From Acidimicrobiales bacterium (GTDB taxonomy: Bacteria > Actinomycetota > Acidimicrobiia > Acidimicrobiales > SZUA-35): a stretch of DNA of 64,000 bases. Location: the NCBI GenBank assembly GCA_965216675.1, contig CBDCGK010000004.1:2055692-2119691 (forward strand). The letters are read 5' to 3'. A model generated the notes under the pieces. The model made no database searches. It saw only the letters and a program-made list of their open reading frames with translations, and had not been told where the DNA came from. Made by a program: the position numbers and the translations under genes. Below are positions 1-64,000 of the stretch, piece after piece; the first letter of the stretch is position 1, and the number at the start of each line of letters is the position of its first letter.

Positions 1-635
1 GAGGCGGCGCCCGGCCTGATGTGGGAGACGTCGATGCCGCAGTGGACGACCTCGACCCGCCCGACGTTCCCGCACTCGGCGATGATGGCCGATCGGTTGT
101 ACTCGGAGATGGCGGCGATGAAGGCGGCCTCGGCGACCTTCGTCTTCATCATCGCCCGATGCCGGTGTACATCGGAACCGTGGGCGACAACGCTGTAGGG
201 CAAACCGGTCAGCCGGCCGATGACCCACGCGGCGAAGCCGCCGTGGGTCAGGAAGTGGGCGTGAACGTGTGAGACGTTGGAGGCCCGAAGATCATCTGCG
301 ATCGAACACGTCCGTGGCAGCAGATACAGATCCTTGAGCAACATGTGGGGAGAACGCCAGGTGTCGGCGAGGAGGCGGCCGATGATGGACCCGATCGCCC
401 GGGGTCGGGTGGCGACGAGGTTCAGGATCGCCCCAACGGCCCGCGTCCCCCACGGGCGGCCGTAGTTGGCCCGTTCGACGAGGGTCGCGGCCTTCGATTG
501 ATGGGGTCCCGGCTGTTCGGTGAGGAGGGGATGAATGTGGACCGTGAGGCCCTGGCCTTCCAGACCGAGAATCTCGTTGACGACGAAGGTCTCGGTGAAC
601 TTGGGAAATCGCGACATGACGACGGCGATCTCCAT
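1..635 (-). CDS. Glycosyltransferase family 4, N-terminal part (3' end lies beyond the window start)
   Basis: Absent from the ORF track because it has no stop in the window. My minus-strand translation from ATG at 635 reads MEIAVVMSRFPKFTETFVVNEILGLEGQGLTVHIHPL...HAHFLTHGGFAAWVIGRLTGLPYSVVAHGSDV. It shares the SRFPK-TETF N-terminal pattern of the GT4 at 18994-20265. The start is 14 nt after the stop of the upstream gene (650). Confidence 0.65.
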   Translation of the reverse strand, partial: MEIAVVMSRFPKFTETFVVNEILGLEGQGLTVHIHPLLTEQPGPHQSKAATLVERANYGRPWGTRAVGAILNLVATRPRAIGSIIGRLLADTWRSPHMLLKDLYLLPRTCSIADDLRASNVSHVHAHFLTHGGFAAWVIGRLTGLPYSVVAHGSDVHRHRAMMKTKVAEAAFIAAISEYNRSAIIAECGNVGRVEVVHCGIDVSHIRPGAA

Positions 636-649
636 GGGGGGCGCGGCCG

Positions 650-2473
650 TCATAGCTTCGACGCCCGACGGTCGTCGTCCGCCGTGAGGGCCGAGTCGCC
701 GTTCTGGCCGTGCCCGCCATCATCGCTCGACGGATCGTCGTCGACGGCGTCATCATCATCGAGATCGGTGGCGTCGGTGTCGGTGTGATCATCGACGTCG
801 GTGTCATCGTCGACGTCGAGATCGGTCGCGTCGAGGTCGGAATCGTCGAGATCGTCACCGTCATCGACGTCGTCCTCGTCTTCGTCCTCGGCGAGAGCGG
901 AGGCATGAAGATCGGAGTCGTCGAGCGCGGAGTCGTCGAGGACGTCGTAGAGATCGTCGAAGGCCAGGTAGTCGAGCTCGTCGTCGATGTCATCGCCCAG
1001 CTCGTCGTCATCGTCGTCATCGTCGTCATCGAGCTCATCGTCACCGTCGTCGTCGAACAGACCGTCGAGGTCGTCGTCGAACTCGTCGTACGCCGAGACG
1101 TTCTCGTCGTCGGTCGACTCGACGTCGCTCGAGACCGTCTCGGCGCGGACATCTTCGTTCGAAGCCGGGTCGACCACGTCTCCGATCACAGCGATATCGG
1201 CGTCCAGTCGCGGCCTCGCCGTCGACAGCGACGTGGCCATGATCAGCTCACCGCCGTCGAGTTCCAACACTGCTGTCGGCTTGGAGTTCAAACGGTCCAG
1301 GTCATCAAGCAGCGTGCGAACATCGCGACGTTCGGTCCGGCCCGAGCGCACGACCGGCACGATGCGGTCGACCGCCGGGACCGCCGTGAGAGCCCGGACC
1401 GACTTCCCGACCGCCGGCGCGACCAGGAAGAGAAGCTTGCTGTCGGAGCTCTCAGCGACCCGGGCGATTCGTTTGACGCCGGATTCGGTGTTGAGATCGA
1501 GCGGATCGATGATCTCGAGACCGAGGGCTGGATCGATGGCCGTCAGCAGCCGCCGGTCGGGGTCAAGGTCGGACAACACGACCGAACAGCTCAGGCGATG
1601 CCCGGCCAGAGCAAGAACCGCCACCAGTCGGGCAACATCGTCTTCGAGATCCTCGGTGACCGGCACGAACAGCATGGATCGGAACTGACCGAGCTGGATT
1701 CCCTTGATGACGAGCTGCTGGAAGATCAACTCGTATTCGTCGAGCTTGTTGGCCACCTGTTTCGCCGGCTTCCGGCGGAACAGCCGGCGGCGCCTGCTGG
1801 TCACGTGCTGAAGCGAGAAGACGTCGAGCCCGAGCAGCTCCAGGTACTGCCGATCGACCGGCCGGCGGCGGCTTCGAGGGGCCAGACCGCCAAGGGCCAG
1901 CCCGACACCCCCGCCCAGAATGGAGGTTCCGAGCAACGTCAGAATCGACCGGCTGCTCACCGGTTGGGCCGGGTCGGTGGCGTCGTCGAGCACGCGGACC
2001 TGACCTGGAGCCGGCCCGGTCACCGCAAGGTTGTCGGACTGCTGTTGTGATCCTTCGACCAGAACGATGAGATCGGCGGCCAACGTGGTTGCGAGGCGAG
2101 GAGGGTTGGTCGGGTCGTCACCGGTGACGACGAGCAGGATCACCCGTGACTTGTCGTCGGCGATCGCTCTGACATCACCGTCCTCGACGGTCACCCCGAG
2201 TGAGTCGGCCGCCCGGTTCACGGCGTTGCGACTGCTGAGCAGGTCGGCGTAGGTGCGCGACAGCAGACCGGCGGCGTCGAGTGTCGAACGGTCGGCGCCG
2301 ACAGGACCGACGAGCAACTGCATGGTCGACTCGTAACGTTGCTGCTGCGCGGAGCTGATGGCGACGCCGGCCGCAAGACCGACGAGGACCCCGAAGAGAA
2401 CGAAGACGGCACGTCGGACGAGACGGGCTCTTGCCCCCGGCTCGTCCCTTCTCATCCCTCCTGCTCTGATCAT
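650..2473 (-). CDS. Polysaccharide co-polymerase (Wzz/PCP-2-like) with a degenerate BY-kinase-like domain and a poly-acidic C-terminal tail
   Basis: Taken from ORF 650..2968. I place the start at ATG 2473 (MIRAGGMRR), which overlaps the stop of the upstream deacetylase gene (ATGA, 2470-2473). Two TM segments (VFVLFGVLVGLAAGVAI and LTLLGTSILGGGVGLALGGL) flank a Wzz-like loop. The cytoplasmic domain has no Walker A where BY-kinases have one (VPVTEDLEDDVARLVAVLALAG). The last ~170 aa are almost entirely D/E. Confidence 0.7.
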   Translation of the reverse strand: MIRAGGMRRDEPGARARLVRRAVFVLFGVLVGLAAGVAISSAQQQRYESTMQLLVGPVGADRSTLDAAGLLSRTYADLLSSRNAVNRAADSLGVTVEDGDVRAIADDKSRVILLVVTGDDPTNPPRLATTLAADLIVLVEGSQQQSDNLAVTGPAPGQVRVLDDATDPAQPVSSRSILTLLGTSILGGGVGLALGGLAPRSRRRPVDRQYLELLGLDVFSLQHVTSRRRRLFRRKPAKQVANKLDEYELIFQQLVIKGIQLGQFRSMLFVPVTEDLEDDVARLVAVLALAGHRLSCSVVLSDLDPDRRLLTAIDPALGLEIIDPLDLNTESGVKRIARVAESSDSKLLFLVAPAVGKSVRALTAVPAVDRIVPVVRSGRTERRDVRTLLDDLDRLNSKPTAVLELDGGELIMATSLSTARPRLDADIAVIGDVVDPASNEDVRAETVSSDVESTDDENVSAYDEFDDDLDGLFDDDGDDELDDDDDDDDDELGDDIDDELDYLAFDDLYDVLDDSALDDSDLHASALAEDEDEDDVDDGDDLDDSDLDATDLDVDDDTDVDDHTDTDATDLDDDDAVDDDPSSDDGGHGQNGDSALTADDDRRASKL

Positions 2474-3732
2474 GACGCGTTGCTTTCCTCGCCGCCTTCC
2501 GGCGATCGCCCGCTGCGATCGGGACGCTGGACGCGATCGGACCAGGGCAGCATCTGGATTCGCAGCGCGTTCATCCCCGTCCGCCTGCTCACGTTGAAAC
2601 GGCCGATCAGAAGTGGATCGTCGCTGTCGATCCGGTGCGCGGCCCGGCGCGTGGTGAAGGCCAACTCGAAATCGAGATCCTCGACCACGGCCCGGACCTC
2701 CGGCGTCCACTGACCGCTCGGATAGGCGAAGACGGGCGGTACCGTGCCCAACTGCTCCCGAAGGTCTTCGAGCGAACCGGCGATCTCGGCGCGGACATCG
2801 GCCGGGTCGAGCTGGTCGAGGTGGGGATGGCTCCGGGTGTGGGGACAGACCGAAATCCCGGCCTCCGCCGCCTTCCGGACGTCGGCCCAACTCATCACGT
2901 CGGCCGGTGGAGGGCTGACACCGAGGGCGGCCGTGAGCTCGCCGACCGCCGCCATCGCGTCGGCCCATGGGATCCGTTTGAAGTGCTCACGAAGCTCACC
3001 GAACGCGGCAGTCCGATCGGCCTCGGTGTGGAGAGGGTGTCGCCCGATCGGCTCGACCGGGGTCGAGGACTGGTCGGTCTTCATCACCGCTGCGTGCACC
3101 GCGTCCCACCAAAACCACGTGTCGGAACGGTCGACATAACCGGTCGGAACGAAGAGGACGGCGGGCAGGCCGTGAGCGACCAGAGCGGGGAGCGCATGGT
3201 CGACGAAATCGTCGACCGCGTCGTCGAAGGTGAGGAGGACGGCCCCGGGCGGCAGCAGGTCTCGATCAGCACGGGCGGCCATCACCGTGTCGAGCGACAC
3301 GACGTTGAAGTGGGACTGCAGGATGTCGAGGTGACGGTCGAATTCGGAGGGGGTGGCGCTGATGAGGCCGGGATGGCGGCCGTCGTCGGTGACCTCGGTG
3401 ACGCGATGGTAGGTGAGCGTGCACAACCTCCCCGGCGGCCATGTTCCGAGGCGTTCGATGCCGTCGAGAACCAGTGACGTGCCCCGCGCCTTGAGCAACC
3501 GACGTCCGACTGTGGAGAGACCGACCACGATCAGCCTCCGGGCTCTCGTCGGAACCGGTTCAGAGCCAGATTGGACGCGACAAGCCGACAGCTCAGAGCT
3601 CCGGCTTGTTCTGTCGTCTCGTCCATGTGGCCCATCGTCACGCTCGAGGCCTCCCCAGTTCTTACCAGTCCCCAACTTTATCAGCAAGTAAAGGGCGGAT
3701 TGACGGCCGGAGGGCCCGCTGAGTGAGGTCAT
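2470..3732 (-). CDS. Polysaccharide deacetylase (NodB homology domain)
   Basis: Motifs LLTFDDAVDD and CPHTRSHPHL, plus the typical TYHRV segment. The start is uncertain: I chose ATG 3732, but the ORF is open up to 3879. Confidence 0.8.
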   Translation of the reverse strand: MTSLSGPSGRQSALYLLIKLGTGKNWGGLERDDGPHGRDDRTSRSSELSACRVQSGSEPVPTRARRLIVVGLSTVGRRLLKARGTSLVLDGIERLGTWPPGRLCTLTYHRVTEVTDDGRHPGLISATPSEFDRHLDILQSHFNVVSLDTVMAARADRDLLPPGAVLLTFDDAVDDFVDHALPALVAHGLPAVLFVPTGYVDRSDTWFWWDAVHAAVMKTDQSSTPVEPIGRHPLHTEADRTAAFGELREHFKRIPWADAMAAVGELTAALGVSPPPADVMSWADVRKAAEAGISVCPHTRSHPHLDQLDPADVRAEIAGSLEDLREQLGTVPPVFAYPSGQWTPEVRAVVEDLDFELAFTTRRAAHRIDSDDPLLIGRFNVSRRTGMNALRIQMLPWSDRVQRPDRSGRSPEGGEESNAS

Positions 3733-3958
3733 CGTGCCCGAGGTCCCGATCACCGCCGACGAGCGAAGGAAAGGGGTTGGGCAACGTTTCCTAAAGAGAC
3801 CGATCGCGATCGGGATAGATCCGGACCGAAGTTTACAAAGACATGGACAATCCGTTGCTGTTGGCGAACGAAATGACATAAAACAACGGTGCTAGGCCGG
3901 TTTGCGACGACTGGTGCAACCAGGCCGACAGCGGGCATTAGTAGTTGCAGAGGTGTGT

Positions 3959-5662
3959 ATGAGTATCCGCGGAGTCATTCCGTTGCTTGTCGTCGCCATG
4001 ATCGGAGTCACGATCATGGTGGCCCAGCCGGAATCGGCCGGGGCCATCAACCCGTATCGGAGCATTTGGCTCACGCAGGCGGAGTTGGAGTCACTGCCCA
4101 TGAGTGGTCCGGCGTGGAACGCCGTCGTGGCCGAGGCAGAAGGTCGATTCGAGTCCCCCGACATTTCCGACAACTCGTCGGACCACGACACCCAGACGTT
4201 CGCTGCTGCTCTCGTGGCCGCCAGGACCGGCGACTCCGCGATGCGCCAGAAGACGGTCGAGGCCATCAGCTCGGCCATCGGCACCGAGAGCGGCGGCAAT
4301 ACGCTCGCGCTGAGCCGCAACCTCGTCGGCTACGTGCTGGCCGCCGACCTCATCGATCTGCCGTCGGCGTCGCCGAACGTCGACGCCAGGTTCCGGGAGT
4401 GGCTGAACACGGTGCGACGGAGGGATCTCGACGGTCGCACACTGATCTCCACCCACGATGATCGGCCCAACAACTGGGGCACCCACGCCGGCGCATCCCG
4501 GATGGCGGCCGCGCTCTACCTCGGTGACGCCACCGACTTCGCCAACGCGACCCGCACTTTCAAGGGGTTGCTCGGCGACCGCTCCGCCTACTCCGATTTC
4601 CGGTATGGAGACCTCGACTGGCAGGCCGACCGGAGCCGACCGGTGGGCATCAATCCCGCCGGCGCAACCATCAACGGCCACAGCGTCGACGGTGTCCTAC
4701 CCGACGACCAGCGTCGCGGCGGTGACTTCGCCTGGCCGCCGCCGTGCGAGAACTACGTGCGTGAGGCGATGCAGGGCATGGTCGTCCAGGCCGAGATCCT
4801 ACGTAGACAGGGCCAGGATGCCTTCGGGTGGTCCGACCGTGCCTTGCTGCGGGCCGCCAAATGGCTGACCGGCACCGCGGGCTGTGAGTTCGAGGGTGAC
4901 GACGAGTGGATCGCCCCGCTCCTCAACGCCGCCTACGGCACCTCATTCCCGGTCTCGACCCCGGTTCGGTCGGGCAAGCACGTCGGCTTCACCGACTGGA
5001 CGCACAGCGGGAGCGGCAGCCGGACGCCCGTCGTGACCACGACCGTGCCGGCGACGACAACCACCGCAGCACCGGATCCGACCGAACCGCCGGCCACCGA
5101 GACCACGGCGCTCCGGGTGTCGACCACGGCGACGACGACCACGAACGCCGCCGACACGCCCGACACCGATGATCGGACATCAGCGTGCACGATCACCGGC
5201 ACCGACGGACCGGATGTGATCAACGGCACCGACGGCGACGACGTCATCTGCGGACTCGGCGGTGACGACACGATCAACGCCGGCCGAGGTAACGACATCG
5301 TGTTCGCAGGTCCGGGTGACGACACCGTCTACGGCGATCGCGGCCGCGACATCCTCAATGGCGAGGACGGCAACGATTTCATCGACGGCGGTCGCAGCAA
5401 CGACTACATCGACGGCGGCGCCGGCGACGACACGCTCGACGGCGGGTCCGCTCGCGACACCATCGTCGGTGGCGGAGGTGACGACGAGATCCACGCCGGA
5501 TCCGGTCACGACATCGTCATGGGCGGCGACGGCGACGACGTCATGAACGGCGAGGACGGCGACGACTTCCTCGACGGCGGCGCCGGAGCCAACCGTCTCG
5601 ACGGCGGCGACGACGACAACATGTGCGCCATGACCGGTGGGGCACGGGCCGACACCTGCTGA
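3959..5662 (+). CDS. Secreted alginate-lyase/heparinase-like protein with a T/P-rich linker and RTX-type Ca-binding nonapeptide repeats
   Basis: Taken from ORF 3902..5662. The start is set at ATG 3959, giving a Sec-type signal (MSIRGVIPLLVVAMIGVTIMVAQPESAGA). The N-domain resembles alginate-lyase-family proteins (weak call). The linker is TTTVPATTTTAAPDPTEPPATETT. About 14 consecutive GGxGxDxxx repeats follow (GLGGDDTIN AGRGNDIVF AGPGDDTVY ...). Confidence 0.6.
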   Translation: MSIRGVIPLLVVAMIGVTIMVAQPESAGAINPYRSIWLTQAELESLPMSGPAWNAVVAEAEGRFESPDISDNSSDHDTQTFAAALVAARTGDSAMRQKTVEAISSAIGTESGGNTLALSRNLVGYVLAADLIDLPSASPNVDARFREWLNTVRRRDLDGRTLISTHDDRPNNWGTHAGASRMAAALYLGDATDFANATRTFKGLLGDRSAYSDFRYGDLDWQADRSRPVGINPAGATINGHSVDGVLPDDQRRGGDFAWPPPCENYVREAMQGMVVQAEILRRQGQDAFGWSDRALLRAAKWLTGTAGCEFEGDDEWIAPLLNAAYGTSFPVSTPVRSGKHVGFTDWTHSGSGSRTPVVTTTVPATTTTAAPDPTEPPATETTALRVSTTATTTTNAADTPDTDDRTSACTITGTDGPDVINGTDGDDVICGLGGDDTINAGRGNDIVFAGPGDDTVYGDRGRDILNGEDGNDFIDGGRSNDYIDGGAGDDTLDGGSARDTIVGGGGDDEIHAGSGHDIVMGGDGDDVMNGEDGDDFLDGGAGANRLDGGDDDNMCAMTGGARADTC

Positions 5663-5896
5663 CGACGCGATCTGTGACCGACGTCATGGTCGGACATCCT
5701 TGACTTCAACCTCACTTGAAGCCTTACGGTCGTAACCGTTGAACGAGGCTCAAACGAAAGGGAGTCAGCCATGTTCGGTTCCGATCAACTCGCACTCGAT
5801 CTCGCCCGGCAGTTCCGCAACGACGCGGAACGCCGGGCGGCCAATCACCGCCTGATCCAGGGTCTGTCGTCCGATGAACGGTCCGGAAACCGGCTA

Positions 5897-6841
5897 CTAC
5901 GTGTAGTCGTCGGGTAGTGCCGTGAACGCCTGCATGCAGCCGGGGCCGCAGAAGTACACGGTGGCCCCCTTGTGCTCGACGTGCAGCGACGCCGGCACTG
6001 CCGCGACCGTCATACCGCACACCGGATCGACCGATGTCTCGACCACGGGTTCGTTGGATGGTGCCCGATGGTCGTGATGTTCCAGGTCACCGGCGTCGAC
6101 ATCGGTCACGGGTCGAGGACGTACCGCGATGACCTCGGCCAGAATCGACAGTGCGATCTCCTCGGGAGTCTGGGCCCCGATGTCGAGTCCTGCGGGCGTG
6201 TGGACCCGCAGCCGGTGCTCGTCGGACAAGCCGAGCGATCCCAGTACGGCATCACCCCGACGTCGGCTTGCGACGAGCCCGATGTAGTCCACGCCGGCGT
6301 CCAGCGCCACGGTCAGCGCCGCCTCCTCACCCCGCCCGTGCGAGGCCACCACGACCGCCGACACGTCGCTGGGCAGCGGCTCCGGCAGGTCGTCGACCAG
6401 ACGTAGATCGAAGCCGAAGAGCCCGGCCCCCCGGTTGAGAGCCAGCGCGATCGGGCTGGTGCCGATCGTGTACACCAGTGCCGGCGGGACGATGGGTTCG
6501 AGGAAGATCTCCAGTGTCCCGCCCGACAGGCACGGATTGGCCACGGTCCGCTGTCCGACCGGGTCGTCCGGCGGCTCACCGCCGCCGGACTCACCGACGA
6601 TACGCAGAAGCAGCGACGCCCCCCGCTCGAGGCAGCCGAGGGCCTCGACCCGCACCGAGCTCTCGGCGCAGGCCCCGCCGACGAACCCCTCGATGTCGCC
6701 GTTTGGCAGGACGATCGCGGTGTCGCCGGCCTTGGCCGAGGTCGGCCGCTCGGCTCGGACCACCGTGGCCGACACGAACGGCACCCGCGTCGCCCGCAAC
6801 TCGATGGCCCGCCCGTCGGCCAGACCGCGCGTGATGCTCAC
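5897..6841 (-). CDS. XdhC/CoxI-family molybdoenzyme maturation protein fused to a C-terminal YHS/TRASH-type metal-binding domain
   Basis: XdhC_CoxI N-domain (VVRAERPTSAKAGDTAIVLPNGDIEGFVGGACAE). XdhC Rossmann-like C-domain (IGTSPIALAL...DYIGLVASRRRG). Terminal VDPVCGMTV...VYFCGPGCMQAF matches the YHS pattern. Lies directly downstream of coxL. Confidence 0.8.
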   Translation of the reverse strand: MSITRGLADGRAIELRATRVPFVSATVVRAERPTSAKAGDTAIVLPNGDIEGFVGGACAESSVRVEALGCLERGASLLLRIVGESGGGEPPDDPVGQRTVANPCLSGGTLEIFLEPIVPPALVYTIGTSPIALALNRGAGLFGFDLRLVDDLPEPLPSDVSAVVVASHGRGEEAALTVALDAGVDYIGLVASRRRGDAVLGSLGLSDEHRLRVHTPAGLDIGAQTPEEIALSILAEVIAVRPRPVTDVDAGDLEHHDHRAPSNEPVVETSVDPVCGMTVAAVPASLHVEHKGATVYFCGPGCMQAFTALPDDYT

Positions 6842-6922
6842 GACCCGACCACCCCCACCGTTCTGCCGTTGACCGACGTCGCTGAGCGACGCGGGACGGC
6901 GGCAGAACAGGTTTGCCGGGGG

Positions 6923-9337
6923 TCAGTCATCGGTGATGGCCAGGTCGGTGCGGAAGCTCCGACCCTGCATGGCCCGCCACACCTGGGCCGGGGTGCAGGG
7001 CATGTCGATGTCTTTGACATTGAACGGGGCCAGCGCATCGACGATGGCGTTGATCACGGCCGGCGGCGAACCGACTGTGGCCGACTCCCCCACCCCCTTC
7101 ACTCCGAGCGGGTGATGGGGCGACGGGGTGACCGTCTCCCCCGTCTCCCACGACGGACACTCCATCGAGGTCGGCAACAGGTAGTCCATGAACGAGGTGC
7201 CGAGACAGTTGCCGCCGGGGTCGAAGGCGATGACCTCCATGAGGGCCATGCCCACACCGTCGGCCAAACCGCCGTGGACCTGGCCCTCGACGATCATCGG
7301 GTTGATCCGGGGGCCGCAGTCGTCGACGGCGATGAACCGGCGGACCTTGACCTCGCCCGTTCCCCGGTCGATGTCGACCACGCAGATGTAGCAGCCGAAC
7401 GGGTAGGTGAGGTTGGGCGGGTCGTAGACGCATTGGGCGTCGAGCTGACCCTCCACCCCTTCCGGCAGCTCCAGCGGACCGTGGGCACCGAGCGCCACCT
7501 CCTGGATCGTGACCGACTTGTCGGGCGAGCCCTTCACCGTGAACACCCCGGTGTCGAACTCGAGGTCGTCGGGGTTGGCCTCCATCATGGTGGCCGCGAT
7601 GATCTTGGCCTTGTCGACCACCCGTCGGGAAGCCACGGCCGCCGCCGCCCCGGAGACCGGGGTCGAGCGGGAGCCGTAGGTTCCCAGACCAAAGGGGGTG
7701 TTGTCGGTGTCGCCGTGGACCACGTCGATGTCGGCGGTCGGGATGCCGGTCACGTGCGACACGATCTGGGCGAACGTGGTCTCGTGGCCTTGCCCCTGGG
7801 TCTGGACCGAGAGGCGGACGACGGCCTTGCCGGTCGGATGGACCCGCACCTCGCAGCCGTCGGCCATGCCGAGCCCGAGGATGTCCATGTGTTTGCGGGG
7901 GCCGGCGCCGACGGTCTCGGTGAAGAACGAGACCCCGATGCCCATCAGTTCGCCGCGCTCACGCTTGGCCGCCTGCTCGGCCCGGAGCTCGTCATAGCCG
8001 GCGATCTCCATCGCCTTCTGCAAGGCGGCCGGATAGTTACCCGAGTCGTACTCCCAACCGGTCGGCGAGTGATACGGGAACTGGTCGGGCTGGATGAAGT
8101 TCTTCATCCGCAGCTCGGCCTCGTCGATCCCGAGGTCGTCAGCCAGACGCTTGATCATCCGCTCGATCAGGTACACCGCCTCGGTCACCCGGAACGAGCA
8201 GGCGTAGGCCACGCCGCCGGGCGCCTTGTTGGTGTAGACGCCGGTGACCTTGCAGTGGGCGGCCGGGTAGTCGTAGGACCCGGTGAAGACGTGGAAGAAG
8301 CCGGCCGGAAACTTGGTGGGCTGAGCGGTGTTGTTGAACGCCCCGTGGTCGGCCAGCACGTCGACCTTCACGCCCAGGATCTTGCCCTCGGACGTGGCGG
8401 CGATCTCGCCGTGCATGTGGTAGTCACGGGCGAACGCGGTGGAGATCAGGTTCTCCGACCGATCCTCCATCCACTTGACCGGCTTCTTGGTCACGATCGA
8501 GCCGACCACCGACAGCACGTAGCCCGGATAGATGCCGACCTTGCCGCCGAACCCGCCGCCGATGTCGGGCGAGATGACCCGGATCTTGTGCTCCGGCAAC
8601 CCGGCCACCAACGCGTAGACCGTGCGGTGGGCGTGCGGGGCCTGAGTGGTGCACCACAGCGTGAGTTTGCCCTCGACCGGGTCCATGTTGGCCACCGACC
8701 CGCAGGTCTCCAGCGGCGCCGGATGGACCCGGGGGTAGAGGATGTCCTCGGTGACGACCACGTCGGCTTTGTCGAACTGGGCCTGGGTGGCGGCGGCGTC
8801 GCCCGACTCCCAGTCGAAGATGTGGTTGTCGGTCTTGCCCTCGATGTCGGTGCGGATCACCGGCGCGCCGTCGTCGAGCGCGGTGCGGGCGTCGACGACG
8901 GGATCGAGCTCCTCGTATTCGACGTCGATCAACTCCAGGGCGTCACGGGCCGCGTAGTGGTCTTCGGCGATGACGAACGCCACCTCCTGACCCTGGTAGC
9001 GGACCTTGTCGGTGGCCAGGATGGCGATCACATCATGGCTGAGGGACGGGGCCCAGGCCAGGTTCAGCGTCTCCAACACGGCACCGGTGATGACGGCCAC
9101 CACCTTGGGGTGGGCTTCGGCCGCGGAGGTGTCGATGTTGACGATGTTGGCGTGGGCCACCGGGCTGCGCAGCACGGCGCCGTGCAACATGCCGGGCAGT
9201 TTGATGTCGTCGAGGTAGTTGCCCTTACCCCGAACGAAGCGCACGTCCTCTTTGCGAGGTGTTCGACCGAAGCCGACTGTGGCCTCCTCGGTGAACGTGT
9301 CCGAGGACGTGGTTGGTGGGTTCTCGGTGACGGACAT
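6923..9337 (-). CDS. coxL: Aerobic carbon monoxide dehydrogenase large (molybdopterin) subunit, form-I-type
   Basis: 804-aa xanthine-oxidase-family Mo subunit. The active-site loop GGVAYACSFRV fits the form-I AYXCSFR signature. Gene order M-S-L. Confidence 0.9.
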   Translation of the reverse strand: MSVTENPPTTSSDTFTEEATVGFGRTPRKEDVRFVRGKGNYLDDIKLPGMLHGAVLRSPVAHANIVNIDTSAAEAHPKVVAVITGAVLETLNLAWAPSLSHDVIAILATDKVRYQGQEVAFVIAEDHYAARDALELIDVEYEELDPVVDARTALDDGAPVIRTDIEGKTDNHIFDWESGDAAATQAQFDKADVVVTEDILYPRVHPAPLETCGSVANMDPVEGKLTLWCTTQAPHAHRTVYALVAGLPEHKIRVISPDIGGGFGGKVGIYPGYVLSVVGSIVTKKPVKWMEDRSENLISTAFARDYHMHGEIAATSEGKILGVKVDVLADHGAFNNTAQPTKFPAGFFHVFTGSYDYPAAHCKVTGVYTNKAPGGVAYACSFRVTEAVYLIERMIKRLADDLGIDEAELRMKNFIQPDQFPYHSPTGWEYDSGNYPAALQKAMEIAGYDELRAEQAAKRERGELMGIGVSFFTETVGAGPRKHMDILGLGMADGCEVRVHPTGKAVVRLSVQTQGQGHETTFAQIVSHVTGIPTADIDVVHGDTDNTPFGLGTYGSRSTPVSGAAAAVASRRVVDKAKIIAATMMEANPDDLEFDTGVFTVKGSPDKSVTIQEVALGAHGPLELPEGVEGQLDAQCVYDPPNLTYPFGCYICVVDIDRGTGEVKVRRFIAVDDCGPRINPMIVEGQVHGGLADGVGMALMEVIAFDPGGNCLGTSFMDYLLPTSMECPSWETGETVTPSPHHPLGVKGVGESATVGSPPAVINAIVDALAPFNVKDIDMPCTPAQVWRAMQGRSFRTDLAITDD

Positions 9338-9339
9338 GT

Positions 9340-9852
9340 TCAGGCACCTTCCCCGTTGGCGCTGTGTTCAGCCGCCCAACGAATCGATCGGATGATGTTC
9401 TCGTAGCCGGTGCAGCGGCACAGGTTGCCGGAGATGGCCTCCCGGATCTCGGCTTCGGACGGATCGGGGTTGGCATCGAGCAGCGCCCGGCCGGTCATCA
9501 TCATCCCCGGCGTGCAGAACCCGCACTGCAGGCCGTGACACTTCATGAAGCCCTCCTGCACCGGGTCGAGACCGTCCTCGGTCTCCAGGTCCTCGACGGT
9601 GCGGACCTCGTGCCCACCGGCCATGGCGGCCAGCATCGTGCACGACTTGACCGGCTCTTTGTCGACCCAGACCACACAGGCCCCGCAGTTGGAGGTGTCG
9701 CAGCCCCAGTGCGTGCCGGTCAGGTCGAGGTGGTCTCGCAGGAAGTGCACGAGCAGGAGGCGGGGCTCGATGGTCTTGGTGACGTCGGTGCCGTTGACGT
9801 TGACCGTCACCTCCATCGTCGGTGTTTCCAGCATCTCGGAGATGTCGGTCAT
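9340..9852 (-). CDS. coxS: CO dehydrogenase small subunit ([2Fe-2S] x2)
   Basis: Motifs [24 protein letters not shown] and [11 protein letters not shown]. The start is set at ATG 9852 (MTDISEM), preceded by GGAAGGGAG. The stop is 2 nt before the coxL start. Confidence 0.9.
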
Positions 9853-9949
9853 TGGGCTCCCTTCCTGCCCCACACGGCAGATTCCAGCCAGCGACGTTTC
9901 GCCGACAGGCGAAACTCGGTTAGCAACGGCTCCGGCGTTGCGGCGGTCA

Positions 9950-10852
9950 TCAGTCGGCGCTCCTGTCGTCATCATAAGCACCGGCGCCGACGAGGGCCCG
10001 ACGCATCGCCCGCTTGGTCAACTCACCGGCCAGGTGGCGTTTGTAGTCGGCCGGACCCCGCTGGTCGGTGTTGGGGTTGGTGGCCTGGGCCGCCAGTTCA
10101 CCGACGTGTTCGACCAGGGTCTCGTTGGCCACCTGACCCCGGGCGGCATCCTCGGCAGCGGCGGCCACGAAGTGGGGAGCCTCGACCGCGGTGAGGCCGA
10201 TGCCGATCTCGGCGATGGTGTCGCCGTCGAGCCACAGCGCCACACCGGCGGCGGCGATGGCCCAGTCGCCGACCCGGCGCTCCACCTTCTCATAGGCCGA
10301 GCAGCCGCCCGGCCGGACGGGAACGGTGACCTCGGTGACCATCTCGTTCTCACCGACCACGGTCTGGTAGGGGCCGTCGTGGAACTCCCGCACCGGCACG
10401 GTGCGAGCTCCGTCGGGACCGATGATGTGCACGGTGGCCCGGACGGCGGCGAACGCCGCCGACAGATCCTCGGCCGGATCGGCCTGACACAGTGATCCAC
10501 CGACCGTGCCCCGGTTGCGCACCACCGGGTCGGCGATAACCCGCTCCGCCTCGGCGAAGATCGGATAGTGCTCGGCCACGACAGCGGAATCGAGGAGCTG
10601 GGCGTGGCGGACCATTGCCCCGATCCTGATCACGTCGCCGGCATCTCCCGATTCCAGGCTGATGTCGGACAGTCCCTCGACGTCGTTGATGTCGATCAGC
10701 GCCGTCGGAGCGGCGAAGCGGAGCTTCATCATCGGCAACAGACTGTGGCCCCCCGCCACCAGCCTTGCCTCGGAGCCGTGTTCGGCGAGCAACTCCAACG
10801 CATGGGTCACGCTGGAAGCCCGCTCGTACACGAACGGTGCCGGTACCTGCAT
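9950..10852 (-). CDS. coxM: CO dehydrogenase medium (FAD-binding) subunit
   Basis: The C-terminal 300 aa of ORF 9950..11629 start at [22 protein letters not shown] and contain [13 protein letters not shown] (FAD_binding_5 type). The upstream part of that ORF is Arg/Pro-rich junk. Confidence 0.85.
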
Positions 10853-10954
10853 ATTCGGTTGTCCCCTTCTCGTCGTCGAGCACCGCCCGCAGATGCTTGA
10901 AGCGGCAAGCAACGAGGTTAGCTGTCCGGTTCGATTCCGGCCAGACGGCGCGGA

Positions 10955-10990
10955 CTGCGCATGACACTGCGCATGACACTGCACATGACA
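10955..10990. repeat. Three tandem 12-bp direct repeats (CTGCGCATGACA x2, CTGCACATGACA) about 100-140 nt upstream of coxM
   Basis: Read directly from the sequence: ctgcgcatgaca ctgcgcatgaca ctgcacatgaca. Intergenic, between the beta-helix gene stop (11071) and the coxM start (10852). Confidence 0.8.
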
Positions 10991-10994
10991 AGGT

Positions 10995-11030
10995 GAAGCA
11001 GAATCGGTCGATATCGGCCGGTTCTGCTTC
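10995..11030 (-). terminator. Stem-loop (9-bp perfect arms GAAGCAGAA/TTCTGCTTC, with an inner CGATATCG palindrome) downstream of the beta-helix gene
   Basis: Inverted repeat read directly. It lies 41 nt after the stop at 11071 on the minus strand. There is no U-tract, so its function as a terminator is an inference. Confidence 0.45.
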
Positions 11031-11070
11031 ATGGTCGGGCTGCCGGGGCCCGAACCGGAGGCCGGCGGCG

Positions 11071-12516
11071 CTACGGGGCGCGGTGACCGTAGCTCGTGGC
11101 GTCGGGATTGGTGGGGACGTAGTTGCCGTCGAGCCGGGGGTCGATTTGACGGTTGCCGCCGCCATCGGTCAACTTGTCGGCGTTCTCGACCACGCCGGCG
11201 GAGTCCCAGCCGATGTTGTTGCGCACGATGTTGTTTCCCCCACCGCTGAGATGGCGGCCGGTGACGTTCGACAACCCGTCCTTCGGGGACACCAGGAGGT
11301 TCCGCTCGATGGTGATGTTCGACGTCTTGTAACTCAGCTGGATGTTCGACGGTCCGGTGTTGTCGACGATGGTGTTGTAGCGGATCTTCACGTTGGCGAT
11401 GCTCGGATAGCTGTCGTTCGGCGTCCCGACCTTGATGCCCCGCCCGTTGGACGAGCCGACCAGCAGGTTGCGCTCGATGACGCCGCCACCGCTCCCGCAG
11501 TTGCAGTAGATCAGGTGGTCCTGGTGGGTGCCGTTGGATCGGTAGGTGTCGTGAACATGCACGTCCCGGACGGTGAAGTTGACCGGCGACCCGACGATCA
11601 GCAGACCGCTGTAGCCCCGCGCCCCCCACACCTCGGCCTGCTCGAACACCCAGTCGCGACCGTTCTTCAGCAGCACCATGTGCTCGGACGAGCTGTTGCG
11701 GTCGTCCCAGGTCACGTTGATGCCCCGGATCGTCCAGTAGTCGATGTTGTAGAGGTTGAGCAGGCCCTTCACCACGACCCGCTCGCCGGGGGCCGCCTGA
11801 ACGAGGATCCGGCGGCTGGACGAGGTGTTCTTGCCGCCGACCCCGAGCTGGATCCGCTCCCGGTACTCGCCGCCCTTGACGATCAGCGTCTGACCGGCCT
11901 TCACCTCGTCGAGGCCTTTGGTGAGCGTGTTGTAGGGCGCCCCCTGTGACCCGTTTCCACCCGACGACGCGCTGCTGTCGACGTAGATCACGTCGCCACT
12001 CGGTGGTGGCAGCTCCGAGGTTGTCATGGTCTGTCGAGTCGTCGTGGTCTGCTGAACCGTCGTGGCCGCTCCCGTGCTGGACGTCGTGGCTCGCAACGTC
12101 GACACGGTGGACGAGCTGGTCGGTGCCGTGGAGGTGGATGCCGTGTTGGGAGACGCCGTGGAACTCGATGCCGTGTTGGAGGAGGCCGTGGAGGTCGTTG
12201 GATCGGGCGAGGTACTCGATGACGTATCGGACGCGGTGGTAGTCGGGTTCGTGTCGGTGACGTCGAGATCGACACCCTGACCGTCGTCGTCCGCCAGCAC
12301 TCGGAGCGACTCCGCATCGCCCTCGTCGCCGACGCCGATGGCGACAGTGGCCTCCGGTGACGGAGTGTCGCTGGCCAACTCAAAGGAGCCACCGGACGAG
12401 CTCGTTCCCGAGCAACCAGCGGCGAGCATCGCGAACACGGCCAGCGCGACCAGAGCGCCTCGCCGACGGTCATCACCGCCTGCCAGGCTCCGCCGCCTCG
12501 GTTCCAGTCGCCGCAT
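11071..12516 (-). CDS. Secreted lipoprotein with a right-handed parallel beta-helix (pectate-lyase/CASH-like) domain
   Basis: The start is set at ATG 12516 (MRRLEPRRR...ALAVFAMLAAGCSG, with lipobox LAAGC). A long S/T-rich linker follows. Then VIYVDSSASSGGNGSQGAPYNTLTKGLDEVKAGQTLIVKGGEY and repeated beta-helix turns (IERNLLV...NTIVDN...IERNLLV). Confidence 0.7.
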   Translation of the reverse strand: MRRLEPRRRSLAGGDDRRRGALVALAVFAMLAAGCSGTSSSGGSFELASDTPSPEATVAIGVGDEGDAESLRVLADDDGQGVDLDVTDTNPTTTASDTSSSTSPDPTTSTASSNTASSSTASPNTASTSTAPTSSSTVSTLRATTSSTGAATTVQQTTTTRQTMTTSELPPPSGDVIYVDSSASSGGNGSQGAPYNTLTKGLDEVKAGQTLIVKGGEYRERIQLGVGGKNTSSSRRILVQAAPGERVVVKGLLNLYNIDYWTIRGINVTWDDRNSSSEHMVLLKNGRDWVFEQAEVWGARGYSGLLIVGSPVNFTVRDVHVHDTYRSNGTHQDHLIYCNCGSGGGVIERNLLVGSSNGRGIKVGTPNDSYPSIANVKIRYNTIVDNTGPSNIQLSYKTSNITIERNLLVSPKDGLSNVTGRHLSGGGNNIVRNNIGWDSAGVVENADKLTDGGGNRQIDPRLDGNYVPTNPDATSYGHRAP

Positions 12517-12647
12517 TGAGGCAACGATACCGTGACCGCCACGGGGCAGATCCGTTTCATTACCCATTCTGAACCTTCGGCGGGCGACCCTTCCCCTGAC
12601 CGGACTCGCCGACTTCACGGGCTGGCCACCACGTTCACAGCCAGCGG

Positions 12648-14255
12648 TCACAGCCAGCGTTCGAGCACCGGGAACCGACGCAGCCTCGCCGCCTGAGGAA
12701 AGGTCTCGACCAGACGAAGGTCGGTCACATTCGAGGTAAACCCGACGAGGGCCAGTACGCCCGCCACCACGATCGACAGTGCAATGCCGGGATCGAGGGC
12801 GCACTGCACGGCAAGCGCGGCGGCGATCAGCAGGCCGGTGCGCCCGTAGACCCGACGCGCCGACGGGATTGGGTTCGCCACGGCCGTCGTTCCCAGCAGT
12901 CTCCAGTGGTTGGCGATGTTGCGGAGCACCATGCCGACCAGAGCGGCCACCGCCGCGCCGACGGGTCCCATGGCCGGAACCAGAACCAGATTGGCGGCGA
13001 CGATGAACAGGCCCGTGGTCACGTTGACGACCAGCACCCAGTTGACCCGGCGATGGATCTGGAGTGCCTGCTGGTTGAAGCCGAACGCCACGTCGAAGAA
13101 GGACGCCACCGACAGCAGGGCGAGGATGGGGGCACTGTCGCGATACTGCTCCCCGAACAGCAACACGGTGGTCCGCTCGGCGAAAATGGTGGTCATCAGG
13201 AAGACCGGCAGGCTCAACACCATCATCCAGCCGCTGACATCCCAGTAGAACCGGTTGAGTTCGGCCCCGGCCTCCCGGCGATACAACCGGGAGATCATCG
13301 GATTCACCAACGAACCGAACGCGAACATGACCACGAAATTGAGTCGGGCAGCCGGCCAGATCACCTGGTAGGTGGCCACGGAGCCGCTACCCAGCAGCCA
13401 GCCGATCATGCCGGTACTGATCGACGCGATCGTGAGTAGCACGACCTCGCTCGACAGCAGCGGAACCGAGAACGACAGGATGTCGCGCACGGGCGTGTCC
13501 CGCAGGTTGGAGGTCACGAACCGAACACGACCCTGCCTCACCAGCCCCGGGATCTGGACGAGGTAGAGCCCGAGCCCGGCGACCCCGGCGGCGACCAGAC
13601 CGACGATCACCCACACGGCCGGCAGATCGAAGTACACGACCAGCCCGACCGTGGCCAGTTTGAACGCCGGATTCAGGATGTGGTTGCGGACGAACAGCGA
13701 AATCGGACGGGCGAACACGGCGAAGAACGACGTCATCATCCGGTCGAAGGAGTCGAGCGGTGTGATCAACAGGGCCAACATGATCAGCAGTTCTGCCCCG
13801 GGCTCGCCGAGCTGGCCGGCCAACCGTTCCCGGAACAGGAAGACGCCGGAGGCGGCGACCAGCCAGACCGTTATCACCGTCACGCTGTAGAGCACGACCG
13901 TGCCGAAGACGTAGTGGTCTTCTTCGCGGTCTTCGCCGTAGATGACCAGGTGATGCGACATCGCCCGGTCCTGACCCAACGCGACCACCGCCCGGACCAT
14001 GTCCGAAACGGACAGTGCGAAGAGCAGCACGCCGAGCTCGGTCTTGAGGAAATGCTGGGCCAGCACGACCCTCACGACCACGTTGGAGGCGATGGAGATC
14101 AGCCGGCCGATGAGCAGGAGAGACGACCCACGGATCGCCTTGGCCGTCGAGTTGTCGTTTGATCGACCTTCCACCTGCTTCGCAGCCTCCACGCCGACAC
14201 ATCGCCCAATCTGTGTGCCGCGAACAGACGACCCAGCCACTCTATCGAGCCGCAA
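12648..14255 (-). CDS. wzx: Polysaccharide flippase (Wzx / MOP-superfamily polysaccharide biosynthesis protein)
   Basis: About 12-14 predicted TM helices. Typical N-terminus AIRGSSLLLIGRLISIASNVVVRVVLA. The exact start is uncertain. Confidence 0.8.
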   Translation of the reverse strand: MRLDRVAGSSVRGTQIGRCVGVEAAKQVEGRSNDNSTAKAIRGSSLLLIGRLISIASNVVVRVVLAQHFLKTELGVLLFALSVSDMVRAVVALGQDRAMSHHLVIYGEDREEDHYVFGTVVLYSVTVITVWLVAASGVFLFRERLAGQLGEPGAELLIMLALLITPLDSFDRMMTSFFAVFARPISLFVRNHILNPAFKLATVGLVVYFDLPAVWVIVGLVAAGVAGLGLYLVQIPGLVRQGRVRFVTSNLRDTPVRDILSFSVPLLSSEVVLLTIASISTGMIGWLLGSGSVATYQVIWPAARLNFVVMFAFGSLVNPMISRLYRREAGAELNRFYWDVSGWMMVLSLPVFLMTTIFAERTTVLLFGEQYRDSAPILALLSVASFFDVAFGFNQQALQIHRRVNWVLVVNVTTGLFIVAANLVLVPAMGPVGAAVAALVGMVLRNIANHWRLLGTTAVANPIPSARRVYGRTGLLIAAALAVQCALDPGIALSIVVAGVLALVGFTSNVTDLRLVETFPQAARLRRFPVLERWL

Positions 14256-14465
14256 TCGACGGTTGGGGGCGATTCAGGCCCGTTCCGAACCGGTCAACAT
14301 ACCCAGAATTGCCCATGGCGGCAGTGACAACCACCCTGGTTGACGGGCATCGACAACGGTAAACTTGCCGGTGGGCGATCCGGTCCCATCGGAGGACCCA
14401 AACGGCGGCAGTACCAGTCGGCGGGTGGCCAGGGATCCCATGATCTTCCAGAGAAGGTGTTTGAC

Positions 14466-15338
14466 ATGAGCGAACTACGGGCAGCCGTTCGGAGCCTGAT
14501 GCGCATGATGCCGCTCATTCTGCTGGCCGCACTGATCGTCGGCACGGCCGTCCTCCTCGTCCGGCGGGGCGCGCCGAAGGTCTATGAGAGCACGTCCCGG
14601 TACTTCGTGAGCCCTGTGACCGAGATCCAGGGAGGCGACGTCGGCGACCTGGTCGACGCGCTCAACACGCTCGACCGCGAGGTCATGACGATCTCGGTCG
14701 CCGAGGTGCTGGGTAGCGACGTCATGTTGCAGCGAGCGGCCGAATCACTCAACGTCACCGACGTCTCCGAGTACTCGACGTCGGCAGCGAGGGTTCCCTC
14801 GTCGCTGGCCGTCGAAGTCTACGTCAAGGGGCCGTCCCCCGATGGCACGCGGCTGGTCTCCGAGGGGATCGGCGCCGAGGCCAACGCCCTGCTCCGGGAC
14901 CTGATCGGCGCCTACGAGATCCAACCGCTCAACCAACCCACCGACCCGACGTCACCGATCAGTCCACAGCCACTGCGTGATGGCGTGTTCGCCGGCGTGC
15001 TCACGATCATCGCATTGTCGATGATCCGCCTGGTCACCTCCCCACAGGACGAGACCGGGCTTCGCCGGTCCATGTGGATTCGCCTCCGTGACGCCGCCCT
15101 TCTCGGCCGCTCGAGACGCAACCCTGCCCGGTCCCGACTCAAGCTGCATCCCAATGCCGTCGGCCAACGCGTCGACGGGGGCGGACCCGGGCAGGCCCGA
15201 CAGTTCGAGCACCCTGTGAATGGCGCGATGGGGAACGGAGGCGCACGGCAGCGGCACCTGCCCGACCCGTCGGCCGCGATCAACCTCGACGAGTTCACCA
15301 CCGCCGACGTCCGTCCGGAATCCTCCGGCAACTGGTAG
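14466..15338 (+). CDS. Second Wzz-like chain-length determinant (PCP) protein
   Basis: The start is set at ATG 14466 (MSELRAAV). N-terminal TM (MMPLILLAALIVGTAVLLV), then YESTSRYFV and a soluble loop. Second TM is VFAGVLTIIALSMIRLV. Confidence 0.6.
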   Translation: MSELRAAVRSLMRMMPLILLAALIVGTAVLLVRRGAPKVYESTSRYFVSPVTEIQGGDVGDLVDALNTLDREVMTISVAEVLGSDVMLQRAAESLNVTDVSEYSTSAARVPSSLAVEVYVKGPSPDGTRLVSEGIGAEANALLRDLIGAYEIQPLNQPTDPTSPISPQPLRDGVFAGVLTIIALSMIRLVTSPQDETGLRRSMWIRLRDAALLGRSRRNPARSRLKLHPNAVGQRVDGGGPGQARQFEHPVNGAMGNGGARQRHLPDPSAAINLDEFTTADVRPESSGNW

Positions 15339-15408
15339 TGCCTGGCTGCACGACCACGGTCGGGCCGATGTCGTCTCCCAGTGGAACGAACCGGGCACAC
15401 GTCGATCG

Positions 15409-16779
15409 ATGACCGACCTCGTGCCACCGGGACGATCCGCCGTCGACGATCCAGACGGTGGCGCCCACCGGCTCACCGGCGGACCGGGCGGAACGGCGCG
15501 ACCGGCGGTCGACGCCCTCGGCGTTGCGGTGGCCGTCGTCCTCACCGCCGTCTACGGTCGGATCGGTGACGCCAGCCCGCTGCTCGGCGGCGAGGGGACG
15601 ATCGCCCAGGTCCTCTCGGTGGCGGTCGGGGTCGCCATCTTCTGGCGCATCGTCGCCAACAACGCCGATCCCGGCCCCTGGCGGCTGGCGCTGGCGGTCA
15701 TCGGATCGTTCTTCTGCATCATCGTGACCTCGGTGCTCTACGCCGAGAATCACAGCTACGCCATCGACGACGCCGGCGATCTGGCCAAGTCGACCCTGGT
15801 CTTCGCAATCATCGTCGCCGGCGTGACCAACGCCTCCCAGCTGCGACTGGCCACCTGGGCCGTCGTCGCCGCAACAGCCTTTGTCAGCCTCATCAACATC
15901 TTCCAGCAGCTGACCCACACGTTCGGCACCGACTACTGGCAGCTGGCCACCTCCGAGGCCGAGGCCATCACCAGCTCCACGCTCGACTATCGCTCGGCCG
16001 GACCGTCGCTGGGACCGAACGGCTTCGCGCTGATGCTGATCTTCGCGCTCCCCCTGGCCATCGACCGTGCGCTCCACGAGCAGCGACGCGGGCTCCGGGC
16101 CGTCGCCGCGTTGTCGACGCTGTCGATCGTGGCCGCGATGCTGTTCACCTACAGTCGCAACGGCTTTCTCAACCTGGTCCTTCTGGGCCTGATGGTGGTC
16201 TACTTCTACCGGATCAACCTGCTGTACGCCTTGATCGGCATGCTGGCCTTCGCCTCGGTGATCGCGGTCGCCTCACCCGACGCCTTCATCGACCGGATCG
16301 CCACGCTGACCGAGTTCGTCGACAGCGACGCCGAGCAGGACGACTCCTTGTCGAGCGGGCGGCAGAGCGAGTACATCGTCGCCCTGCAGATGTTCGCCGA
16401 TCACCCGGTGACCGGTGTCGGCGTCGGCAACTACCCCCACCACTATCTCAGCTACTCCACCGCACTGGGCCTCGACGATCGCCGCGAGGACCGGGGCGCG
16501 CATTCGCTGTACCTGCAGTTCGCCGCGGAGCTCGGGATCATGGGCATCCTCTGGCTCGCCACGATCCTGCTCGTGCTGTTCCGTCGGCTCAACGGTACGA
16601 GGAAACGACTGGCGGCGGCCGGGATGGTCGCCACCTCGCATCAGATGGCGGCATACCAGATGGCGTTCACGCTGTTCTTCACCTTCAGCCTGCTCCGCCA
16701 CCTGTCGATACCGCGCTACTTCATGGTGGCACTGGCCTTCGCCGTGGCCGCCCCCTACGCCGTGGATCGACGGGAGTAG
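15409..16779 (+). CDS. O-antigen ligase/polymerase-family membrane protein (Wzy-like)
   Basis: Polytopic membrane protein with a Wzy_C-like core (LFTYSRNGFLNLVLLGLMVVYF ... GAHSLYLQFAAELG). The start is set at ATG 15409. Confidence 0.75.
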   Translation: MTDLVPPGRSAVDDPDGGAHRLTGGPGGTARPAVDALGVAVAVVLTAVYGRIGDASPLLGGEGTIAQVLSVAVGVAIFWRIVANNADPGPWRLALAVIGSFFCIIVTSVLYAENHSYAIDDAGDLAKSTLVFAIIVAGVTNASQLRLATWAVVAATAFVSLINIFQQLTHTFGTDYWQLATSEAEAITSSTLDYRSAGPSLGPNGFALMLIFALPLAIDRALHEQRRGLRAVAALSTLSIVAAMLFTYSRNGFLNLVLLGLMVVYFYRINLLYALIGMLAFASVIAVASPDAFIDRIATLTEFVDSDAEQDDSLSSGRQSEYIVALQMFADHPVTGVGVGNYPHHYLSYSTALGLDDRREDRGAHSLYLQFAAELGIMGILWLATILLVLFRRLNGTRKRLAAAGMVATSHQMAAYQMAFTLFFTFSLLRHLSIPRYFMVALAFAVAAPYAVDRRE

Positions 16780-16806
16780 GGCCCGAACCAACCGGCCCAG
16801 AACGGG

Positions 16807-17688
16807 TCAGCGGCGGCGCAGGCCGTACTCCTGATGGGACTTCTCCAGGAGTTCCCACATGGCCTCGCACAACTCTCGCACCTGCGGGTCGAGGGGAGTG
16901 TGCTTGCCCTTGTCCACCGAGGTGCGGTGGATCCCGCCGCCGGCACCCGGTCGGAGCGGTTCGACGCCGGCCAGCTCGTACATGGCGTCGATGGTCTCCT
17001 GGGGCTCGAGCACCAGATCCCGGTAGCTGCACATCCGAAGCCGGTCCTCCGCCACCAGGTTCTGGTCGAAGAACAGCTGATTGCGAAGCCACCAGAACAG
17101 CGCGGCAAAGTCGTGATTGTCCAGTGCATCGAAGTCGAATCCGGCCAGGATCTCGACCTCTTGATCACCGAGGCCCTGCGCCCTCCAGTCGCGGGGGTCG
17201 CCCGCCAGCGCCCTGGTCACGTTGGAACGCCCGTTGTCGTCACCGAAGCGTTTCAGGTTGCTGGCCGCCACGTCGGCATAGTGGCGGTACATCCACACGG
17301 CCCGGGAACGGGGCAGATCGTCGAGGAGTTGGCCCACCCGATGTGACTCCACCAGCGGCTTGATCACCACCATCGACGCCGCCGTGAGATCGGTCATGCG
17401 CCGGATGAACTGCTCGCTCCGCAGCCGGTGGTTGTAGGGCCAGCGCTCGAAGGCCAGGCCCAGCTCCCCGAACGACACCACGTTGGGATCGGCGGCGAAA
17501 ACGTGTTGCAGGGCGGTGGTCCCGGAGCGCTGGCAGCCGAAGATGAGCAGCGTCCTCGTGTCGACACGTCCCCCCTGACGGGCCCAGAGGGAGCCGACCT
17601 TGATCAGGTCCGCGCCGTAGCGCCGTCCGGCCCGTGCGACCCGTGCGGCTGAGCTGATCGTGTCCTCGATCGTCGTGCGCTGACTCAT
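16807..17688 (-). CDS. Sulfotransferase-family protein
   Basis: PAPS 5'-phosphosulfate loop LLIFGCQRSGTTAL and a 3'-phosphate motif region VWMYRHYADVAAS. The start overlaps the upstream GT stop (ATGA at 17685-17688). Confidence 0.8.
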   Translation of the reverse strand: MSQRTTIEDTISSAARVARAGRRYGADLIKVGSLWARQGGRVDTRTLLIFGCQRSGTTALQHVFAADPNVVSFGELGLAFERWPYNHRLRSEQFIRRMTDLTAASMVVIKPLVESHRVGQLLDDLPRSRAVWMYRHYADVAASNLKRFGDDNGRSNVTRALAGDPRDWRAQGLGDQEVEILAGFDFDALDNHDFAALFWWLRNQLFFDQNLVAEDRLRMCSYRDLVLEPQETIDAMYELAGVEPLRPGAGGGIHRTSVDKGKHTPLDPQVRELCEAMWELLEKSHQEYGLRRR

Positions 17689-18980
17689 TCGCGGCTCCCG
17701 GCCATCCCCCGATACTGGTCGGCCAGGGCGTTCACGGTGGATTCGATCGAATACCGATGCTGAACCGTGGCCCGAGCCGCCGTTCCCAGAGCGTAGCGAT
17801 CATCGGGGTCGCTCAGAAGTGTCACGGTGTCCGAGACGATGTCGTCGATCGTTCGGTCGGTTGAACCGCTCGACACGATGCGCCCGTCGACGCGGTCGGT
17901 CATCACGTCGCCGACACCGCCGACATCGGTCACGACACAGGCCAGGCCGCTGGCCATGGCCTCGAGCAGGGCGTTGGACAGGCCCTCAGCCTCCGAGGCC
18001 GAGACGTAGAGATCGGCCCACCGCAGTAGCAGCGGCATATCCTCCCGCTTGCCGAGGTGACGCACCCCGTCCAGCCCGTCCAGTTCGCCTTCAAGTGGTC
18101 CCTCACCGACCACGTACAGCCAGGCGTCAGGGTGTTCGGCGCGGACCTCGGACCACCGCCGGGCCAGATCGATCACCCGCTTCTCGGGGGAGATGCGGCC
18201 CACCATCAGTACCACCGGACCGTTCGTCCAGTCCGGCAACACCTCTCGGCGGGACCGGTGTCGGGCATGGGGGTCGACGAGGCTTCCCTCGACCTCGTCG
18301 TCGTCGAGCGGACGGAAACGGTCGGTGTCGACACCGTTGGGGATGAACACCCGCTGATCGTGGCCGACCCCTCGCCGCTCGAGTTCGGACTCCAGGTCCC
18401 TGCTGATAACCACGAAACGGTCGACAGTCCAGGTCAGCAGCCGGAGCCGCAGCCGACCGAGGGGCCGGGCCTCGAGCCGGCGGAGATCGCCGAGTTCGCC
18501 GGATCGCAGTAGCTTCGTGAGGTACGGGGTGCCGGTCACCGTCTTGTACAGCCCGGCGATCAGCGACGGGGTCAGCGTGTCGTAAGTGTGTACGACATCG
18601 GGACGCAGCCGGGCGAGATTCCACAACGCGCCGACCACGAACATGATGGCCTCGACCGGCTTGGGGCCCATGCACCGGATCCGTCGGACCTCGGCGCCGC
18701 GCAGGTACTCACGAGGCGGTTGCCCGGGCCGGGATCGGGTGAGCACGACCGATTCGATTCCGTGCGTCGACAGCAGGGGGATGAGACTGGCGAGTTGACG
18801 CTCAGCTCCCCCGACGGTTGGAAGGTAGTTCTGGATGACCATGGCGGCGCGAATCGGCCCCCGGCCCCCCGCCTGCTGCTCGACGCCCGGGGCGGCGTCG
18901 AAGGCGTTACCCGGCTCCACCTCATGGGTCGACGGGGCCGACGACGGCATCGCCACCATGTGATCGGACGAGTCGACCAT
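17685..18980 (-). CDS. Glycosyltransferase family 4
   Basis: N-terminal MVIQNYLPTVGGAERQ and an EX7E region (ASEAEGLSNALLEAMASGLACV). The start is uncertain; ATG 18980 is 14 nt after the upstream stop, and the alternative is ATG 18842. Confidence 0.8.
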   Translation of the reverse strand: MVDSSDHMVAMPSSAPSTHEVEPGNAFDAAPGVEQQAGGRGPIRAAMVIQNYLPTVGGAERQLASLIPLLSTHGIESVVLTRSRPGQPPREYLRGAEVRRIRCMGPKPVEAIMFVVGALWNLARLRPDVVHTYDTLTPSLIAGLYKTVTGTPYLTKLLRSGELGDLRRLEARPLGRLRLRLLTWTVDRFVVISRDLESELERRGVGHDQRVFIPNGVDTDRFRPLDDDEVEGSLVDPHARHRSRREVLPDWTNGPVVLMVGRISPEKRVIDLARRWSEVRAEHPDAWLYVVGEGPLEGELDGLDGVRHLGKREDMPLLLRWADLYVSASEAEGLSNALLEAMASGLACVVTDVGGVGDVMTDRVDGRIVSSGSTDRTIDDIVSDTVTLLSDPDDRYALGTAARATVQHRYSIESTVNALADQYRGMAGSRE

Positions 18981-18993
18981 CGCTGCGGTCTTC

Positions 18994-20265
18994 TCAGCCG
19001 CCGTCGGGCAGGAAGCAGTCGACCATACGGTTGGCCGTAGCCGCCAGATCGAAGTCCTGTTCCACCCGTTCACGGCCCCGCCTGCCCAGTGAGCGCCGAA
19101 GCGCGGCGTCATCGAGGAGGCGTTCGATGGCATCGGCCAGCTGCTCGGGGTCGCGTTGTTCGACGAGCAGACCGGTCACCTCGTGCTCGACCAATTCGGG
19201 TATGCCCGACACCCGCGTGCTGATGACCGGAACCCCGAGGGCCATGGCCTCGATGAGGGCCACCGGGATGCCGTCGCGTCGACCATCGGGCATGACCACC
19301 GACGGCATGACCGCCATATCGGCGGAAGCGATGATGTCGAAGACCCGGTCGATGTCGAGCGCTCCGTGGAAGACAACGTTGTCGTCGGCCTCGGCCTCCA
19401 ACTCGGCGCGAAGAGGACCGTCACCCACGACGTCGAGGATCACCTTGCGTCCCCGCAGCTCAAGGAGGCGCAGGGCGTCGAACAAGTGAGTGTGGCCCTT
19501 GAAGTTCCGCAGACCGGCAACCATGACCAGCCGCGCCGGGTGGTTGTCGGGCTCGACGGCACGAGCGGTGATAGCGGCCACATCGACACCGCAGTGAACG
19601 ATCTCGGCCGGTGGCAGATCGGGGTACAGCTCCCGCAGCAGTTCGCGGTTGTGATCCGAGATGGTCACCACCCCGCTGGCGGCAGCCAGCTTCTCACCCA
19701 GCATGCTTCGATTGATGTGGAGGTCGTGGGCGTGCAAGGTCACCGAGAACGGGAGCTCGGTCAGCAACCCGATCTGATGGGCGAGCAACGCCGAGTGGCT
19801 ACCCCAGTGGGCGTGCAGATGATCGATCTTGCGACGAACAACGCGGTCAGCGACCCACGGCGCAACCGCCGACACCGCGATGGCCCGGATCAGGAACTTC
19901 GGTGACCGCACGTTGCCGGCCAAGGCGCGCCACCACATGCGGGCCATTCGACCCGGGCGGCGGCGGAACCAGCGCAGCTGCGTGGCCAGTAGTTCGCCGA
20001 TTCCGGCGTCGTTGCCGGCAACCAGATCCGGGAGCAGGCGTCCCACTCCGGGCTGGATGATCTCCTCGGCCTCCCTGGTGATCGCGATCATCGTGACGTC
20101 GTGTCCGAGATCGGCCACGGCCAAGGCTTCGCGGGCGATGAAGGTCTCGGTCGTCTTGGGGAAGCGCGAAACCACATACCCCACCCTCACAGCGGGTTTC
20201 CCGACATCCTCAACCGACACCTTTGATCGGGTTTCGACCGGCGAGGTCGTTCCGGCCGGAGTCAC
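18994..20265 (-). CDS. Glycosyltransferase family 4
   Basis: VRVGYVVSRFPKTTETFIAREALAV plus C-terminal PSVVMPDGRRDGIPVALIEAMALGVPVI. GTG start at 20265. Confidence 0.8.
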   Translation of the reverse strand: MTPAGTTSPVETRSKVSVEDVGKPAVRVGYVVSRFPKTTETFIAREALAVADLGHDVTMIAITREAEEIIQPGVGRLLPDLVAGNDAGIGELLATQLRWFRRRPGRMARMWWRALAGNVRSPKFLIRAIAVSAVAPWVADRVVRRKIDHLHAHWGSHSALLAHQIGLLTELPFSVTLHAHDLHINRSMLGEKLAAASGVVTISDHNRELLRELYPDLPPAEIVHCGVDVAAITARAVEPDNHPARLVMVAGLRNFKGHTHLFDALRLLELRGRKVILDVVGDGPLRAELEAEADDNVVFHGALDIDRVFDIIASADMAVMPSVVMPDGRRDGIPVALIEAMALGVPVISTRVSGIPELVEHEVTGLLVEQRDPEQLADAIERLLDDAALRRSLGRRGRERVEQDFDLAATANRMVDCFLPDGG

Positions 20266-20527
20266 GGTCGTTCTCGCCGCGGAACCACGCCTGCCGGTTC
20301 ATCGGCGCGGCAACGAGCGCTGTGTCGTACGCCGCAAGCCATGGTGGTTCCGCCTCCAGATACCATATGAGTTTCGCCCTTTATGTAGCTTTCGGCCGCG
20401 TCGCCGCGTGCTCAGCCGGTAACTTCCAGCCCACCTTAGACCGACTGCCCGGCGAACCGGCTGAGTGAAGATGCCCGACTCAAAAATTCGGGTATTCCTC
20501 GCCCGGGAGGCGACTCGAACGCCGGGA

Positions 20528-21577
20528 TCAGGCCGTCCGGGCGGCGCCGAACACAACATCGATCAGGTTGCCGGCAACCACGTCGGGGGCCAGGAACTCG
20601 TCGAACACCGCGGCGTTGCTCTCGGCCCGCGCCGCGAGCCAGTCCGGGTCGTTGACGGCCTCGGCCACGGACTCCACAAGGTCCGCCGGCTCGTCGTAGC
20701 GAAATTGGTCGTCGAAACCTTTGAAGCCAGCGAGGTTGGCACGATCCTGAGGAATCGTCTGGCCCACGATCGGGAGCCCGACGGCCAACTGCTCGAACAG
20801 CTTGAATGAGAGGCACCGGTGGGCTCCCCAAACATAGATTCCGAGTCGTGAGTTCGACATCCGGGAGAGATGCTCGCGGGGTCGCACGGCCGTCGGCCGC
20901 ATTCTCCGCCATATCGACGACGAGGCGCTGATGAACGTCACCCGCGCATCGATGTCGGTACTGGCCACCAGCCGGCGACCGACCTCGGTGCGAAAGTCGT
21001 TGATGGGCGAGTGGTGTTGCTGACGGTAGAGGCGAACGACGAAGGACACGTCGTGGGTCTTCTCCGCCGACCGCAACGACCGCAGGTAATCGACGGTCGG
21101 GAGCCGCCGCAACTGACGCACACGGCGGACCATCGCCCGGCGGTCCCACCCGACCTCGGGCAGCTCTCGAAGCAGTGGTCGATGTTCCCACCACGGGACC
21201 AGGACCGGAGCGAACGGCGCACCCAGCGGCCGAATCTTGTCGTGGAGTGACGGATCGAGGTCCAACCCGGCCACGGCTTCGGGGTTGTGATTGCCCTTGA
21301 AATAGAAGTCGACGAGCTTGATGAGCTCGCGATGAACGAAGGCGGGCTTGTCGTGATTGTCGACGCAGAACCGGATGCGTTGGGCACCGTCGGAGGCCTC
21401 GAACAACGGGATCATCTGCATGTTCTCGTCGCCACCTGCGGCCGCCCTCAGATCATCGGGGAGGCGACGGGAAACGTCGAGGACGATTCGTCCGGCGCTC
21501 GCCTCATCGTGGAAGCCGGCCAGTAGAAACCCGCAGTAGGCAAGGTCGGTGACGCCGTAGTGTGTGATCCGCTTCAT
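20528..21577 (-). CDS. Putative glycosyltransferase (GT1-like C-terminal half only recognisable)
   Basis: The start is set at ATG 21577 (MKRITHYG). The C-terminal part FKLFEQLAVGLPIVG...DEPADLVESVAEAVNDPDWLA resembles the GT-B C-domain. The N-terminal half is unassigned. Confidence 0.4.
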   Translation of the reverse strand: MKRITHYGVTDLAYCGFLLAGFHDEASAGRIVLDVSRRLPDDLRAAAGGDENMQMIPLFEASDGAQRIRFCVDNHDKPAFVHRELIKLVDFYFKGNHNPEAVAGLDLDPSLHDKIRPLGAPFAPVLVPWWEHRPLLRELPEVGWDRRAMVRRVRQLRRLPTVDYLRSLRSAEKTHDVSFVVRLYRQQHHSPINDFRTEVGRRLVASTDIDARVTFISASSSIWRRMRPTAVRPREHLSRMSNSRLGIYVWGAHRCLSFKLFEQLAVGLPIVGQTIPQDRANLAGFKGFDDQFRYDEPADLVESVAEAVNDPDWLAARAESNAAVFDEFLAPDVVAGNLIDVVFGAARTA

Positions 21578-21743
21578 GAAGTAGGCCGAGTCTGGCGAAC
21601 GCTTCGGCCCCGGTCGGGACCTGTGGGTGATCGGTAGCGTGCAGGAGCACCCCGTCCACCCCGAAGACATCGCGAAGTCTACAGCCCGGCAGCCGACGGT
21701 GCTGATAGGTCGACAATCCCGTCGAAGGCTCGGGCGCGGTACC

Positions 21744-22955
21744 ATGCCCCCCATGTGGAGCACGAGAAACGGCATCGGCGGTTCACAACGTCTGGGTGTG
21801 GCGTCGGTGCTCTTCGCTCTGGCTACCGCCGGGGTCTGCTACGTCGGCCTGCCCGCCGCGTTGGCGATCGCACAACGTCGTCGGGCCCGCCCCATCAGCG
21901 GCGCCGAACCGCTTCCGCCGACCGTCACCGTCGTCATCGCAGCCCACAACGAGCAGGCCGACCTCCCGGCGAAACTCGACGACCTCCAGAATCAAGACCT
22001 ACCCGCCGGGGTGGAGATGCAGGTCATCGTGGCCTCGGACGGGTCCAGCGACGAGACGGTTCCCCTCGCCTCCGCCCACCCGCTCGACCCGGTGGTGCTG
22101 GATCTGCCAAGGGGAGGCAAGGCCAAGGCGCTCAATGCCGCCCTGGCGCTGGCCAAAGGAGACATCATCGTCTTCTCCGACGCCAACTCGCGGCTCGGCC
22201 CCGAGACGCTCGGTGTGCTGCTGGCCCCCTTCGCCGATCCCGAGGTCGGCGGCGTCGCCGGCCGCCAACGGTACGGCGACCCGTCGCAGGCCATCACCGG
22301 CGAGTCGGAGTACTGGGCCTACGAGGATCGGCTGAAAGTCCTCGAGTCGAGCATCGGCAGTGTCGTGTCGGCCACCGGCGCCCTCTACGCGATCAAACGC
22401 GATCTGGTCGACGAGGTCCCGCCCGACGTCACCGACGACTTCTTCATCTCGACCGGGGTGGTGGCCGCCGGGCAGCGACTCGTCTACGAACCGCTGGCGG
22501 TGGCTTGGGAGGACCCGTCAGGATCTCCGGCGTCGGAGTATCGACGCAAGGTCCGCATCATCACCCGAGGCCTGACCGGTGTGAGACGGCGCCGGAGCCT
22601 GCTCAACCCCGCCGAGCACGGCCACTACGCCCTCGTGCTCTTGGTACACAAGGTCCTTCGTCGACTGATGTTCATCCCACTTTCCGTCGGGGCCGTCGGG
22701 ATGTTCCTGCTCCGAAACGTCCATCCGCTGGTACGGGCGGCGACGTGGGCCGGGGTCGCTGCGACCGGACTGGCCGGGCTTGCCGTTCGCCACCCGGAGT
22801 CGGCGCCGGCCCGGTTCAAGCCCATCCGTCTACTGTCCCACTTCATCGTGGTGAACACCGCCGCCGCCCACGCGCTGCTCAACGTGATCCGGTCCCGCGA
22901 GTTCTCCGTCTGGGACCCGGAGCGACCGGACGAGCCCGGCACTCCTCGCCGCTGA
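21744..22955 (+). CDS. Glycosyltransferase family 2 (processive synthase-like, membrane-anchored)
   Basis: VTVVIAAHNEQADL, ASDGSSDET, VFSDANS and EYRRKVRIITRG (QxxRW-like), with N- and C-terminal TM helices. Confidence 0.85.
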   Translation: MPPMWSTRNGIGGSQRLGVASVLFALATAGVCYVGLPAALAIAQRRRARPISGAEPLPPTVTVVIAAHNEQADLPAKLDDLQNQDLPAGVEMQVIVASDGSSDETVPLASAHPLDPVVLDLPRGGKAKALNAALALAKGDIIVFSDANSRLGPETLGVLLAPFADPEVGGVAGRQRYGDPSQAITGESEYWAYEDRLKVLESSIGSVVSATGALYAIKRDLVDEVPPDVTDDFFISTGVVAAGQRLVYEPLAVAWEDPSGSPASEYRRKVRIITRGLTGVRRRRSLLNPAEHGHYALVLLVHKVLRRLMFIPLSVGAVGMFLLRNVHPLVRAATWAGVAATGLAGLAVRHPESAPARFKPIRLLSHFIVVNTAAAHALLNVIRSREFSVWDPERPDEPGTPRR

Positions 22956-23113
22956 CCAGCACCGTTCCTGGACCAAAGGCCCGGGTCGTCTGCCTCATCG
23001 TCGGGGGCCTCATAGGCGAGTTTCCCTGTTCTTAGCCCCCCAAGGGGTGACGGTAGGCTGGGTCGTGCCGACGTAGGCGAAGGCGATTTGCGGCCGGCGG
23101 AAAGGCGAATACC

Positions 23114-24115
23114 GTGGCGACCAAAATTGCAGTCACCGGCGCGGCGGGCTTCATCGGCTCGACGTTGGTCACCCAACTCCTGGACGCCGGACACACCGTT
23201 GTCGGGATCGACGTGCTCGACGACTTCTACCCGGTTTCGCTCAAGCGCTGGAACCTCGAGAAGTTCGAGGACCATCCGGCCTTCGACTTCCAAGAGGTCG
23301 ACATCCGCGACACCAAGGCGCTGCTCGACTGCACCGGATCGGTCGATGTGATGGTTCACCTTGCGGCTCTGGCCGGCGTTCGACCGTCGTCGGAACGGCC
23401 GCTCGACTACTACGACGTCAACGTCGGAGGAACCGCGGCGGTGCTGGACTTCGTGGTGCAAAACGAGGTCCCTCACCTGGTGTTCGCCTCGTCGAGCAGT
23501 ATCTACGGGATCAACCCCGACGTTCCCTGGACCGAGGATCACCTGCCACAGCCCATCAGCAACTACGCCAACAGCAAACTGGCCGGGGAGCGTCTGGTGG
23601 CCCGAGCCGCCGCACTCCACGGCTTCACCGCCACCGCGGCCCGCTTGTTCACCGTCTACGGGCCCGGTCAGCGTCCGGATCTGGCCATCACCAACTTCGC
23701 GGCCAAGATGCTCAACGGCGAGGAGATCAGGGTCTTCGGCGACGGTACGGCACTGCGTGACTTCACCTACGTCACCGACATCGTCAGCGGGATCCGGGGT
23801 TGCATCGACTACACCGACTCGACGTTCGAGCCCTTCAATCTCGCCCGCGGTGTACAGGTCGAGCTGTCCGCCGTCATTCATCTCCTGGAGAAGGTGCTCG
23901 ACGTCGAAGCCAAGATCGTCTACGCCGACGGCTTCCGGGGCGACGTTCCCCAAACCTGGGGTTCGATCGAGAAGAGTTCGGCGCTGCTCGGGTATCTGCC
24001 GTCGGTCGACCTGAAGGACGGGCTGGTGGAGTCACGAGACTGGTTCGAACAGGTTGCCGCGCTCGGCGTGAACGCCTGGGCGAGCCACCCTCAGACCGTC
24101 GATCGACTCGGTTGA
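23114..24115 (+). CDS. NAD-dependent nucleotide-sugar epimerase/dehydratase (SDR)
   Basis: GAAGFIGS Rossmann motif and YANSK catalytic motif. GTG start. Confidence 0.9.
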   Translation: MATKIAVTGAAGFIGSTLVTQLLDAGHTVVGIDVLDDFYPVSLKRWNLEKFEDHPAFDFQEVDIRDTKALLDCTGSVDVMVHLAALAGVRPSSERPLDYYDVNVGGTAAVLDFVVQNEVPHLVFASSSSIYGINPDVPWTEDHLPQPISNYANSKLAGERLVARAAALHGFTATAARLFTVYGPGQRPDLAITNFAAKMLNGEEIRVFGDGTALRDFTYVTDIVSGIRGCIDYTDSTFEPFNLARGVQVELSAVIHLLEKVLDVEAKIVYADGFRGDVPQTWGSIEKSSALLGYLPSVDLKDGLVESRDWFEQVAALGVNAWASHPQTVDRLG

Positions 24116-24180
24116 CGAATCCCGGCAATCGAGTCCAATTCGACCCGATTGGATCGGGCCCGGTGCGCTAGCGTCGCACC

Positions 24181-25422
24181 ATGAGTGAGTTCGGCCGGTC
24201 GATTCTCGACCTCTGGCATCTCGATCCGTCCTACGCCTACCTGAATCACGGCACCGTCGGAGCGACCCCGAAGCAGGTTCTGGCCGCCCAGCGGACCTGG
24301 AGCGAGCGAATCGAGCGCCACCCGGCGGAGTTCATGCTCCGTCAACTGGCCAACCCGATGGCCGGCGAGTGGACAGCGGACAGACCACCGGCGATGCGGG
24401 AGGCGGCCGCCGCCACGGCCCGGTTCGTCGGCGCCGACCCCGACGGACTCGTCCTGGTCGACAACATCACGACCGGAGCCAACGCGGTGCTCCGTTCCCT
24501 CGGTCTGGAGCCGGGCGACACCGTCGCCGTCACGAACCTGGGCTACGGAGGCGTCACCAACGCCGCCCGATTCGTGGCGGAGCGGTCCGGAGCCTCGCTC
24601 CAGTTCATCGATCTGCCGGCCCCGGGGGCGTCGGCCGACGAGTTCGCCTCGGCGTTCGACGAAGCCCTCCGCCCGGGCACGAAGCTGGCCGTGGTCGACC
24701 ATCTGTCCGCGTTCTCGGCGCTCATCCTGCCGGTGGAGCGGTTCATCGAATCGTGTCGGGCCAACGGCACGATGGTCCTGATCGACGCTGCTCACGTGCC
24801 TGGCCAGCTGGATCTCGACGTCTCCCGGCTGGCCGATCTGGGTGCCGATTTCTACACGGCCAACCTTCACAAGTGGGGCTGGACTCCTCGCAGCAGCGGG
24901 TTTCTCTGGGTGGCGCCCGAGCATCGGGACCGCATCCACCCGACGGTCATCTCCTGGGGCCTGGGCCGGGGTCTGGCCGCCGAGTTCGACCTGCTGGGCA
25001 CCCGCGATCCCACGCCCTTCCTGGTCATCCCCGAGGTGATCGACTATCGGGCGAGCTTCGGTGAGGACGCCATCCGCTCCTACATGCACGACACCTGCTG
25101 GACCGGGGCCCGCCATCTGGCGGCAGAGTTCGACATCCCGTTCGACACCCCGGAGTCGATGATCGGGGCCATGGCCGTGATCGGCCTGCCGCCACGGCTC
25201 GGGTCCACGACCGCCGATGCGGAACGGCTGCGAGCCCATCTCAGCGACGTCCACCGGATCGAGGTGCCGGTCTTCGCCGTCGGAGGCGACGGTGACGAGC
25301 CCGACTCGTACGGTGCCGGCGCCGAAGCAGGCCTCGTGGTTCGGATCTGTACCCACATCTACAACGACACCGGCGACATCGACCGACTGGTCGAGGGGAT
25401 CAAGCAGGCTCCGGGGGCCTGA
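24181..25422 (+). CDS. Class V aminotransferase-fold PLP enzyme (isopenicillin-N-epimerase/cysteine-desulfurase-like)
   Basis: Overall class V pattern. The PLP-lysine region is TANLHKWGW. Confidence 0.75.
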   Translation: MSEFGRSILDLWHLDPSYAYLNHGTVGATPKQVLAAQRTWSERIERHPAEFMLRQLANPMAGEWTADRPPAMREAAAATARFVGADPDGLVLVDNITTGANAVLRSLGLEPGDTVAVTNLGYGGVTNAARFVAERSGASLQFIDLPAPGASADEFASAFDEALRPGTKLAVVDHLSAFSALILPVERFIESCRANGTMVLIDAAHVPGQLDLDVSRLADLGADFYTANLHKWGWTPRSSGFLWVAPEHRDRIHPTVISWGLGRGLAAEFDLLGTRDPTPFLVIPEVIDYRASFGEDAIRSYMHDTCWTGARHLAAEFDIPFDTPESMIGAMAVIGLPPRLGSTTADAERLRAHLSDVHRIEVPVFAVGGDGDEPDSYGAGAEAGLVVRICTHIYNDTGDIDRLVEGIKQAPGA

Positions 25423-25468
25423 ACCGCGCTGCCATGCGGCTCCGTGACGCCAGCTATCATGCGGGCCC

Positions 25469-26857
25469 ATGACCGGAGCTGGAACCCGAAACACGGCGAT
25501 CGATCGTGCCGCCGACTACTTCGACAGCGGCACCCTCTTCGACGTGCTGGCCCGACGGGTGGCGGTTCCGACCGAGAGCCAGAATCCGGATCGGGCCGAC
25601 GCCCTCGTCGCCTATCTGACCGACGAGATGGTCCCGGCGTTCGAGGCGATGGGCTTCGAGTGCCGTCTCGTCGACCATCCCGAGGCGCTCGCCCCGTTCC
25701 TGCTGGCCGAACGGCACGAGGGTGACGACCGGCCGACGGTCCTGGGTTACGGCCACGGAGACGTCGTCCGGGGGCAGGACGACCGTTGGGCCGACGGGCT
25801 CGATCCGTGGCGGCTGACCGAGCGAGGCGACCGGTGGTACGGCCGAGGTGTGGCCGACAACAAGGGTCAGCACACGATCAACATGGCCGCCCTCGAAACG
25901 GTTGTCGAAACCCGTGGCGAGCTCGGTTTCAACGCCAAGTACATCATCGAGATGGGTGAGGAGACCGGGTCGCCGGGTTTCCACGCCTTCTGCCGGGATC
26001 ACGCAGACGGCCTGGCGGCCGACGTTCTCATCGCCTCGGACGGTCCACGGCTTCGGGCCGGACAGCCGACCGTGTTCCTCGGCGCCAGGGGTGCCGTCAA
26101 CTTCGATCTGGTCGTCGACGCCCGCGCCGGCGGCCACCACTCGGGCAACTGGGGTGGGCTGATCTCCAATCCGGCGCTGCAGCTCGCCCACGCGCTGTCG
26201 TCGATCGCGTCGGAGCGGGGTGAGATCCACATTCCCGAGTGGGTGCCCGACGAGATCCCGGCATCTGTTCGTCGGGCCCTCGAAGGACTGACCGTCGACG
26301 GCGGGGAGCACGGCCCGGTCGTCGAACCCGATTGGGGTCAACCCGGCCTGACCCCGGCTGAGCGGGTCTTTGCCTGGTGCTCGTTCGAGATACTGGCCTT
26401 CGAGGCGGGCACGCCGGCCAAACCGGTGAACGCCATCCCGCCGCGGGCCCGGGCCCACTGCCAGCTCCGTTTCGTCGTGGGGCCCGATGCCGACGACATC
26501 CTTCCGGCACTCCGTCGCCACCTCGACCGCAACGGTTTCGGCTTCGTGGCCATCGAGACCCAGGCCAGTGATGTGAAGTTCCGAGCGACCCGCACCGATC
26601 CCGACGACCCGTGGGTCCGCAGGGCCGTCACGTCGATCGAGTCGACGACGGGTTCGCCGGTCGCCCTGCTGCCCAACGTCGGCGGCTCGCTACCCAACGA
26701 CGCGTTCGCCGACATACTCGGCCTGAAGACGATCTGGGTGCCGCACTCCTATCCGGGCTGCAGCCAGCACGCGCCCGACGAGCACGGCCTCTCATCGGTC
26801 TTTCGGGATGCGCTCCTGGCCATGACCGGCCTCTACTGGGACCTCGGCCAAACCTGA
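25469..26857 (+). CDS. M20-family metallopeptidase/dipeptidase
   Basis: GYGHGDVV and GRGVADNKGQ motifs. Confidence 0.85.
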   Translation: MTGAGTRNTAIDRAADYFDSGTLFDVLARRVAVPTESQNPDRADALVAYLTDEMVPAFEAMGFECRLVDHPEALAPFLLAERHEGDDRPTVLGYGHGDVVRGQDDRWADGLDPWRLTERGDRWYGRGVADNKGQHTINMAALETVVETRGELGFNAKYIIEMGEETGSPGFHAFCRDHADGLAADVLIASDGPRLRAGQPTVFLGARGAVNFDLVVDARAGGHHSGNWGGLISNPALQLAHALSSIASERGEIHIPEWVPDEIPASVRRALEGLTVDGGEHGPVVEPDWGQPGLTPAERVFAWCSFEILAFEAGTPAKPVNAIPPRARAHCQLRFVVGPDADDILPALRRHLDRNGFGFVAIETQASDVKFRATRTDPDDPWVRRAVTSIESTTGSPVALLPNVGGSLPNDAFADILGLKTIWVPHSYPGCSQHAPDEHGLSSVFRDALLAMTGLYWDLGQT

Positions 26858-26869
26858 CGGTGCCTCGGG

Positions 26870-27412
26870 CTACTCGCTCTGCTCGTAGATCGGTGTGATC
26901 ATGGCCCGGGCCAGCGTGTTGCCGAACATGTTGAAGCCGCAGATCGCCGGGGTCACACCGTCATCGATCGGCAGCGACTCGACGCCGAGCGCGTGCACGG
27001 CGAAGATGTAGCGGTGTGGCCCGTGACCGGCCGGCGGCGCCGAGCCGAGGTAGCCGGGCAGACCGGCGTCGTTGCGCAGATGGCCGGCGCCCTCCGGTAG
27101 ACCCGAGCCGTCCTGGGCCCCGGCCCCGGTCGCCAGTTCCGTGACCGACGCCGGGATGTTGTAGACGGCCCAGTGCCAGAATCCGCTGCCGGTCGGAGCG
27201 TCGGGATCGAAGCAGGTGACCACGAAACTCTTGGTCTCGTCGGGGAACCCCGACCAGGAGAGCTGGGGTGAGACATCTTCGCCTCCGGCGCCGAAGATGC
27301 CGCTGACCTGGGGCATGGGCAGCATCTCACCGTCGGCGACGTCGGCACTCGTGACCGTGAACGATCCGACCTCGGGTAGAAACTCGTACGGGATGGGTGC
27401 ACGTGCTGTCAT
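26870..27412 (-). CDS. YbhB/YbcL-family phosphatidylethanolamine-binding (Raf kinase inhibitor-like) protein
   Basis: [21 protein letters not shown] and GHGPHRYIF motifs. A TAGAAT hexamer (27425-27420, minus strand) sits 7 nt upstream of the ATG, which is compatible with a leaderless transcript. Confidence 0.85.
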
Positions 27413-27455
27413 GGCGGTGATTCTACGTCAAGCGGCCCCGATGCGCCGACGGGAG

Positions 27456-27498
27456 GGGATCGATCCCGCTTTCACCTGACCGAGCTGCCCGATAAACT
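27456..27498 (+). promoter_or_regulatory. Candidate operator-promoter 1: GGGATCGATCCC-N25-TAAACT, upstream of the Tad operon
   Basis: Perfect 12-bp palindrome at 27456-27467. TTTCAC lies at the -35 position and TAAACT at 27493-27498. Spacing is identical to the three other copies. Confidence 0.55.
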
Positions 27499-27650
27499 CA
27501 GCTCCCTGGAGGAATTTGTCCAATCCTGTTGACGGAGCCACCGTTTGATCGAACAAGCATCGATCACGCAGTGTCGATGGCCGGCCGGGTTGAACAGTCA
27601 GTGGTGACGATGACCTCACCTCGATGTGAGGTGGCGGAGGAGGGCGTCGG

Positions 27651-28349
27651 ATGACGTCGACGTTACAAGGGGCGACCCGGAGTGGCAGCAACGGTGGAAC
27701 CACTCCGGCGACCGGGCGGCCAACGACCATCAAGCGTCGCCGATCGTGGCGACCGGGCCTGCTGGCCCTGAGCCTGTTCTTGATCGTCGGCTCCATGTTG
27801 GCCGGACTGTGGCTCTACCAGTCGACCACGTCGAGGGTCGGCATTCTCGTGGCCGCCACCGACCTGGAGGCCGGCGACAGGCTGACCGTCGCCGACACCC
27901 GGGTGCAGTTCGTCGCCGCCGAACCGGATTTCCTGCAGGCCCTCTTCACCGAGGAGCAGGCGACGTCCAGCGGCTTCTACGGCGAGACGCTCGGCCTCAC
28001 CGTGGGTCGAGCGATTCCAGCCGGGTCACCGCTGGTGCGCGCCTATCTGGTCACCGACGAGAACCTCATCCCCACGGGGAAGGCAATCGTCGGCGTCGAC
28101 CTCGAGGTGGGCTCCTACCCCAACCTGATCCGCGACGGTCACACAGTCGATCTGCAGGCCACCTCCGACGACGACGAGCAGCTCACCTCGATTTCGCTGG
28201 GCCGGGCCGAGGTTTGGAGCGCCGTCGTCGATCCCACCAACGGCAAGCTGAGGGCCGATCTGATCGTGGATCTCGAGAACCAGAACGCCGTGGTGCAGGC
28301 CCACCGCAATGACCTTCTCCGCCTGACTCTGGTCGACGGGGGTTCCTGA
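27651..28349 (+). CDS. cpaB: Flp pilus assembly protein CpaB-like (SAF domain)
   Basis: N-terminal TM (LLALSLFLIVGSMLAGLWLY) and a SAF-like segment (LGLTVGRAIPAGSPLVRAYL). First gene of the Tad operon. Confidence 0.7.
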   Translation: MTSTLQGATRSGSNGGTTPATGRPTTIKRRRSWRPGLLALSLFLIVGSMLAGLWLYQSTTSRVGILVAATDLEAGDRLTVADTRVQFVAAEPDFLQALFTEEQATSSGFYGETLGLTVGRAIPAGSPLVRAYLVTDENLIPTGKAIVGVDLEVGSYPNLIRDGHTVDLQATSDDDEQLTSISLGRAEVWSAVVDPTNGKLRADLIVDLENQNAVVQAHRNDLLRLTLVDGGS

Positions 28350-28352
28350 CCG

Positions 28353-29246
28353 GTGCTGGTCAGCCTTTCCTCGTGCCGCGGGGCGCCCGGTGTCTCGAGC
28401 TGGGCGCTGACACTGGCGACAGCCTGGCCGCACTCACATGATCGGGTGCTGGTGGAAGCCGACTGTTCGGGCGGTGTGTTCGGCGGTCGCTACGACGTGG
28501 CCGTCGAACCCGGATCGGCCGAGCTCGTCTCCCAGGCCCGCCGTGGCCGGTTCGATTCCGACCTCGATCTGACCCGGTTTGCGCGCCACGTCCGCACCTC
28601 GGAGAGCCGCGACAGCGAACTCTGGGTCGTGCCGAGCCCGTTGTCGAGCCACGAGTCGCTCGACGTGTGGCGGGCCATGGCCGCTCCGACGGCGGAGGCC
28701 ATGGCCCACGACGATCGGTTGTGGCTGGCCGACTGCGGGCGGGTCTGGCACCGGTCACCCGTCGAGGCGCTGCTGGCCATCGCACCACTGAGCATCGTGG
28801 TCAGCGATCATACGATGCCGTCGCTCCTGGTCTTGAAAGCGCGTATCGAGTCGCTCCCGCACCAGACCGCGATCATCGTTGTCGGCGACATGCAGTACAC
28901 GACCGACGATCTGATCGACTTCACCGGTGCCGACTACGTGTGGAATGTGCCCTTCGTTCGCCGGCTCGATTCGCTGGCGGCCGAATTCGCCACCAGCGGA
29001 CGGGCTCGCCGGTCCCGAACGTGGCGGACCGCACTCGGGATCACCCAGACCCTGGCGACCGGTCTGCAACCGGCTGGACGGATCGCCCCCAGCCACCGGG
29101 AGATCCACCAACAGGATCGCGAGCAGCCGGACGCCCCGCCCGAGGTCAACGGTTCGACACCGGAAACATCCGACGATACCGACGGGCCGCCGGCTGGGGC
29201 CGGTCCGCACGACGAGCAGACCGAGGACTCCGGAGTGGCGTCGTGA
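28353..29246 (+). CDS. CpaE/TadZ-like ParA/MinD-fold protein with a degenerate P-loop
   Basis: VLVSLSSCRGAPGVSSWALTLATAW occupies the deviant Walker A position. Sits between cpaB and the secretion ATPase. GTG start 3 nt after the cpaB stop. Confidence 0.55.
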   Translation: MLVSLSSCRGAPGVSSWALTLATAWPHSHDRVLVEADCSGGVFGGRYDVAVEPGSAELVSQARRGRFDSDLDLTRFARHVRTSESRDSELWVVPSPLSSHESLDVWRAMAAPTAEAMAHDDRLWLADCGRVWHRSPVEALLAIAPLSIVVSDHTMPSLLVLKARIESLPHQTAIIVVGDMQYTTDDLIDFTGADYVWNVPFVRRLDSLAAEFATSGRARRSRTWRTALGITQTLATGLQPAGRIAPSHREIHQQDREQPDAPPEVNGSTPETSDDTDGPPAGAGPHDEQTEDSGVAS

Positions 29247-29271
29247 TCGCCGGTGAGCGGGAGGTCGATCG

Positions 29272-30597
29272 ATGAGCGACCGGGTCTTCGACGCGCTGGT
29301 GGAAACGGCTCGAACCGCCGTACAGGAGGCGCAGGCCCGAGCCGTCGACAACGGCAAACCCCGGCTGTCCTATGACGCCATGGAAGCCGTCGTGGTCGAC
29401 GCCGTCCGCGAGGGCATCAGCCGGTACGCCAACGAGCAGGTGCGACTCGGCCGACGTACGATGTCGGACTCCCAGGAGCAGGCGATGCTGCGGCGGGTGG
29501 TGCGGTTCGTCACCGGCCTCGGACCGGTCGAGGAACTGCTGGCCGACGATGCCGTCGAGGAGATCTACGGCCACTACGACTACGTGCAGATCGACAAGGG
29601 CGGCCAGCCGGTCGCCGTCGTCCGCGACCTGTGGCCCTCCGAGCAGGCGATGGTGCAGTGGCTGTCCGATCTGGCTCGCAACCGGGGCCTCACCGAGCGG
29701 CAGTTCAACGCCGGTTCGCCGTTGCTGGTGTTGCGGCTGCGGGCCGGGATGCGGCTGAGCGCGGTTCGCGACGTGTCGCAGCGGGCGATGTTCAACCTGC
29801 GGCGCAACACCCTCTCCTACGTCAACATTCCGATGCTGGTCGGCAAGGGCATGATGCCGTCTCATGTCGGCGAGCTGCTCCACGCGGCCATGGCGTGTGA
29901 GCTGATGCGGATCGTGTTCGTCGGAGCGACCGGAGCCGGCAAGACCACACTCGCCCGGGCTTGTCTCGACGAGCTGGATCCACAGAAGAACGTGGTCATC
30001 GTCGAGGACACCGCCGAGATCGACATGTGGCACCGGGAGCGCCATCCGCTGTTCCACTCCTTCGAGGTCCGGGAGCCGAACGCCGAGGGCGAGGGCGCGG
30101 TGCCGATGGCCCAACTCGTCAAACAGACACTTCGGCACCGCCCCGACTGGTTCTCGGTGGGCGAGTGCCGCGACGGCGACACGGCGGCCGAGATGTTGAA
30201 GGCCATGACCTCGGGCCACTCGTCGTTGACGACGGTGCACGCCGAGTCGGCCAAGGGCGGGATCGCCAAGATGGCCCTGATGCTCGCCCTGTCCGAGGGC
30301 CGGCTCTCGCTGCCGGTGGCCCACAATCTGATCTCGCAGGGTGTCGATCTGATCATCCACGTCGCCCGCGATCCCCGCAAGGGCCACCGCTACATCACCG
30401 AGGTGGTGGAGGTGGCGGGCTTCGACGGCGAGCAGGCGTCGATCAACCAGATCTACCGGGCCGAGCAGTCGCCGTTCGGCTACGTGACGACGTCGACCTT
30501 CAGCCCGAACCTCGAGGAACGGCTCGGCGGCGTCGGTCTCAACCTGCCCCGCTTCTACCAGCAGTGCGATCGGTCGGCGACGAAGGCGGTGTCGTAA
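29272..30597 (+). CDS. tadA: Tad secretion ATPase (CpaF/TadA, type II/IV secretion NTPase)
   Basis: Walker A FVGATGAGKTTLA, Walker B VVIVEDTAEI and the GECRDGD motif. Confidence 0.9.
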   Translation: MSDRVFDALVETARTAVQEAQARAVDNGKPRLSYDAMEAVVVDAVREGISRYANEQVRLGRRTMSDSQEQAMLRRVVRFVTGLGPVEELLADDAVEEIYGHYDYVQIDKGGQPVAVVRDLWPSEQAMVQWLSDLARNRGLTERQFNAGSPLLVLRLRAGMRLSAVRDVSQRAMFNLRRNTLSYVNIPMLVGKGMMPSHVGELLHAAMACELMRIVFVGATGAGKTTLARACLDELDPQKNVVIVEDTAEIDMWHRERHPLFHSFEVREPNAEGEGAVPMAQLVKQTLRHRPDWFSVGECRDGDTAAEMLKAMTSGHSSLTTVHAESAKGGIAKMALMLALSEGRLSLPVAHNLISQGVDLIIHVARDPRKGHRYITEVVEVAGFDGEQASINQIYRAEQSPFGYVTTSTFSPNLEERLGGVGLNLPRFYQQCDRSATKAVS

Positions 30598-31463
30598 TGG
30601 CCCCCGGAGCGCTCGCGGCGGCTGTGGTTGCCGGCCTGTTGGCCACCGGTCTGGTCGTCTTCGCCTACTCGTTCACCGAGCCGCCACCCAAGGAGGCGAA
30701 GCCGCCGTGGCTGGGCAGGGAGGTCAGCGGCGCGATCCTGGTCTGGGTGGCGTTGAGCGTCGTCGCCGGTCTGGTCGCCTGGTTCGGATCGGGCTGGCCC
30801 GCCGTCGGTTTGGGGGCAGCCGGGTTGGTGTGGGTGTTCAAGTTCTGGTTACGGGCCAATCGGGAGCGGGCCGTCTACTTCAAGACCACCGAGGCCATCT
30901 CGACCTGGGTGGACATGGTGAAGGACTCCCTCGCCGGCGGCGCCGGTCTGAGCCAAGCCATCGAGGCCACCGTTCCGGTTGCCCCCGACATCGTGCGGCC
31001 CCACGTCGCCCGGCTGGCCGGATCGCAGCGGACGTCGAGCCAGTCGGTGGCATTGCGCCAGTTCGCCGACGGTCTGGCCCACCCCACCTCGGACCTGGTG
31101 GTGCAAGCGCTGATCACCGCCAGCGAACACCAGGGTCGCGACCTGCCGAAGCTGTTGGCCAAGACCTCCGAGCAGGCCCGGGCCCGCAACGCCTCGGTCC
31201 TGCAGACCGAGTCGGAACGAGCCCAGCTCTACACCGAGGCCTGGATCATGGTGCTGGCCATCTCGCTGCTCGGCGTCGTCATCACTCTCGTCGCCCGCGA
31301 CTTCTTCACCCCCTACGACACACCGCTGGGGCAGCTGGTCCTGACCGGGCTGATGGCGGTCGTCGTCGGTTCGATTGCGTCGTTGATCCACGCCGGGCGG
31401 CCGCAACGGGAGCTCCGGCTGCTCGCCACACCCGACCAACTCCGGCGAGGAGGTCGGCCGTGA
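30597..31463 (+). CDS. tadB: Tad pilus inner-membrane platform protein TadB (T2SSF domain)
   Basis: ATG 30597 overlaps the tadA stop (TAATG). TM-rich sequence (MAPGALAAAVVAGLLATGLVVF...), in frame with ORF 29961..31463. Confidence 0.8.
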   Translation: MAPGALAAAVVAGLLATGLVVFAYSFTEPPPKEAKPPWLGREVSGAILVWVALSVVAGLVAWFGSGWPAVGLGAAGLVWVFKFWLRANRERAVYFKTTEAISTWVDMVKDSLAGGAGLSQAIEATVPVAPDIVRPHVARLAGSQRTSSQSVALRQFADGLAHPTSDLVVQALITASEHQGRDLPKLLAKTSEQARARNASVLQTESERAQLYTEAWIMVLAISLLGVVITLVARDFFTPYDTPLGQLVLTGLMAVVVGSIASLIHAGRPQRELRLLATPDQLRRGGRP

Positions 31464-32326
31464 TCCTCTTCGCAGTCCTCTTCGTCTCGGCGGCTCTGGG
31501 TACCGGACTGCTGCTGGCCTACCGGTCGTTCACCCTGCCGGCGACCTCGCTCGACACCGCCCTCGAGCGGTCCCGACACACCTGGCAGGACGCGCCCGAG
31601 TCGCTGTTCGATCGGATCGTCCGCCAGGTCGAGGCCATCGGCACGACGGTGCCAGCAGCCGACCTCGAGGTGCTCAACTGGACCGAGTACGAGTGGCATC
31701 GCCGGCGGCTCTATTTCGTGCTCGGCTCGGCCGTCTTCGGGGCGCTGGCCACGGTGGTCGCTCGGCTCTACGTGGAGTTCCCGGTGCTGCTGGCTCTACC
31801 GCTCATCATGGCGATCTTCGGGGCGCTCGGCCTGGCCCTGGTCGAATCCGACCGGACGACCAAGGCCACCGCCGCCCGGAGCGAGATCAGGGCCGCGCTC
31901 ACCCAGTTCCTCGAACTGACCTCGATCATGCTGGCCGGTGGGGCCGGTGCAGAGACGGCGCTGGAACGGGCGTCGCTCAACGGCTACGGCCGGGGGTTCA
32001 CCATGTTCGCCCGGGAGATCGTCCGGGCCAAGGAGGACCCGAGGCTCAATGCGTTTGTCGCGCTGCGAGATCTCGGTATGCGGATCAACGTCAACGAACT
32101 GGTGGATTTCGGCAACGTGATGATCCTGAGCAGCGAGAACTCGGCCACGATCCGTCAGGCCCTCAATGACAAAGCCGGACTGATCGTGCTGCAGGATCAC
32201 GAGCGGCGCCGGGCCGCGGCCAACTCCCGAAACGTCTGGATGTCGATTCCCGTCGTCGGCATGGCCGGTGGTTTCATCTTCTGGCTCATGTACGCAGCGA
32301 CCGCCAGCCTCGTCGGAGTCGGCTGA
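31460..32326 (+). CDS. tadC: Tad pilus inner-membrane platform protein TadC (T2SSF domain)
   Basis: GTG 31460 overlaps the tadB stop (GTGA). Sequence VILFAVLFVSAALGTGLLLAY..., in frame with ORF 30707..32326. Confidence 0.8.
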   Translation: MILFAVLFVSAALGTGLLLAYRSFTLPATSLDTALERSRHTWQDAPESLFDRIVRQVEAIGTTVPAADLEVLNWTEYEWHRRRLYFVLGSAVFGALATVVARLYVEFPVLLALPLIMAIFGALGLALVESDRTTKATAARSEIRAALTQFLELTSIMLAGGAGAETALERASLNGYGRGFTMFAREIVRAKEDPRLNAFVALRDLGMRINVNELVDFGNVMILSSENSATIRQALNDKAGLIVLQDHERRRAAANSRNVWMSIPVVGMAGGFIFWLMYAATASLVGVG

Positions 32327-32386
32327 CGTCGAGTGACCACGAACGACCCTCTGCAAACCACCACACAAACCCAAATGGAGCAAACC

Positions 32387-32605
32387 ATGAAGAAAATGCA
32401 TGATCTGACCATCGCAACCTACGTTCCCGCCCGGAACGCGGTCGGCCGGTTCTGGCGGGATCAGCGAGGGGCGTCGATCTCCACCGTGCTGCTCATCGCC
32501 ATCCTCGTCATCGCCATCGCCGCCTTCGGTGCCATCGTGGCCGGCCAGATCAACACTGCCGGACAGTCCGTCGGTGGTGTCGACTTCAGCGGCAACAACA
32601 ACTAG
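32387..32605 (+). CDS. flp: Flp-family prepilin (non-canonical mature N-terminus)
   Basis: GGAG lies 6 nt upstream of ATG 32387. The sequence MKKMHDLTIATYVPARNAVGRFWRDQRG/ASISTVLLIAILVIAIAAFGAIVAG resembles an Flp leader ending in G followed by a hydrophobic helix. The ORF is open from 32333. Confidence 0.6.
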   Translation: MKKMHDLTIATYVPARNAVGRFWRDQRGASISTVLLIAILVIAIAAFGAIVAGQINTAGQSVGGVDFSGNNN

Positions 32606-32614
32606 CGCAGTCCA

Positions 32615-32998
32615 TTGGCCGTCGGCAGACTTCGAGCCGAGGAGGGCGAGACCGCGGTCGCTTCGACGATCCTGGTTCCGCTTCTGCTGTTCGGTCTCTT
32701 CATGCTGATTCAGATCCTCATGGGTTTCTATGTCCGCTCGGTGGCGTCCGCCGCCGCCACCGACGCAGCATCGTTCCTCGCCCAGGACGGGGTGACGAGC
32801 GGTCAGGCGGAGGCCTACGCCCGAGACTTCATCGCCGATCAATCGGGTGGACTGGTGTCGAACCTGACGGTCACTGCTTCCAAGGGTGCGGAGTTCACCA
32901 ATGTCTCGATCAACGGCGACACCAACCTCCTGTGGAGCGTCGGTCTCGGTGTCGACGCATCGGCCCCTGTCGAACGATTCCAACCCCAGGGGCCATGA
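32615..32998 (+). CDS. TadE-like pseudopilin
   Basis: TTG start. TadE N-terminal pattern EEGETAVASTILVPLLLFGLFMLIQIL. Confidence 0.65.
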   Translation: MAVGRLRAEEGETAVASTILVPLLLFGLFMLIQILMGFYVRSVASAAATDAASFLAQDGVTSGQAEAYARDFIADQSGGLVSNLTVTASKGAEFTNVSINGDTNLLWSVGLGVDASAPVERFQPQGP

Positions 32999-33498
32999 CC
33001 GTGCAGCCACGGAGCCCAAAAACGTCCCCGGCCCTCATCGTCGCGCTCGATGAAGAGGGGTCGGCCGGCTACTCGACCCTCGTGGTCGTACTCACCTTCT
33101 TTGCCGTGCTCGGATTGGGGGTGGCGGGCATGCGGGTCTTCACCGGAGCCGGCGATCTCCATTCGGCGGCCCAGTCGGCGGCTCGGGCGGCGGCCCTCGA
33201 GCACGACCTGGGAGATGCCCAAGCGGCCGCGCAAACCGTGGCGATGGCCGAATTGGCCCGGGCCGACGAGGCGTGTGAGAGTCCGACCATCCAGGTGTCA
33301 CCGGGTGGCGGCGGGTTCGAGCCGGGTGGCTCGGTTCGGATCGACATGACCTGCACGGTTTCGTACCAGGGCCTGTGGGTGCCGTTCATGGGGTCCTCGC
33401 GGGCCGTCTCGGTGTCGGCGGTGGAGCCGATCGACTGCTTGCGGGGCGGCGGCTCCAACGCGCTGGACCTGGCCGACAACTGTTACTACGGCGGGTGA
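32995..33498 (+). CDS. TadE/TadF-like pseudopilin
   Basis: ATG 32995 overlaps the preceding stop (ATGA). Sequence DEEGSAGYSTLVVVLTFFAVLGLGVAG. Confidence 0.6.
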   Translation: MTVQPRSPKTSPALIVALDEEGSAGYSTLVVVLTFFAVLGLGVAGMRVFTGAGDLHSAAQSAARAAALEHDLGDAQAAAQTVAMAELARADEACESPTIQVSPGGGGFEPGGSVRIDMTCTVSYQGLWVPFMGSSRAVSVSAVEPIDCLRGGGSNALDLADNCYYGG

Positions 33499-33502
33499 TC
33501 GT

Positions 33503-33925
33503 ATGAGGCGGCGGACGGCACGAGCAGACGAGGATCGGGGCGATGCCGGCGTGGCGTTCATTCTGATCATTCCTGCGTTGCTGTTCGTCGCCGTTCACCT
33601 CATCACCGCCAGCCAGCAGCTCTACGAGCGCCGGGAGGCCTGGGCCGTGGCCGCATCCGCCAGCAGGGTCGGGGCGCAGGCCGACCCCTTACTCGTCCGC
33701 CAGACCAACGAACCGACCATCGACGCGGCCAAAGCCCGGGCCGCCGTGAACCGCTACGTCACCGACAACGGGTACCAGCTCGACGTGTTCGACCTGACCG
33801 GCAACACCGTGACCGTCGAGATCTCGGGAACCATCGACTACGTGTTCCCGACGGTGCTGAGCACAACGATCACCGGCCGGGCCGAAACGACCCTTCGGGC
33901 CGGTGTCGTTCAGGAGGGGGGATGA
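33503..33925 (+). CDS. TadE/TadG-like pseudopilin
   Basis: EDRGDAGVAFILIIPALLFVAVHLITA, then a ~100-aa soluble domain. Confidence 0.55.
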   Translation: MRRRTARADEDRGDAGVAFILIIPALLFVAVHLITASQQLYERREAWAVAASASRVGAQADPLLVRQTNEPTIDAAKARAAVNRYVTDNGYQLDVFDLTGNTVTVEISGTIDYVFPTVLSTTITGRAETTLRAGVVQEGG

Positions 33926-36204
33926 TGGCCGGCACGGCCCGTCGCCTGCTGCGAGTCGCTCAGACTCTTCTCGCCGGGCTGTTCGGCCTGGTCGTGCTCG
34001 TCGGTGTGCCCCTGGCTCTGTGGCGGTTCGTCGGCAACCCACTCGATCTCCTCCCCCAATCGTGGGAGGAGGCCCGGCGAATGGTCGACCAGCGCAACCT
34101 CACCGCTGATGTCCTGCTCGCGGTACTGACCTGCATCATGTGGGTGCTGTGGTTTCAGTTTGTGTGGGCCACGTTGTGGGAGCTGTTCGTCGTCGGCCCC
34201 AAGGCCGGGAGGGGTGAGGTCGCCCGTGAGGCGCCGGGCGTTCCCCGGTTCATCCGCTCGATCGTCTCGGCCGTGACCTCGGGCCTGCTGTCGGCCAGCG
34301 TTGTGGCCAGCGCCTCGTCGGCGGGGTCGTTGCTTCCCGACCTGGTGGCCAGCGCTCCGGTGTTGGCGACCGAGCTCGTGCAGGGTGACGTCGTCGACGC
34401 CGACACCCAGGCCGCCGGAACGATGGCGATGCAGTTCTACCGCATCACCGATCACGACCGCATGTGGGATCTGGCCGGGCAGAACGACGCCGTGCTGCAG
34501 CGCATTCTCGAGATGAACGCCGACCAGGTGCGCTCACCGATCGACTTCCGACCGGGTATGACCATTCGGGTTCCGGCCAGCCTCAACCTGCCCGACGCGG
34601 TGGCCGACGAGGCCGAGCTCCATACGACCGACGGTGACACCGCCGCCGGCGAGGCGAACGGCAACGTCGTCTATGAGGTGGTCGAGGGTGACAACCTCTG
34701 GAACATCTCCAAGACCCGCTTGAGCGAGGCCGACGGCGAGAGACCGTCGAACCGGGAGATCCTGGAGGAGGTGACCGACGTCGTCGAGCGGAATCCCGAT
34801 GTCATCGAGGACCCGGATCTGATCTACCCCGGTGAGCTGTTGTCACTTCGTTCGGTTGAGGACGCGGTCGAGGCAACCGATGCCGGGCGAAACGAGGGCG
34901 ACGCCACCGACGAGGACCCGGTCCACGAAGGTGCCGCCGAAGAAAATGCCGCCGAAGACGAAGGCACGGCCGACGAAGGCACGGCCGTCGACGAAGGCAC
35001 CGCCGAGGAGGGCTCCGCCCAGCCCTCGGTCGGGGACGGCACAACCATCGATTCCATCCCGGTCGACCCCGGCGACGGATCGTCAACCACGGCGGACCCT
35101 CTGGACGATCCGGAGATCGCTCCGGTGACCGGTTCACCGTCGGCCGTACCGTGGCTGGTCGGCGGCGCCGCACTGTCGTCGGCACTGCTCGGCCTGTACC
35201 TGGCCGGGCGGCGGCAGACGAACGGGTTCACGGTCGGATACTCCCGAAAGCCCGACGACGGCGACGAGGAGACCCCGCCGCTCCTCCAGGCCATCGCCCG
35301 CACCGCCGACCCGCGGTTCATGACCTGGATCGCCCGTCGTCTCGACGACACGCTCGCAGGCCACGGCACCACCGCCGCATTCCCGACGGCCATGCTGGTC
35401 ACGCCGGGGCAGCGGCTGGAGATGCAATGGCCGAATCCGGTGGTGCTGACGGCACCGAAGTGGGGCATGGTCGACGGCGAAGGTCGACGGTGGGCGTGCG
35501 CCTATGATCCCGACGACGCCTCGGCCCCGGCCGACACTCCGACAAGCCCGGGCTCGACGACCACTGCTGCGCTCCCCGCCATGCTCAGTCTCGGACGGGT
35601 GCTCGACGTTCCCGGATCGGCCGGCCCCGCCGATGAGCCACCTGACGACACCGAGCTGCTGGTCAACGTCGAACACTTCGGCTCGATCGCCGTCTGCGGG
35701 TCGACGGCGCACGTCTTCCCGGCGATTCGGGCGATGATCTTCGAACTCGCGGTCGGAGGTCAGGTTTGCCGGACCCACGTGACGACCGTCGACTTCGAGG
35801 TCGAAGGCGCCGAGGTCCTGCCCGCCATCGCCGCCGCCCGCGAGGAGGAGGCCTTCGAGGCCGCCGCCGCCCCGGCCGACACCGGATCGACATTGCGCGT
35901 CTTCGTCGTTCAGGCCATCGGCGCTCAACTCGACCGCTGGTTCGAGCTGGCCAAACCCGAGACCGGGGTGGCGCTGATCCTCATCGGCGACGTCCGTTCG
36001 AGCCGGCTGGGCTCCCGGTTCGTGCTCGCCGATGACGGCACCGGCGAGTTCCACGGCCTCGAACAGCGGGTTCGGGTTCACGGGTTGGGCCCCTCCACCG
36101 CCCTGGCGATCGAGGACCTGTTCCGCTCATCCGAACCAACTGCCGCCGGCGAATCGGAGTCGGTCGAGCCGCAGGTCGAATCGTTCGAGCGGTCGGGCGG
36201 TTGA
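33922..36204 (+). CDS. Membrane protein with two LysM-like motifs and a large acidic/unknown C-terminal region
   Basis: The start overlaps the preceding stop (ATGA). Two N-terminal TMs. LysM-like segments YRITDHDRMWDLAG...GMTIRVP and YEVVEGDNLWNISK...LIYPGELLSL. Last large gene of the Tad operon. Confidence 0.65.
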   Translation: MMAGTARRLLRVAQTLLAGLFGLVVLVGVPLALWRFVGNPLDLLPQSWEEARRMVDQRNLTADVLLAVLTCIMWVLWFQFVWATLWELFVVGPKAGRGEVAREAPGVPRFIRSIVSAVTSGLLSASVVASASSAGSLLPDLVASAPVLATELVQGDVVDADTQAAGTMAMQFYRITDHDRMWDLAGQNDAVLQRILEMNADQVRSPIDFRPGMTIRVPASLNLPDAVADEAELHTTDGDTAAGEANGNVVYEVVEGDNLWNISKTRLSEADGERPSNREILEEVTDVVERNPDVIEDPDLIYPGELLSLRSVEDAVEATDAGRNEGDATDEDPVHEGAAEENAAEDEGTADEGTAVDEGTAEEGSAQPSVGDGTTIDSIPVDPGDGSSTTADPLDDPEIAPVTGSPSAVPWLVGGAALSSALLGLYLAGRRQTNGFTVGYSRKPDDGDEETPPLLQAIARTADPRFMTWIARRLDDTLAGHGTTAAFPTAMLVTPGQRLEMQWPNPVVLTAPKWGMVDGEGRRWACAYDPDDASAPADTPTSPGSTTTAALPAMLSLGRVLDVPGSAGPADEPPDDTELLVNVEHFGSIAVCGSTAHVFPAIRAMIFELAVGGQVCRTHVTTVDFEVEGAEVLPAIAAAREEEAFEAAAAPADTGSTLRVFVVQAIGAQLDRWFELAKPETGVALILIGDVRSSRLGSRFVLADDGTGEFHGLEQRVRVHGLGPSTALAIEDLFRSSEPTAAGESESVEPQVESFERSGG

Positions 36205-36217
36205 TGACGGTATCCGG

Positions 36218-36676
36218 ATGACGGCGCTCGGCTGGATCTGGTTCGCCGCTGTCGCCGCCATCGTCGTGACCCTGTCCGTGACCGACTGGCGTCGCCGCAG
36301 GGTGGCGAACAGCCTGGTGGTGCCGCTGACCGCGCTGGCGGTCGTGTTCGTGGCCGCCGGTGACACCGACGCCGTCGTGACATCGCGGTGGTGGGCGGCG
36401 GCCGCCGCAGCCGTGGCGTTCCTGGCCGGCCTCACCGCCTGGACGGTTGGTCTGGTCGGCGCCGGTGACGTGAAACTGCTGGCGCCGGTCGCGCTGATCA
36501 TGACCCGCCTCGGGTCCACCGCCTGGCTGCTCTACCTCGGCGTGTTCATCGTCACCGCGGTGCTGGTCCTGGTGGCGGGCGACCGCCGGGATCGGTCGCT
36601 TCCCCTGGCCCCGGTGCTGGGGCTCGGCGTCATCCCGGCTCTCCTCGCCGCTCCCCCACCCTGGTTCGGGTCGTGA
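36218..36676 (+). CDS. tadV: Prepilin peptidase (A24 family, TadV-like)
   Basis: Polytopic protein. The two aspartate motifs are LSVTDWRRRRV and GAGDVKLLAP. ATG 36218 is in frame with ORF 36032..36676. Confidence 0.8.
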   Translation: MTALGWIWFAAVAAIVVTLSVTDWRRRRVANSLVVPLTALAVVFVAAGDTDAVVTSRWWAAAAAAVAFLAGLTAWTVGLVGAGDVKLLAPVALIMTRLGSTAWLLYLGVFIVTAVLVLVAGDRRDRSLPLAPVLGLGVIPALLAAPPPWFGS

Positions 36677-36712
36677 ATCCGAACGCCGCTGTCAGAGGAG
36701 CCAGGCTGCGTC

Positions 36713-38896
36713 TCAGTCGAGCGACCAGATCTGGACGGTGCCGTCGAGGCGACCGACGGCCAGCGCCCGGCCGGTGCTCGACCAGCTGACCGCGGTGGCG
36801 TCTCCGTTCCCCGAGGGGGTCAGTTCGACGACCTCGTCACCGGTGACGAGATCCCGGATCCGAACGACGCCGTCCGCGTATCCGACGGCCAGGAGCACGC
36901 CGTCGTCGAGCCGGAGATCGGATGCCAGCACGCTGTTGCCGACGTCGATGCTCGACAGATCCTCGACGGTCCCGTCGGCATCGACCGATCGGAGGGTGAC
37001 GGTGCCGTCATCGTCGGTGGTGAGGACGAGGGTGGCAGCCACCCACTGCACCGACCGGGTCCAACGCCGGTCCGGATTCTCGACGACGGCGATCGGTGCG
37101 GGGGTCTCGATGTCCCATACGATGACCCGACCGTCCTTGCCGCTTGACACCGCCCTCCCGCCGCTCGGGTCCCAGGCGAGGTCGAGCACGTCACCGTCGT
37201 GTCCGTCGAGCACTGCCGGCTCGGAACCGCCCAGATCCCGGACCACGATCCGTCCGCCGGCGTAGCCCTCGAGGAGTCGGGTGCCGCCCGGATCCCAGGC
37301 GACCGCCTCGGCCGATGAGGCGCCGGAGCCGACACGGGTCGGCCCGCCGCCGTCCACTGACGCCACGGCAACGGTCCCGTCGGTGACGGCCACAGCCATC
37401 TGTGTTCCGTCGGGCGACCAGGCGGCGTCGACGACCCAATCGCCGGCGTCGAACTCCGAAGCCGGACCGTTGGATCCCGACAGGGGCCAGATTCGAACCG
37501 CACCGTCGGTGCCGGCGGTGGCCAACTCCGGACCGGCCGGGGCGAAGGCCACGACGGTCACCCAGGACGACGGGTGCGCTTCCCACTCCCGTGTCGGCTC
37601 GCCGACATCAGCCCAAGCGGCACGAGCGGCGGCGGCCGACCGGTCGTCGGTGCTGCGCTCGATGAACTCGCCCGGTTTGGAACCGGATCCGGTCAGCCCC
37701 GCATAGGCGACCGCGGCGACCAGAAACCCGCCGGCGGCGAGCATCGCCCAGTGCCAGCTCGGCCTCGCTCGACCGGTGATGACCGAGCCGGACCGCCGAC
37801 GCGCAGGCTTGTCGACGGTCGGTTCCGTGGGACGGTCCATCGATCCGACCGGCCGCGTCGACGACGGCTCGACGGCCGCGCCGACATCACCGATCGGCTC
37901 GATGCGGAGCCGAGCCCGAGGTTCGGACTCCGGCTCCGGGGCCGGGTTCGGTGGCGGGGTCGGTTGGATGGGATTGCGATCGCCGCCGACCTCGGTCTCG
38001 GCTTCGACCTCGTCGCTCACGATCGGGGTCGGGTCGATGCCGTTGGCCTTCTGGATCTCGACGAGCCGGCGGGCGACCGCCAGACAGGTCGGCGGTCGAC
38101 GGTCCGGGTCTCGGGCCATCATGTCGGTGAGCAGGTCGGCGAGTGCCATTGGCGCCGATGCCGTCAGCCGGGGTGGCGTCTTCGCCGCGGTCACCCGGTG
38201 CACCACGACCTCGGTCGACGGGTCGGTGAACGCCGGCGTTCCCTCCGTCAGGGCGAAGAGGCTGGCACCGAGGGAGTAGATGTCGCTGCGCGCCGTGGGC
38301 CGCTCACCCTCCAGTACCTCGGGGGCACCGTACAGCGGCGTGGTGGAGACCTTGACCGTGAACGACCCACCGACACCGGGAGCGGCGAACGACGCGATGC
38401 CGAAGTCGGCCAGAATAGGCTGCCGATCGAACTCGCCACGGAAGATATTTGCAGGTTTGACGTCACGATGCACGAAACCTCTTGCGTGTGCGGTGTGCAA
38501 CGCACCGGCGATCTTTATACCGAAATCGACCACTTCCGGCCATGCCAATGGACCAGAATCATCGACCAGGTCGGCATAGTTGCCACGAGGGTAGTAGGGC
38601 ATGACGATGTACGGGTGCCGGTCCGCCGTCGTACCACTGCCGTACAGATCGATGATGTTCGGATGCGTCGACAGCCGACCCATCGCCGCCAGCTCGCGCT
38701 CGAGGGCAAGCTCCGTCGCAGCATCGACGCGGCCCCGGTGAAGCACCTTGACCGCAACGGTTCGACCGTGGCGAACATCCCTCGCCCGGTACACGACACC
38801 GGAGCTTCCCACGGCGAACTGCCCCAAATCGGCCAATCCCGGGATGCCGAGTTCGTTGGTCGACTTCCCTTCCCGATCGCCGTCGCCGCTCATCAC
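36713..38896 (-). CDS. Ser/Thr protein kinase with one TM segment and an extracytoplasmic WD40/beta-propeller domain
   Basis: Kinase motifs VAVKVL, HRDVKPANIF, DFGIA and YGAPEV. TM WHWAMLAAGGFLVAAVAYAGL. Repeated ...DG.VR.WDL/WSPDG... blades follow. Confidence 0.9.
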   Translation of the reverse strand: MMSGDGDREGKSTNELGIPGLADLGQFAVGSSGVVYRARDVRHGRTVAVKVLHRGRVDAATELALERELAAMGRLSTHPNIIDLYGSGTTADRHPYIVMPYYPRGNYADLVDDSGPLAWPEVVDFGIKIAGALHTAHARGFVHRDVKPANIFRGEFDRQPILADFGIASFAAPGVGGSFTVKVSTTPLYGAPEVLEGERPTARSDIYSLGASLFALTEGTPAFTDPSTEVVVHRVTAAKTPPRLTASAPMALADLLTDMMARDPDRRPPTCLAVARRLVEIQKANGIDPTPIVSDEVEAETEVGGDRNPIQPTPPPNPAPEPESEPRARLRIEPIGDVGAAVEPSSTRPVGSMDRPTEPTVDKPARRRSGSVITGRARPSWHWAMLAAGGFLVAAVAYAGLTGSGSKPGEFIERSTDDRSAAAARAAWADVGEPTREWEAHPSSWVTVVAFAPAGPELATAGTDGAVRIWPLSGSNGPASEFDAGDWVVDAAWSPDGTQMAVAVTDGTVAVASVDGGGPTRVGSGASSAEAVAWDPGGTRLLEGYAGGRIVVRDLGGSEPAVLDGHDGDVLDLAWDPSGGRAVSSGKDGRVIVWDIETPAPIAVVENPDRRWTRSVQWVAATLVLTTDDDGTVTLRSVDADGTVEDLSSIDVGNSVLASDLRLDDGVLLAVGYADGVVRIRDLVTGDEVVELTPSGNGDATAVSWSSTGRALAVGRLDGTVQIWSLD

Positions 38897-38963
38897 AGCT
38901 CAGAGTATTGGCGGATTGCGGCCGGACCACATCGCCCGGCCACCTCACAACCGGTGATCGCAC

Positions 38964-39006
38964 GGGATCGATCCCCATTGTCGGATCCGGGCACCCCGCT
39001 TAACGT
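38964..39006 (+). promoter_or_regulatory. Candidate operator-promoter 2: GGGATCGATCCC-N25-TAACGT, upstream of the WXG100 gene
   Basis: Palindrome at 38964-38975. TTGTCG lies at the -35 position and TAACGT at 39001-39006, about 43 nt before ATG 39049. Confidence 0.55.
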
Positions 39007-39048
39007 TGGCGACACGAACAAGAACTATCAAATCAGGAGGAAATGACA

Positions 39049-39327
39049 ATGGCACTCTTCGGTGCAGATATCGAACAACTGCGTGGCCTTGGATCCAAGT
39101 TCGACACCAACTGGGCGGGCGAACTCGAGGGCCTGATCGGCACCATCGATTCCGAGGTGGCGGCATCGGAGGCCATTTGGGTCGGTCCCGACGCCAACAA
39201 CTTCCGGGGCACCACCTGGCCCCAGCACAAGGCTGCGATGCAGGCGGCGCGGGAGGCCCTGATTCAAGCGGGCACCCTCGCTCGGGCTCAGGCCGACCAG
39301 CAGGAGCAGACGAGCGCCGTCCGCTGA
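39049..39327 (+). CDS. WXG100-family (ESAT-6-like) protein
   Basis: 92 aa, helical, with a central W-x-G (EAIWVGPDANNF). AGGAGG lies 8 nt upstream of ATG 39049; the track start at 39043 is too close to the SD. Confidence 0.8.
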   Translation: MALFGADIEQLRGLGSKFDTNWAGELEGLIGTIDSEVAASEAIWVGPDANNFRGTTWPQHKAAMQAAREALIQAGTLARAQADQQEQTSAVR

Positions 39328-39479
39328 TCGCTCCTCTCGTGACTGCGGCACCTCGTGTGCCGGGCGGGTTCACGACGGGCGATGCTGAAGGGGAGTGGGC
39401 CACGGTCCGCTCCCCTTCGCAGTGAGGCGGCGGCCAGGTGTGAGGTGGTTCGGACCGGTCCTGCGATCTGGAGGTCCGT

Positions 39480-40223
39480 TTAGTCGGCCTCGTGATCCTC
39501 GAGGGCCTCGAGATCGGTCTCGGTGAGGATCCCCCGCTCGATGGCCACCTCGGCCAGGATCCGCCGCCGGTCGTTGTTGCGGCCACCGACCCCCTTGTCG
39601 AGGCCCCGCACACCGAGGTTGGTGAGCCGCCCGCAGAGGTTGTCGAGTTTGCGGTTGAACTTGGTTTTGCTCCAACCCAGCCGGGTTTGAGCGTCGTCGT
39701 TGGTCGGGAGTTGGAGAGGCTGGTGCGGGTTGCGCAGGAGCGACTCGGCCAGCACGGTCATCAGGAGGCGTTGTTCATGAGTCCACGGAATGAGGTGCAG
39801 TCCGACGGTGTCGCTGGGTTCCGCCGGTTCGACGCGCTCGATCGGCGGCCCGCTGAGCAACAGCTCATAGCGGGTGGAGCCGGCCACGAAGTGCACGAGA
39901 AGGTTCTCACCGGGGAGCATTTGGCCGGTGCCGGACGTGAGCCGGGCGCTGGCCTTGGTGTCGCGGTCGAACATCTCCAGCTCGATGCGGGACCCGGTGT
40001 TGACCAGCCACCAGCGGCCGTCGCGATGCTCGAACCGGCCGAGTTGACGATGCAGAAAGGCGTTGTCGTCGATGTCGAGTTCGGCTCCCCGGCCGAACGT
40101 GAGCGACTGGTCCACCTCCAGCAGGGTCAACTCGCCGCAATAGTCGACCAGCAGACAGCCTTCGCCGACCGCCTCCGCATAGCCGTCGGGAAGGTCGTCG
40201 ATGTCGTCCATGGCCCTGACCAA
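39480..40223 (-). CDS. FHA-like domain protein with a putative C-terminal helix-turn-helix
   Basis: N-terminal LTFGRGAELDIDDNAFLHRQLGRFEHRDGRWWLVNTGS is a divergent FHA pattern. C-terminal DAQTRLGWSKTKFNRKLDNLCGRL looks like an HTH. Divergent from the EccC-like gene. Confidence 0.5.
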   Translation of the reverse strand: MVRAMDDIDDLPDGYAEAVGEGCLLVDYCGELTLLEVDQSLTFGRGAELDIDDNAFLHRQLGRFEHRDGRWWLVNTGSRIELEMFDRDTKASARLTSGTGQMLPGENLLVHFVAGSTRYELLLSGPPIERVEPAEPSDTVGLHLIPWTHEQRLLMTVLAESLLRNPHQPLQLPTNDDAQTRLGWSKTKFNRKLDNLCGRLTNLGVRGLDKGVGGRNNDRRRILAEVAIERGILTETDLEALEDHEAD

Positions 40224-40291
40224 GATAGTGGCATCGGACCCGGCGTTGTCGAAGCTTGTCCGGCGGGTTCAGGTCTCGTCGGGAGTGACCG

Positions 40292-43200
40292 ATGAGGTTG
40301 CTGCTGACGATCGAGGGAATCGGCGATCGATCGATCGAGGTGTCCGACGACGCCACCGTCGGCGATCTTCTGGACACGCTGGTCGTGACCGACCGGGTTT
40401 CGGACGACCACTCCCGGCCGGTGGCGGTTGCCCACGGGTTCGTGGTCGAGCGAACCGGTCAGGTGGTCACGCCGGAGACCCCGACCGCCAAGGCCAACAT
40501 CCGATCCGGAGACCGGGTCCGGCTCGTCGACCACGGGGAAGCGGTGCGGCTCGGCCGCTCGCTGCTCGACCCGTCCGGGCCGGTGGCCGACCGACCGGCG
40601 GCGTGGGTCAAGCTACTGACCGGCCCGATGGCCAATACCGTCTTCGAAGTCTCCTTCGGTGACAGCACGATCGGGCGGGGCCGGGACAACGACATCGTGA
40701 TCGACGACGACGCCATGTCGTCGCACCATGCGGTCGCCACCGTCGACGACCATTCGATCACCGTGACCGACCTGGCCTCCACCAACGGGGTGGTGACCGA
40801 CCGAGCCGCCGGCAACGACGCCCTCACCCGCTCGACGACCCTGCTCCCCGGACGCCGGGTGCTGCTCGGGACGACGTGGATCGAGATCGAGCACTGCCAC
40901 CGGACGAGAGGACTGGCCGACGTCGACGGCCCGACGGTCGAGTTCAACCGGCCACCCCGGCTCGTGACCCCCTTCGAGGCGCACTCCATCACGCTGCCCG
41001 AACCGCCCGACCATCCCGGACGAACCCGCCTCCCGATGATCACCGCCCTGGTCCCGCTTCTGATGGCCGGGGTGTTGGTGTATTCGCCGGTGATGTTCGG
41101 GGGTGAACCCAACTACCGGTACGGCCTGTTCATGCTGTTCTCGCCGCTGATGATCATGGGCTCGTTCTGGGAACGCAAGCGCAGCGGTCGCGCCGACTTC
41201 AAACAGGCTCTGAGGACGTTCCGAGCCGAGCTGTCGGTCGCCGAGTCCGAACTGTCGGCGGCCCAGGTTCACGAGCAGCGGGGCCGGTTGCGGGCGGCGC
41301 CGTCGATCACGGAACTGGCCGAGGCGGTCGATGCGCTGTCACCTCGCCTGTGGGAGCGAGCCGTCGGCGACACCGACACGTTCTCCCTTCGGGTCGGTCT
41401 GGCCGACCAGCCGTCGATGGTCGAGATCATCGACTCAGGACGGGGCCCGGCCGATCTCCGCCACGAGGTCGACGAGCTGCCGAACCGCTATGCAACGGTG
41501 CCGGGGGTTCCGGCGTTGGCCGACATGCGGGTACACGGCGGGATCGGGGTGTCGGGAACGCGGGAGTACGTCACGCCGCTCTGCTATTCGCTGGTCGCTC
41601 AGACCGCGATCCTGCACAGTCCGGCCGAGGTGCTGGTGGCAGCCATGGTTCCGCCCGACGCCAAACGGGACTGGGAGTGGATGAAGTGGCTGCCCCACTG
41701 TCCGCCCGAGGACTCCCCGCTCGGGGGACCACACCTGGCCGCCGACGAGCTGGCATGCCGCAACCTGCTCGGCCGGCTGCTGGAGCTCGTCGATCAGCGT
41801 GGAGGCGGACGGCACCACGGCCGGGAGCCGAACGGAGCCGGAGCCACGCCATGTGTGTTCGTGGTCATCGCCGAGGGCGTGCCCGTCGTGCAGCACGAAC
41901 TCACCCGTCTTCTCGAGGACGGCCCGAGCGCCGGGGTGTTTCCGCTGTGGATCTCCGGGGCCTCCCGTCGGGTCCCCCGCCCGATCGGCAATGTCATCGA
42001 CATCGCCCCCGACGGCTCGACCGCCACGCTGGCGTTCGCCGGGGGCGGAGCCAACCCCAACCCCGGCCCGGGCTCCAACGCCACCGCAAACCCGGCCCCG
42101 GCCGTCACCGACATCGCGATCGAAACCCTCGGCGAGGATGCGGTGACCGAGCTGGCCCGCCGCCTGGCGCCGGTCGAGGACGTCAGCGCCCGCTTCACCC
42201 GGACCTCCGCGATTCCCGACATGGTGAGCCTCGTCGATCTGCTCGGCGGCCCCGACGTTCTCGACACCCCCGACCGGCTCCTCGGCCGGTGGGCCGGTCG
42301 GCCCAAACACCTGGAGGCACCGGTCGGCCGGACCGCCGACGGGGTCTTCACCCTCGACATCCGCCGCGACGGACCCCACGGCCTCGTCGGCGGGACCACC
42401 GGCGCAGGCAAGAGCGAGTTCCTGCAGACCTGGATCATGGCGATGGCGGCGTCGTTCAGTCCGGAGACGGTCAACTTCCTCCTGGTCGACTACAAGGGCG
42501 GTGCGGCGTTCAAGGACTGCAGCCGTCTGCCTCACTCGGTCGGCATGGTCACCGACCTCGATCCGGCCGGAATCCGCCGGGCGCTGGTGTCGCTCGGAGC
42601 CGAGGTCCGCCGCCGGGAACTCATCCAGGACGAGCACAACTGCACCAGCCTGCTCGACATGATCGACAAGGGCATCGACGAGGCGCCACCGAGTCTGCTC
42701 ATCATCGTCGACGAGTTCGCCGCCCTGGTGCAGGAGGTACCGGAGTTCATCGAGGGCATGGTCGACATCGCCCAGCGGGGTCGCAGCCTCGGCGTGCATC
42801 TTGTGCTGGCCACTCAGCGGCCGGCCGGAGTGATCACCGGGCAGATCAAGGCCAACACCGACCTCCGTATCGCGCTGCGCACCTCCGACAAGGAAGACTC
42901 GGTCGACGTGATCGAGACACCCGACGCCGCCGACATCGATCGGCGAACCCCGGGGCGGGCGATCTCCCGCATCGGCCGTCAACGCACCCAATTCCAGTCG
43001 GCCTACGTCGGCGGCGTGACCGAAACCGATGCGATGTCGGGCCCGGAGGTCGGCATCGACAGGTTCTCCTTCGACGGCATCGAGCCGATCGATATCCCCG
43101 GCGACAGGCGACAGGACGAGCGGACCGGGGCCACCGACCTGGAGCGGCTGGTCGACAACATCGAAGCAGCCCACCGCCGGTCGAACCGACCGATGCCCCG

Positions 43201-44770
43201 ACGCCCGTGGCTCGATCCGCTGCGCCCGGCCTACGACCTGGAGAACCTGTTCGACGCCGTCGCCGGCACCGACGTGGACCCGGCAACCGTCGTCGATTCC
43301 GGCGGTTCCCTACCGATCGGTCTGGTCGACCTCCCTGATGACCAGACCCAGGTTCCGTTCACGTTCCGGCTCGACACCGACGGCAGCCTGGGTGTGGTCG
43401 GAGCGGGCGGCGCCGGCAAGACGGTGGCGCTGCGGACCATCGCCGTGGCCGCCGCCCTCTCGGTCGACGATCCCTCCGACGCCCCGATCGTCTACGGGCT
43501 CGACTTCGCCGGGCGCGGCCTGCAGATGCTCGAAACCCTGCCCCATGTGGCGGGCATCGTGGCCGACGACGAGCCCGAGCGGATCCAGCGGGTGCTGGCC
43601 ACCATGGAGACCGAACTCGTCGAACGCACCCGTCTGTTCTCCGAGGCGAGGGCCTCGTCGTTCCCCGAATACCGGCGGGCGTCGGGCGGATCGATGGTGC
43701 GGCATCTGCTCCTCATCGACGGCTACCCGTCGTTCCACGAGCTGTACTCCGGCGTGGAACGGGACCGATGGATCAACCTGGTTCGGCGCCTCATCGTCGA
43801 GGGCCGCCAGTTCGGACTGCACGTGGTGCTGACCGCTCCCCGGCGCGACACCGTCTACTCCACCGTCGCCCGCTCCATCGGACGGTGGCTCGTGCTCCGC
43901 CAGACGTCGAGCGACGACTATCGGAGCCTCGAACTGCCGCCCGACCTGCTGGGAGAGGAACCACCGCCTGGACGGGCGATCCACAATCGCCGCATGGCCC
44001 AAGTGGCCGTGCTCGGCGGACGCCCCGACACCGAATCCCAGGTCCAGGCGGTGTCGAGGTTGGGCGCCGAGATGACACGGCGGGGATTCCCGTCCGCTCC
44101 CCCGATCCGGTTGCTTCCCACCGAGGTCGACCGGAGCGACCTCGTCGAGCCGCGGGCCGTCGGCCTGCTTGACCGCGACTTCAGCGAATGGACCCTGCCC
44201 GAACGGTTCCGGGTGTTCCTCGTCACCGGGCCCCGCTCCAGCGGTCGAACGACCGCACTGTTCACGCTCGGTGCAGCGGCGACCGAGGCGACCGACGCCT
44301 CGGCGAACGGCCGAGCCGACGTGATCCTGTTGTCGGCACGCCCTCCGGCTGCGCCGATCCCAGCCGACTGGCGGACGGCTGTCGGCGACACGGAGGTGCG
44401 GCCCGTCGTCGACGAGCTCTCCGCTCCGGCGACGACGTCGGCGGGAGGCCGGCGAACCGTCGTCCTGGTCGACGACGCCACGGCGCTGGTCGACATGGGC
44501 GTTCCGTTGGGACCACTCGTCGAGGCCGCCGACGGCGAACGGCTCCGTGTGATCGTCGTGATGGACGACACGAAGGCGCGATCCAACTTCGACGCCTTCT
44601 CCCGTTCGGTGCGGGCGTCACGTCTCGGCCTTCTGCTGCGGCCGAGCCCGTTGGAGGACAAGGAGATCTACGGCCTACCACTACCCCGGGTGGCCAGTCA
44701 CCTCTGGCCTGTCGGCCGCGGCTACATCGTTGACGACCAGGCGATCGAGATGATCCAGCTCGGAGCGTGA
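40292..44770 (+). CDS. eccC: Type VII secretion FtsK/SpoIIIE-family ATPase (EccC/EssC-like) with N-terminal beta-grasp-like and FHA domains
   Basis: FHA pattern TIGRGRDNDIVIDDDAMSSHHAVATVDDHSITVTDLASTNGVV. Two TMs (LPMITALVPLLMAGVLVY and YGLFMLFSPLMIMGSFW). Three P-loop domains: GGTTGAGKSEFL with LLIIVDEFAAL, GAGGAGKTVAL with HLLLIDGYP, and TGPRSSGRTTAL with VVLVDDATAL. Confidence 0.9.
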   Translation: MRLLLTIEGIGDRSIEVSDDATVGDLLDTLVVTDRVSDDHSRPVAVAHGFVVERTGQVVTPETPTAKANIRSGDRVRLVDHGEAVRLGRSLLDPSGPVADRPAAWVKLLTGPMANTVFEVSFGDSTIGRGRDNDIVIDDDAMSSHHAVATVDDHSITVTDLASTNGVVTDRAAGNDALTRSTTLLPGRRVLLGTTWIEIEHCHRTRGLADVDGPTVEFNRPPRLVTPFEAHSITLPEPPDHPGRTRLPMITALVPLLMAGVLVYSPVMFGGEPNYRYGLFMLFSPLMIMGSFWERKRSGRADFKQALRTFRAELSVAESELSAAQVHEQRGRLRAAPSITELAEAVDALSPRLWERAVGDTDTFSLRVGLADQPSMVEIIDSGRGPADLRHEVDELPNRYATVPGVPALADMRVHGGIGVSGTREYVTPLCYSLVAQTAILHSPAEVLVAAMVPPDAKRDWEWMKWLPHCPPEDSPLGGPHLAADELACRNLLGRLLELVDQRGGGRHHGREPNGAGATPCVFVVIAEGVPVVQHELTRLLEDGPSAGVFPLWISGASRRVPRPIGNVIDIAPDGSTATLAFAGGGANPNPGPGSNATANPAPAVTDIAIETLGEDAVTELARRLAPVEDVSARFTRTSAIPDMVSLVDLLGGPDVLDTPDRLLGRWAGRPKHLEAPVGRTADGVFTLDIRRDGPHGLVGGTTGAGKSEFLQTWIMAMAASFSPETVNFLLVDYKGGAAFKDCSRLPHSVGMVTDLDPAGIRRALVSLGAEVRRRELIQDEHNCTSLLDMIDKGIDEAPPSLLIIVDEFAALVQEVPEFIEGMVDIAQRGRSLGVHLVLATQRPAGVITGQIKANTDLRIALRTSDKEDSVDVIETPDAADIDRRTPGRAISRIGRQRTQFQSAYVGGVTETDAMSGPEVGIDRFSFDGIEPIDIPGDRRQDERTGATDLERLVDNIEAAHRRSNRPMPRRPWLDPLRPAYDLENLFDAVAGTDVDPATVVDSGGSLPIGLVDLPDDQTQVPFTFRLDTDGSLGVVGAGGAGKTVALRTIAVAAALSVDDPSDAPIVYGLDFAGRGLQMLETLPHVAGIVADDEPERIQRVLATMETELVERTRLFSEARASSFPEYRRASGGSMVRHLLLIDGYPSFHELYSGVERDRWINLVRRLIVEGRQFGLHVVLTAPRRDTVYSTVARSIGRWLVLRQTSSDDYRSLELPPDLLGEEPPPGRAIHNRRMAQVAVLGGRPDTESQVQAVSRLGAEMTRRGFPSAPPIRLLPTEVDRSDLVEPRAVGLLDRDFSEWTLPERFRVFLVTGPRSSGRTTALFTLGAAATEATDASANGRADVILLSARPPAAPIPADWRTAVGDTEVRPVVDELSAPATTSAGGRRTVVLVDDATALVDMGVPLGPLVEAADGERLRVIVVMDDTKARSNFDAFSRSVRASRLGLLLRPSPLEDKEIYGLPLPRVASHLWPVGRGYIVDDQAIEMIQLGA

Positions 44771-45180
44771 ACGACAACCGTTGGTGGCCCGGAGCCGCTA
44801 CCGTTGCGGATCGAAGAATGGACAAGAACATGAACGCGGACAACGACAGGAAAAACAAGGACAGGAATACCGACGATCACCGGGTGGACCGCCGGGATCA
44901 TCGGATGTCCGAGCCGCGCTCGGGTGGTCCGGCCGAGACCGCCATGCGTCAAGGCATCATCGCGCTGTCGCCTTTCTTCGTCGTGGTCAGCCGCCTCATG
45001 GGCGTGCTCATCTCCGGAGTCGGTCTGCTGCTCGTCGTGGCGGGTATCGCGGGCGCCGACGACGGGGGCCTCGTCCTCGCCGTCGTCGGGCTGGTGCTGG
45101 TCGCACTCGGACTGCTGATCTTCTTCGGCGGTCCCCGCTATGCCCGGACGGTCCGGCGACATCACGGCGCCGGTTCCTGA
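44767..45180 (+). CDS. Small membrane protein (charged N-terminus, 2-3 TM helices), translationally coupled to eccC
   Basis: The GTG start overlaps the eccC stop (GTGA). TM segments IIALSPFFVVVSRLMGVLISGVGLLLVVAGIAG and LVLAVVGLVLVALGLLIFFGG. No family recognised. Confidence 0.5.
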   Translation: MNDNRWWPGAATVADRRMDKNMNADNDRKNKDRNTDDHRVDRRDHRMSEPRSGGPAETAMRQGIIALSPFFVVVSRLMGVLISGVGLLLVVAGIAGADDGGLVLAVVGLVLVALGLLIFFGGPRYARTVRRHHGAGS

Positions 45181-45198
45181 CAGCGATCCCGCCGATCG

Positions 45199-45241
45199 GG
45201 GATCGATCCCGATTTTCGGTCCCGACCTGATTTTCTACCAT
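45199..45241 (+). promoter_or_regulatory. Candidate operator-promoter 3: GGGATCGATCCC-N25-TACCAT, upstream of the WXG-fusion effector
   Basis: Palindrome at 45199-45210. TTTTCG lies at the -35 position and TACCAT at 45236-45241, about 43 nt before GTG 45284. Confidence 0.55.
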
Positions 45242-45283
45242 CGCCGACGACAGCGGTAGTAGGACGATGGAAGGGATCGGCCG

Positions 45284-46453
45284 GTGGCAGACCTCCATGG
45301 GTTGGACATTGACGAGATGACCCGGCTCGCCGGCGAGATCGACCGGGCGGCCGACGGATGCGACGTCGTCGCCGGGGCGGCTTCGGTCGGTGCGGCCGAA
45401 TCGGTGCGGATCTGGGTTGGAGCCGATGCGGACGACTTCCGCAGTACGTGGTCGGCCACCCACGATCCGGCGGTGCGGCGGGCGGGAGCCGAACTGCGGG
45501 CGATGGCCGAGGTCATCCGGCGCAACCGGGACGAGCAGATCGTCGCCAGCGACGCCGGGACGATCAGCGGCGGTCCGGGTGGGTTCCCCGGCCAGCCAGG
45601 TTGGCCCGGTGGCCCGGGTGGGGCTGGTGGCGCCGGAGGCGCCGGGCCGACGATCACCGTCGACCCCGACGGTCGGGTCTGGACCGGCGCGTTCGACGTG
45701 GGCGACCGGACCGACGGGCGCCTGATCGGTGAGTACGAAACGGGTTGGGCGCTGTCGGCGGCCGCCGCCGGTTCCGCCTCCTACCAGGAGGTCCCGGGCG
45801 GCTTCGAGTTCGACGCCTGGATCGAGGGTCGCTCCGGCTTCCAGGCCCAGGTCGGCGGCACCTACACGAACAATCACCTCGGGCACGATCTTCTGGCCCA
45901 GGGCGAGCTCGGCGTCTTCCTCGGCGGACGAGGCGAGGGGTCGACCGCGCTGGCCTGGACCGACGATGGCTATCTCATCGACCTCGAAGCCGAGGCGTTT
46001 CTCGGAGCCGAGGCCTATGCCAACGGCAACGTCGACTACGGGGCGCTTGGGGCCGGCGGCGCCGCGGTGGCCATGGTCGGCGCCACCGCCGGGGCCAACT
46101 ACCTGAACGAATTCGACGGCCGCAACGTCCGAACCGACCTCGGGGCCGAGGCGTTCCTGGGGGCCAAGGCCGGGGTGGAAGGCGATGTCACGCTGTTCGG
46201 CGACGACGTCTCGGTCGGAGGCGGTGTCGGTGTGTCGACCGGTATCGGCGGCGGCATCGACGGTGGCTTCGCCTTCGGGCTCGACGAGGTCGGCGTCGAA
46301 CTGGATCTGGGTCTGGCCCTCGGCCTCGGCTTCGACGCCTCCATCGACCTGTCATTCGACCCTGTCGGCGTCGGCAGCGGATTGGTCGATGCCGGCGGGG
46401 CCGCCGTCGACTTCGGCAAGGACACCACCGGTTGGATCAGCCCATGGTGGTGA
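45284..46453 (+). CDS. WXG100-like N-terminal domain fused to a Gly/Pro linker and a Gly/Ala-rich C-terminal domain (candidate T7SS substrate)
   Basis: The N-terminus (V)ADLHGLDIDEMTRLAGEI...VRIWVGADADDF parallels the standalone WXG100 (ALFGADIEQLRGLGSKF...AIWVGPDANNF). Linker GGPGGFPGQPGWPGGPGGAGGAGGAGP. The C-domain has internal repeats (EAEAFLGAEAYANG / LGAEAFLGAKAGVEG). Confidence 0.7.
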   Translation: MADLHGLDIDEMTRLAGEIDRAADGCDVVAGAASVGAAESVRIWVGADADDFRSTWSATHDPAVRRAGAELRAMAEVIRRNRDEQIVASDAGTISGGPGGFPGQPGWPGGPGGAGGAGGAGPTITVDPDGRVWTGAFDVGDRTDGRLIGEYETGWALSAAAAGSASYQEVPGGFEFDAWIEGRSGFQAQVGGTYTNNHLGHDLLAQGELGVFLGGRGEGSTALAWTDDGYLIDLEAEAFLGAEAYANGNVDYGALGAGGAAVAMVGATAGANYLNEFDGRNVRTDLGAEAFLGAKAGVEGDVTLFGDDVSVGGGVGVSTGIGGGIDGGFAFGLDEVGVELDLGLALGLGFDASIDLSFDPVGVGSGLVDAGGAAVDFGKDTTGWISPWW

Positions 46454-46493
46454 ACCGAGCGAACCGAGTGAACCGACAACCGAAAGGACGATC

Positions 46494-46997
46494 ATGACCC
46501 GCACCATGGGCTTTCCCACCCCCGACTTCCCCGGCCCCCCACCGTTCCGATTCGAGCTCCCGCAGGACTGGCGGGCGATGCCGTCGGTCCAAGCCGACGC
46601 TGTCGTCGTCGGACCGGAGGCCCACGACGGGGTGCACCCGAACGTGGTGGTCGCCAACCACAAGGTACCGCCCACCGACGATCCGGCATCGCTGCTCCGG
46701 ACCATGATCGATCAACAGGTCCGGCGCGACAACGTTCAGCTCGACGGTGACCCGGCGGTGTCCGACGACGGTCTATCGTGCCGCGTGCGTCTCACCCGCC
46801 GCGGCACCGCTGAGGCCGCGCCCGGCGACGCCGCCGCGGTCCCGACCGATGCGGTCGACATTGCGCAGTCGCTGAACCTGCGCTACATCGCCGGCTCACA
46901 CGTGGCCCATGTCCTGGCCGCCACCGGCACCTACGCCCCGTCAAGCGACGAAAGCCGTGCCGTGGTCGACGAGGTGATCCGCTCCGTCGAGTGCTGA
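46494..46997 (+). CDS. Effector-associated accessory protein (paralog of 52467..53114; candidate chaperone/adaptor or immunity)
   Basis: ATG 46494 lies within ORF 46185..46997, preceded by AAAGGA. It shares DFPxxPxxxxxxPxxWR and VxGPxxxDGVxPNxxVxxxxVP blocks with the 52467 gene. Confidence 0.55.
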   Translation: MTRTMGFPTPDFPGPPPFRFELPQDWRAMPSVQADAVVVGPEAHDGVHPNVVVANHKVPPTDDPASLLRTMIDQQVRRDNVQLDGDPAVSDDGLSCRVRLTRRGTAEAAPGDAAAVPTDAVDIAQSLNLRYIAGSHVAHVLAATGTYAPSSDESRAVVDEVIRSVEC

Positions 46998-47068
46998 CCT
47001 GAACTGGCCTGGCAGCAGGCCGGCGTCATGCGGTACCGTTCTGCTGGTTCACCCCCAGGAGGCAGACG

Positions 47069-48313
47069 ATGGTGACGATCAGCGCCGAACCCGAGTCGGT
47101 TGGGATGAGCTCGGAACGGTTGGGCCGTATCGCTCCGGTGATGGACTCGTACGTGACCGAGCGGGGGGTGGTCGGCATCTCGACGGCCCTCAGCCGTCGG
47201 GGCGAGGTCGTGTACGCCGAGCGGTTCGGTCACCAGGACCGGGAAGCCGGTGTGCCGATGGCGGTCGACACGATCTTTCGGATCTACTCGATGACCAAGC
47301 CGGTGGTGTCGACGGCGCTGATGATGCTCCACGAGGAGGCGGCGTTCCAACTCGAACAACCGGTGATGAAGTATCTGCCGGCGTTCAAGCAGACGAAGGT
47401 CCTGAACGGCGACGGCAGCCTGGCCAAACAGAGCCGGCCGATGGACATCCGAGACGTTCTCACCCACACCAGCGGTCTGACCTACGACTTCATGATCGAC
47501 AACCCGGTCGCCGCGTTGTACCGGGAGGCCCGCCTGATGAACGACGCCACCCGAACCCTCGACGAGGTCATGACCACGCTCGCCGGGTTCCCCCTGGCGT
47601 TCCAACCCGGCGAGCGGTGGCACTACAGCGTCGGCATTGACGTGGCCGCCCGGTTGATCGAGGTGCTGGCCGATCAGCCGCTGGGCGACTTCCTGCAGGA
47701 GCGGATCTTCGGACCGCTCGGAATGGTCGACACGGCGTTCGGTGTGCCCGACGAGGAGCTCGGTCGGTTGTCGGCCATGTACGGACTTCCCGATCTCGTC
47801 GGTCGGGATTACACCGCCGACGACCTGGTGGCGGCCGCCCTCGACGAGTTCAACGAACGGATCGACGTGTCCGAGACCTACCCGACCGACACGCCGGACG
47901 TGTTCCAGCGGGGTGGCCTCGGGTTGTTCTCCACCGTCGACGACTACCACCGGTTCGCTCGGATGCTGGCCGACAACGGCCGGAGCCCCGACGGGCGGCA
48001 GCTGATCGGCCGCAAGACGCTCGAACTCATGCATCGCAACCATGTGACACCCGACCTGCTCCCCTACGAGATCATGGGCATCGCCAATCCCGGCATGGGA
48101 TTCGGCCTGGGCTCCCGGGTGCTGCTCGACGGCGGCCGGTTCGCGGGCACGGGCACCGACGGGGAGTTCGGGTGGGCCGGTGCGGCCAAGACCTACTACT
48201 GGGTCGATCCGGTGGAGGAGGTGGTTGGCGTGTTCATGTCGCAGTACATGACCGGGCCGCTGCTCCCCGACCGGGACTTCCGCTCGCTGGTGTACCAGGC
48301 CATCGTCGATTGA
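47069..48313 (+). CDS. Serine hydrolase of the beta-lactamase/transpeptidase-like family
   Basis: S-x-x-K motif (IYSMTKPV), in a class C/esterase-like context. Confidence 0.85.
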   Translation: MVTISAEPESVGMSSERLGRIAPVMDSYVTERGVVGISTALSRRGEVVYAERFGHQDREAGVPMAVDTIFRIYSMTKPVVSTALMMLHEEAAFQLEQPVMKYLPAFKQTKVLNGDGSLAKQSRPMDIRDVLTHTSGLTYDFMIDNPVAALYREARLMNDATRTLDEVMTTLAGFPLAFQPGERWHYSVGIDVAARLIEVLADQPLGDFLQERIFGPLGMVDTAFGVPDEELGRLSAMYGLPDLVGRDYTADDLVAAALDEFNERIDVSETYPTDTPDVFQRGGLGLFSTVDDYHRFARMLADNGRSPDGRQLIGRKTLELMHRNHVTPDLLPYEIMGIANPGMGFGLGSRVLLDGGRFAGTGTDGEFGWAGAAKTYYWVDPVEEVVGVFMSQYMTGPLLPDRDFRSLVYQAIVD

Positions 48314-48372
48314 ACCCACCATCGGTCACTCCCCGGGTCGCCGGTGTCGACGGAGCCCGCCGTGGGTGGGTG

Positions 48373-49014
48373 ATGGCGACGATCGGCCCCGACCCGACTC
48401 ACGACAGTGAGCTGACGTTCGGCGCCGAGTTCACGGTCCTGCTCGAGCGGTGCCGGGTGTCCCGTCTGGCGGCGGTCGGCGTCGACATCCCGATCGGGTT
48501 CGCTGCCGACGGCCACCGAGACGCCGAGCGCCTGGCCCGGGCCCGGCTCGGACGGCGGGCCTCCACCTTGTTCGCCATGCCGGCGCACGCCGCGCTCGAC
48601 GTCGACGACTGGTCGAGGGCGTTGGATCTCAACCGCCGGATCGCCGGCAAGGGCTTCAGCAAGCAGGCGTTCGGTCTCCTCGCCGGGAGCCGGGAGGTCC
48701 GGGCCGCCCTGTCGCCGTCGGAGCAGCCATGGTGCAGCGAGGTCCACCCCGAGTCGTCGTTCACCGCCATGAACGACGGTGAGCCCCTGCCGTCGAAGCA
48801 CACCGATGAGGGTCGGTCCCAACGGCTCGGTCTCGTCACCAGCCTGATCGCCGCCGATGCCGCCGACCGCGTCGCGACATCCGGTGTCTCACCGGTCGAC
48901 GCGCTCGACGCCTACGCCGCGGCGTGGACGGCCCTCCGACTGTCGCGGGGCGAGGCCGATGTCCTCGGCGACGGACACGACCCCGACGGCTACTCGCTCA
49001 CCATCGCCGTCTGA
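48373..49014 (+). CDS. DUF429-family protein
   Basis: The AGVDGARRGWV pattern is typical of DUF429. This pattern lies just upstream of the ATG I chose (48373). No in-frame ATG/GTG/TTG lies between the preceding gene's stop and that motif, so the true start probably lies further 5', overlapping the preceding gene. Confidence 0.5.
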   Translation: MATIGPDPTHDSELTFGAEFTVLLERCRVSRLAAVGVDIPIGFAADGHRDAERLARARLGRRASTLFAMPAHAALDVDDWSRALDLNRRIAGKGFSKQAFGLLAGSREVRAALSPSEQPWCSEVHPESSFTAMNDGEPLPSKHTDEGRSQRLGLVTSLIAADAADRVATSGVSPVDALDAYAAAWTALRLSRGEADVLGDGHDPDGYSLTIAV

Positions 49015-49043
49015 CCTGCGCCGTCCCGGTGGTCCCAGCCATT

Positions 49044-51068
49044 TCAGGAGGCGAGGACCGTGTCGAGGTAGACGTACTCCAATGCGCTCAAGCGGGCCTG
49101 CTGTTTGAGATTGGCTCCCGCGCTGTGGCCGCCCTCGGTGTTCTCGTAGTAGTAGACGTCGTGGCCCTGGTCGGTCATGCGGGCCACCATCTTGCGGGCG
49201 TGTCCGGGGTGGACCCGGTCATCGCGGGTCGAGGTGACGAAGAAGACCGTCGGATAGTCGACGTCGGGCGCCACGGTGTGGAACGGCGAGTACGAGGTGA
49301 GGTAGTCGGCCATCTCGGGGTCGGTGGGATCACCGTACTCCCCCACCCAGCTCGCGCCGGCCAGCAGCAGGTGGTACCGCAACATGTCAAGCAGCGGCAC
49401 GGCGCAGATCACCCCGGCGCACAGATCGGGACTGCGGGTGAAGACCGAGCCGACGAGCAGACCTCCGTTGCTTCCACCGGAGATGGCGAGGTGATCATGG
49501 TCGGTGACGCCGGTGGCGATGAGCTCGGCGGCGACGGCCTCGAAGTCCTCGAACGCCTTGTGCCGGTTGGCCTTGAGGGCGGACTGGTGCCACGACGGTC
49601 CGTATTCGCCACCGCCCCGGATGTTGGCCACGACGAAGGTGTTGCCCCGCTCGAGCCACAGCTTCCCGGTGACCGCGCTGTAGCCGGGAGTCAGCGGGAT
49701 CTCGAAGCCCCCGTACCCGTAGAGCAGCGTTCTGGTTGGGCCTTGGGTTTGCGGATCACCGACCACGAAGTACGGCACCCGGGTGCCGTCGGCCGAGGTG
49801 GCGAAACGCTGCTCGGCGACCAGGCCACCGGCGTCGAACCGGGCCGGCTGGCTGCGCAGCAGGCGGGGCTCGAGATCCCCGGCGGCGCCCACGTCGACGG
49901 CCATCAGCGACGGGGGCGTGAGATGATCGTTGTAGGAGACGAAGCACTCGGTGTTGTCATCGGATGCCGACAACAGGTTGACGGTGCCGAGACCGTCGAT
50001 CGGCACCTCTTCGCTCGACCAGTCCCCGCTGCCGTCGGGCCTGGCCACATACAGTCCGCCGATCACGTCCTCGATGACGGCGTACACGACGGCGTCCCGG
50101 GTTGTCGCCGCTCCGGCCACCGACGACCGCTCGTCGGGCTGGTAGAGACAGCTGACGGCGTCGGTGTCGAGATCGAGGGCGATGAGGCTGCCCTGGCTGA
50201 GGCCACGCCAGTCGGAGCGGAGGATGGCGAGTGCCCGACCGTCGAAGAAGCCCTGGAACTGGGCGTCGGGGGGAAGGTCGACGGGGGTGAGGGTCATGTC
50301 GTCGCCTGCGAGGTGGATCTCGCTGGTGAAGAAGTCGGGCATCGCCACCACCGACACGTAGGTGCCCTCGTTTCGATGTTGGACCGACGGCGAGATCAAA
50401 ATCCAGGAGCGGTCGATCTCCTGCACGGTCTCCGCCGCCGCCAGGGGCTGACCTCGCCGCCACCGTTTGATGACCGCCGGGTAGCCGGACTCGGTGAGCG
50501 AGCCCTCGCCGAAGTCGGTGCCGATGAGCACCGTGTCATCGTCGACATAGGCCACGAACGTCTTGGCCTCGACCACATCGAACCCGCCGTCGATGAAGCG
50601 GCGGTCGACGAGGTCGAACTCCCGCACGGTGACGGCGTCCTTGCCCCCGTCCGACAGCATCACCATGGCCCGCGAATAGTCGGCGTTCACCGCCGCGCCC
50701 TTCCAGACGTGGTTGGCGTCCTCGGCCTCGGCCAGGGCGTCGAGGTCGAGCACGATCTCCCAGTCCGGCTCGTCGGCCTCGTAGCCGGCCCGATCAACCC
50801 GCCGCCACAGACCTCGAACGTTGTTGGCGTCCTGCCAGAAGTTGTAGACCACGTCGCCGCGGATCACGCCGAAGGCGATGCGATCATCGGCCTCCAGGAT
50901 CTCGAGTGCGGCGGACTGGTACTCGTCGAACAGCGGAGACGCCTCGAACTCGGCCAGCGTCTCGGCGCTGACGGCCTCGACCCACTCGAGGGCTTCGGTG
51001 CCCTCGACCTCCTCGAGCCACTCGTACTCGGCGTCGGCTTTCGGTCCCGTCCCGGCTTCACCGTTCAT
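49044..51068 (-). CDS. Prolyl oligopeptidase-family serine peptidase (S9)
   Basis: N-terminal propeller region plus the catalytic ISGGSNGGLLVG, with C-terminal D/H regions. Confidence 0.9.
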   Translation of the reverse strand: MNGEAGTGPKADAEYEWLEEVEGTEALEWVEAVSAETLAEFEASPLFDEYQSAALEILEADDRIAFGVIRGDVVYNFWQDANNVRGLWRRVDRAGYEADEPDWEIVLDLDALAEAEDANHVWKGAAVNADYSRAMVMLSDGGKDAVTVREFDLVDRRFIDGGFDVVEAKTFVAYVDDDTVLIGTDFGEGSLTESGYPAVIKRWRRGQPLAAAETVQEIDRSWILISPSVQHRNEGTYVSVVAMPDFFTSEIHLAGDDMTLTPVDLPPDAQFQGFFDGRALAILRSDWRGLSQGSLIALDLDTDAVSCLYQPDERSSVAGAATTRDAVVYAVIEDVIGGLYVARPDGSGDWSSEEVPIDGLGTVNLLSASDDNTECFVSYNDHLTPPSLMAVDVGAAGDLEPRLLRSQPARFDAGGLVAEQRFATSADGTRVPYFVVGDPQTQGPTRTLLYGYGGFEIPLTPGYSAVTGKLWLERGNTFVVANIRGGGEYGPSWHQSALKANRHKAFEDFEAVAAELIATGVTDHDHLAISGGSNGGLLVGSVFTRSPDLCAGVICAVPLLDMLRYHLLLAGASWVGEYGDPTDPEMADYLTSYSPFHTVAPDVDYPTVFFVTSTRDDRVHPGHARKMVARMTDQGHDVYYYENTEGGHSAGANLKQQARLSALEYVYLDTVLAS

Positions 51069-51180
51069 CCGGTCACACTAACAGCGCCGACCGGATCGAA
51101 CCGCGCCGGGCCGAGCCCCCGCAAACGGGGTCCCGGCTCGGCACGGATGCGAACGGACGGACCTGCGGAGTCCGCCGGGT

Positions 51181-52374
51181 TCAGTAGCTCTTGGGGAGCC
51201 CCAGGCACTTCTGGGCGACGAAGGCCAGGACCAGGTTGTTGTTGATCGGGGCCACCTGGTAGAGGCGGGTCTCCCGGAGTTTGCGTTCGATGTCATACTC
51301 GGTGGCGAATCCGAAGCCGCCGTGGGTGTTGACCGCGGCGTTGCCCGCCTCCCACGACGCCTCCGAGGCGAGCATCTTCGCCATGTTGGCCTCGGCTCCA
51401 CACGATCGGCCGGTGTCGAACAGCTCGGCGGCCTTCCACCGCATCAGGTTGGCCGCCTCGAGGTGGGCGTACGCCTTGGCCAGGGGAAAGGCCACGCCCT
51501 GGTTCATGCCGATGGGCCGCCCGAAGACGACACGCTCCTTCGCGTACGCCGACGCCCGATCGAGGAAGAACGTGCCGTCACCGATGCACTCGGAGGCGAT
51601 GAGGATGCGTTCGGCGTTCATGCCGTCGAGGATCTGACGGAAGCCGTTGCCCTCGACCCCGACCAGCGAGTCGGCGGGGATCTCGACGTCGTCGAAGAAC
51701 ACCTCGGTCGAGTTGTGGTTCATCATCGTCTCGATGGGGTTGATGGTGAGCCCGGGCAGCAGCTCGCCGTCGTCACCTCGGAGATCGAACAGGAACGTCG
51801 ACATGCCGGCCAGCCGCTCGGCTGGATCATCCGAGGGCGCAGTGGTGCGGGCCAGGAGCAACATCATGTCGGAGTACAGGGCCCGTGAGGTCCAGATCTT
51901 CTGGCCGCTGACCTTCCAGACATCACCGTCTCGAACGGCTCGGGTGCGGATGGCGGTGGTCTCGGATCCGGCGGTCGGTTCGGTCACCCCGAAGGCCTGG
52001 AGCCGCTTTCGTCCATCGGCGATCTGGGGCAGGTAGCGCTGCTTCTGCTCGTCGGAGCCGTGGCGTAACAGTGTGCCCATGATGTACATCTGGGCGTGGC
52101 AGGCCGACGGGTTGCCACCCGAGGCGGCGATCTCCTCCAGGATCACCGACGCCCCGCCGAGGCTCAGACCCCCGCCGCCGTACTCGGTCGGGATGAGCGA
52201 ACCGAGCCAGCCCTGATCGGTGAGTTCGGAGACGAACTCCTCCGGGTAGCGGTCGGGTTCGAGGGAGCGCCAGTAGTCGTTGCCGTAGTCGTCGCACAAT
52301 CGGCGGATCTCGGATCGGATGAGATCGTGGTCCTCGTCGGTGTAGGGATCGGCGTCGGTGTCGGCAGCGCTCAT
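51181..52374 (-). CDS. Acyl-CoA dehydrogenase
   Basis: Full-length ACAD pattern (LQAFGVTEPTAGSE, GGFGFATEYDIERKLRE). Confidence 0.9.
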   Translation of the reverse strand: MSAADTDADPYTDEDHDLIRSEIRRLCDDYGNDYWRSLEPDRYPEEFVSELTDQGWLGSLIPTEYGGGGLSLGGASVILEEIAASGGNPSACHAQMYIMGTLLRHGSDEQKQRYLPQIADGRKRLQAFGVTEPTAGSETTAIRTRAVRDGDVWKVSGQKIWTSRALYSDMMLLLARTTAPSDDPAERLAGMSTFLFDLRGDDGELLPGLTINPIETMMNHNSTEVFFDDVEIPADSLVGVEGNGFRQILDGMNAERILIASECIGDGTFFLDRASAYAKERVVFGRPIGMNQGVAFPLAKAYAHLEAANLMRWKAAELFDTGRSCGAEANMAKMLASEASWEAGNAAVNTHGGFGFATEYDIERKLRETRLYQVAPINNNLVLAFVAQKCLGLPKSY

Positions 52375-52417
52375 AGCGCCTCAACCGTAGTCAACGCCGG
52401 ACGCAGCCGGACAGCCG

Positions 52418-52460
52418 GGGATCGATCCCGATTTCGTCATCGCGGGCCGGTTTCTACGAT
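52418..52460 (+). promoter_or_regulatory. Candidate operator-promoter 4: GGGATCGATCCC-N25-TACGAT, upstream of the satellite effector module (leaderless geometry)
   Basis: Palindrome at 52418-52429. TTTCGT lies at the -35 position and TACGAT at 52455-52460. ATG 52467 begins 6 nt after the hexamer. Confidence 0.55.
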
Positions 52461-52466
52461 CAGGTC

Positions 52467-53114
52467 ATGGATACCACGTTGGACGAACCCGTCACCGAGA
52501 CCGGAGCCCACCCGCGGCCCGACGGGAGTGGAACGGGACGCACCGTGCGCCATCCGTCGGTCGACTTCCCGCCGGCACCGGTGGTGGAGCTCGTGATCCC
52601 GGAGACGTGGCGACCGATCGGGGTTGCCGTCCTCAACGAGATGCGGACGCAGCCCGACATCGCCGTTGCCGGGCCGGACGTGGTCGATGGCGTACGTCCG
52701 AACCTGATGGTCAAGACGAGTCGGGTGCCGGGCACCGAAGGCGGGCACCCGCCGGAGGCGAGGACCCTTTTGGCCAGGCTCTTCGACCGTCAGGCCGACG
52801 AGCGGGGCGTCCTCGACTTCGAGTTCCGGATCCACGACGACGGGCCCCAACCCTATGGGGTCAGCCGGCACCGGGAGCTGCCGTCGGGTGTCGAGGTCCT
52901 GCGACTGACCTGCGCCATCGTCGTGTCGAGCGATCCGATCCGGTACCTGGTCATCACCCAGGCCTCGGCGAGCCCGGCCGACGAGCTCGGTCTGGCCGCC
53001 ATCGAGGCCGCGTTCGGGTCACTGCGGATCGCAGCACCCGTACCTCCCACCGATGGCAGGACCCCGGCCAGTGACACGGCCTTAGCCAATGACAGGGCCA
53101 CAAACGATGCCTGA
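52467..53114 (+). CDS. Effector-associated accessory protein (paralog of 46494..46997)
   Basis: Shares blocks with 46494 (DFPPAPVVELVIPETWRPIG, VAGPDVVDGVRPNLMVKTSRVP). Its 3' end overlaps the toxin gene start by 8 nt (ATGCCTGA). Confidence 0.55.
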   Translation: MDTTLDEPVTETGAHPRPDGSGTGRTVRHPSVDFPPAPVVELVIPETWRPIGVAVLNEMRTQPDIAVAGPDVVDGVRPNLMVKTSRVPGTEGGHPPEARTLLARLFDRQADERGVLDFEFRIHDDGPQPYGVSRHRELPSGVEVLRLTCAIVVSSDPIRYLVITQASASPADELGLAAIEAAFGSLRIAAPVPPTDGRTPASDTALANDRATNDA

Positions 53115-54207
53115 ACTGGTTGGCGCAGACATCGAGCGGCTGCGGGCGATGGCATCGTCGTTCGAGCACCGGGCCGAGGCCATCACCTCGATGGAGCGAC
53201 AGGTCACGGCGGCCTGCGGGGAGCTTCACCGGTTCTGGCACGGCGCCGATGCAGCCGACTTCGTCGGCCGGTGGCAGTCGAACCATCGTCCGAGGCTCCT
53301 TGCCGTGGCGGCCGGTCTTGTCGACGTGTCCCAGCTGCTGAGCGGCAACGCCGACGAGCAGCACCTGACCAGCAGTGTCGGCGGCGGAGCCACGACGGGT
53401 GGCGGCCGCTTCGACCGCGGCGCCGGCGGCGGCGGAGGAGGAGGCGGCTGGGGTGGCGGTTTCGGCCTGCCGATACTCGGTGACGGCTGGAACCTGGTCA
53501 GCGAGTTCGCCACCGACACCTGGGACGGCATCACCGACACGGCCGGCACCGTCTGGGACGGGGCAACCGACGTGGCGGTCGACACCTGGGACGGTCTCAC
53601 CGACACCGCCGGAACCGTGTGGGGAGGCATCACCGGCACCGCCGGCACGGTCTGGGGTGGGCTGACGTCGGCTGCCGGGGCGGCTGTCGACGAAACCGGC
53701 CACCGACTCTCCGAGTTCGGACAGTACGGCCTGGCCTACACGGAGCGATGGCTCGACAACCCGATCCAATCGGTGTTCGACGAACTCACGTTCACCGGAC
53801 AATTCGAGCGACTCGTCGGAGCGGGCTCGATTCTGTTTCTCGGCGGCGAATACCAGGAGAACCTGGGCAACGGTGACGCCGAGTTCATCACCGGCCTGCC
53901 GATCCGTTTCAACGACGCGATCACGCTCGGCCATTCCGTGCTGATCGACGATCCTCGACCAAGCGGTGGTCTCCTTGAGCACGAGCTACAGCACGTCGAC
54001 GACGTCGAGGCGGTTGGCGGGGTCGGCTTCTATTCGAGCTACCTCGGCAACTGGATCGGCAACATCATCGGCGGTCAGGATCCGAGCATCGGCGGCGAAG
54101 CCTACGAGAACATCTGGTGGGAGCAGCGGGCCCACGCCACGCAGGACGGCAATCCGCCCTCCGATCTCGACTTCGGCCGGTTCGATCCCCGCAACTGGTT
54201 CGACTGA
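53107..54207 (+). CDS. WXG100-like N-terminal domain fused to Gly-rich/tandem-repeat linker and a C-terminal HExxH (DUF4157-like) metallopeptidase-type toxin domain
   Basis: N-terminus MPELVGADIERLRAMASSF...RFWHGADAADF. Poly-Gly tract. Repeats (TDTAGTVWDG-like) x5. C-terminal AITLGHSVLIDDPRPSGGLLEHELQHVDD, with HELQH at 53980-53994. Confidence 0.7.
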   Translation: MPELVGADIERLRAMASSFEHRAEAITSMERQVTAACGELHRFWHGADAADFVGRWQSNHRPRLLAVAAGLVDVSQLLSGNADEQHLTSSVGGGATTGGGRFDRGAGGGGGGGGWGGGFGLPILGDGWNLVSEFATDTWDGITDTAGTVWDGATDVAVDTWDGLTDTAGTVWGGITGTAGTVWGGLTSAAGAAVDETGHRLSEFGQYGLAYTERWLDNPIQSVFDELTFTGQFERLVGAGSILFLGGEYQENLGNGDAEFITGLPIRFNDAITLGHSVLIDDPRPSGGLLEHELQHVDDVEAVGGVGFYSSYLGNWIGNIIGGQDPSIGGEAYENIWWEQRAHATQDGNPPSDLDFGRFDPRNWFD

Positions 54208-54650
54208 TGGGCGATCCAGCCGCCGACCGGGCCGGTGGTACGCTCGGCGACGTGCCCCGCACATCCGTCGACACCCTTGGACGCACTGCCGCCGCGCTTG
54301 CACTTGCCACCGTGCTGCTCGCCGCCTGCTCACAATCGCGCCCGGTCACGATCACGTCGCCGTGTGACACCGACGTGTTGGTCGACTGGCTGTACCGGTC
54401 GCAGGGCGGGAGCGATGTGGTCACCGAGGACTACGTGATCGAAGCCGGCGAACACGTCTACAGCGACGCAGTGGAGACCGAGTACATCGCCCTCACGGTC
54501 GACGGTCGGATTCTGGCCGAGACGTCCCTGCCGGCCGACAAACTCGACGATGAGGGCGCAAACGCCTTTCCGCCGATGGCGATCCCGGCCGAGGCCTGCA
54601 GTGAGCTCACTCCCGCCACCGACGACGGGTCCGGCACCGGCGGATACTGA
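54207..54650 (+). CDS. Lipoprotein, candidate cognate immunity protein
   Basis: ATG 54207 overlaps the toxin stop (TGATG). Signal and lipobox AAALALATVLLAAC. Small (147 aa); no family recognised. Confidence 0.55.
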   Translation: MGDPAADRAGGTLGDVPRTSVDTLGRTAAALALATVLLAACSQSRPVTITSPCDTDVLVDWLYRSQGGSDVVTEDYVIEAGEHVYSDAVETEYIALTVDGRILAETSLPADKLDDEGANAFPPMAIPAEACSELTPATDDGSGTGGY

Positions 54651-54693
54651 CATCAGGTCGACGGCACCGGCCCGTTCGGTGAGATACTGAACC

Positions 54694-55491
54694 ATGGTCG
54701 AGTCGGAACACTCGCCGCATCTCGACGATGCGATCTCCGAAACACCGGCCGACGCGACCGACGACCCCGGTCCGGTGGTGATCCTCGCCTACGACGGTCT
54801 GGCCGCCGACGAGGCGGCCGTCCTGGTCGAGATCCTCTCGACCGCCGACCTCGACGTCACCATCGCCAGCGTCCTGGCCGAGCCGGTCACGTCCTACAAC
54901 GGGAGGGTGGTCGTGGCCCGCCCGGCGGGATCGATCGAGCGCTGCAGCGCGCTCCTCGTCCCCGGCGGCCTCGGGGTGCGCACCACCGCCGAGAACCCGG
55001 CGGTGCTTCGAGCGATCGCCGAGCTGTCGACGAAGGCCCGGTGGCTCGGGGCGACGTCGACCGGGTCGGTCCTGTTGGCCGCTGCCGGCATCATCGACGG
55101 GGCCCGGGTCACGACGCATTGGCTGGCCGGCGACCTCATCACCGACCGGGGACTGGAGCTGTCGGAGGAACCACTGGTCGAGTGGGGTCGGCTGCTCACC
55201 GCCTCGGGCATCGTCGGCACCGCCGATCTGTCGTTCCGGTTGGTCGGGGCGCTTCTCGGGCACAAGGCCGAGACCCGGGTGCGCTCGGTGTTCGTCCCGC
55301 CGCCATCCGACGCCGATCCCCGCTACCGCCGCGACTCCCGGCGGTGGTGGCGTCGGATCGCCTCGTCACTGGCGGGCCGACCCGATCAGTCGTCCCGCAA
55401 ACGAGTGGTCGACGAAGACCGCACCCTGGCGCTGATGGACCCTGAGGGCCGAGCCGACGTGTTCGTGCTCGATCTCGTCGACGACGAGTGA
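54694..55491 (+). CDS. DJ-1/PfpI-family protein (nucleophile Cys apparently replaced)
   Basis: VVILAYDGLAADEAAVLVEIL, ALLVPGGLG and RVTTHWLAG. The nucleophile elbow reads GATSTGS instead of the usual xxxCxG. Confidence 0.7.
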   Translation: MVESEHSPHLDDAISETPADATDDPGPVVILAYDGLAADEAAVLVEILSTADLDVTIASVLAEPVTSYNGRVVVARPAGSIERCSALLVPGGLGVRTTAENPAVLRAIAELSTKARWLGATSTGSVLLAAAGIIDGARVTTHWLAGDLITDRGLELSEEPLVEWGRLLTASGIVGTADLSFRLVGALLGHKAETRVRSVFVPPPSDADPRYRRDSRRWWRRIASSLAGRPDQSSRKRVVDEDRTLALMDPEGRADVFVLDLVDDE

Positions 55492-55572
55492 CTGCAGTCG
55501 AGTAGTCGAGGCCGAGTAGTCGAGACCGAGGAACGGCAGCCGAGTGATCGCGGCCGAGCGCCCATCACACCT

Positions 55573-56352
55573 TCACACGCTGCGGGCCACGAACACCATC
55601 TCCCGACCCGGCCGGTCCGGGGCGTCGCGAACGTCGTCGACCTCGAAACCGGCGGCGGCAAGATCGGCCCGGATCTCCGCCTCGCCGCGGAATCGAAGCG
55701 TCGAGTCGGAGACCAGGAGTTCATCGTCGTCGAAGTGGTAGCTGGAGCGGAACGTCACCAGCGGTGGCGCCACGGCGGTCACGTCGATCCAGTAGTCGAC
55801 CGATCCGCCTCCGGGTAGCCGATGGCGGCGATGCGTGAACTCCCTCGTCCATCCCTCCCAGGCCCGGACCGCCGGAACCCGGGTCTCGAAGACCAACCGA
55901 CCGCCGGGAGCGAGCGCACCGTGGATGCCGGCGAGGATGGCCGCCCACTGCTGGTCGGTGACGAACACCTGGGCCACGTTCCCGGTCATGACGGCCAGGT
56001 CGACCTGGAGCGCCGATGGGAGATCGGTCACCGTGCCGAGAACCCAGGTCACCTTGTCGGCATGGGACTTGGTGCGGGCCACGGCCAGCGAGGCGGCGGC
56101 CGGATCAACGCCGACGACCTGGTGACCCAGCGAGGCCAGGAGGGTGGCCAGCGACCCGGTGCCGCAGCCGACGTCGAGAACGCTGTGGGCCCCGAACTCG
56201 GTGGCGGCGGCGATGTAGAGGTCGAGATCGTCGCGGGCGCCGTCGACCAGGTCGTAGACGGCGGCCAGACGGGGATGGGCGAAGCAGGCATCGGGAGCAG
56301 CGAAGTCGTCGAATTCCTCGCCGGCCGTCAGGTCACCGGTCATGACACTCAC
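55573..56352 (-). CDS. Class I SAM-dependent methyltransferase
   Basis: Motif I VLDVGCGTGSLA. Confidence 0.85.
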   Translation of the reverse strand: MSVMTGDLTAGEEFDDFAAPDACFAHPRLAAVYDLVDGARDDLDLYIAAATEFGAHSVLDVGCGTGSLATLLASLGHQVVGVDPAAASLAVARTKSHADKVTWVLGTVTDLPSALQVDLAVMTGNVAQVFVTDQQWAAILAGIHGALAPGGRLVFETRVPAVRAWEGWTREFTHRRHRLPGGGSVDYWIDVTAVAPPLVTFRSSYHFDDDELLVSDSTLRFRGEAEIRADLAAAGFEVDDVRDAPDRPGREMVFVARSV

Positions 56353-56393
56353 CGTAGGTGAAGGGGTCGCCGGACACCGGGTAAAATCGGGTC

Positions 56394-56837
56394 ATGGCTT
56401 CGAATGTCGAGTCGTCGGTGGTGGCCTGCCCGTCGTGTGGCACGAAGAATCGGACGCCGGTGGCGGTCAGCGGACGCCCCCGCTGCGCCAAATGCCACGC
56501 CGATCTACCGTGGCTGGTCGACGCCACCGATGCCACGTTCAGCGACGCCATCCGCACCAACCGCCTCGTGCTCGTCGACCTGTGGGCGCCGTGGTGCGGA
56601 CCGTGCCAGATGATAGCCCCGATCCTGAAGAAGCTGTCGGTCGACTACAGCGACCGGCTGAAGGTGGTCAAGGTCAACGTCGACGTGAACCCGCAGACGT
56701 CGATGGACTACCGGGCCCAGAGCATCCCGATGATGGTGTTCATCCACAAGGGCGAGACGCTGGAAACGGTCATCGGCGCCCATCCCGAACCGGCGATGCG
56801 CCACAAGATCGATCAGCATCTCGCCGCCATCGGCTGA
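56394..56837 (+). CDS. trxC: Thioredoxin 2-type thioredoxin with an N-terminal zinc-finger
   Basis: CPSCGTKNR...RCAKCH followed by the WAPWCGPCQ active site. Confidence 0.9.
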   Translation: MASNVESSVVACPSCGTKNRTPVAVSGRPRCAKCHADLPWLVDATDATFSDAIRTNRLVLVDLWAPWCGPCQMIAPILKKLSVDYSDRLKVVKVNVDVNPQTSMDYRAQSIPMMVFIHKGETLETVIGAHPEPAMRHKIDQHLAAIG

Positions 56838-56858
56838 GCGGTCTCAGCCCGGCGTCGC

Positions 56859-57467
56859 TCACCGTTGCCGCCGGAGTAACTCCTGCCACTCGTGATCCGG
56901 CGGTAGCGCGTCGACGAGGAACGCCCGGCCGTCATCGGTGAGTTCCGGAATCACCTGCTCCGCGTCCAGGCGGTCCTTGGGTCGTACCGACGTCGACTTG
57001 AACAACAGCTGCAGCTCGGGCGCAAGGTAGGGCCGGCCGCCGGGTGCCTCCAGGACGGCTCGATCCCACGGCCACGCCACCGTCGGATCACGGCGGTAGC
57101 GCCACATTCTCCGGTCACCCTCGCCGATGGTGAGGTCGAGGTTCCACGGGCCGCCGCCCGGGCGGCGAACCCAGACGTTGTTGTGAGACCGACCGGCGTC
57201 GAGCGCCGACCCGTGCCACGGGGTGAGTCGTCCGGCGGCGGCGAGCCACAGATCCCATCCCGCGGTGGACAACCACCGGTGGACGACGACCGCGTCGGAG
57301 CGGACAACGCCGACGTCGATGTCGTCGTGGTCCCGCCATCGTCGGCCGAGATGAAGCTCGAGGGCGTGGCCCCCGGAGATCCACCAGCGGAAGTCCGCGC
57401 CGTCGAACAGCGCCACCACCTCGGTGAGATCGAGCGGCTCCCATGTCCCGAGATCGTCGGCGGTCAT
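56859..57467 (-). CDS. Nucleotidyltransferase-fold protein (aminoglycoside 2''-nucleotidyltransferase-like family)
   Basis: The start is set at ATG 57467 (MTADDLG). Sequence FRWWISGGHALELHLGRRWRDHDDIDVGV. The upstream part of ORF 56859..57863 looks non-coding. Confidence 0.6.
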   Translation of the reverse strand: MTADDLGTWEPLDLTEVVALFDGADFRWWISGGHALELHLGRRWRDHDDIDVGVVRSDAVVVHRWLSTAGWDLWLAAAGRLTPWHGSALDAGRSHNNVWVRRPGGGPWNLDLTIGEGDRRMWRYRRDPTVAWPWDRAVLEAPGGRPYLAPELQLLFKSTSVRPKDRLDAEQVIPELTDDGRAFLVDALPPDHEWQELLRRQR

Positions 57468-57536
57468 GGCCACCAGTGTGCCGCCCTGGTCGGGCGTGTG
57501 TTCGACAGCTGGAACCTTCAATGGTGAACTGGGGCG

Positions 57537-59087
57537 ATGAGCCCACAGAGTTTCGACTGGCTGGCCCACCACGCCAACGTCCGTCCCGACAAAGAGGCCG
57601 TGATCGATCTCGGCACCAAACGGCGGTTCACCTGGTCCGAGATCAACGACCGAACCTCCCGCCTGGCCGCCGCGCTGACCACCGAGTTCGGGGTCGGCGA
57701 CGGTGACCGGGTCGCGGTGCTGGCCCACAACAACTCCAATCTGTTCGAGGTGCAGTTCGCCTGTTGGAAGCTCGGCGCCATCATGGTCCCGCTGAACTGG
57801 CGCCTGGCGGTACCCGAGCTGGAGTTCATCGTCGGTGACGCCGCTCCGATCGTGATGATTCACGACGACTCGCAGGCCGGGGTCGCACAGCAGGTGGCCA
57901 AGACCTGCGGCGTCGATCGTCTCGTCAACTGGGACGGACCGTCATCGGACGAGGCGGCCCGCGTCGCCGACTACGAGGACCTGATCGTCTCGATCGAACC
58001 GATGGACGACCCGCTCGGTCCGTGGTTCCACGATCAGCCGGTCACGATCATGTACACGTCGGGCACCACGGGCCGGCCGAAGGGGGCCATCATCACCCAG
58101 GGGATGGTGCTGTGGAACGCGGTCAACTGCACCGAGTTCTTCCGGCTGGGCACCGATATGACCAACCTGGCGTTCCTGCCGCTGTTCCACACCGGCGGCC
58201 TCAACTGCTTCGCCAACCCGGCATTCCACTACGGCGGACGGAACATCATCATGCGCGACTTCGAACCGTCGCTGGCGCTGGACTACATGACCAATGCCGA
58301 CCACGGCGTGACCCACCTGCTCGGCGTGCCGGCCAACTTCCTGTTCATGAGCCAGGATCCGGCATTCGAGACGGCCACGTTCCCGACGGTCGACATCTGC
58401 AGCGTCGGCGGCTCGCCAACACCCGAGCCACTGATCGAGACGTGGGCGGCCAAGGGCCTGCCGCTCCAGCAGGCGTTCGGCATGACCGAGACCTCGCCGA
58501 TGGTGCTGTCGTTGACGCCCGAGTCGGCGACCACCAAGATCGGGGCGGCCGGCAAACCGGGCATGCACACCGAGGTACGCCTCGTCGACGAGGACGGTGT
58601 CGAGATTCACGAGCCGGGCGTGACCGGTGAGCTGTGGGTGCGGGGACCGAACGTGACCCCCGGCTACTGGAACCGCCCGGACGCCACCGCCGGGGCCATC
58701 ACCGACGGTTGGCTCCACACCGGCGACGCCGCCCGCCGTGACGACGACGGGTACTACTACATCATCGACCGCTGGAAGGACATGTACATCTCGGGCGGTG
58801 AGAACGTGTACCCCGCGGAGGTCGAGTCGGTGCTGTACCAGCTTCCCGAGATCGCCGAGGTGTCGGTCATCGGTGTGCCCGACGAGCGCTGGGTCGAGGT
58901 CGGCCGGGCCTGTGTGGTGCTGAAGGAGGGGGCCGAGCTGAGCGCCCAGGCGATCATCACCCACTGCCGGGCCAACCTGGCCCGGTTCAAGGTGCCCCAG
59001 TCGGTGGTCTTCCTCGACGAAATCCCCCACAACGCCACCGGCAAAGTGCTGAAGCGCGAGCTGCGCCGCCTCCACGGCGGCGGCTGA
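57537..59087 (+). CDS. AMP-dependent acyl-CoA synthetase/ligase (FadD-like)
   Basis: IMYTSGTTGRPKG, GELWVRGPNVTPGYW and HTGD motifs. Confidence 0.9.
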   Translation: MSPQSFDWLAHHANVRPDKEAVIDLGTKRRFTWSEINDRTSRLAAALTTEFGVGDGDRVAVLAHNNSNLFEVQFACWKLGAIMVPLNWRLAVPELEFIVGDAAPIVMIHDDSQAGVAQQVAKTCGVDRLVNWDGPSSDEAARVADYEDLIVSIEPMDDPLGPWFHDQPVTIMYTSGTTGRPKGAIITQGMVLWNAVNCTEFFRLGTDMTNLAFLPLFHTGGLNCFANPAFHYGGRNIIMRDFEPSLALDYMTNADHGVTHLLGVPANFLFMSQDPAFETATFPTVDICSVGGSPTPEPLIETWAAKGLPLQQAFGMTETSPMVLSLTPESATTKIGAAGKPGMHTEVRLVDEDGVEIHEPGVTGELWVRGPNVTPGYWNRPDATAGAITDGWLHTGDAARRDDDGYYYIIDRWKDMYISGGENVYPAEVESVLYQLPEIAEVSVIGVPDERWVEVGRACVVLKEGAELSAQAIITHCRANLARFKVPQSVVFLDEIPHNATGKVLKRELRRLHGGG

Positions 59088-59117
59088 TCATGACGGTCGC
59101 CGCGTAAGGTTGGTCAG

Positions 59118-60026
59118 GTGGAGGCCTCGAATCCCGACAAGATCATCTTCCCGAAACCCGGGTACACGAAGGCGGACCTCGTCGGCTACTACGACAAGGT
59201 CGCCGAACACATGCTGCCGATGCTCCTCGAACGGCCGCTGACCCTGCACCGGTTCCCCAACGGTGTCGGGGCCAAGGGTTTCATGCAGAAGAACGTGGCC
59301 AAACACTTCCCCGACTCCATCGGCCGGTTCGAGGTTCCAAAGCAGGAGGGCGGCACCACCGTCTACCCGGTGGTGACCGAGGCCGAGCACATTCCGTGGC
59401 TGGCCAACCAGGGCACGATCACGTTCCACATCTGGACGTCGAGGATCGGCGATGAGTCACCGGACTGGATGGTGCTCGATCTCGACCCGTCGACCGCCAA
59501 AGACGCCGCCGACGTGCACCAGGTGGTGCTCCTGGTGCGCGACGTCCTTGCCGAGTTCGATCTCCATGCCGTACCGGTGGTCACCGGATCCAAGGGGTTC
59601 CACCTCTGGATTCGCCTTGCCGGCGACCGGGATCAGCGCCAGGTCGCCATCGCCAACCGGGCCCTGGCCGGTCTGGTCGCGGCCCGCCATCCGACGACGG
59701 CAACCACCGAGTTCCTGAAGAAGGATCGGAAGGGGCGGGTGTTCGTCGACTGGCTGCGGGCCAATCGAGGCGCCACCGTGGTGGCCCCGTTCTCGCTGCG
59801 GGCCACGACGACGGCCTCGGTGGCGGTACCGGTCGACTGGGACGAGGTTGCCGACGTGACGCCCGATCAGTGGACCCTCGCCGACGTCGATACCGTGCTG
59901 GCCCGTCCGAACCTCGACATCCGGGCGGAGCCACGACCGCTCCCGGTCGACGACATCGTCGCCACGGCTCGGCGAGAGGGCGTCGATCTCGACACGCCGT
60001 TCGACCGGTTCGGCCGAAAACGCTGA
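59118..60026 (+). CDS. ligD: Stand-alone LigD-type polymerase/primase domain protein (NHEJ)
   Basis: DKIIFPKPGYTKADLVGYYDKVAEHMLPMLLERPLTLHRFPNGV and VFVDWLRAN, typical of the LigD Pol domain. GTG start. Confidence 0.8.
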   Translation: MEASNPDKIIFPKPGYTKADLVGYYDKVAEHMLPMLLERPLTLHRFPNGVGAKGFMQKNVAKHFPDSIGRFEVPKQEGGTTVYPVVTEAEHIPWLANQGTITFHIWTSRIGDESPDWMVLDLDPSTAKDAADVHQVVLLVRDVLAEFDLHAVPVVTGSKGFHLWIRLAGDRDQRQVAIANRALAGLVAARHPTTATTEFLKKDRKGRVFVDWLRANRGATVVAPFSLRATTTASVAVPVDWDEVADVTPDQWTLADVDTVLARPNLDIRAEPRPLPVDDIVATARREGVDLDTPFDRFGRKR

Positions 60027-60058
60027 CCGATCCGTCGGCGGACGCCGATCAGAAGACG

Positions 60059-60946
60059 TCAGAAGGAGGCGGCGAGGGCGGCGACTGATGCGTCGGCACC
60101 ACTCTCGATGGGATCGCCATGGCCGACGAGCAGGGTGTTGAAGGTCATGGCCGCCAGGGTCGTGATGCTGTCGCGGGCCAAGGTGACGTCGGCGGTGAAT
60201 CGAGCGGGCGGCTCGGCCGCCTGGCCGGCGTCGATGGTCAACGCATCGCCGGCGATGAGCAACCCGGTGCCCCGGTCGATGACCGACATCGATCCCGGGG
60301 TGTGCCCGGGGGTGGCCAACACCTCCATCCCGAACACATCCTCGCCGCCCACGAGGCCCGTGACGTCCGCGTCGATCCCGCCGAGGTCGGCCTCACCGGC
60401 ATAGGCGGTGGCGTTGACCGCCATCGCCAGCACGTCACCGATCGAGCCGACGTGATCATCGTGGTTGTGGGTCAGGATCACGCTCTCGACGTCGTTGTAG
60501 TTCAGGCCCAGCTCGGCCAACGACTCGCCGATCGTGTCGGAGCTCCCGGATCCACCGGTGTCGACGATGGCGGCCCGGTTGCCGCGGGCCACCACGTAGG
60601 CCGAGACGAACCCGAGGTTGGCTCTCGACCAACGCAGGTCGCCGGCGGGGTCGGTGGCGTCACCGTCGGCCGGCGCGCTGTCCTGCCCATCACCGGGGTC
60701 GCCGGCGAGCGCCGTGGTCGAGGTGGTGCCCTCGTCGGGACTCGACGTGGCCGCGGTCGTGCCGCCCCCGTCCTCCGAGGAGTCGCCGTCGGAGCAGGCC
60801 GCGATCGCCACCGGAGTCAGGACGGCCAAGGCCAGCGCTCCGCCTCCGATGTCGCCGAGGAAGGCCCGCCGGGTGCGGAGCCTGGGTAGCGGCCGGATGA
60901 CGAGGCCGCGCTGCGTGTGGTCGTGATGATGGTGATGGCCGGACAT
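60059..60946 (-). CDS. MBL-fold metallo-hydrolase, Tat-signal lipoprotein with a His-rich extreme N-terminus
   Basis: HNHDDHVG (HxHxDH). N-terminus MSGHHHHHDH...TRRAFLGDIGGGALALAVLTPVAIAAC. Confidence 0.85.
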   Translation of the reverse strand: MSGHHHHHDHTQRGLVIRPLPRLRTRRAFLGDIGGGALALAVLTPVAIAACSDGDSSEDGGGTTAATSSPDEGTTSTTALAGDPGDGQDSAPADGDATDPAGDLRWSRANLGFVSAYVVARGNRAAIVDTGGSGSSDTIGESLAELGLNYNDVESVILTHNHDDHVGSIGDVLAMAVNATAYAGEADLGGIDADVTGLVGGEDVFGMEVLATPGHTPGSMSVIDRGTGLLIAGDALTIDAGQAAEPPARFTADVTLARDSITTLAAMTFNTLLVGHGDPIESGADASVAALAASF

Positions 60947-61025
60947 GGGGCAACGGTAGCCCAGCAGCTTTCGTAGCGGAACGCGAGGCGCAGCCTCGCT
61001 TTTTGCTACGAGACGTTGGGGATCG

Positions 61026-61838
61026 TCAGGTTATGAGGACGGGAGTGCCGAGAGGAACGCTTACGGCCAGCTGTTCGATGACCGAGTTCTCGATTCGGAT
61101 GCAGCCGTGGCTCACGTCGGTGCCCAACGACGACGGGTCGTTGGTGCCGTGCAACCCGATGATTGCGGTGTCGGCCCCGCCGAACGACTCCAGCACCTCG
61201 CTGAACCCCGACAGCCCGAACGCGTACGGACCATAGGGACCGGTCGGGTCCGGGGGTGCGAGCAACTCGAGAAGGTAGAAGTCACCCACCGGTGTCGGCG
61301 TGTCGCCCGTGCCGATCGCCACCTCTGTCTCGAGCCAGAGGGAGTTCTGGTTGAACACTCTGAGCGAGTAGGCGGAACGATCGATCTCGATCCGAAACGG
61401 GTTGTTGCTCAGGGCGACATCGGCTCGACGAACCCAGCCGGTGGTGCCGTTCGGCTGCACCGGGAGGTGGACGTGGACCCACTGGCCGTCGCCGGCTCCC
61501 CCGTCGACGGCCCGAAACACCAACGGCGAGCCGACGGCGGTCGGATTGGCGAACTCGGCCACCGCCGGCGACGACTCGTCGGCGTCGATTCGGGCGACGA
61601 CCGTCGGCGACGTTGCCGAGGCCACGACGGTGAATGGCGGCGGACCCTCCGCGAGGTCGGTATCGGCCGCGCCGGCCAGGTCTTCGCTGGCGCCGGATTC
61701 ACCGTCGGAGTCCTGCACGCTCTCACTGACCAGCCGATCGCCGGCCGAGTCGGCCGGCGTTGGGCCGGGGTCGGTCGCACACCCGACGGCCGCCAGCACC
61801 GACAACACGGGCAGGAGATGCCTGGCGACACGTGTCAT
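61026..61838 (-). CDS. L,D-transpeptidase (YkuD domain) lipoprotein
   Basis: VSHGCIRIENS catalytic motif. Signal and lipobox LSVLAAVGC. Confidence 0.85.
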   Translation of the reverse strand: MTRVARHLLPVLSVLAAVGCATDPGPTPADSAGDRLVSESVQDSDGESGASEDLAGAADTDLAEGPPPFTVVASATSPTVVARIDADESSPAVAEFANPTAVGSPLVFRAVDGGAGDGQWVHVHLPVQPNGTTGWVRRADVALSNNPFRIEIDRSAYSLRVFNQNSLWLETEVAIGTGDTPTPVGDFYLLELLAPPDPTGPYGPYAFGLSGFSEVLESFGGADTAIIGLHGTNDPSSLGTDVSHGCIRIENSVIEQLAVSVPLGTPVLIT

Positions 61839-61885
61839 CGGTGTCGGCGGTCGAGCGAAGACCGGAGTCTGGAACCGGGAAGGGA

Positions 61886-62365
61886 TCAGCCGGTGTAGGT
61901 CGGGTCGGCTGGAGTCGGGGTCGCCGGTTCGGCGTCGGTGAGGGCCTCACAGGTGACGGTGAGGCGTGAGCCCAGGCTGGTGGCACCGTCGTCACCCAGC
62001 ACGACGGCGGCCGAGATCGTGTCGCCAAGGGTGAGGGTTCCACCCTCGGTCGTGACGGCATCGGCGGTGTCCTCGATGCCGTCGATCGAAACCGACGAAT
62101 CACCACTGGTCACGACCAGCGTGTTGCCCGGGTGGACCGACTCGCCGTTGGTGACGACGGCCTCCACGGTGCAGGCCCGTCCGGCCAGTTCGTCGGCCAC
62201 GTCGGCCGAGCCCATAGCCACGCTCGAACCAACCTCTCCTGTGGCGTAGACCTCTTGAATCGGAATCTCGATGACGGTCTCCGGGTCTTCGGCCGAGACG
62301 GCCGTTCCGAACATCGAGAAAGTCACTGCAACCGCGCCGAGGGCGGCCATCTGGCGTACACGCAT
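61886..62365 (-). CDS. Secreted hypothetical protein
   Basis: The start is set at ATG 62365, giving the signal peptide MRVRQMAALGAVAVTFSMFGTAVSA. Two Cys. No family recognised. Confidence 0.45.
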   Translation of the reverse strand: MRVRQMAALGAVAVTFSMFGTAVSAEDPETVIEIPIQEVYATGEVGSSVAMGSADVADELAGRACTVEAVVTNGESVHPGNTLVVTSGDSSVSIDGIEDTADAVTTEGGTLTLGDTISAAVVLGDDGATSLGSRLTVTCEALTDAEPATPTPADPTYTG

Positions 62366-62561
62366 CCCATACCTCTTTGTCGTGGACCCCCGCAGAACAA
62401 GATCGGAGCGCAACACTCGCCCCACGTTGCGTGGTGCTCTGCTTGTTGCTGCTTAGGGGTGAACCTACCGGCAGAGTAGCACGGAACAGCCGACCTTCAT
62501 CGCGACGGAAAAAGAAGCTTGTGGGGCCGTAGAATGAAGGATTGCGAACCGGGAGGACAAT

Positions 62562-64000
62562 TTGGCGGAGGGACTGTTTGGCGGACGAGTAGCATTGGGC
62601 GAGGAACTCGGTCGCGGAGCGATGGGGGTCGTCTACAAGGCTGTTCTCGACGGCACCGACGTCGCCGTCAAGGTCCTCCATCCACACCTCACCTCGGATC
62701 TCGCCGTGGTCGGACGTTTCGTGCGGGAACACCAGGCCCTCAGCCGGATCGATCATCCCAACGTGGTGCGGGTGATCGAGCTCGTCGTCGACGACCCTCG
62801 CCTCGGCATCATCATGGAGTACCTGCGGCACCCCGACCTGGGTCGGGTGATCTCCACCGGGATCGACGCTCGCCGAGCAGTCAATCTGGCCGCCGGGATC
62901 GCATCCGGGGTCTCGGCCATTCACGATGCCCAGGTCGCCCACCGCGACCTCAAACCGGCCAACGTGATCGTGACCGAGGTCGTCGGCGACGACGGCCGGA
63001 TCTGCGAGGTTCCGAAGATCGCCGACTTCGGTGTGTCGCGGCTCATCGGCCAGTCGATCGTCAGTTCGTCGACGACCACGCTCGGCACGCCGCTCTACAT
63101 GTCGCCCGAGGCCACCGGAGGTTCGACACCCATCGGCCGCCCTTCCGACATCTACTCACTGGGCGTGATCCTGTTCGAGATGTTGACCGGCCATCCCCCG
63201 TATCAGGCCGAGGAGCCGATCGCCGTTGCCGTGGCCCACGTGAAGAGTCCGATTCCGGTACTGGGTGGTGTGCCCGATCAGCTCTCGGAGTTGTTGCAGT
63301 CGATGCTGGCGAAAGAGGCCGCCGACCGCCCCGACGCCGCCACCGTTGCGTCCGCCCTCGAGAATCTGGCGCCGATCACGCCGCCCGACCTCGAGCCGAC
63401 GGTGCTCAACGAGCCGGTCATCGATCTTCGAGATCCCACCGGACCCACCGACCGGCAATCCACCGGTGAAGGTTCCACCGGAAACGAGACCGTGTTCGGC
63501 CACGGAGGCCCGCCGGCGGTCCGATCCTCAGCCACCATTGTTGTCTCGAATCCCGGGCCGGTGGCGCCGTTCGAGACCGACGGGGCGGCAACTCGAACCG
63601 AACCGGGCGGGGGACACGGATCATTCGGCTACCCATCGGGCAACGGCGGCGAACAACGGCCGAGGTCCATCCTCGGCTACGGACCACCCGAGCGGCCCGG
63701 CACCGATCACGGTGGCGCCGCGCCGACGGCCGACACCGGCTGGGGAGGTACCACCGGCCCGTCCGGGCGTCCCCACCGGGATCTGGCACCGACGACTGCG
63801 GCGACGGTCGACCGCAGCCGCCTGCCCATCGCACTGGCGGCGCTGGCGTTGCTCATTCTCCTCCCGGCCGCGTGGTTCCTCTTCGGTCGCTCCGACTCCG
63901 GTTCGGCCGACGTCGGGGCGGGAACCACCGAAGCGGCCTTCTCGTTCATGCCTCACCTCGGGGCCAACGGACTCATCACGACCCGGCGCTGGGAGCTCGG
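62562..64000 (+). CDS. Ser/Thr protein kinase (5' part; continues past the window end)
   Basis: Absent from the ORF track because it has no stop in the window. In my translation of this frame, TTG 62562 lies 5 nt after GGAGG. The sequence reads LAEGLFGGRVALGEELGRGAMGVVYKA...VAVKVL...HRDLKPANVIV...DFGVSR...YMSPEA, then a Pro/Gly-rich linker and the TM LPIALAALALLILLPAAWFLFG. Confidence 0.85.
   Translation, partial: MAEGLFGGRVALGEELGRGAMGVVYKAVLDGTDVAVKVLHPHLTSDLAVVGRFVREHQALSRIDHPNVVRVIELVVDDPRLGIIMEYLRHPDLGRVISTGIDARRAVNLAAGIASGVSAIHDAQVAHRDLKPANVIVTEVVGDDGRICEVPKIADFGVSRLIGQSIVSSSTTTLGTPLYMSPEATGGSTPIGRPSDIYSLGVILFEMLTGHPPYQAEEPIAVAVAHVKSPIPVLGGVPDQLSELLQSMLAKEAADRPDAATVASALENLAPITPPDLEPTVLNEPVIDLRDPTGPTDRQSTGEGSTGNETVFGHGGPPAVRSSATIVVSNPGPVAPFETDGAATRTEPGGGHGSFGYPSGNGGEQRPRSILGYGPPERPGTDHGGAAPTADTGWGGTTGPSGRPHRDLAPTTAATVDRSRLPIALAALALLILLPAAWFLFGRSDSGSADVGAGTTEAAFSFMPHLGANGLITTRRWEL

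Follow-up and report, generated by a model that had tools for sequence, protein, structure and literature searches.

What is the function of three overlapping genes that lie downstream of a presumed secretion cluster in a 64,000-nucleotide stretch of Acidimicrobiales DNA (hereafter the window)? Judged from sequence, they most likely form an operon for a secreted zinc-protease toxin, a lipoprotein antidote and a helper protein; the overall design is an already known type of bacterial weapon, and all three protein families are unannotated. The reading that we favour, with moderate confidence, is that of a three-gene effector unit of an EssC/EccC-type T7SS, made up of a peptidase toxin, an immunity lipoprotein and a chaperone of PsbP/Eag fold.

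The module is formed by three forward-strand ORFs, 52467-53114 (215 aa), 53089 or 53107 to 54207 (372 or 366 aa) and 54117 or 54207 to 54650, all with coding-type GC3 (0.76-0.84). Orthologues of the toxin begin uniformly with M-[AP]-[ED]-[LV]-x-G-A-D, which identifies the start codon as the ATG at 53107 and upholds the 366-aa length assigned in the initial annotation. Both gene overlaps described there are present, ATGCCTGA at 53107-53114 joining the 215-aa gene to the toxin gene, and TGATG at 54205-54209 joining the toxin gene to that of the lipoprotein (Table 1). For comparison across genomes, related loci were retrieved with an 8-sequence alignment of the toxin domain, and 10 loci were examined for gene adjacency.

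Table 1. Positions of the module, its upstream elements and the presumed secretion genes in the window.
Feature	Position	Strand	Basis
Stand-alone 94-aa WXG100 protein behind palindrome copy 38964	39043-39327	+	TIGR03930, E 3e-5
FHA-FtsK/SpoIIIE ATPase, EssC/EccC-like, presumed secretion motor	40292-44770	+	Pfam, NCBIfam
Second effector pair behind palindrome 45199: 389-aa WXG fusion (45284-46453) and PsbP-like paralogue (46494-46997)	45284-46997	+	Alignment, profile
Perfect palindrome GGGATCGATCCC, shared cis-element of the local T7SS/Tad regulon	52418-52429	+	Exact-copy count, recurrence in relatives
Promoter-like element TTTCGT, 17 nt, TACGAT	52432-52460	+	Read from sequence
215-aa cytoplasmic accessory protein, PsbP/Mog1/DUF1795(Eag)/LpqN/Tsi3-like fold, candidate effector chaperone/adaptor	52467-53114	+	AF2, Foldseek
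Toxin residues 1-92: N-terminal WXG100 (ESAT-6-like) domain with W44-H-G46	53107-53382	+	Profile match to EsxA/EsxB
Variable linker: Gly-rich tract, then about five imperfect 11-aa repeats (TDTAGTVWDG type)	53383-53673	+	TRF
C-terminal HExxH domain (about 175 aa), divergent DUF4157/PVC-metallopeptidase relative, predicted toxin	53674-54207	+	Profile homology, conservation, AF2 model
147-aa lipoprotein, predicted immunity protein; lipobox LAAC, Cys41 at 54327-54329, conserved Cys53 and Cys131	54207-54650	+	Lipobox, Cys conservation, adjacency

The toxin is modular. A 13-sequence profile of its N-terminus (A11) matches the solved structures of EsxA/EsxB from end to end (best E 3.5e-6), bearing out the WXG100-like targeting domain that had been proposed; matches of the single 366-aa protein are weak and fall below the cut-offs for both PF06013 (E 4e-3, 17.7 bits against 27.3) and TIGR03930 (E 7e-5, 22.9 bits against 44.85). 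The region can be aligned with the local WXG proteins at 39043-39327 and from 45284 onwards, with G-A-D-I, W-x-G-x-D-A and D-x-Q-x-x-x-S in common. The mycobacterial ESX export motif YxxxD/E, which follows the second helix in ESX substrates, is absent from the toxin, which has no Tyr in residues 1-95; the local WXG proteins carry N-A-D-E-Q-x-x-T-S in its place. Both linker features described initially were recovered by TRF, the poly-Gly tract as a GGC-type period-3 repeat (53417-53459) and the imperfect tandem repeats as a 33-bp unit in 4.2 copies (53520-53656, 66% matches), equivalent to 11-aa TDTAGTVWDG units whose copy number varies among orthologues. The 366-aa effector has no hydrophobic segment or predicted transmembrane helix. 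The WXG100 hairpin would present the effector to the T7SS ATPase, with the Gly/repeat part serving as a variable spacer.

A plausible motor is encoded upstream. The ATPase matches Pfam FtsK_SpoIIIE (2.6e-48) plus FHA and, in NCBIfam, EssC (574 bits) together with EccCa and EccCb, all under the equivalog cut-offs; its homologues adjoin homologous toxin modules in two related loci (L003 and L008). Its end (44770) lies 7.7 kb from the module, not the 5.4 kb first given, and the secretion cluster, whose final gene ends at 46997, is 5.5 kb away. A second WXG fusion encoded in this cluster has a Gly/Ala-rich C-terminus. Counting against the T7SS reading, EccB, EccD, MycP, EsaA and EssB were not identified within the window. 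An association with eCIS was considered and rejected, since the genes annotated in the window include none for a sheath, tube or baseplate.

A shared cis-element connects the module to these genes. The window contains the 12-nt GGGATCGATCCC exactly four times (at 27456, 38964, 45199 and 52418, against 0.81 expected), all of the copies being intergenic and upstream of forward-strand genes; it abuts the -35-like hexamer of four window promoters, precedes every WXG gene and recurs at the equivalent position in related loci L001, L003 (twice) and L008. The promoter geometry is the same at the remaining palindrome sites. Upstream of the module, the promoter-like element ends 7 nt before the ATG at 52467, implying a leaderless transcript, and a promoter beside GGGATCGATCCC would drive a leaderless, translationally coupled operon. 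A generic scan of 52300-54900 for sigma-70 promoters and terminators called nothing, the TTTCGT/TACGAT element included. Of the shared operator originally suggested, the motif itself holds up and other genomes conserve it as well, but its function as an operator is not singled out: lying directly upstream of the -35-like hexamer, it fits an activator site equally well.

We next consider the C-terminal domain. A word-indexed homology search with the toxin gave 6 close relatives only; exhaustive profile searching of 1.84 billion proteins revealed the wider family, with 83 representatives of the HExxH domain. Three long repeat proteins (P0020, P0026 and P0055) were dropped as spurious, their repeated matches falling only at profile positions 12-96 (mostly 17-84). 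The HELQH motif occupies residues 292-296 of the 366-aa protein (53980-53994), and its H, E and H are invariant or nearly so in 42 diverse sequences; residues H276, H292, E293, H296, E301 and E339 are all nearly invariant in the domain.

The initial annotation had called this domain a DUF4157-like metallopeptidase. A direct Pfam scan of the 366-aa toxin gives no match to PF13699 (DUF4157) even at E<=1 (gathering score 22 bits), whereas distant homology is apparent from several directions. PF13699 is matched weakly by 6 of 55 family members (best E 3.6e-4), and hhalign supports the link to PF13699 (probability 97%, E 8.7e-11 over 70 columns). The family profile A5 retrieves two proteins, P0110 (E 4.5e-9) and P0111 (E 2.9e-6), that themselves pass the PF13699 cut-off (26.9 and 25.3 bits, respectively). 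An AF2 model of the domain (pLDDT 93.2) reveals a beta-sheet followed by the HExxH helix, and Foldseek superimposes it on a phage DUF4157 protein (TM 0.72, rmsd 1.6 A). Sequence profiles and modelling together support the domain as a distant DUF4157 homologue. Other Tox-MPTase models, which we take to be included in the Pfam library, did not match the window toxin.

Searches of solved structures brought up no relative of the domain. Foldseek of the C-terminal model against the PDB returned no match with E<1, so a known zincin template for the domain cannot be named; sequence and profile searches of PDB chains gave chance sortase matches only (E ~0.5). Querying the PDB by phmmer with P0111, itself a bona fide DUF4157 protein, gave no match either, which leaves no bridge from the toxin domain to VgrG2b. 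With neither a direct PF13699 match nor a solved structural match, the metallopeptidase assignment draws on motif conservation and remote homology. The domain would act as a zinc metallopeptidase through H292-E293-x-x-H296, the third metal ligand probably being E339, or else E301 or H276.

An HExxH domain of this kind might instead release its own protein by self-processing, or persist as a catalytically dead scaffold. Zhang et al. 2012 (PMC3482391) assign a releasing role to most PVC-metallopeptidase domains, for which their signature is HExxHxxQ...E; the toxin has HELQHVDD, where D replaces the Q, and conserved downstream Glu at 301 and 339. Here, however, the domain closes the protein and no cargo follows it, an arrangement that the same authors single out as likely toxin use (PMC3482391), and the H-E-H triad and further polar residues are conserved across the family. 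We regard both variants as very unlikely.

The same C-terminal domain is found behind a range of N-termini: WXG-like in 9 family members, and elsewhere RHS repeats (P0032), PrsW (P0043, locus L007) or RTX-like repeats (L005). Because one C-terminal domain is fused to such different N-termini, the polymorphic-toxin character claimed for this protein is upheld.

The lipoprotein gene accompanies the domain throughout. Its product has a lone hydrophobic segment (residues 23-42) and, as first described, an exported-lipoprotein signature, L-A-A-C with Cys41; the three Cys are invariant in seven homologues, all seven of which have a lipobox. The family adjoins the toxin-domain gene in 10 of 10 loci (RHS-fused L009 and L004 included), whatever the N-terminal trafficking domain of the toxin; the window's own lipoprotein is without a match in Pfam and NCBIfam scans. 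This sequence linkage makes the small lipoprotein a probable immunity protein. Together with a Cx5C pair in 32 of 42 toxin domains, it also lends support to the earlier suggestion that the toxin acts outside the cytoplasm and is countered by the lipoprotein. The clade of the window protein has no cysteines in this domain, which limits the disulfide argument to its relatives. The exported peptidase would attack a protein target at the outer side of the membrane or in the wall of neighbouring cells, and a disulfide-bonded lipoprotein on the outer leaflet may bind and block it, shielding the producer and its kin.

The genomic setting could also accommodate a non-weapon, in which a secreted protease for envelope remodelling or nutrient scavenging is self-directed, held in check by a lipoprotein inhibitor or regulator, and co-regulated with Tad pili and WXG proteins. 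The palindrome copy at 27456 indeed precedes a Tad/Flp pilus operon, and mycobacteria have DUF4157 genes beside ripC, which encodes a cell-wall hydrolase (PMC12067865). Relatives keep the same place on the chromosome and the same neighbouring genes (DJ-1, thioredoxin) at 62-70% identity, with no cassette replacement seen; close relatives share the locus in synteny and by vertical descent, and it is no variable toxin hotspot, which counts against the effector reading. Set against these points, fusion of the same domain to RHS repeats and other toxin-delivery N-termini, and the constant small-lipoprotein partner, a signature of toxin-immunity pairs, render self-directed use improbable.

The remaining gene encodes a 215-aa protein with no Pfam or NCBIfam match (six family members were likewise without any Pfam match, DUF1795 included), no signal peptide and no hydrophobic segment. 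With its AF2 model (pLDDT 81), Foldseek against the PDB matches 3lyd (E 7e-7), MTC28, LpqN and PsbP, then the Eag chaperones EagT6 (6xrf) and SciW (6xrr; both probability 1.0, E ~3e-3) and Tsi3. In 8 of the 10 loci a PsbP-like homologue adjoins the toxin gene, lying downstream of it in L005, L006, L007 and L008 and upstream in L003; none is present in L004 and L009, which retain the lipoprotein. A paralogue at 46494-46997 (profile E 2.6e-19) pairs with a WXG effector of unrelated C-terminus. Since the association holds in 8 of 10 loci only, and the paralogue stands beside another WXG fusion, model and sequence comparisons suggest that the 215-aa protein is more likely a chaperone than an antidote.

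The roles could conceivably be reversed, with a toxin that acts in the target cytoplasm, the PsbP-fold protein as true immunity and the lipoprotein as a second protection layer, receptor or secretion helper. This arrangement would suit the similarity to Tsi3, a T6SS immunity protein, the translational coupling of the 215-aa gene to the toxin gene, the direct adjacency of its homologues to the toxin gene in distant loci (L003, L005, L006, L007 and L008) and the cysteine-free toxin of the window clade. We nonetheless think it unlikely: in L004 and L009 the toxin domain remains paired with the lipoprotein while the PsbP-like gene is missing, and the pairing of the paralogue with an effector of unrelated C-terminus is more what one expects of a trafficking helper than of an antidote to one particular domain. 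As a chaperone, the cytoplasmic 215-aa protein would most likely stabilise the effector or escort it to the secretion machine, and may hold it inactive until export.

To our knowledge, thorough study of T7SS toxins has been confined to Bacillota and mycobacteria, and an effector-chaperone role of the PsbP/Eag fold has so far been described only from T6SS. For an actinobacterial class that has been neglected, the module supplies a defined candidate trio (effector, immunity protein, helper), and it would link the DUF4157 superfamily to a third delivery route, T7SS, beside contractile injection systems and T6SS. It also adds three unannotated families, two with confident structure predictions and one, the toxin domain, without a solved relative, and the conserved palindrome offers a handle on regulation of these systems and the adjacent Tad pilus. 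A more far-reaching proposal, possible if doubtful, is that Acidimicrobiia have an undescribed form of T7SS antagonism, combining PsbP/Eag proteins as general chaperones, a payload from a structurally novel DUF4157 branch that cuts envelope proteins of neighbours, and palindrome-linked co-activation of Tad pili. If true, one conserved palindrome would couple adhesion or contact through Tad pili to toxin release.

Known systems share parts of this design. Eag (DUF1795) chaperones bind transmembrane helices of T6SS effectors. The 215-aa protein resembles EagT6 and SciW in predicted fold, cytoplasmic location and coupling of its gene to that of the effector; unlike them, it lacks a Pfam DUF1795 match and its effector has no predicted transmembrane helices to shield, and it is structurally nearer to the actinobacterial PsbP-like 3lyd, MTC28 and LpqN. 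Among LXG/WXG toxins of T7SS are TelC-TipC from Streptococcus intermedius and EsaD/EssD-EsaG and TspA-TsaI from Staphylococcus aureus; TelC acts outside the membrane, and its immunity protein is membrane-anchored and extracellular. The Acidimicrobiales module has the same plan of an N-terminal helical T7SS-targeting domain, variable C-terminal toxin, adjacent predicted immunity gene and small putative export partner, but differs in its host (Acidimicrobiia, not Bacillota), its DUF4157-like payload and a partner of PsbP/Eag fold rather than a small helical Lap/WXG-like protein.

At the level of the payload, the domain shares with the PF13699 'eCIS core domain'/PVC-metallopeptidase (PMC3482391) a core of beta-sheet and HExxH helix (motif AITLGHTV...HExxHV in P0111). 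It departs from that family in lying under Pfam detection, in reading HExxHxxD rather than HExxHxxQ, in being C-terminal rather than N-terminal and in having no contractile-injection genes in the window; for the PVC-metallopeptidase domain Zhang et al. give the PVC route alone and no immunity protein (PMC3482391). Tox-MPTase1, an HExxH toxin domain of Actinobacteria and others, occurs in T7SS (WXG) and RHS architectures (Zhang et al. 2012, PMC3482391), a range that our domain shares, the two being compared by description only.

VgrG2b-Cter and Tpe1 are T6SS peptidases annotated as DUF4157 and active in the periplasm, and the immunity proteins that neutralise them are disulfide-dependent and either periplasmic or lipoproteins (Wood et al. 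2019, PMC6899460). As in Tpe1-Tpi1 and VgrG2b-PA0261, a small HExxH peptidase of DUF4157 kind appears to be the C-terminal payload of a secretion carrier, and the neighbouring small gene would encode an exported, disulfide-containing, often lipoprotein antidote. Action outside the cytoplasm, shown for the T6SS pairs, is what we infer for the Acidimicrobiales module. Neither sequence searching nor Foldseek matched the toxin domain to a PDB chain, the deposited VgrG2b structure included, and the domain has an extra conserved three-helix N-terminal extension relative to Tpe1/VgrG2b. Where those pairs use VgrG/PAAR carriers, the module has a WXG100 hairpin in a Gram-positive-type actinobacterium, and adds a third gene for the PsbP-fold protein. 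By analogy, the module would be a T7SS-coupled counterpart of T6SS Tpe1/VgrG2b-Tpi1, a variant on a known theme.

The three-gene module encodes, as predicted from sequence, a putative T7SS-coupled, DUF4157-like metallopeptidase toxin with a candidate lipoprotein immunity protein; its third product is an Eag-like partner. The window has a G+C content of ~68% over its whole length, and gene calling was GC3-based. Six toxin orthologues (62–70% identity) all begin M-[AP]-[ED]-[LV]-x-G-A-D, which places the toxin start at the ATG at 53107 and gives 366 aa. Both overlapping junctions described in the initial annotation are present (ATGCCTGA at 53107–53114 and TGATG at 54205–54209). Genes for a β-lactamase-family protein, a prolyl oligopeptidase and an acyl-CoA dehydrogenase separate the secretion cluster from the module. 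The closest relatives are Acidimicrobiales MAGs. Elsewhere in the window, a gene whose product has both RTX calcium-binding repeats and an alginate-lyase domain adjoins a polysaccharide biosynthesis cluster.

Coordinates of the module, the secretion genes and the shared palindrome (L001, L003 and L008 are related loci in other genomes)
Feature	Position	Strand	Description
Accessory gene	52467–53114	+	215 aa, GC3-based call
Toxin gene	53089/53107–54207	+	366 aa from 53107, GC3-based call
Lipoprotein gene	54117/54207–54650	+	147 aa, GC3-based call
Free WXG gene	39043–39327		94 aa
ATPase gene	40292–44770	+	FHA (N-terminal) and FtsK/SpoIIIE domains
Second effector set	44767–46997		
137-aa protein	44767–45180		long hydrophobic region that is probably two transmembrane helices
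389-aa WXG fusion	45284–46453		Gly/Ala-rich repetitive C terminus
PsbP-like paralogue	46494–46997		second effector set
Kinase–WD40 fusion	36713–38896	−	Ser/Thr protein kinase with WD40 propeller
247-aa protein	39480–40223	−	divergent from ATPase gene
TadA-like ATPase	29272–30597		Tad/Flp pilus operon
Alginate-lyase/RTX protein	3902–5662	+	586 aa
Polysaccharide biosynthesis cluster	12648–24115		
WXG fusions, L003	7628–9340; 2596–3576	−; +	beside ATPase gene
GGGATCGATCCC, window	27456–27467; 38964–38975; 45199–45210; 52418–52429		
GGGATCGATCCC, elsewhere	L001 287–298; L003 2523–2534, 9383–9394; L008 2730–2741		equivalent place

The WXG100-like start claimed for the toxin holds. WXG100 scores of the N terminus are sub-threshold (E = 4 × 10−3 in Pfam, 7 × 10−5 in NCBIfam); two stronger lines of evidence are that residues 1 to ~92 align with the free WXG protein and with the N terminus of the 389-aa fusion, and that a 13-sequence profile of such N termini matches solved EsxA/EsxB over their full length (best E = 3.5 × 10−6). 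The mycobacterial YxxxD/E motif is absent from the toxin N terminus; in its place the local WXG proteins share N-A-D-E-Q-x-x-T-S. Tandem Repeats Finder places a GGC-type tract (53417–53459) and a 33-bp unit in 4.2 copies (53520–53656) in the linker, agreeing with the 11-aa tandem repeats first noted. Orthologues carry between zero and about five copies of the spacer repeat W-D-G-x-T-D-T-A-G-T-V (53383–53673), while the domains on both sides are conserved.

An exhaustive profile search with the C-terminal domain (residues ~190–366, 1.84 billion proteins) returned 83 representatives at E ≤ 10−3, three of them long repeat proteins set aside as spurious. Short fragments aside, the HExxH domain of the remainder lies at or near the C terminus, behind differing N termini: WXG-like in nine members, RHS repeats (P0032), PrsW (P0043) or RTX-like repeats (locus L005). 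Loci L005 and L007 share one contig, JAHDCC010000004.1, ~21 kb apart; this MAG has two copies of the toxin/PsbP-like/lipoprotein trio. In one copy the toxin domain is joined to RTX-like Gly-Asp repeats, in the other to a PrsW membrane protease domain at the N terminus. In the numbering of the 366-aa protein, E234, G275 (G89 of the domain alignment A5), E293 and H296 are invariant in 42 sequences, and H276, H292, E301, E339 and several residues of an N-terminal helical part nearly so. The AlphaFold2 model (pLDDT 93.2) runs from three long helices through a four-stranded sheet to the HExxH helix, then further helices.

The proposed DUF4157 link is supported as remote homology at the level of the family, the window protein itself having no PF13699 match in a Pfam scan. 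Six of 55 family members match PF13699 weakly, and the family profile recovers P0110 (E = 4.5 × 10−9) and P0111 (E = 2.9 × 10−6), both above the PF13699 gathering score, out of 5.8 billion sequences. The hhalign alignment of the family with P0111 (probability 97%, E = 8.7 × 10−11) covers the HE..HV helix and an AITLGHTV strand that is identical. Foldseek gave no match to the domain model in the PDB; in BFVD it gave several (probability 0.99–1.0), including a ‘DUF4157 domain-containing protein’ (target-normalized TM 0.72, RMSD 1.6 Å). The domain is thus a branch of the DUF4157/PVC-metallopeptidase superfamily that is both divergent and extended. According to Zhang et al. 2012 (PMC3482391), C-terminal copies of the superfamily domain are probably toxins; PVC is the only route listed there for it, and no immunity protein is given.

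The last gene encodes a lipoprotein, as first proposed: its product has one hydrophobic segment, the lipobox LAAC and, aligned with homologues from six other loci, three invariant cysteines (that of the lipobox and a pair). By family HMM, a member lies directly beside the toxin-domain gene in 10 of 10 loci, including L009 and L004 (RHS-fused toxin), where it is upstream. A Cx5C pair occurs in 32 of 42 toxin domains, and many have a second. The T6SS effectors VgrG2b-Cter and Tpe1, described as often annotated DUF4157, are toxic in the periplasm only and are neutralized by Dsb-dependent periplasmic or lipoprotein immunity proteins (PMC6899460). Taken together, the linkage, cysteines and T6SS precedent point to a toxin that would act outside the cytoplasm with the lipoprotein as its putative antidote. 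Outside the window's clade, one or two cysteine pairs are conserved in most toxin domains (A5 columns 80/87 and 167/190; Cx5C, and CxC or Cx9C); the window's clade has no cysteines in its toxin domains, a loss that may reflect an altered folding environment or stability requirements.

The 215-aa protein has no Pfam or NCBIfam match and no hydrophobic segment. Its model, built from a 16-sequence alignment (pLDDT 81), best matches an uncharacterized Jonesia protein (3lyd, E = 7 × 10−7), MTC28, LpqN and PsbP in the PDB; lower in the ranking are EagT6 and SciW, both T6SS chaperones, and the immunity protein Tsi3. Its homologues precede the toxin gene in the window, L001 and L003, follow it in L005–L008, and are absent from L004 and L009; a paralogue follows the second WXG fusion, whose C terminus is unrelated. 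For this distribution a helper in the handling of effectors is the better fit, and a domain-specific antidote the less likely one.

In NCBIfam the ATPase matches EssC best (574 bits) and EccCa and EccCb as well, each score falling below its equivalog cut-off; by score it is closer to the Bacillota EssC model than to the actinobacterial EccC models. In both L003 and L008 an ATPase of this type adjoins a relative of the module. No EccB, EccD, MycP, EsaA or EssB was recognized near the ATPase, no contractile-injection genes within the window, and in the literature searched we found no paper joining Acidimicrobiia with type VII secretion. The 389-aa fusion of the second effector set could be membrane-active through its C terminus.

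The element said to be common to the module and the T7SS genes is the palindrome GGGATCGATCCC, found exactly four times in the window (0.81 expected). These copies precede a CpaB-like Tad pilus gene at 27651, the free WXG gene, the 389-aa fusion gene and the module, and the palindrome recurs in L001, L003 and L008. A TTGnnn-like (−35-like) hexamer adjoins every copy; 17–18 nt further on comes TAnnnT in the window, in L001 and at one site of L003; L008 and the remaining L003 site have GAnnnT as the downstream hexamer. The module's promoter-like TACGAT ends 7 nt 5′ of the ATG at 52467, implying that its mRNA would be leaderless. The palindrome could bind an activator or repressor, and marks a conserved regulon that, in the window, includes the Tad/Flp pilus operon and every WXG gene. 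In L003, a related MAG, further WXG fusions lie behind the palindrome; one of them, 570 aa long, terminates in a GHSFGG-containing domain that looks like an α/β-hydrolase or lipase. The 247-aa protein has no family match; inspection by eye suggests an FHA-like N terminus and a helix-turn-helix-like C terminus, and it could be a candidate factor binding GGGATCGATCCC. FHA domains read phosphothreonine, and the kinase–WD40 gene that immediately precedes the free WXG100 gene, together with the FHA domain of the ATPase, hints at secretion controlled by phosphorylation.

The initial observation is confirmed, and its interpretation is supported as far as computation reaches; export, catalysis, target, neutralization and chaperoning are what we infer from it. 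The module differs from known systems as a variant and is not a separate kind of system.
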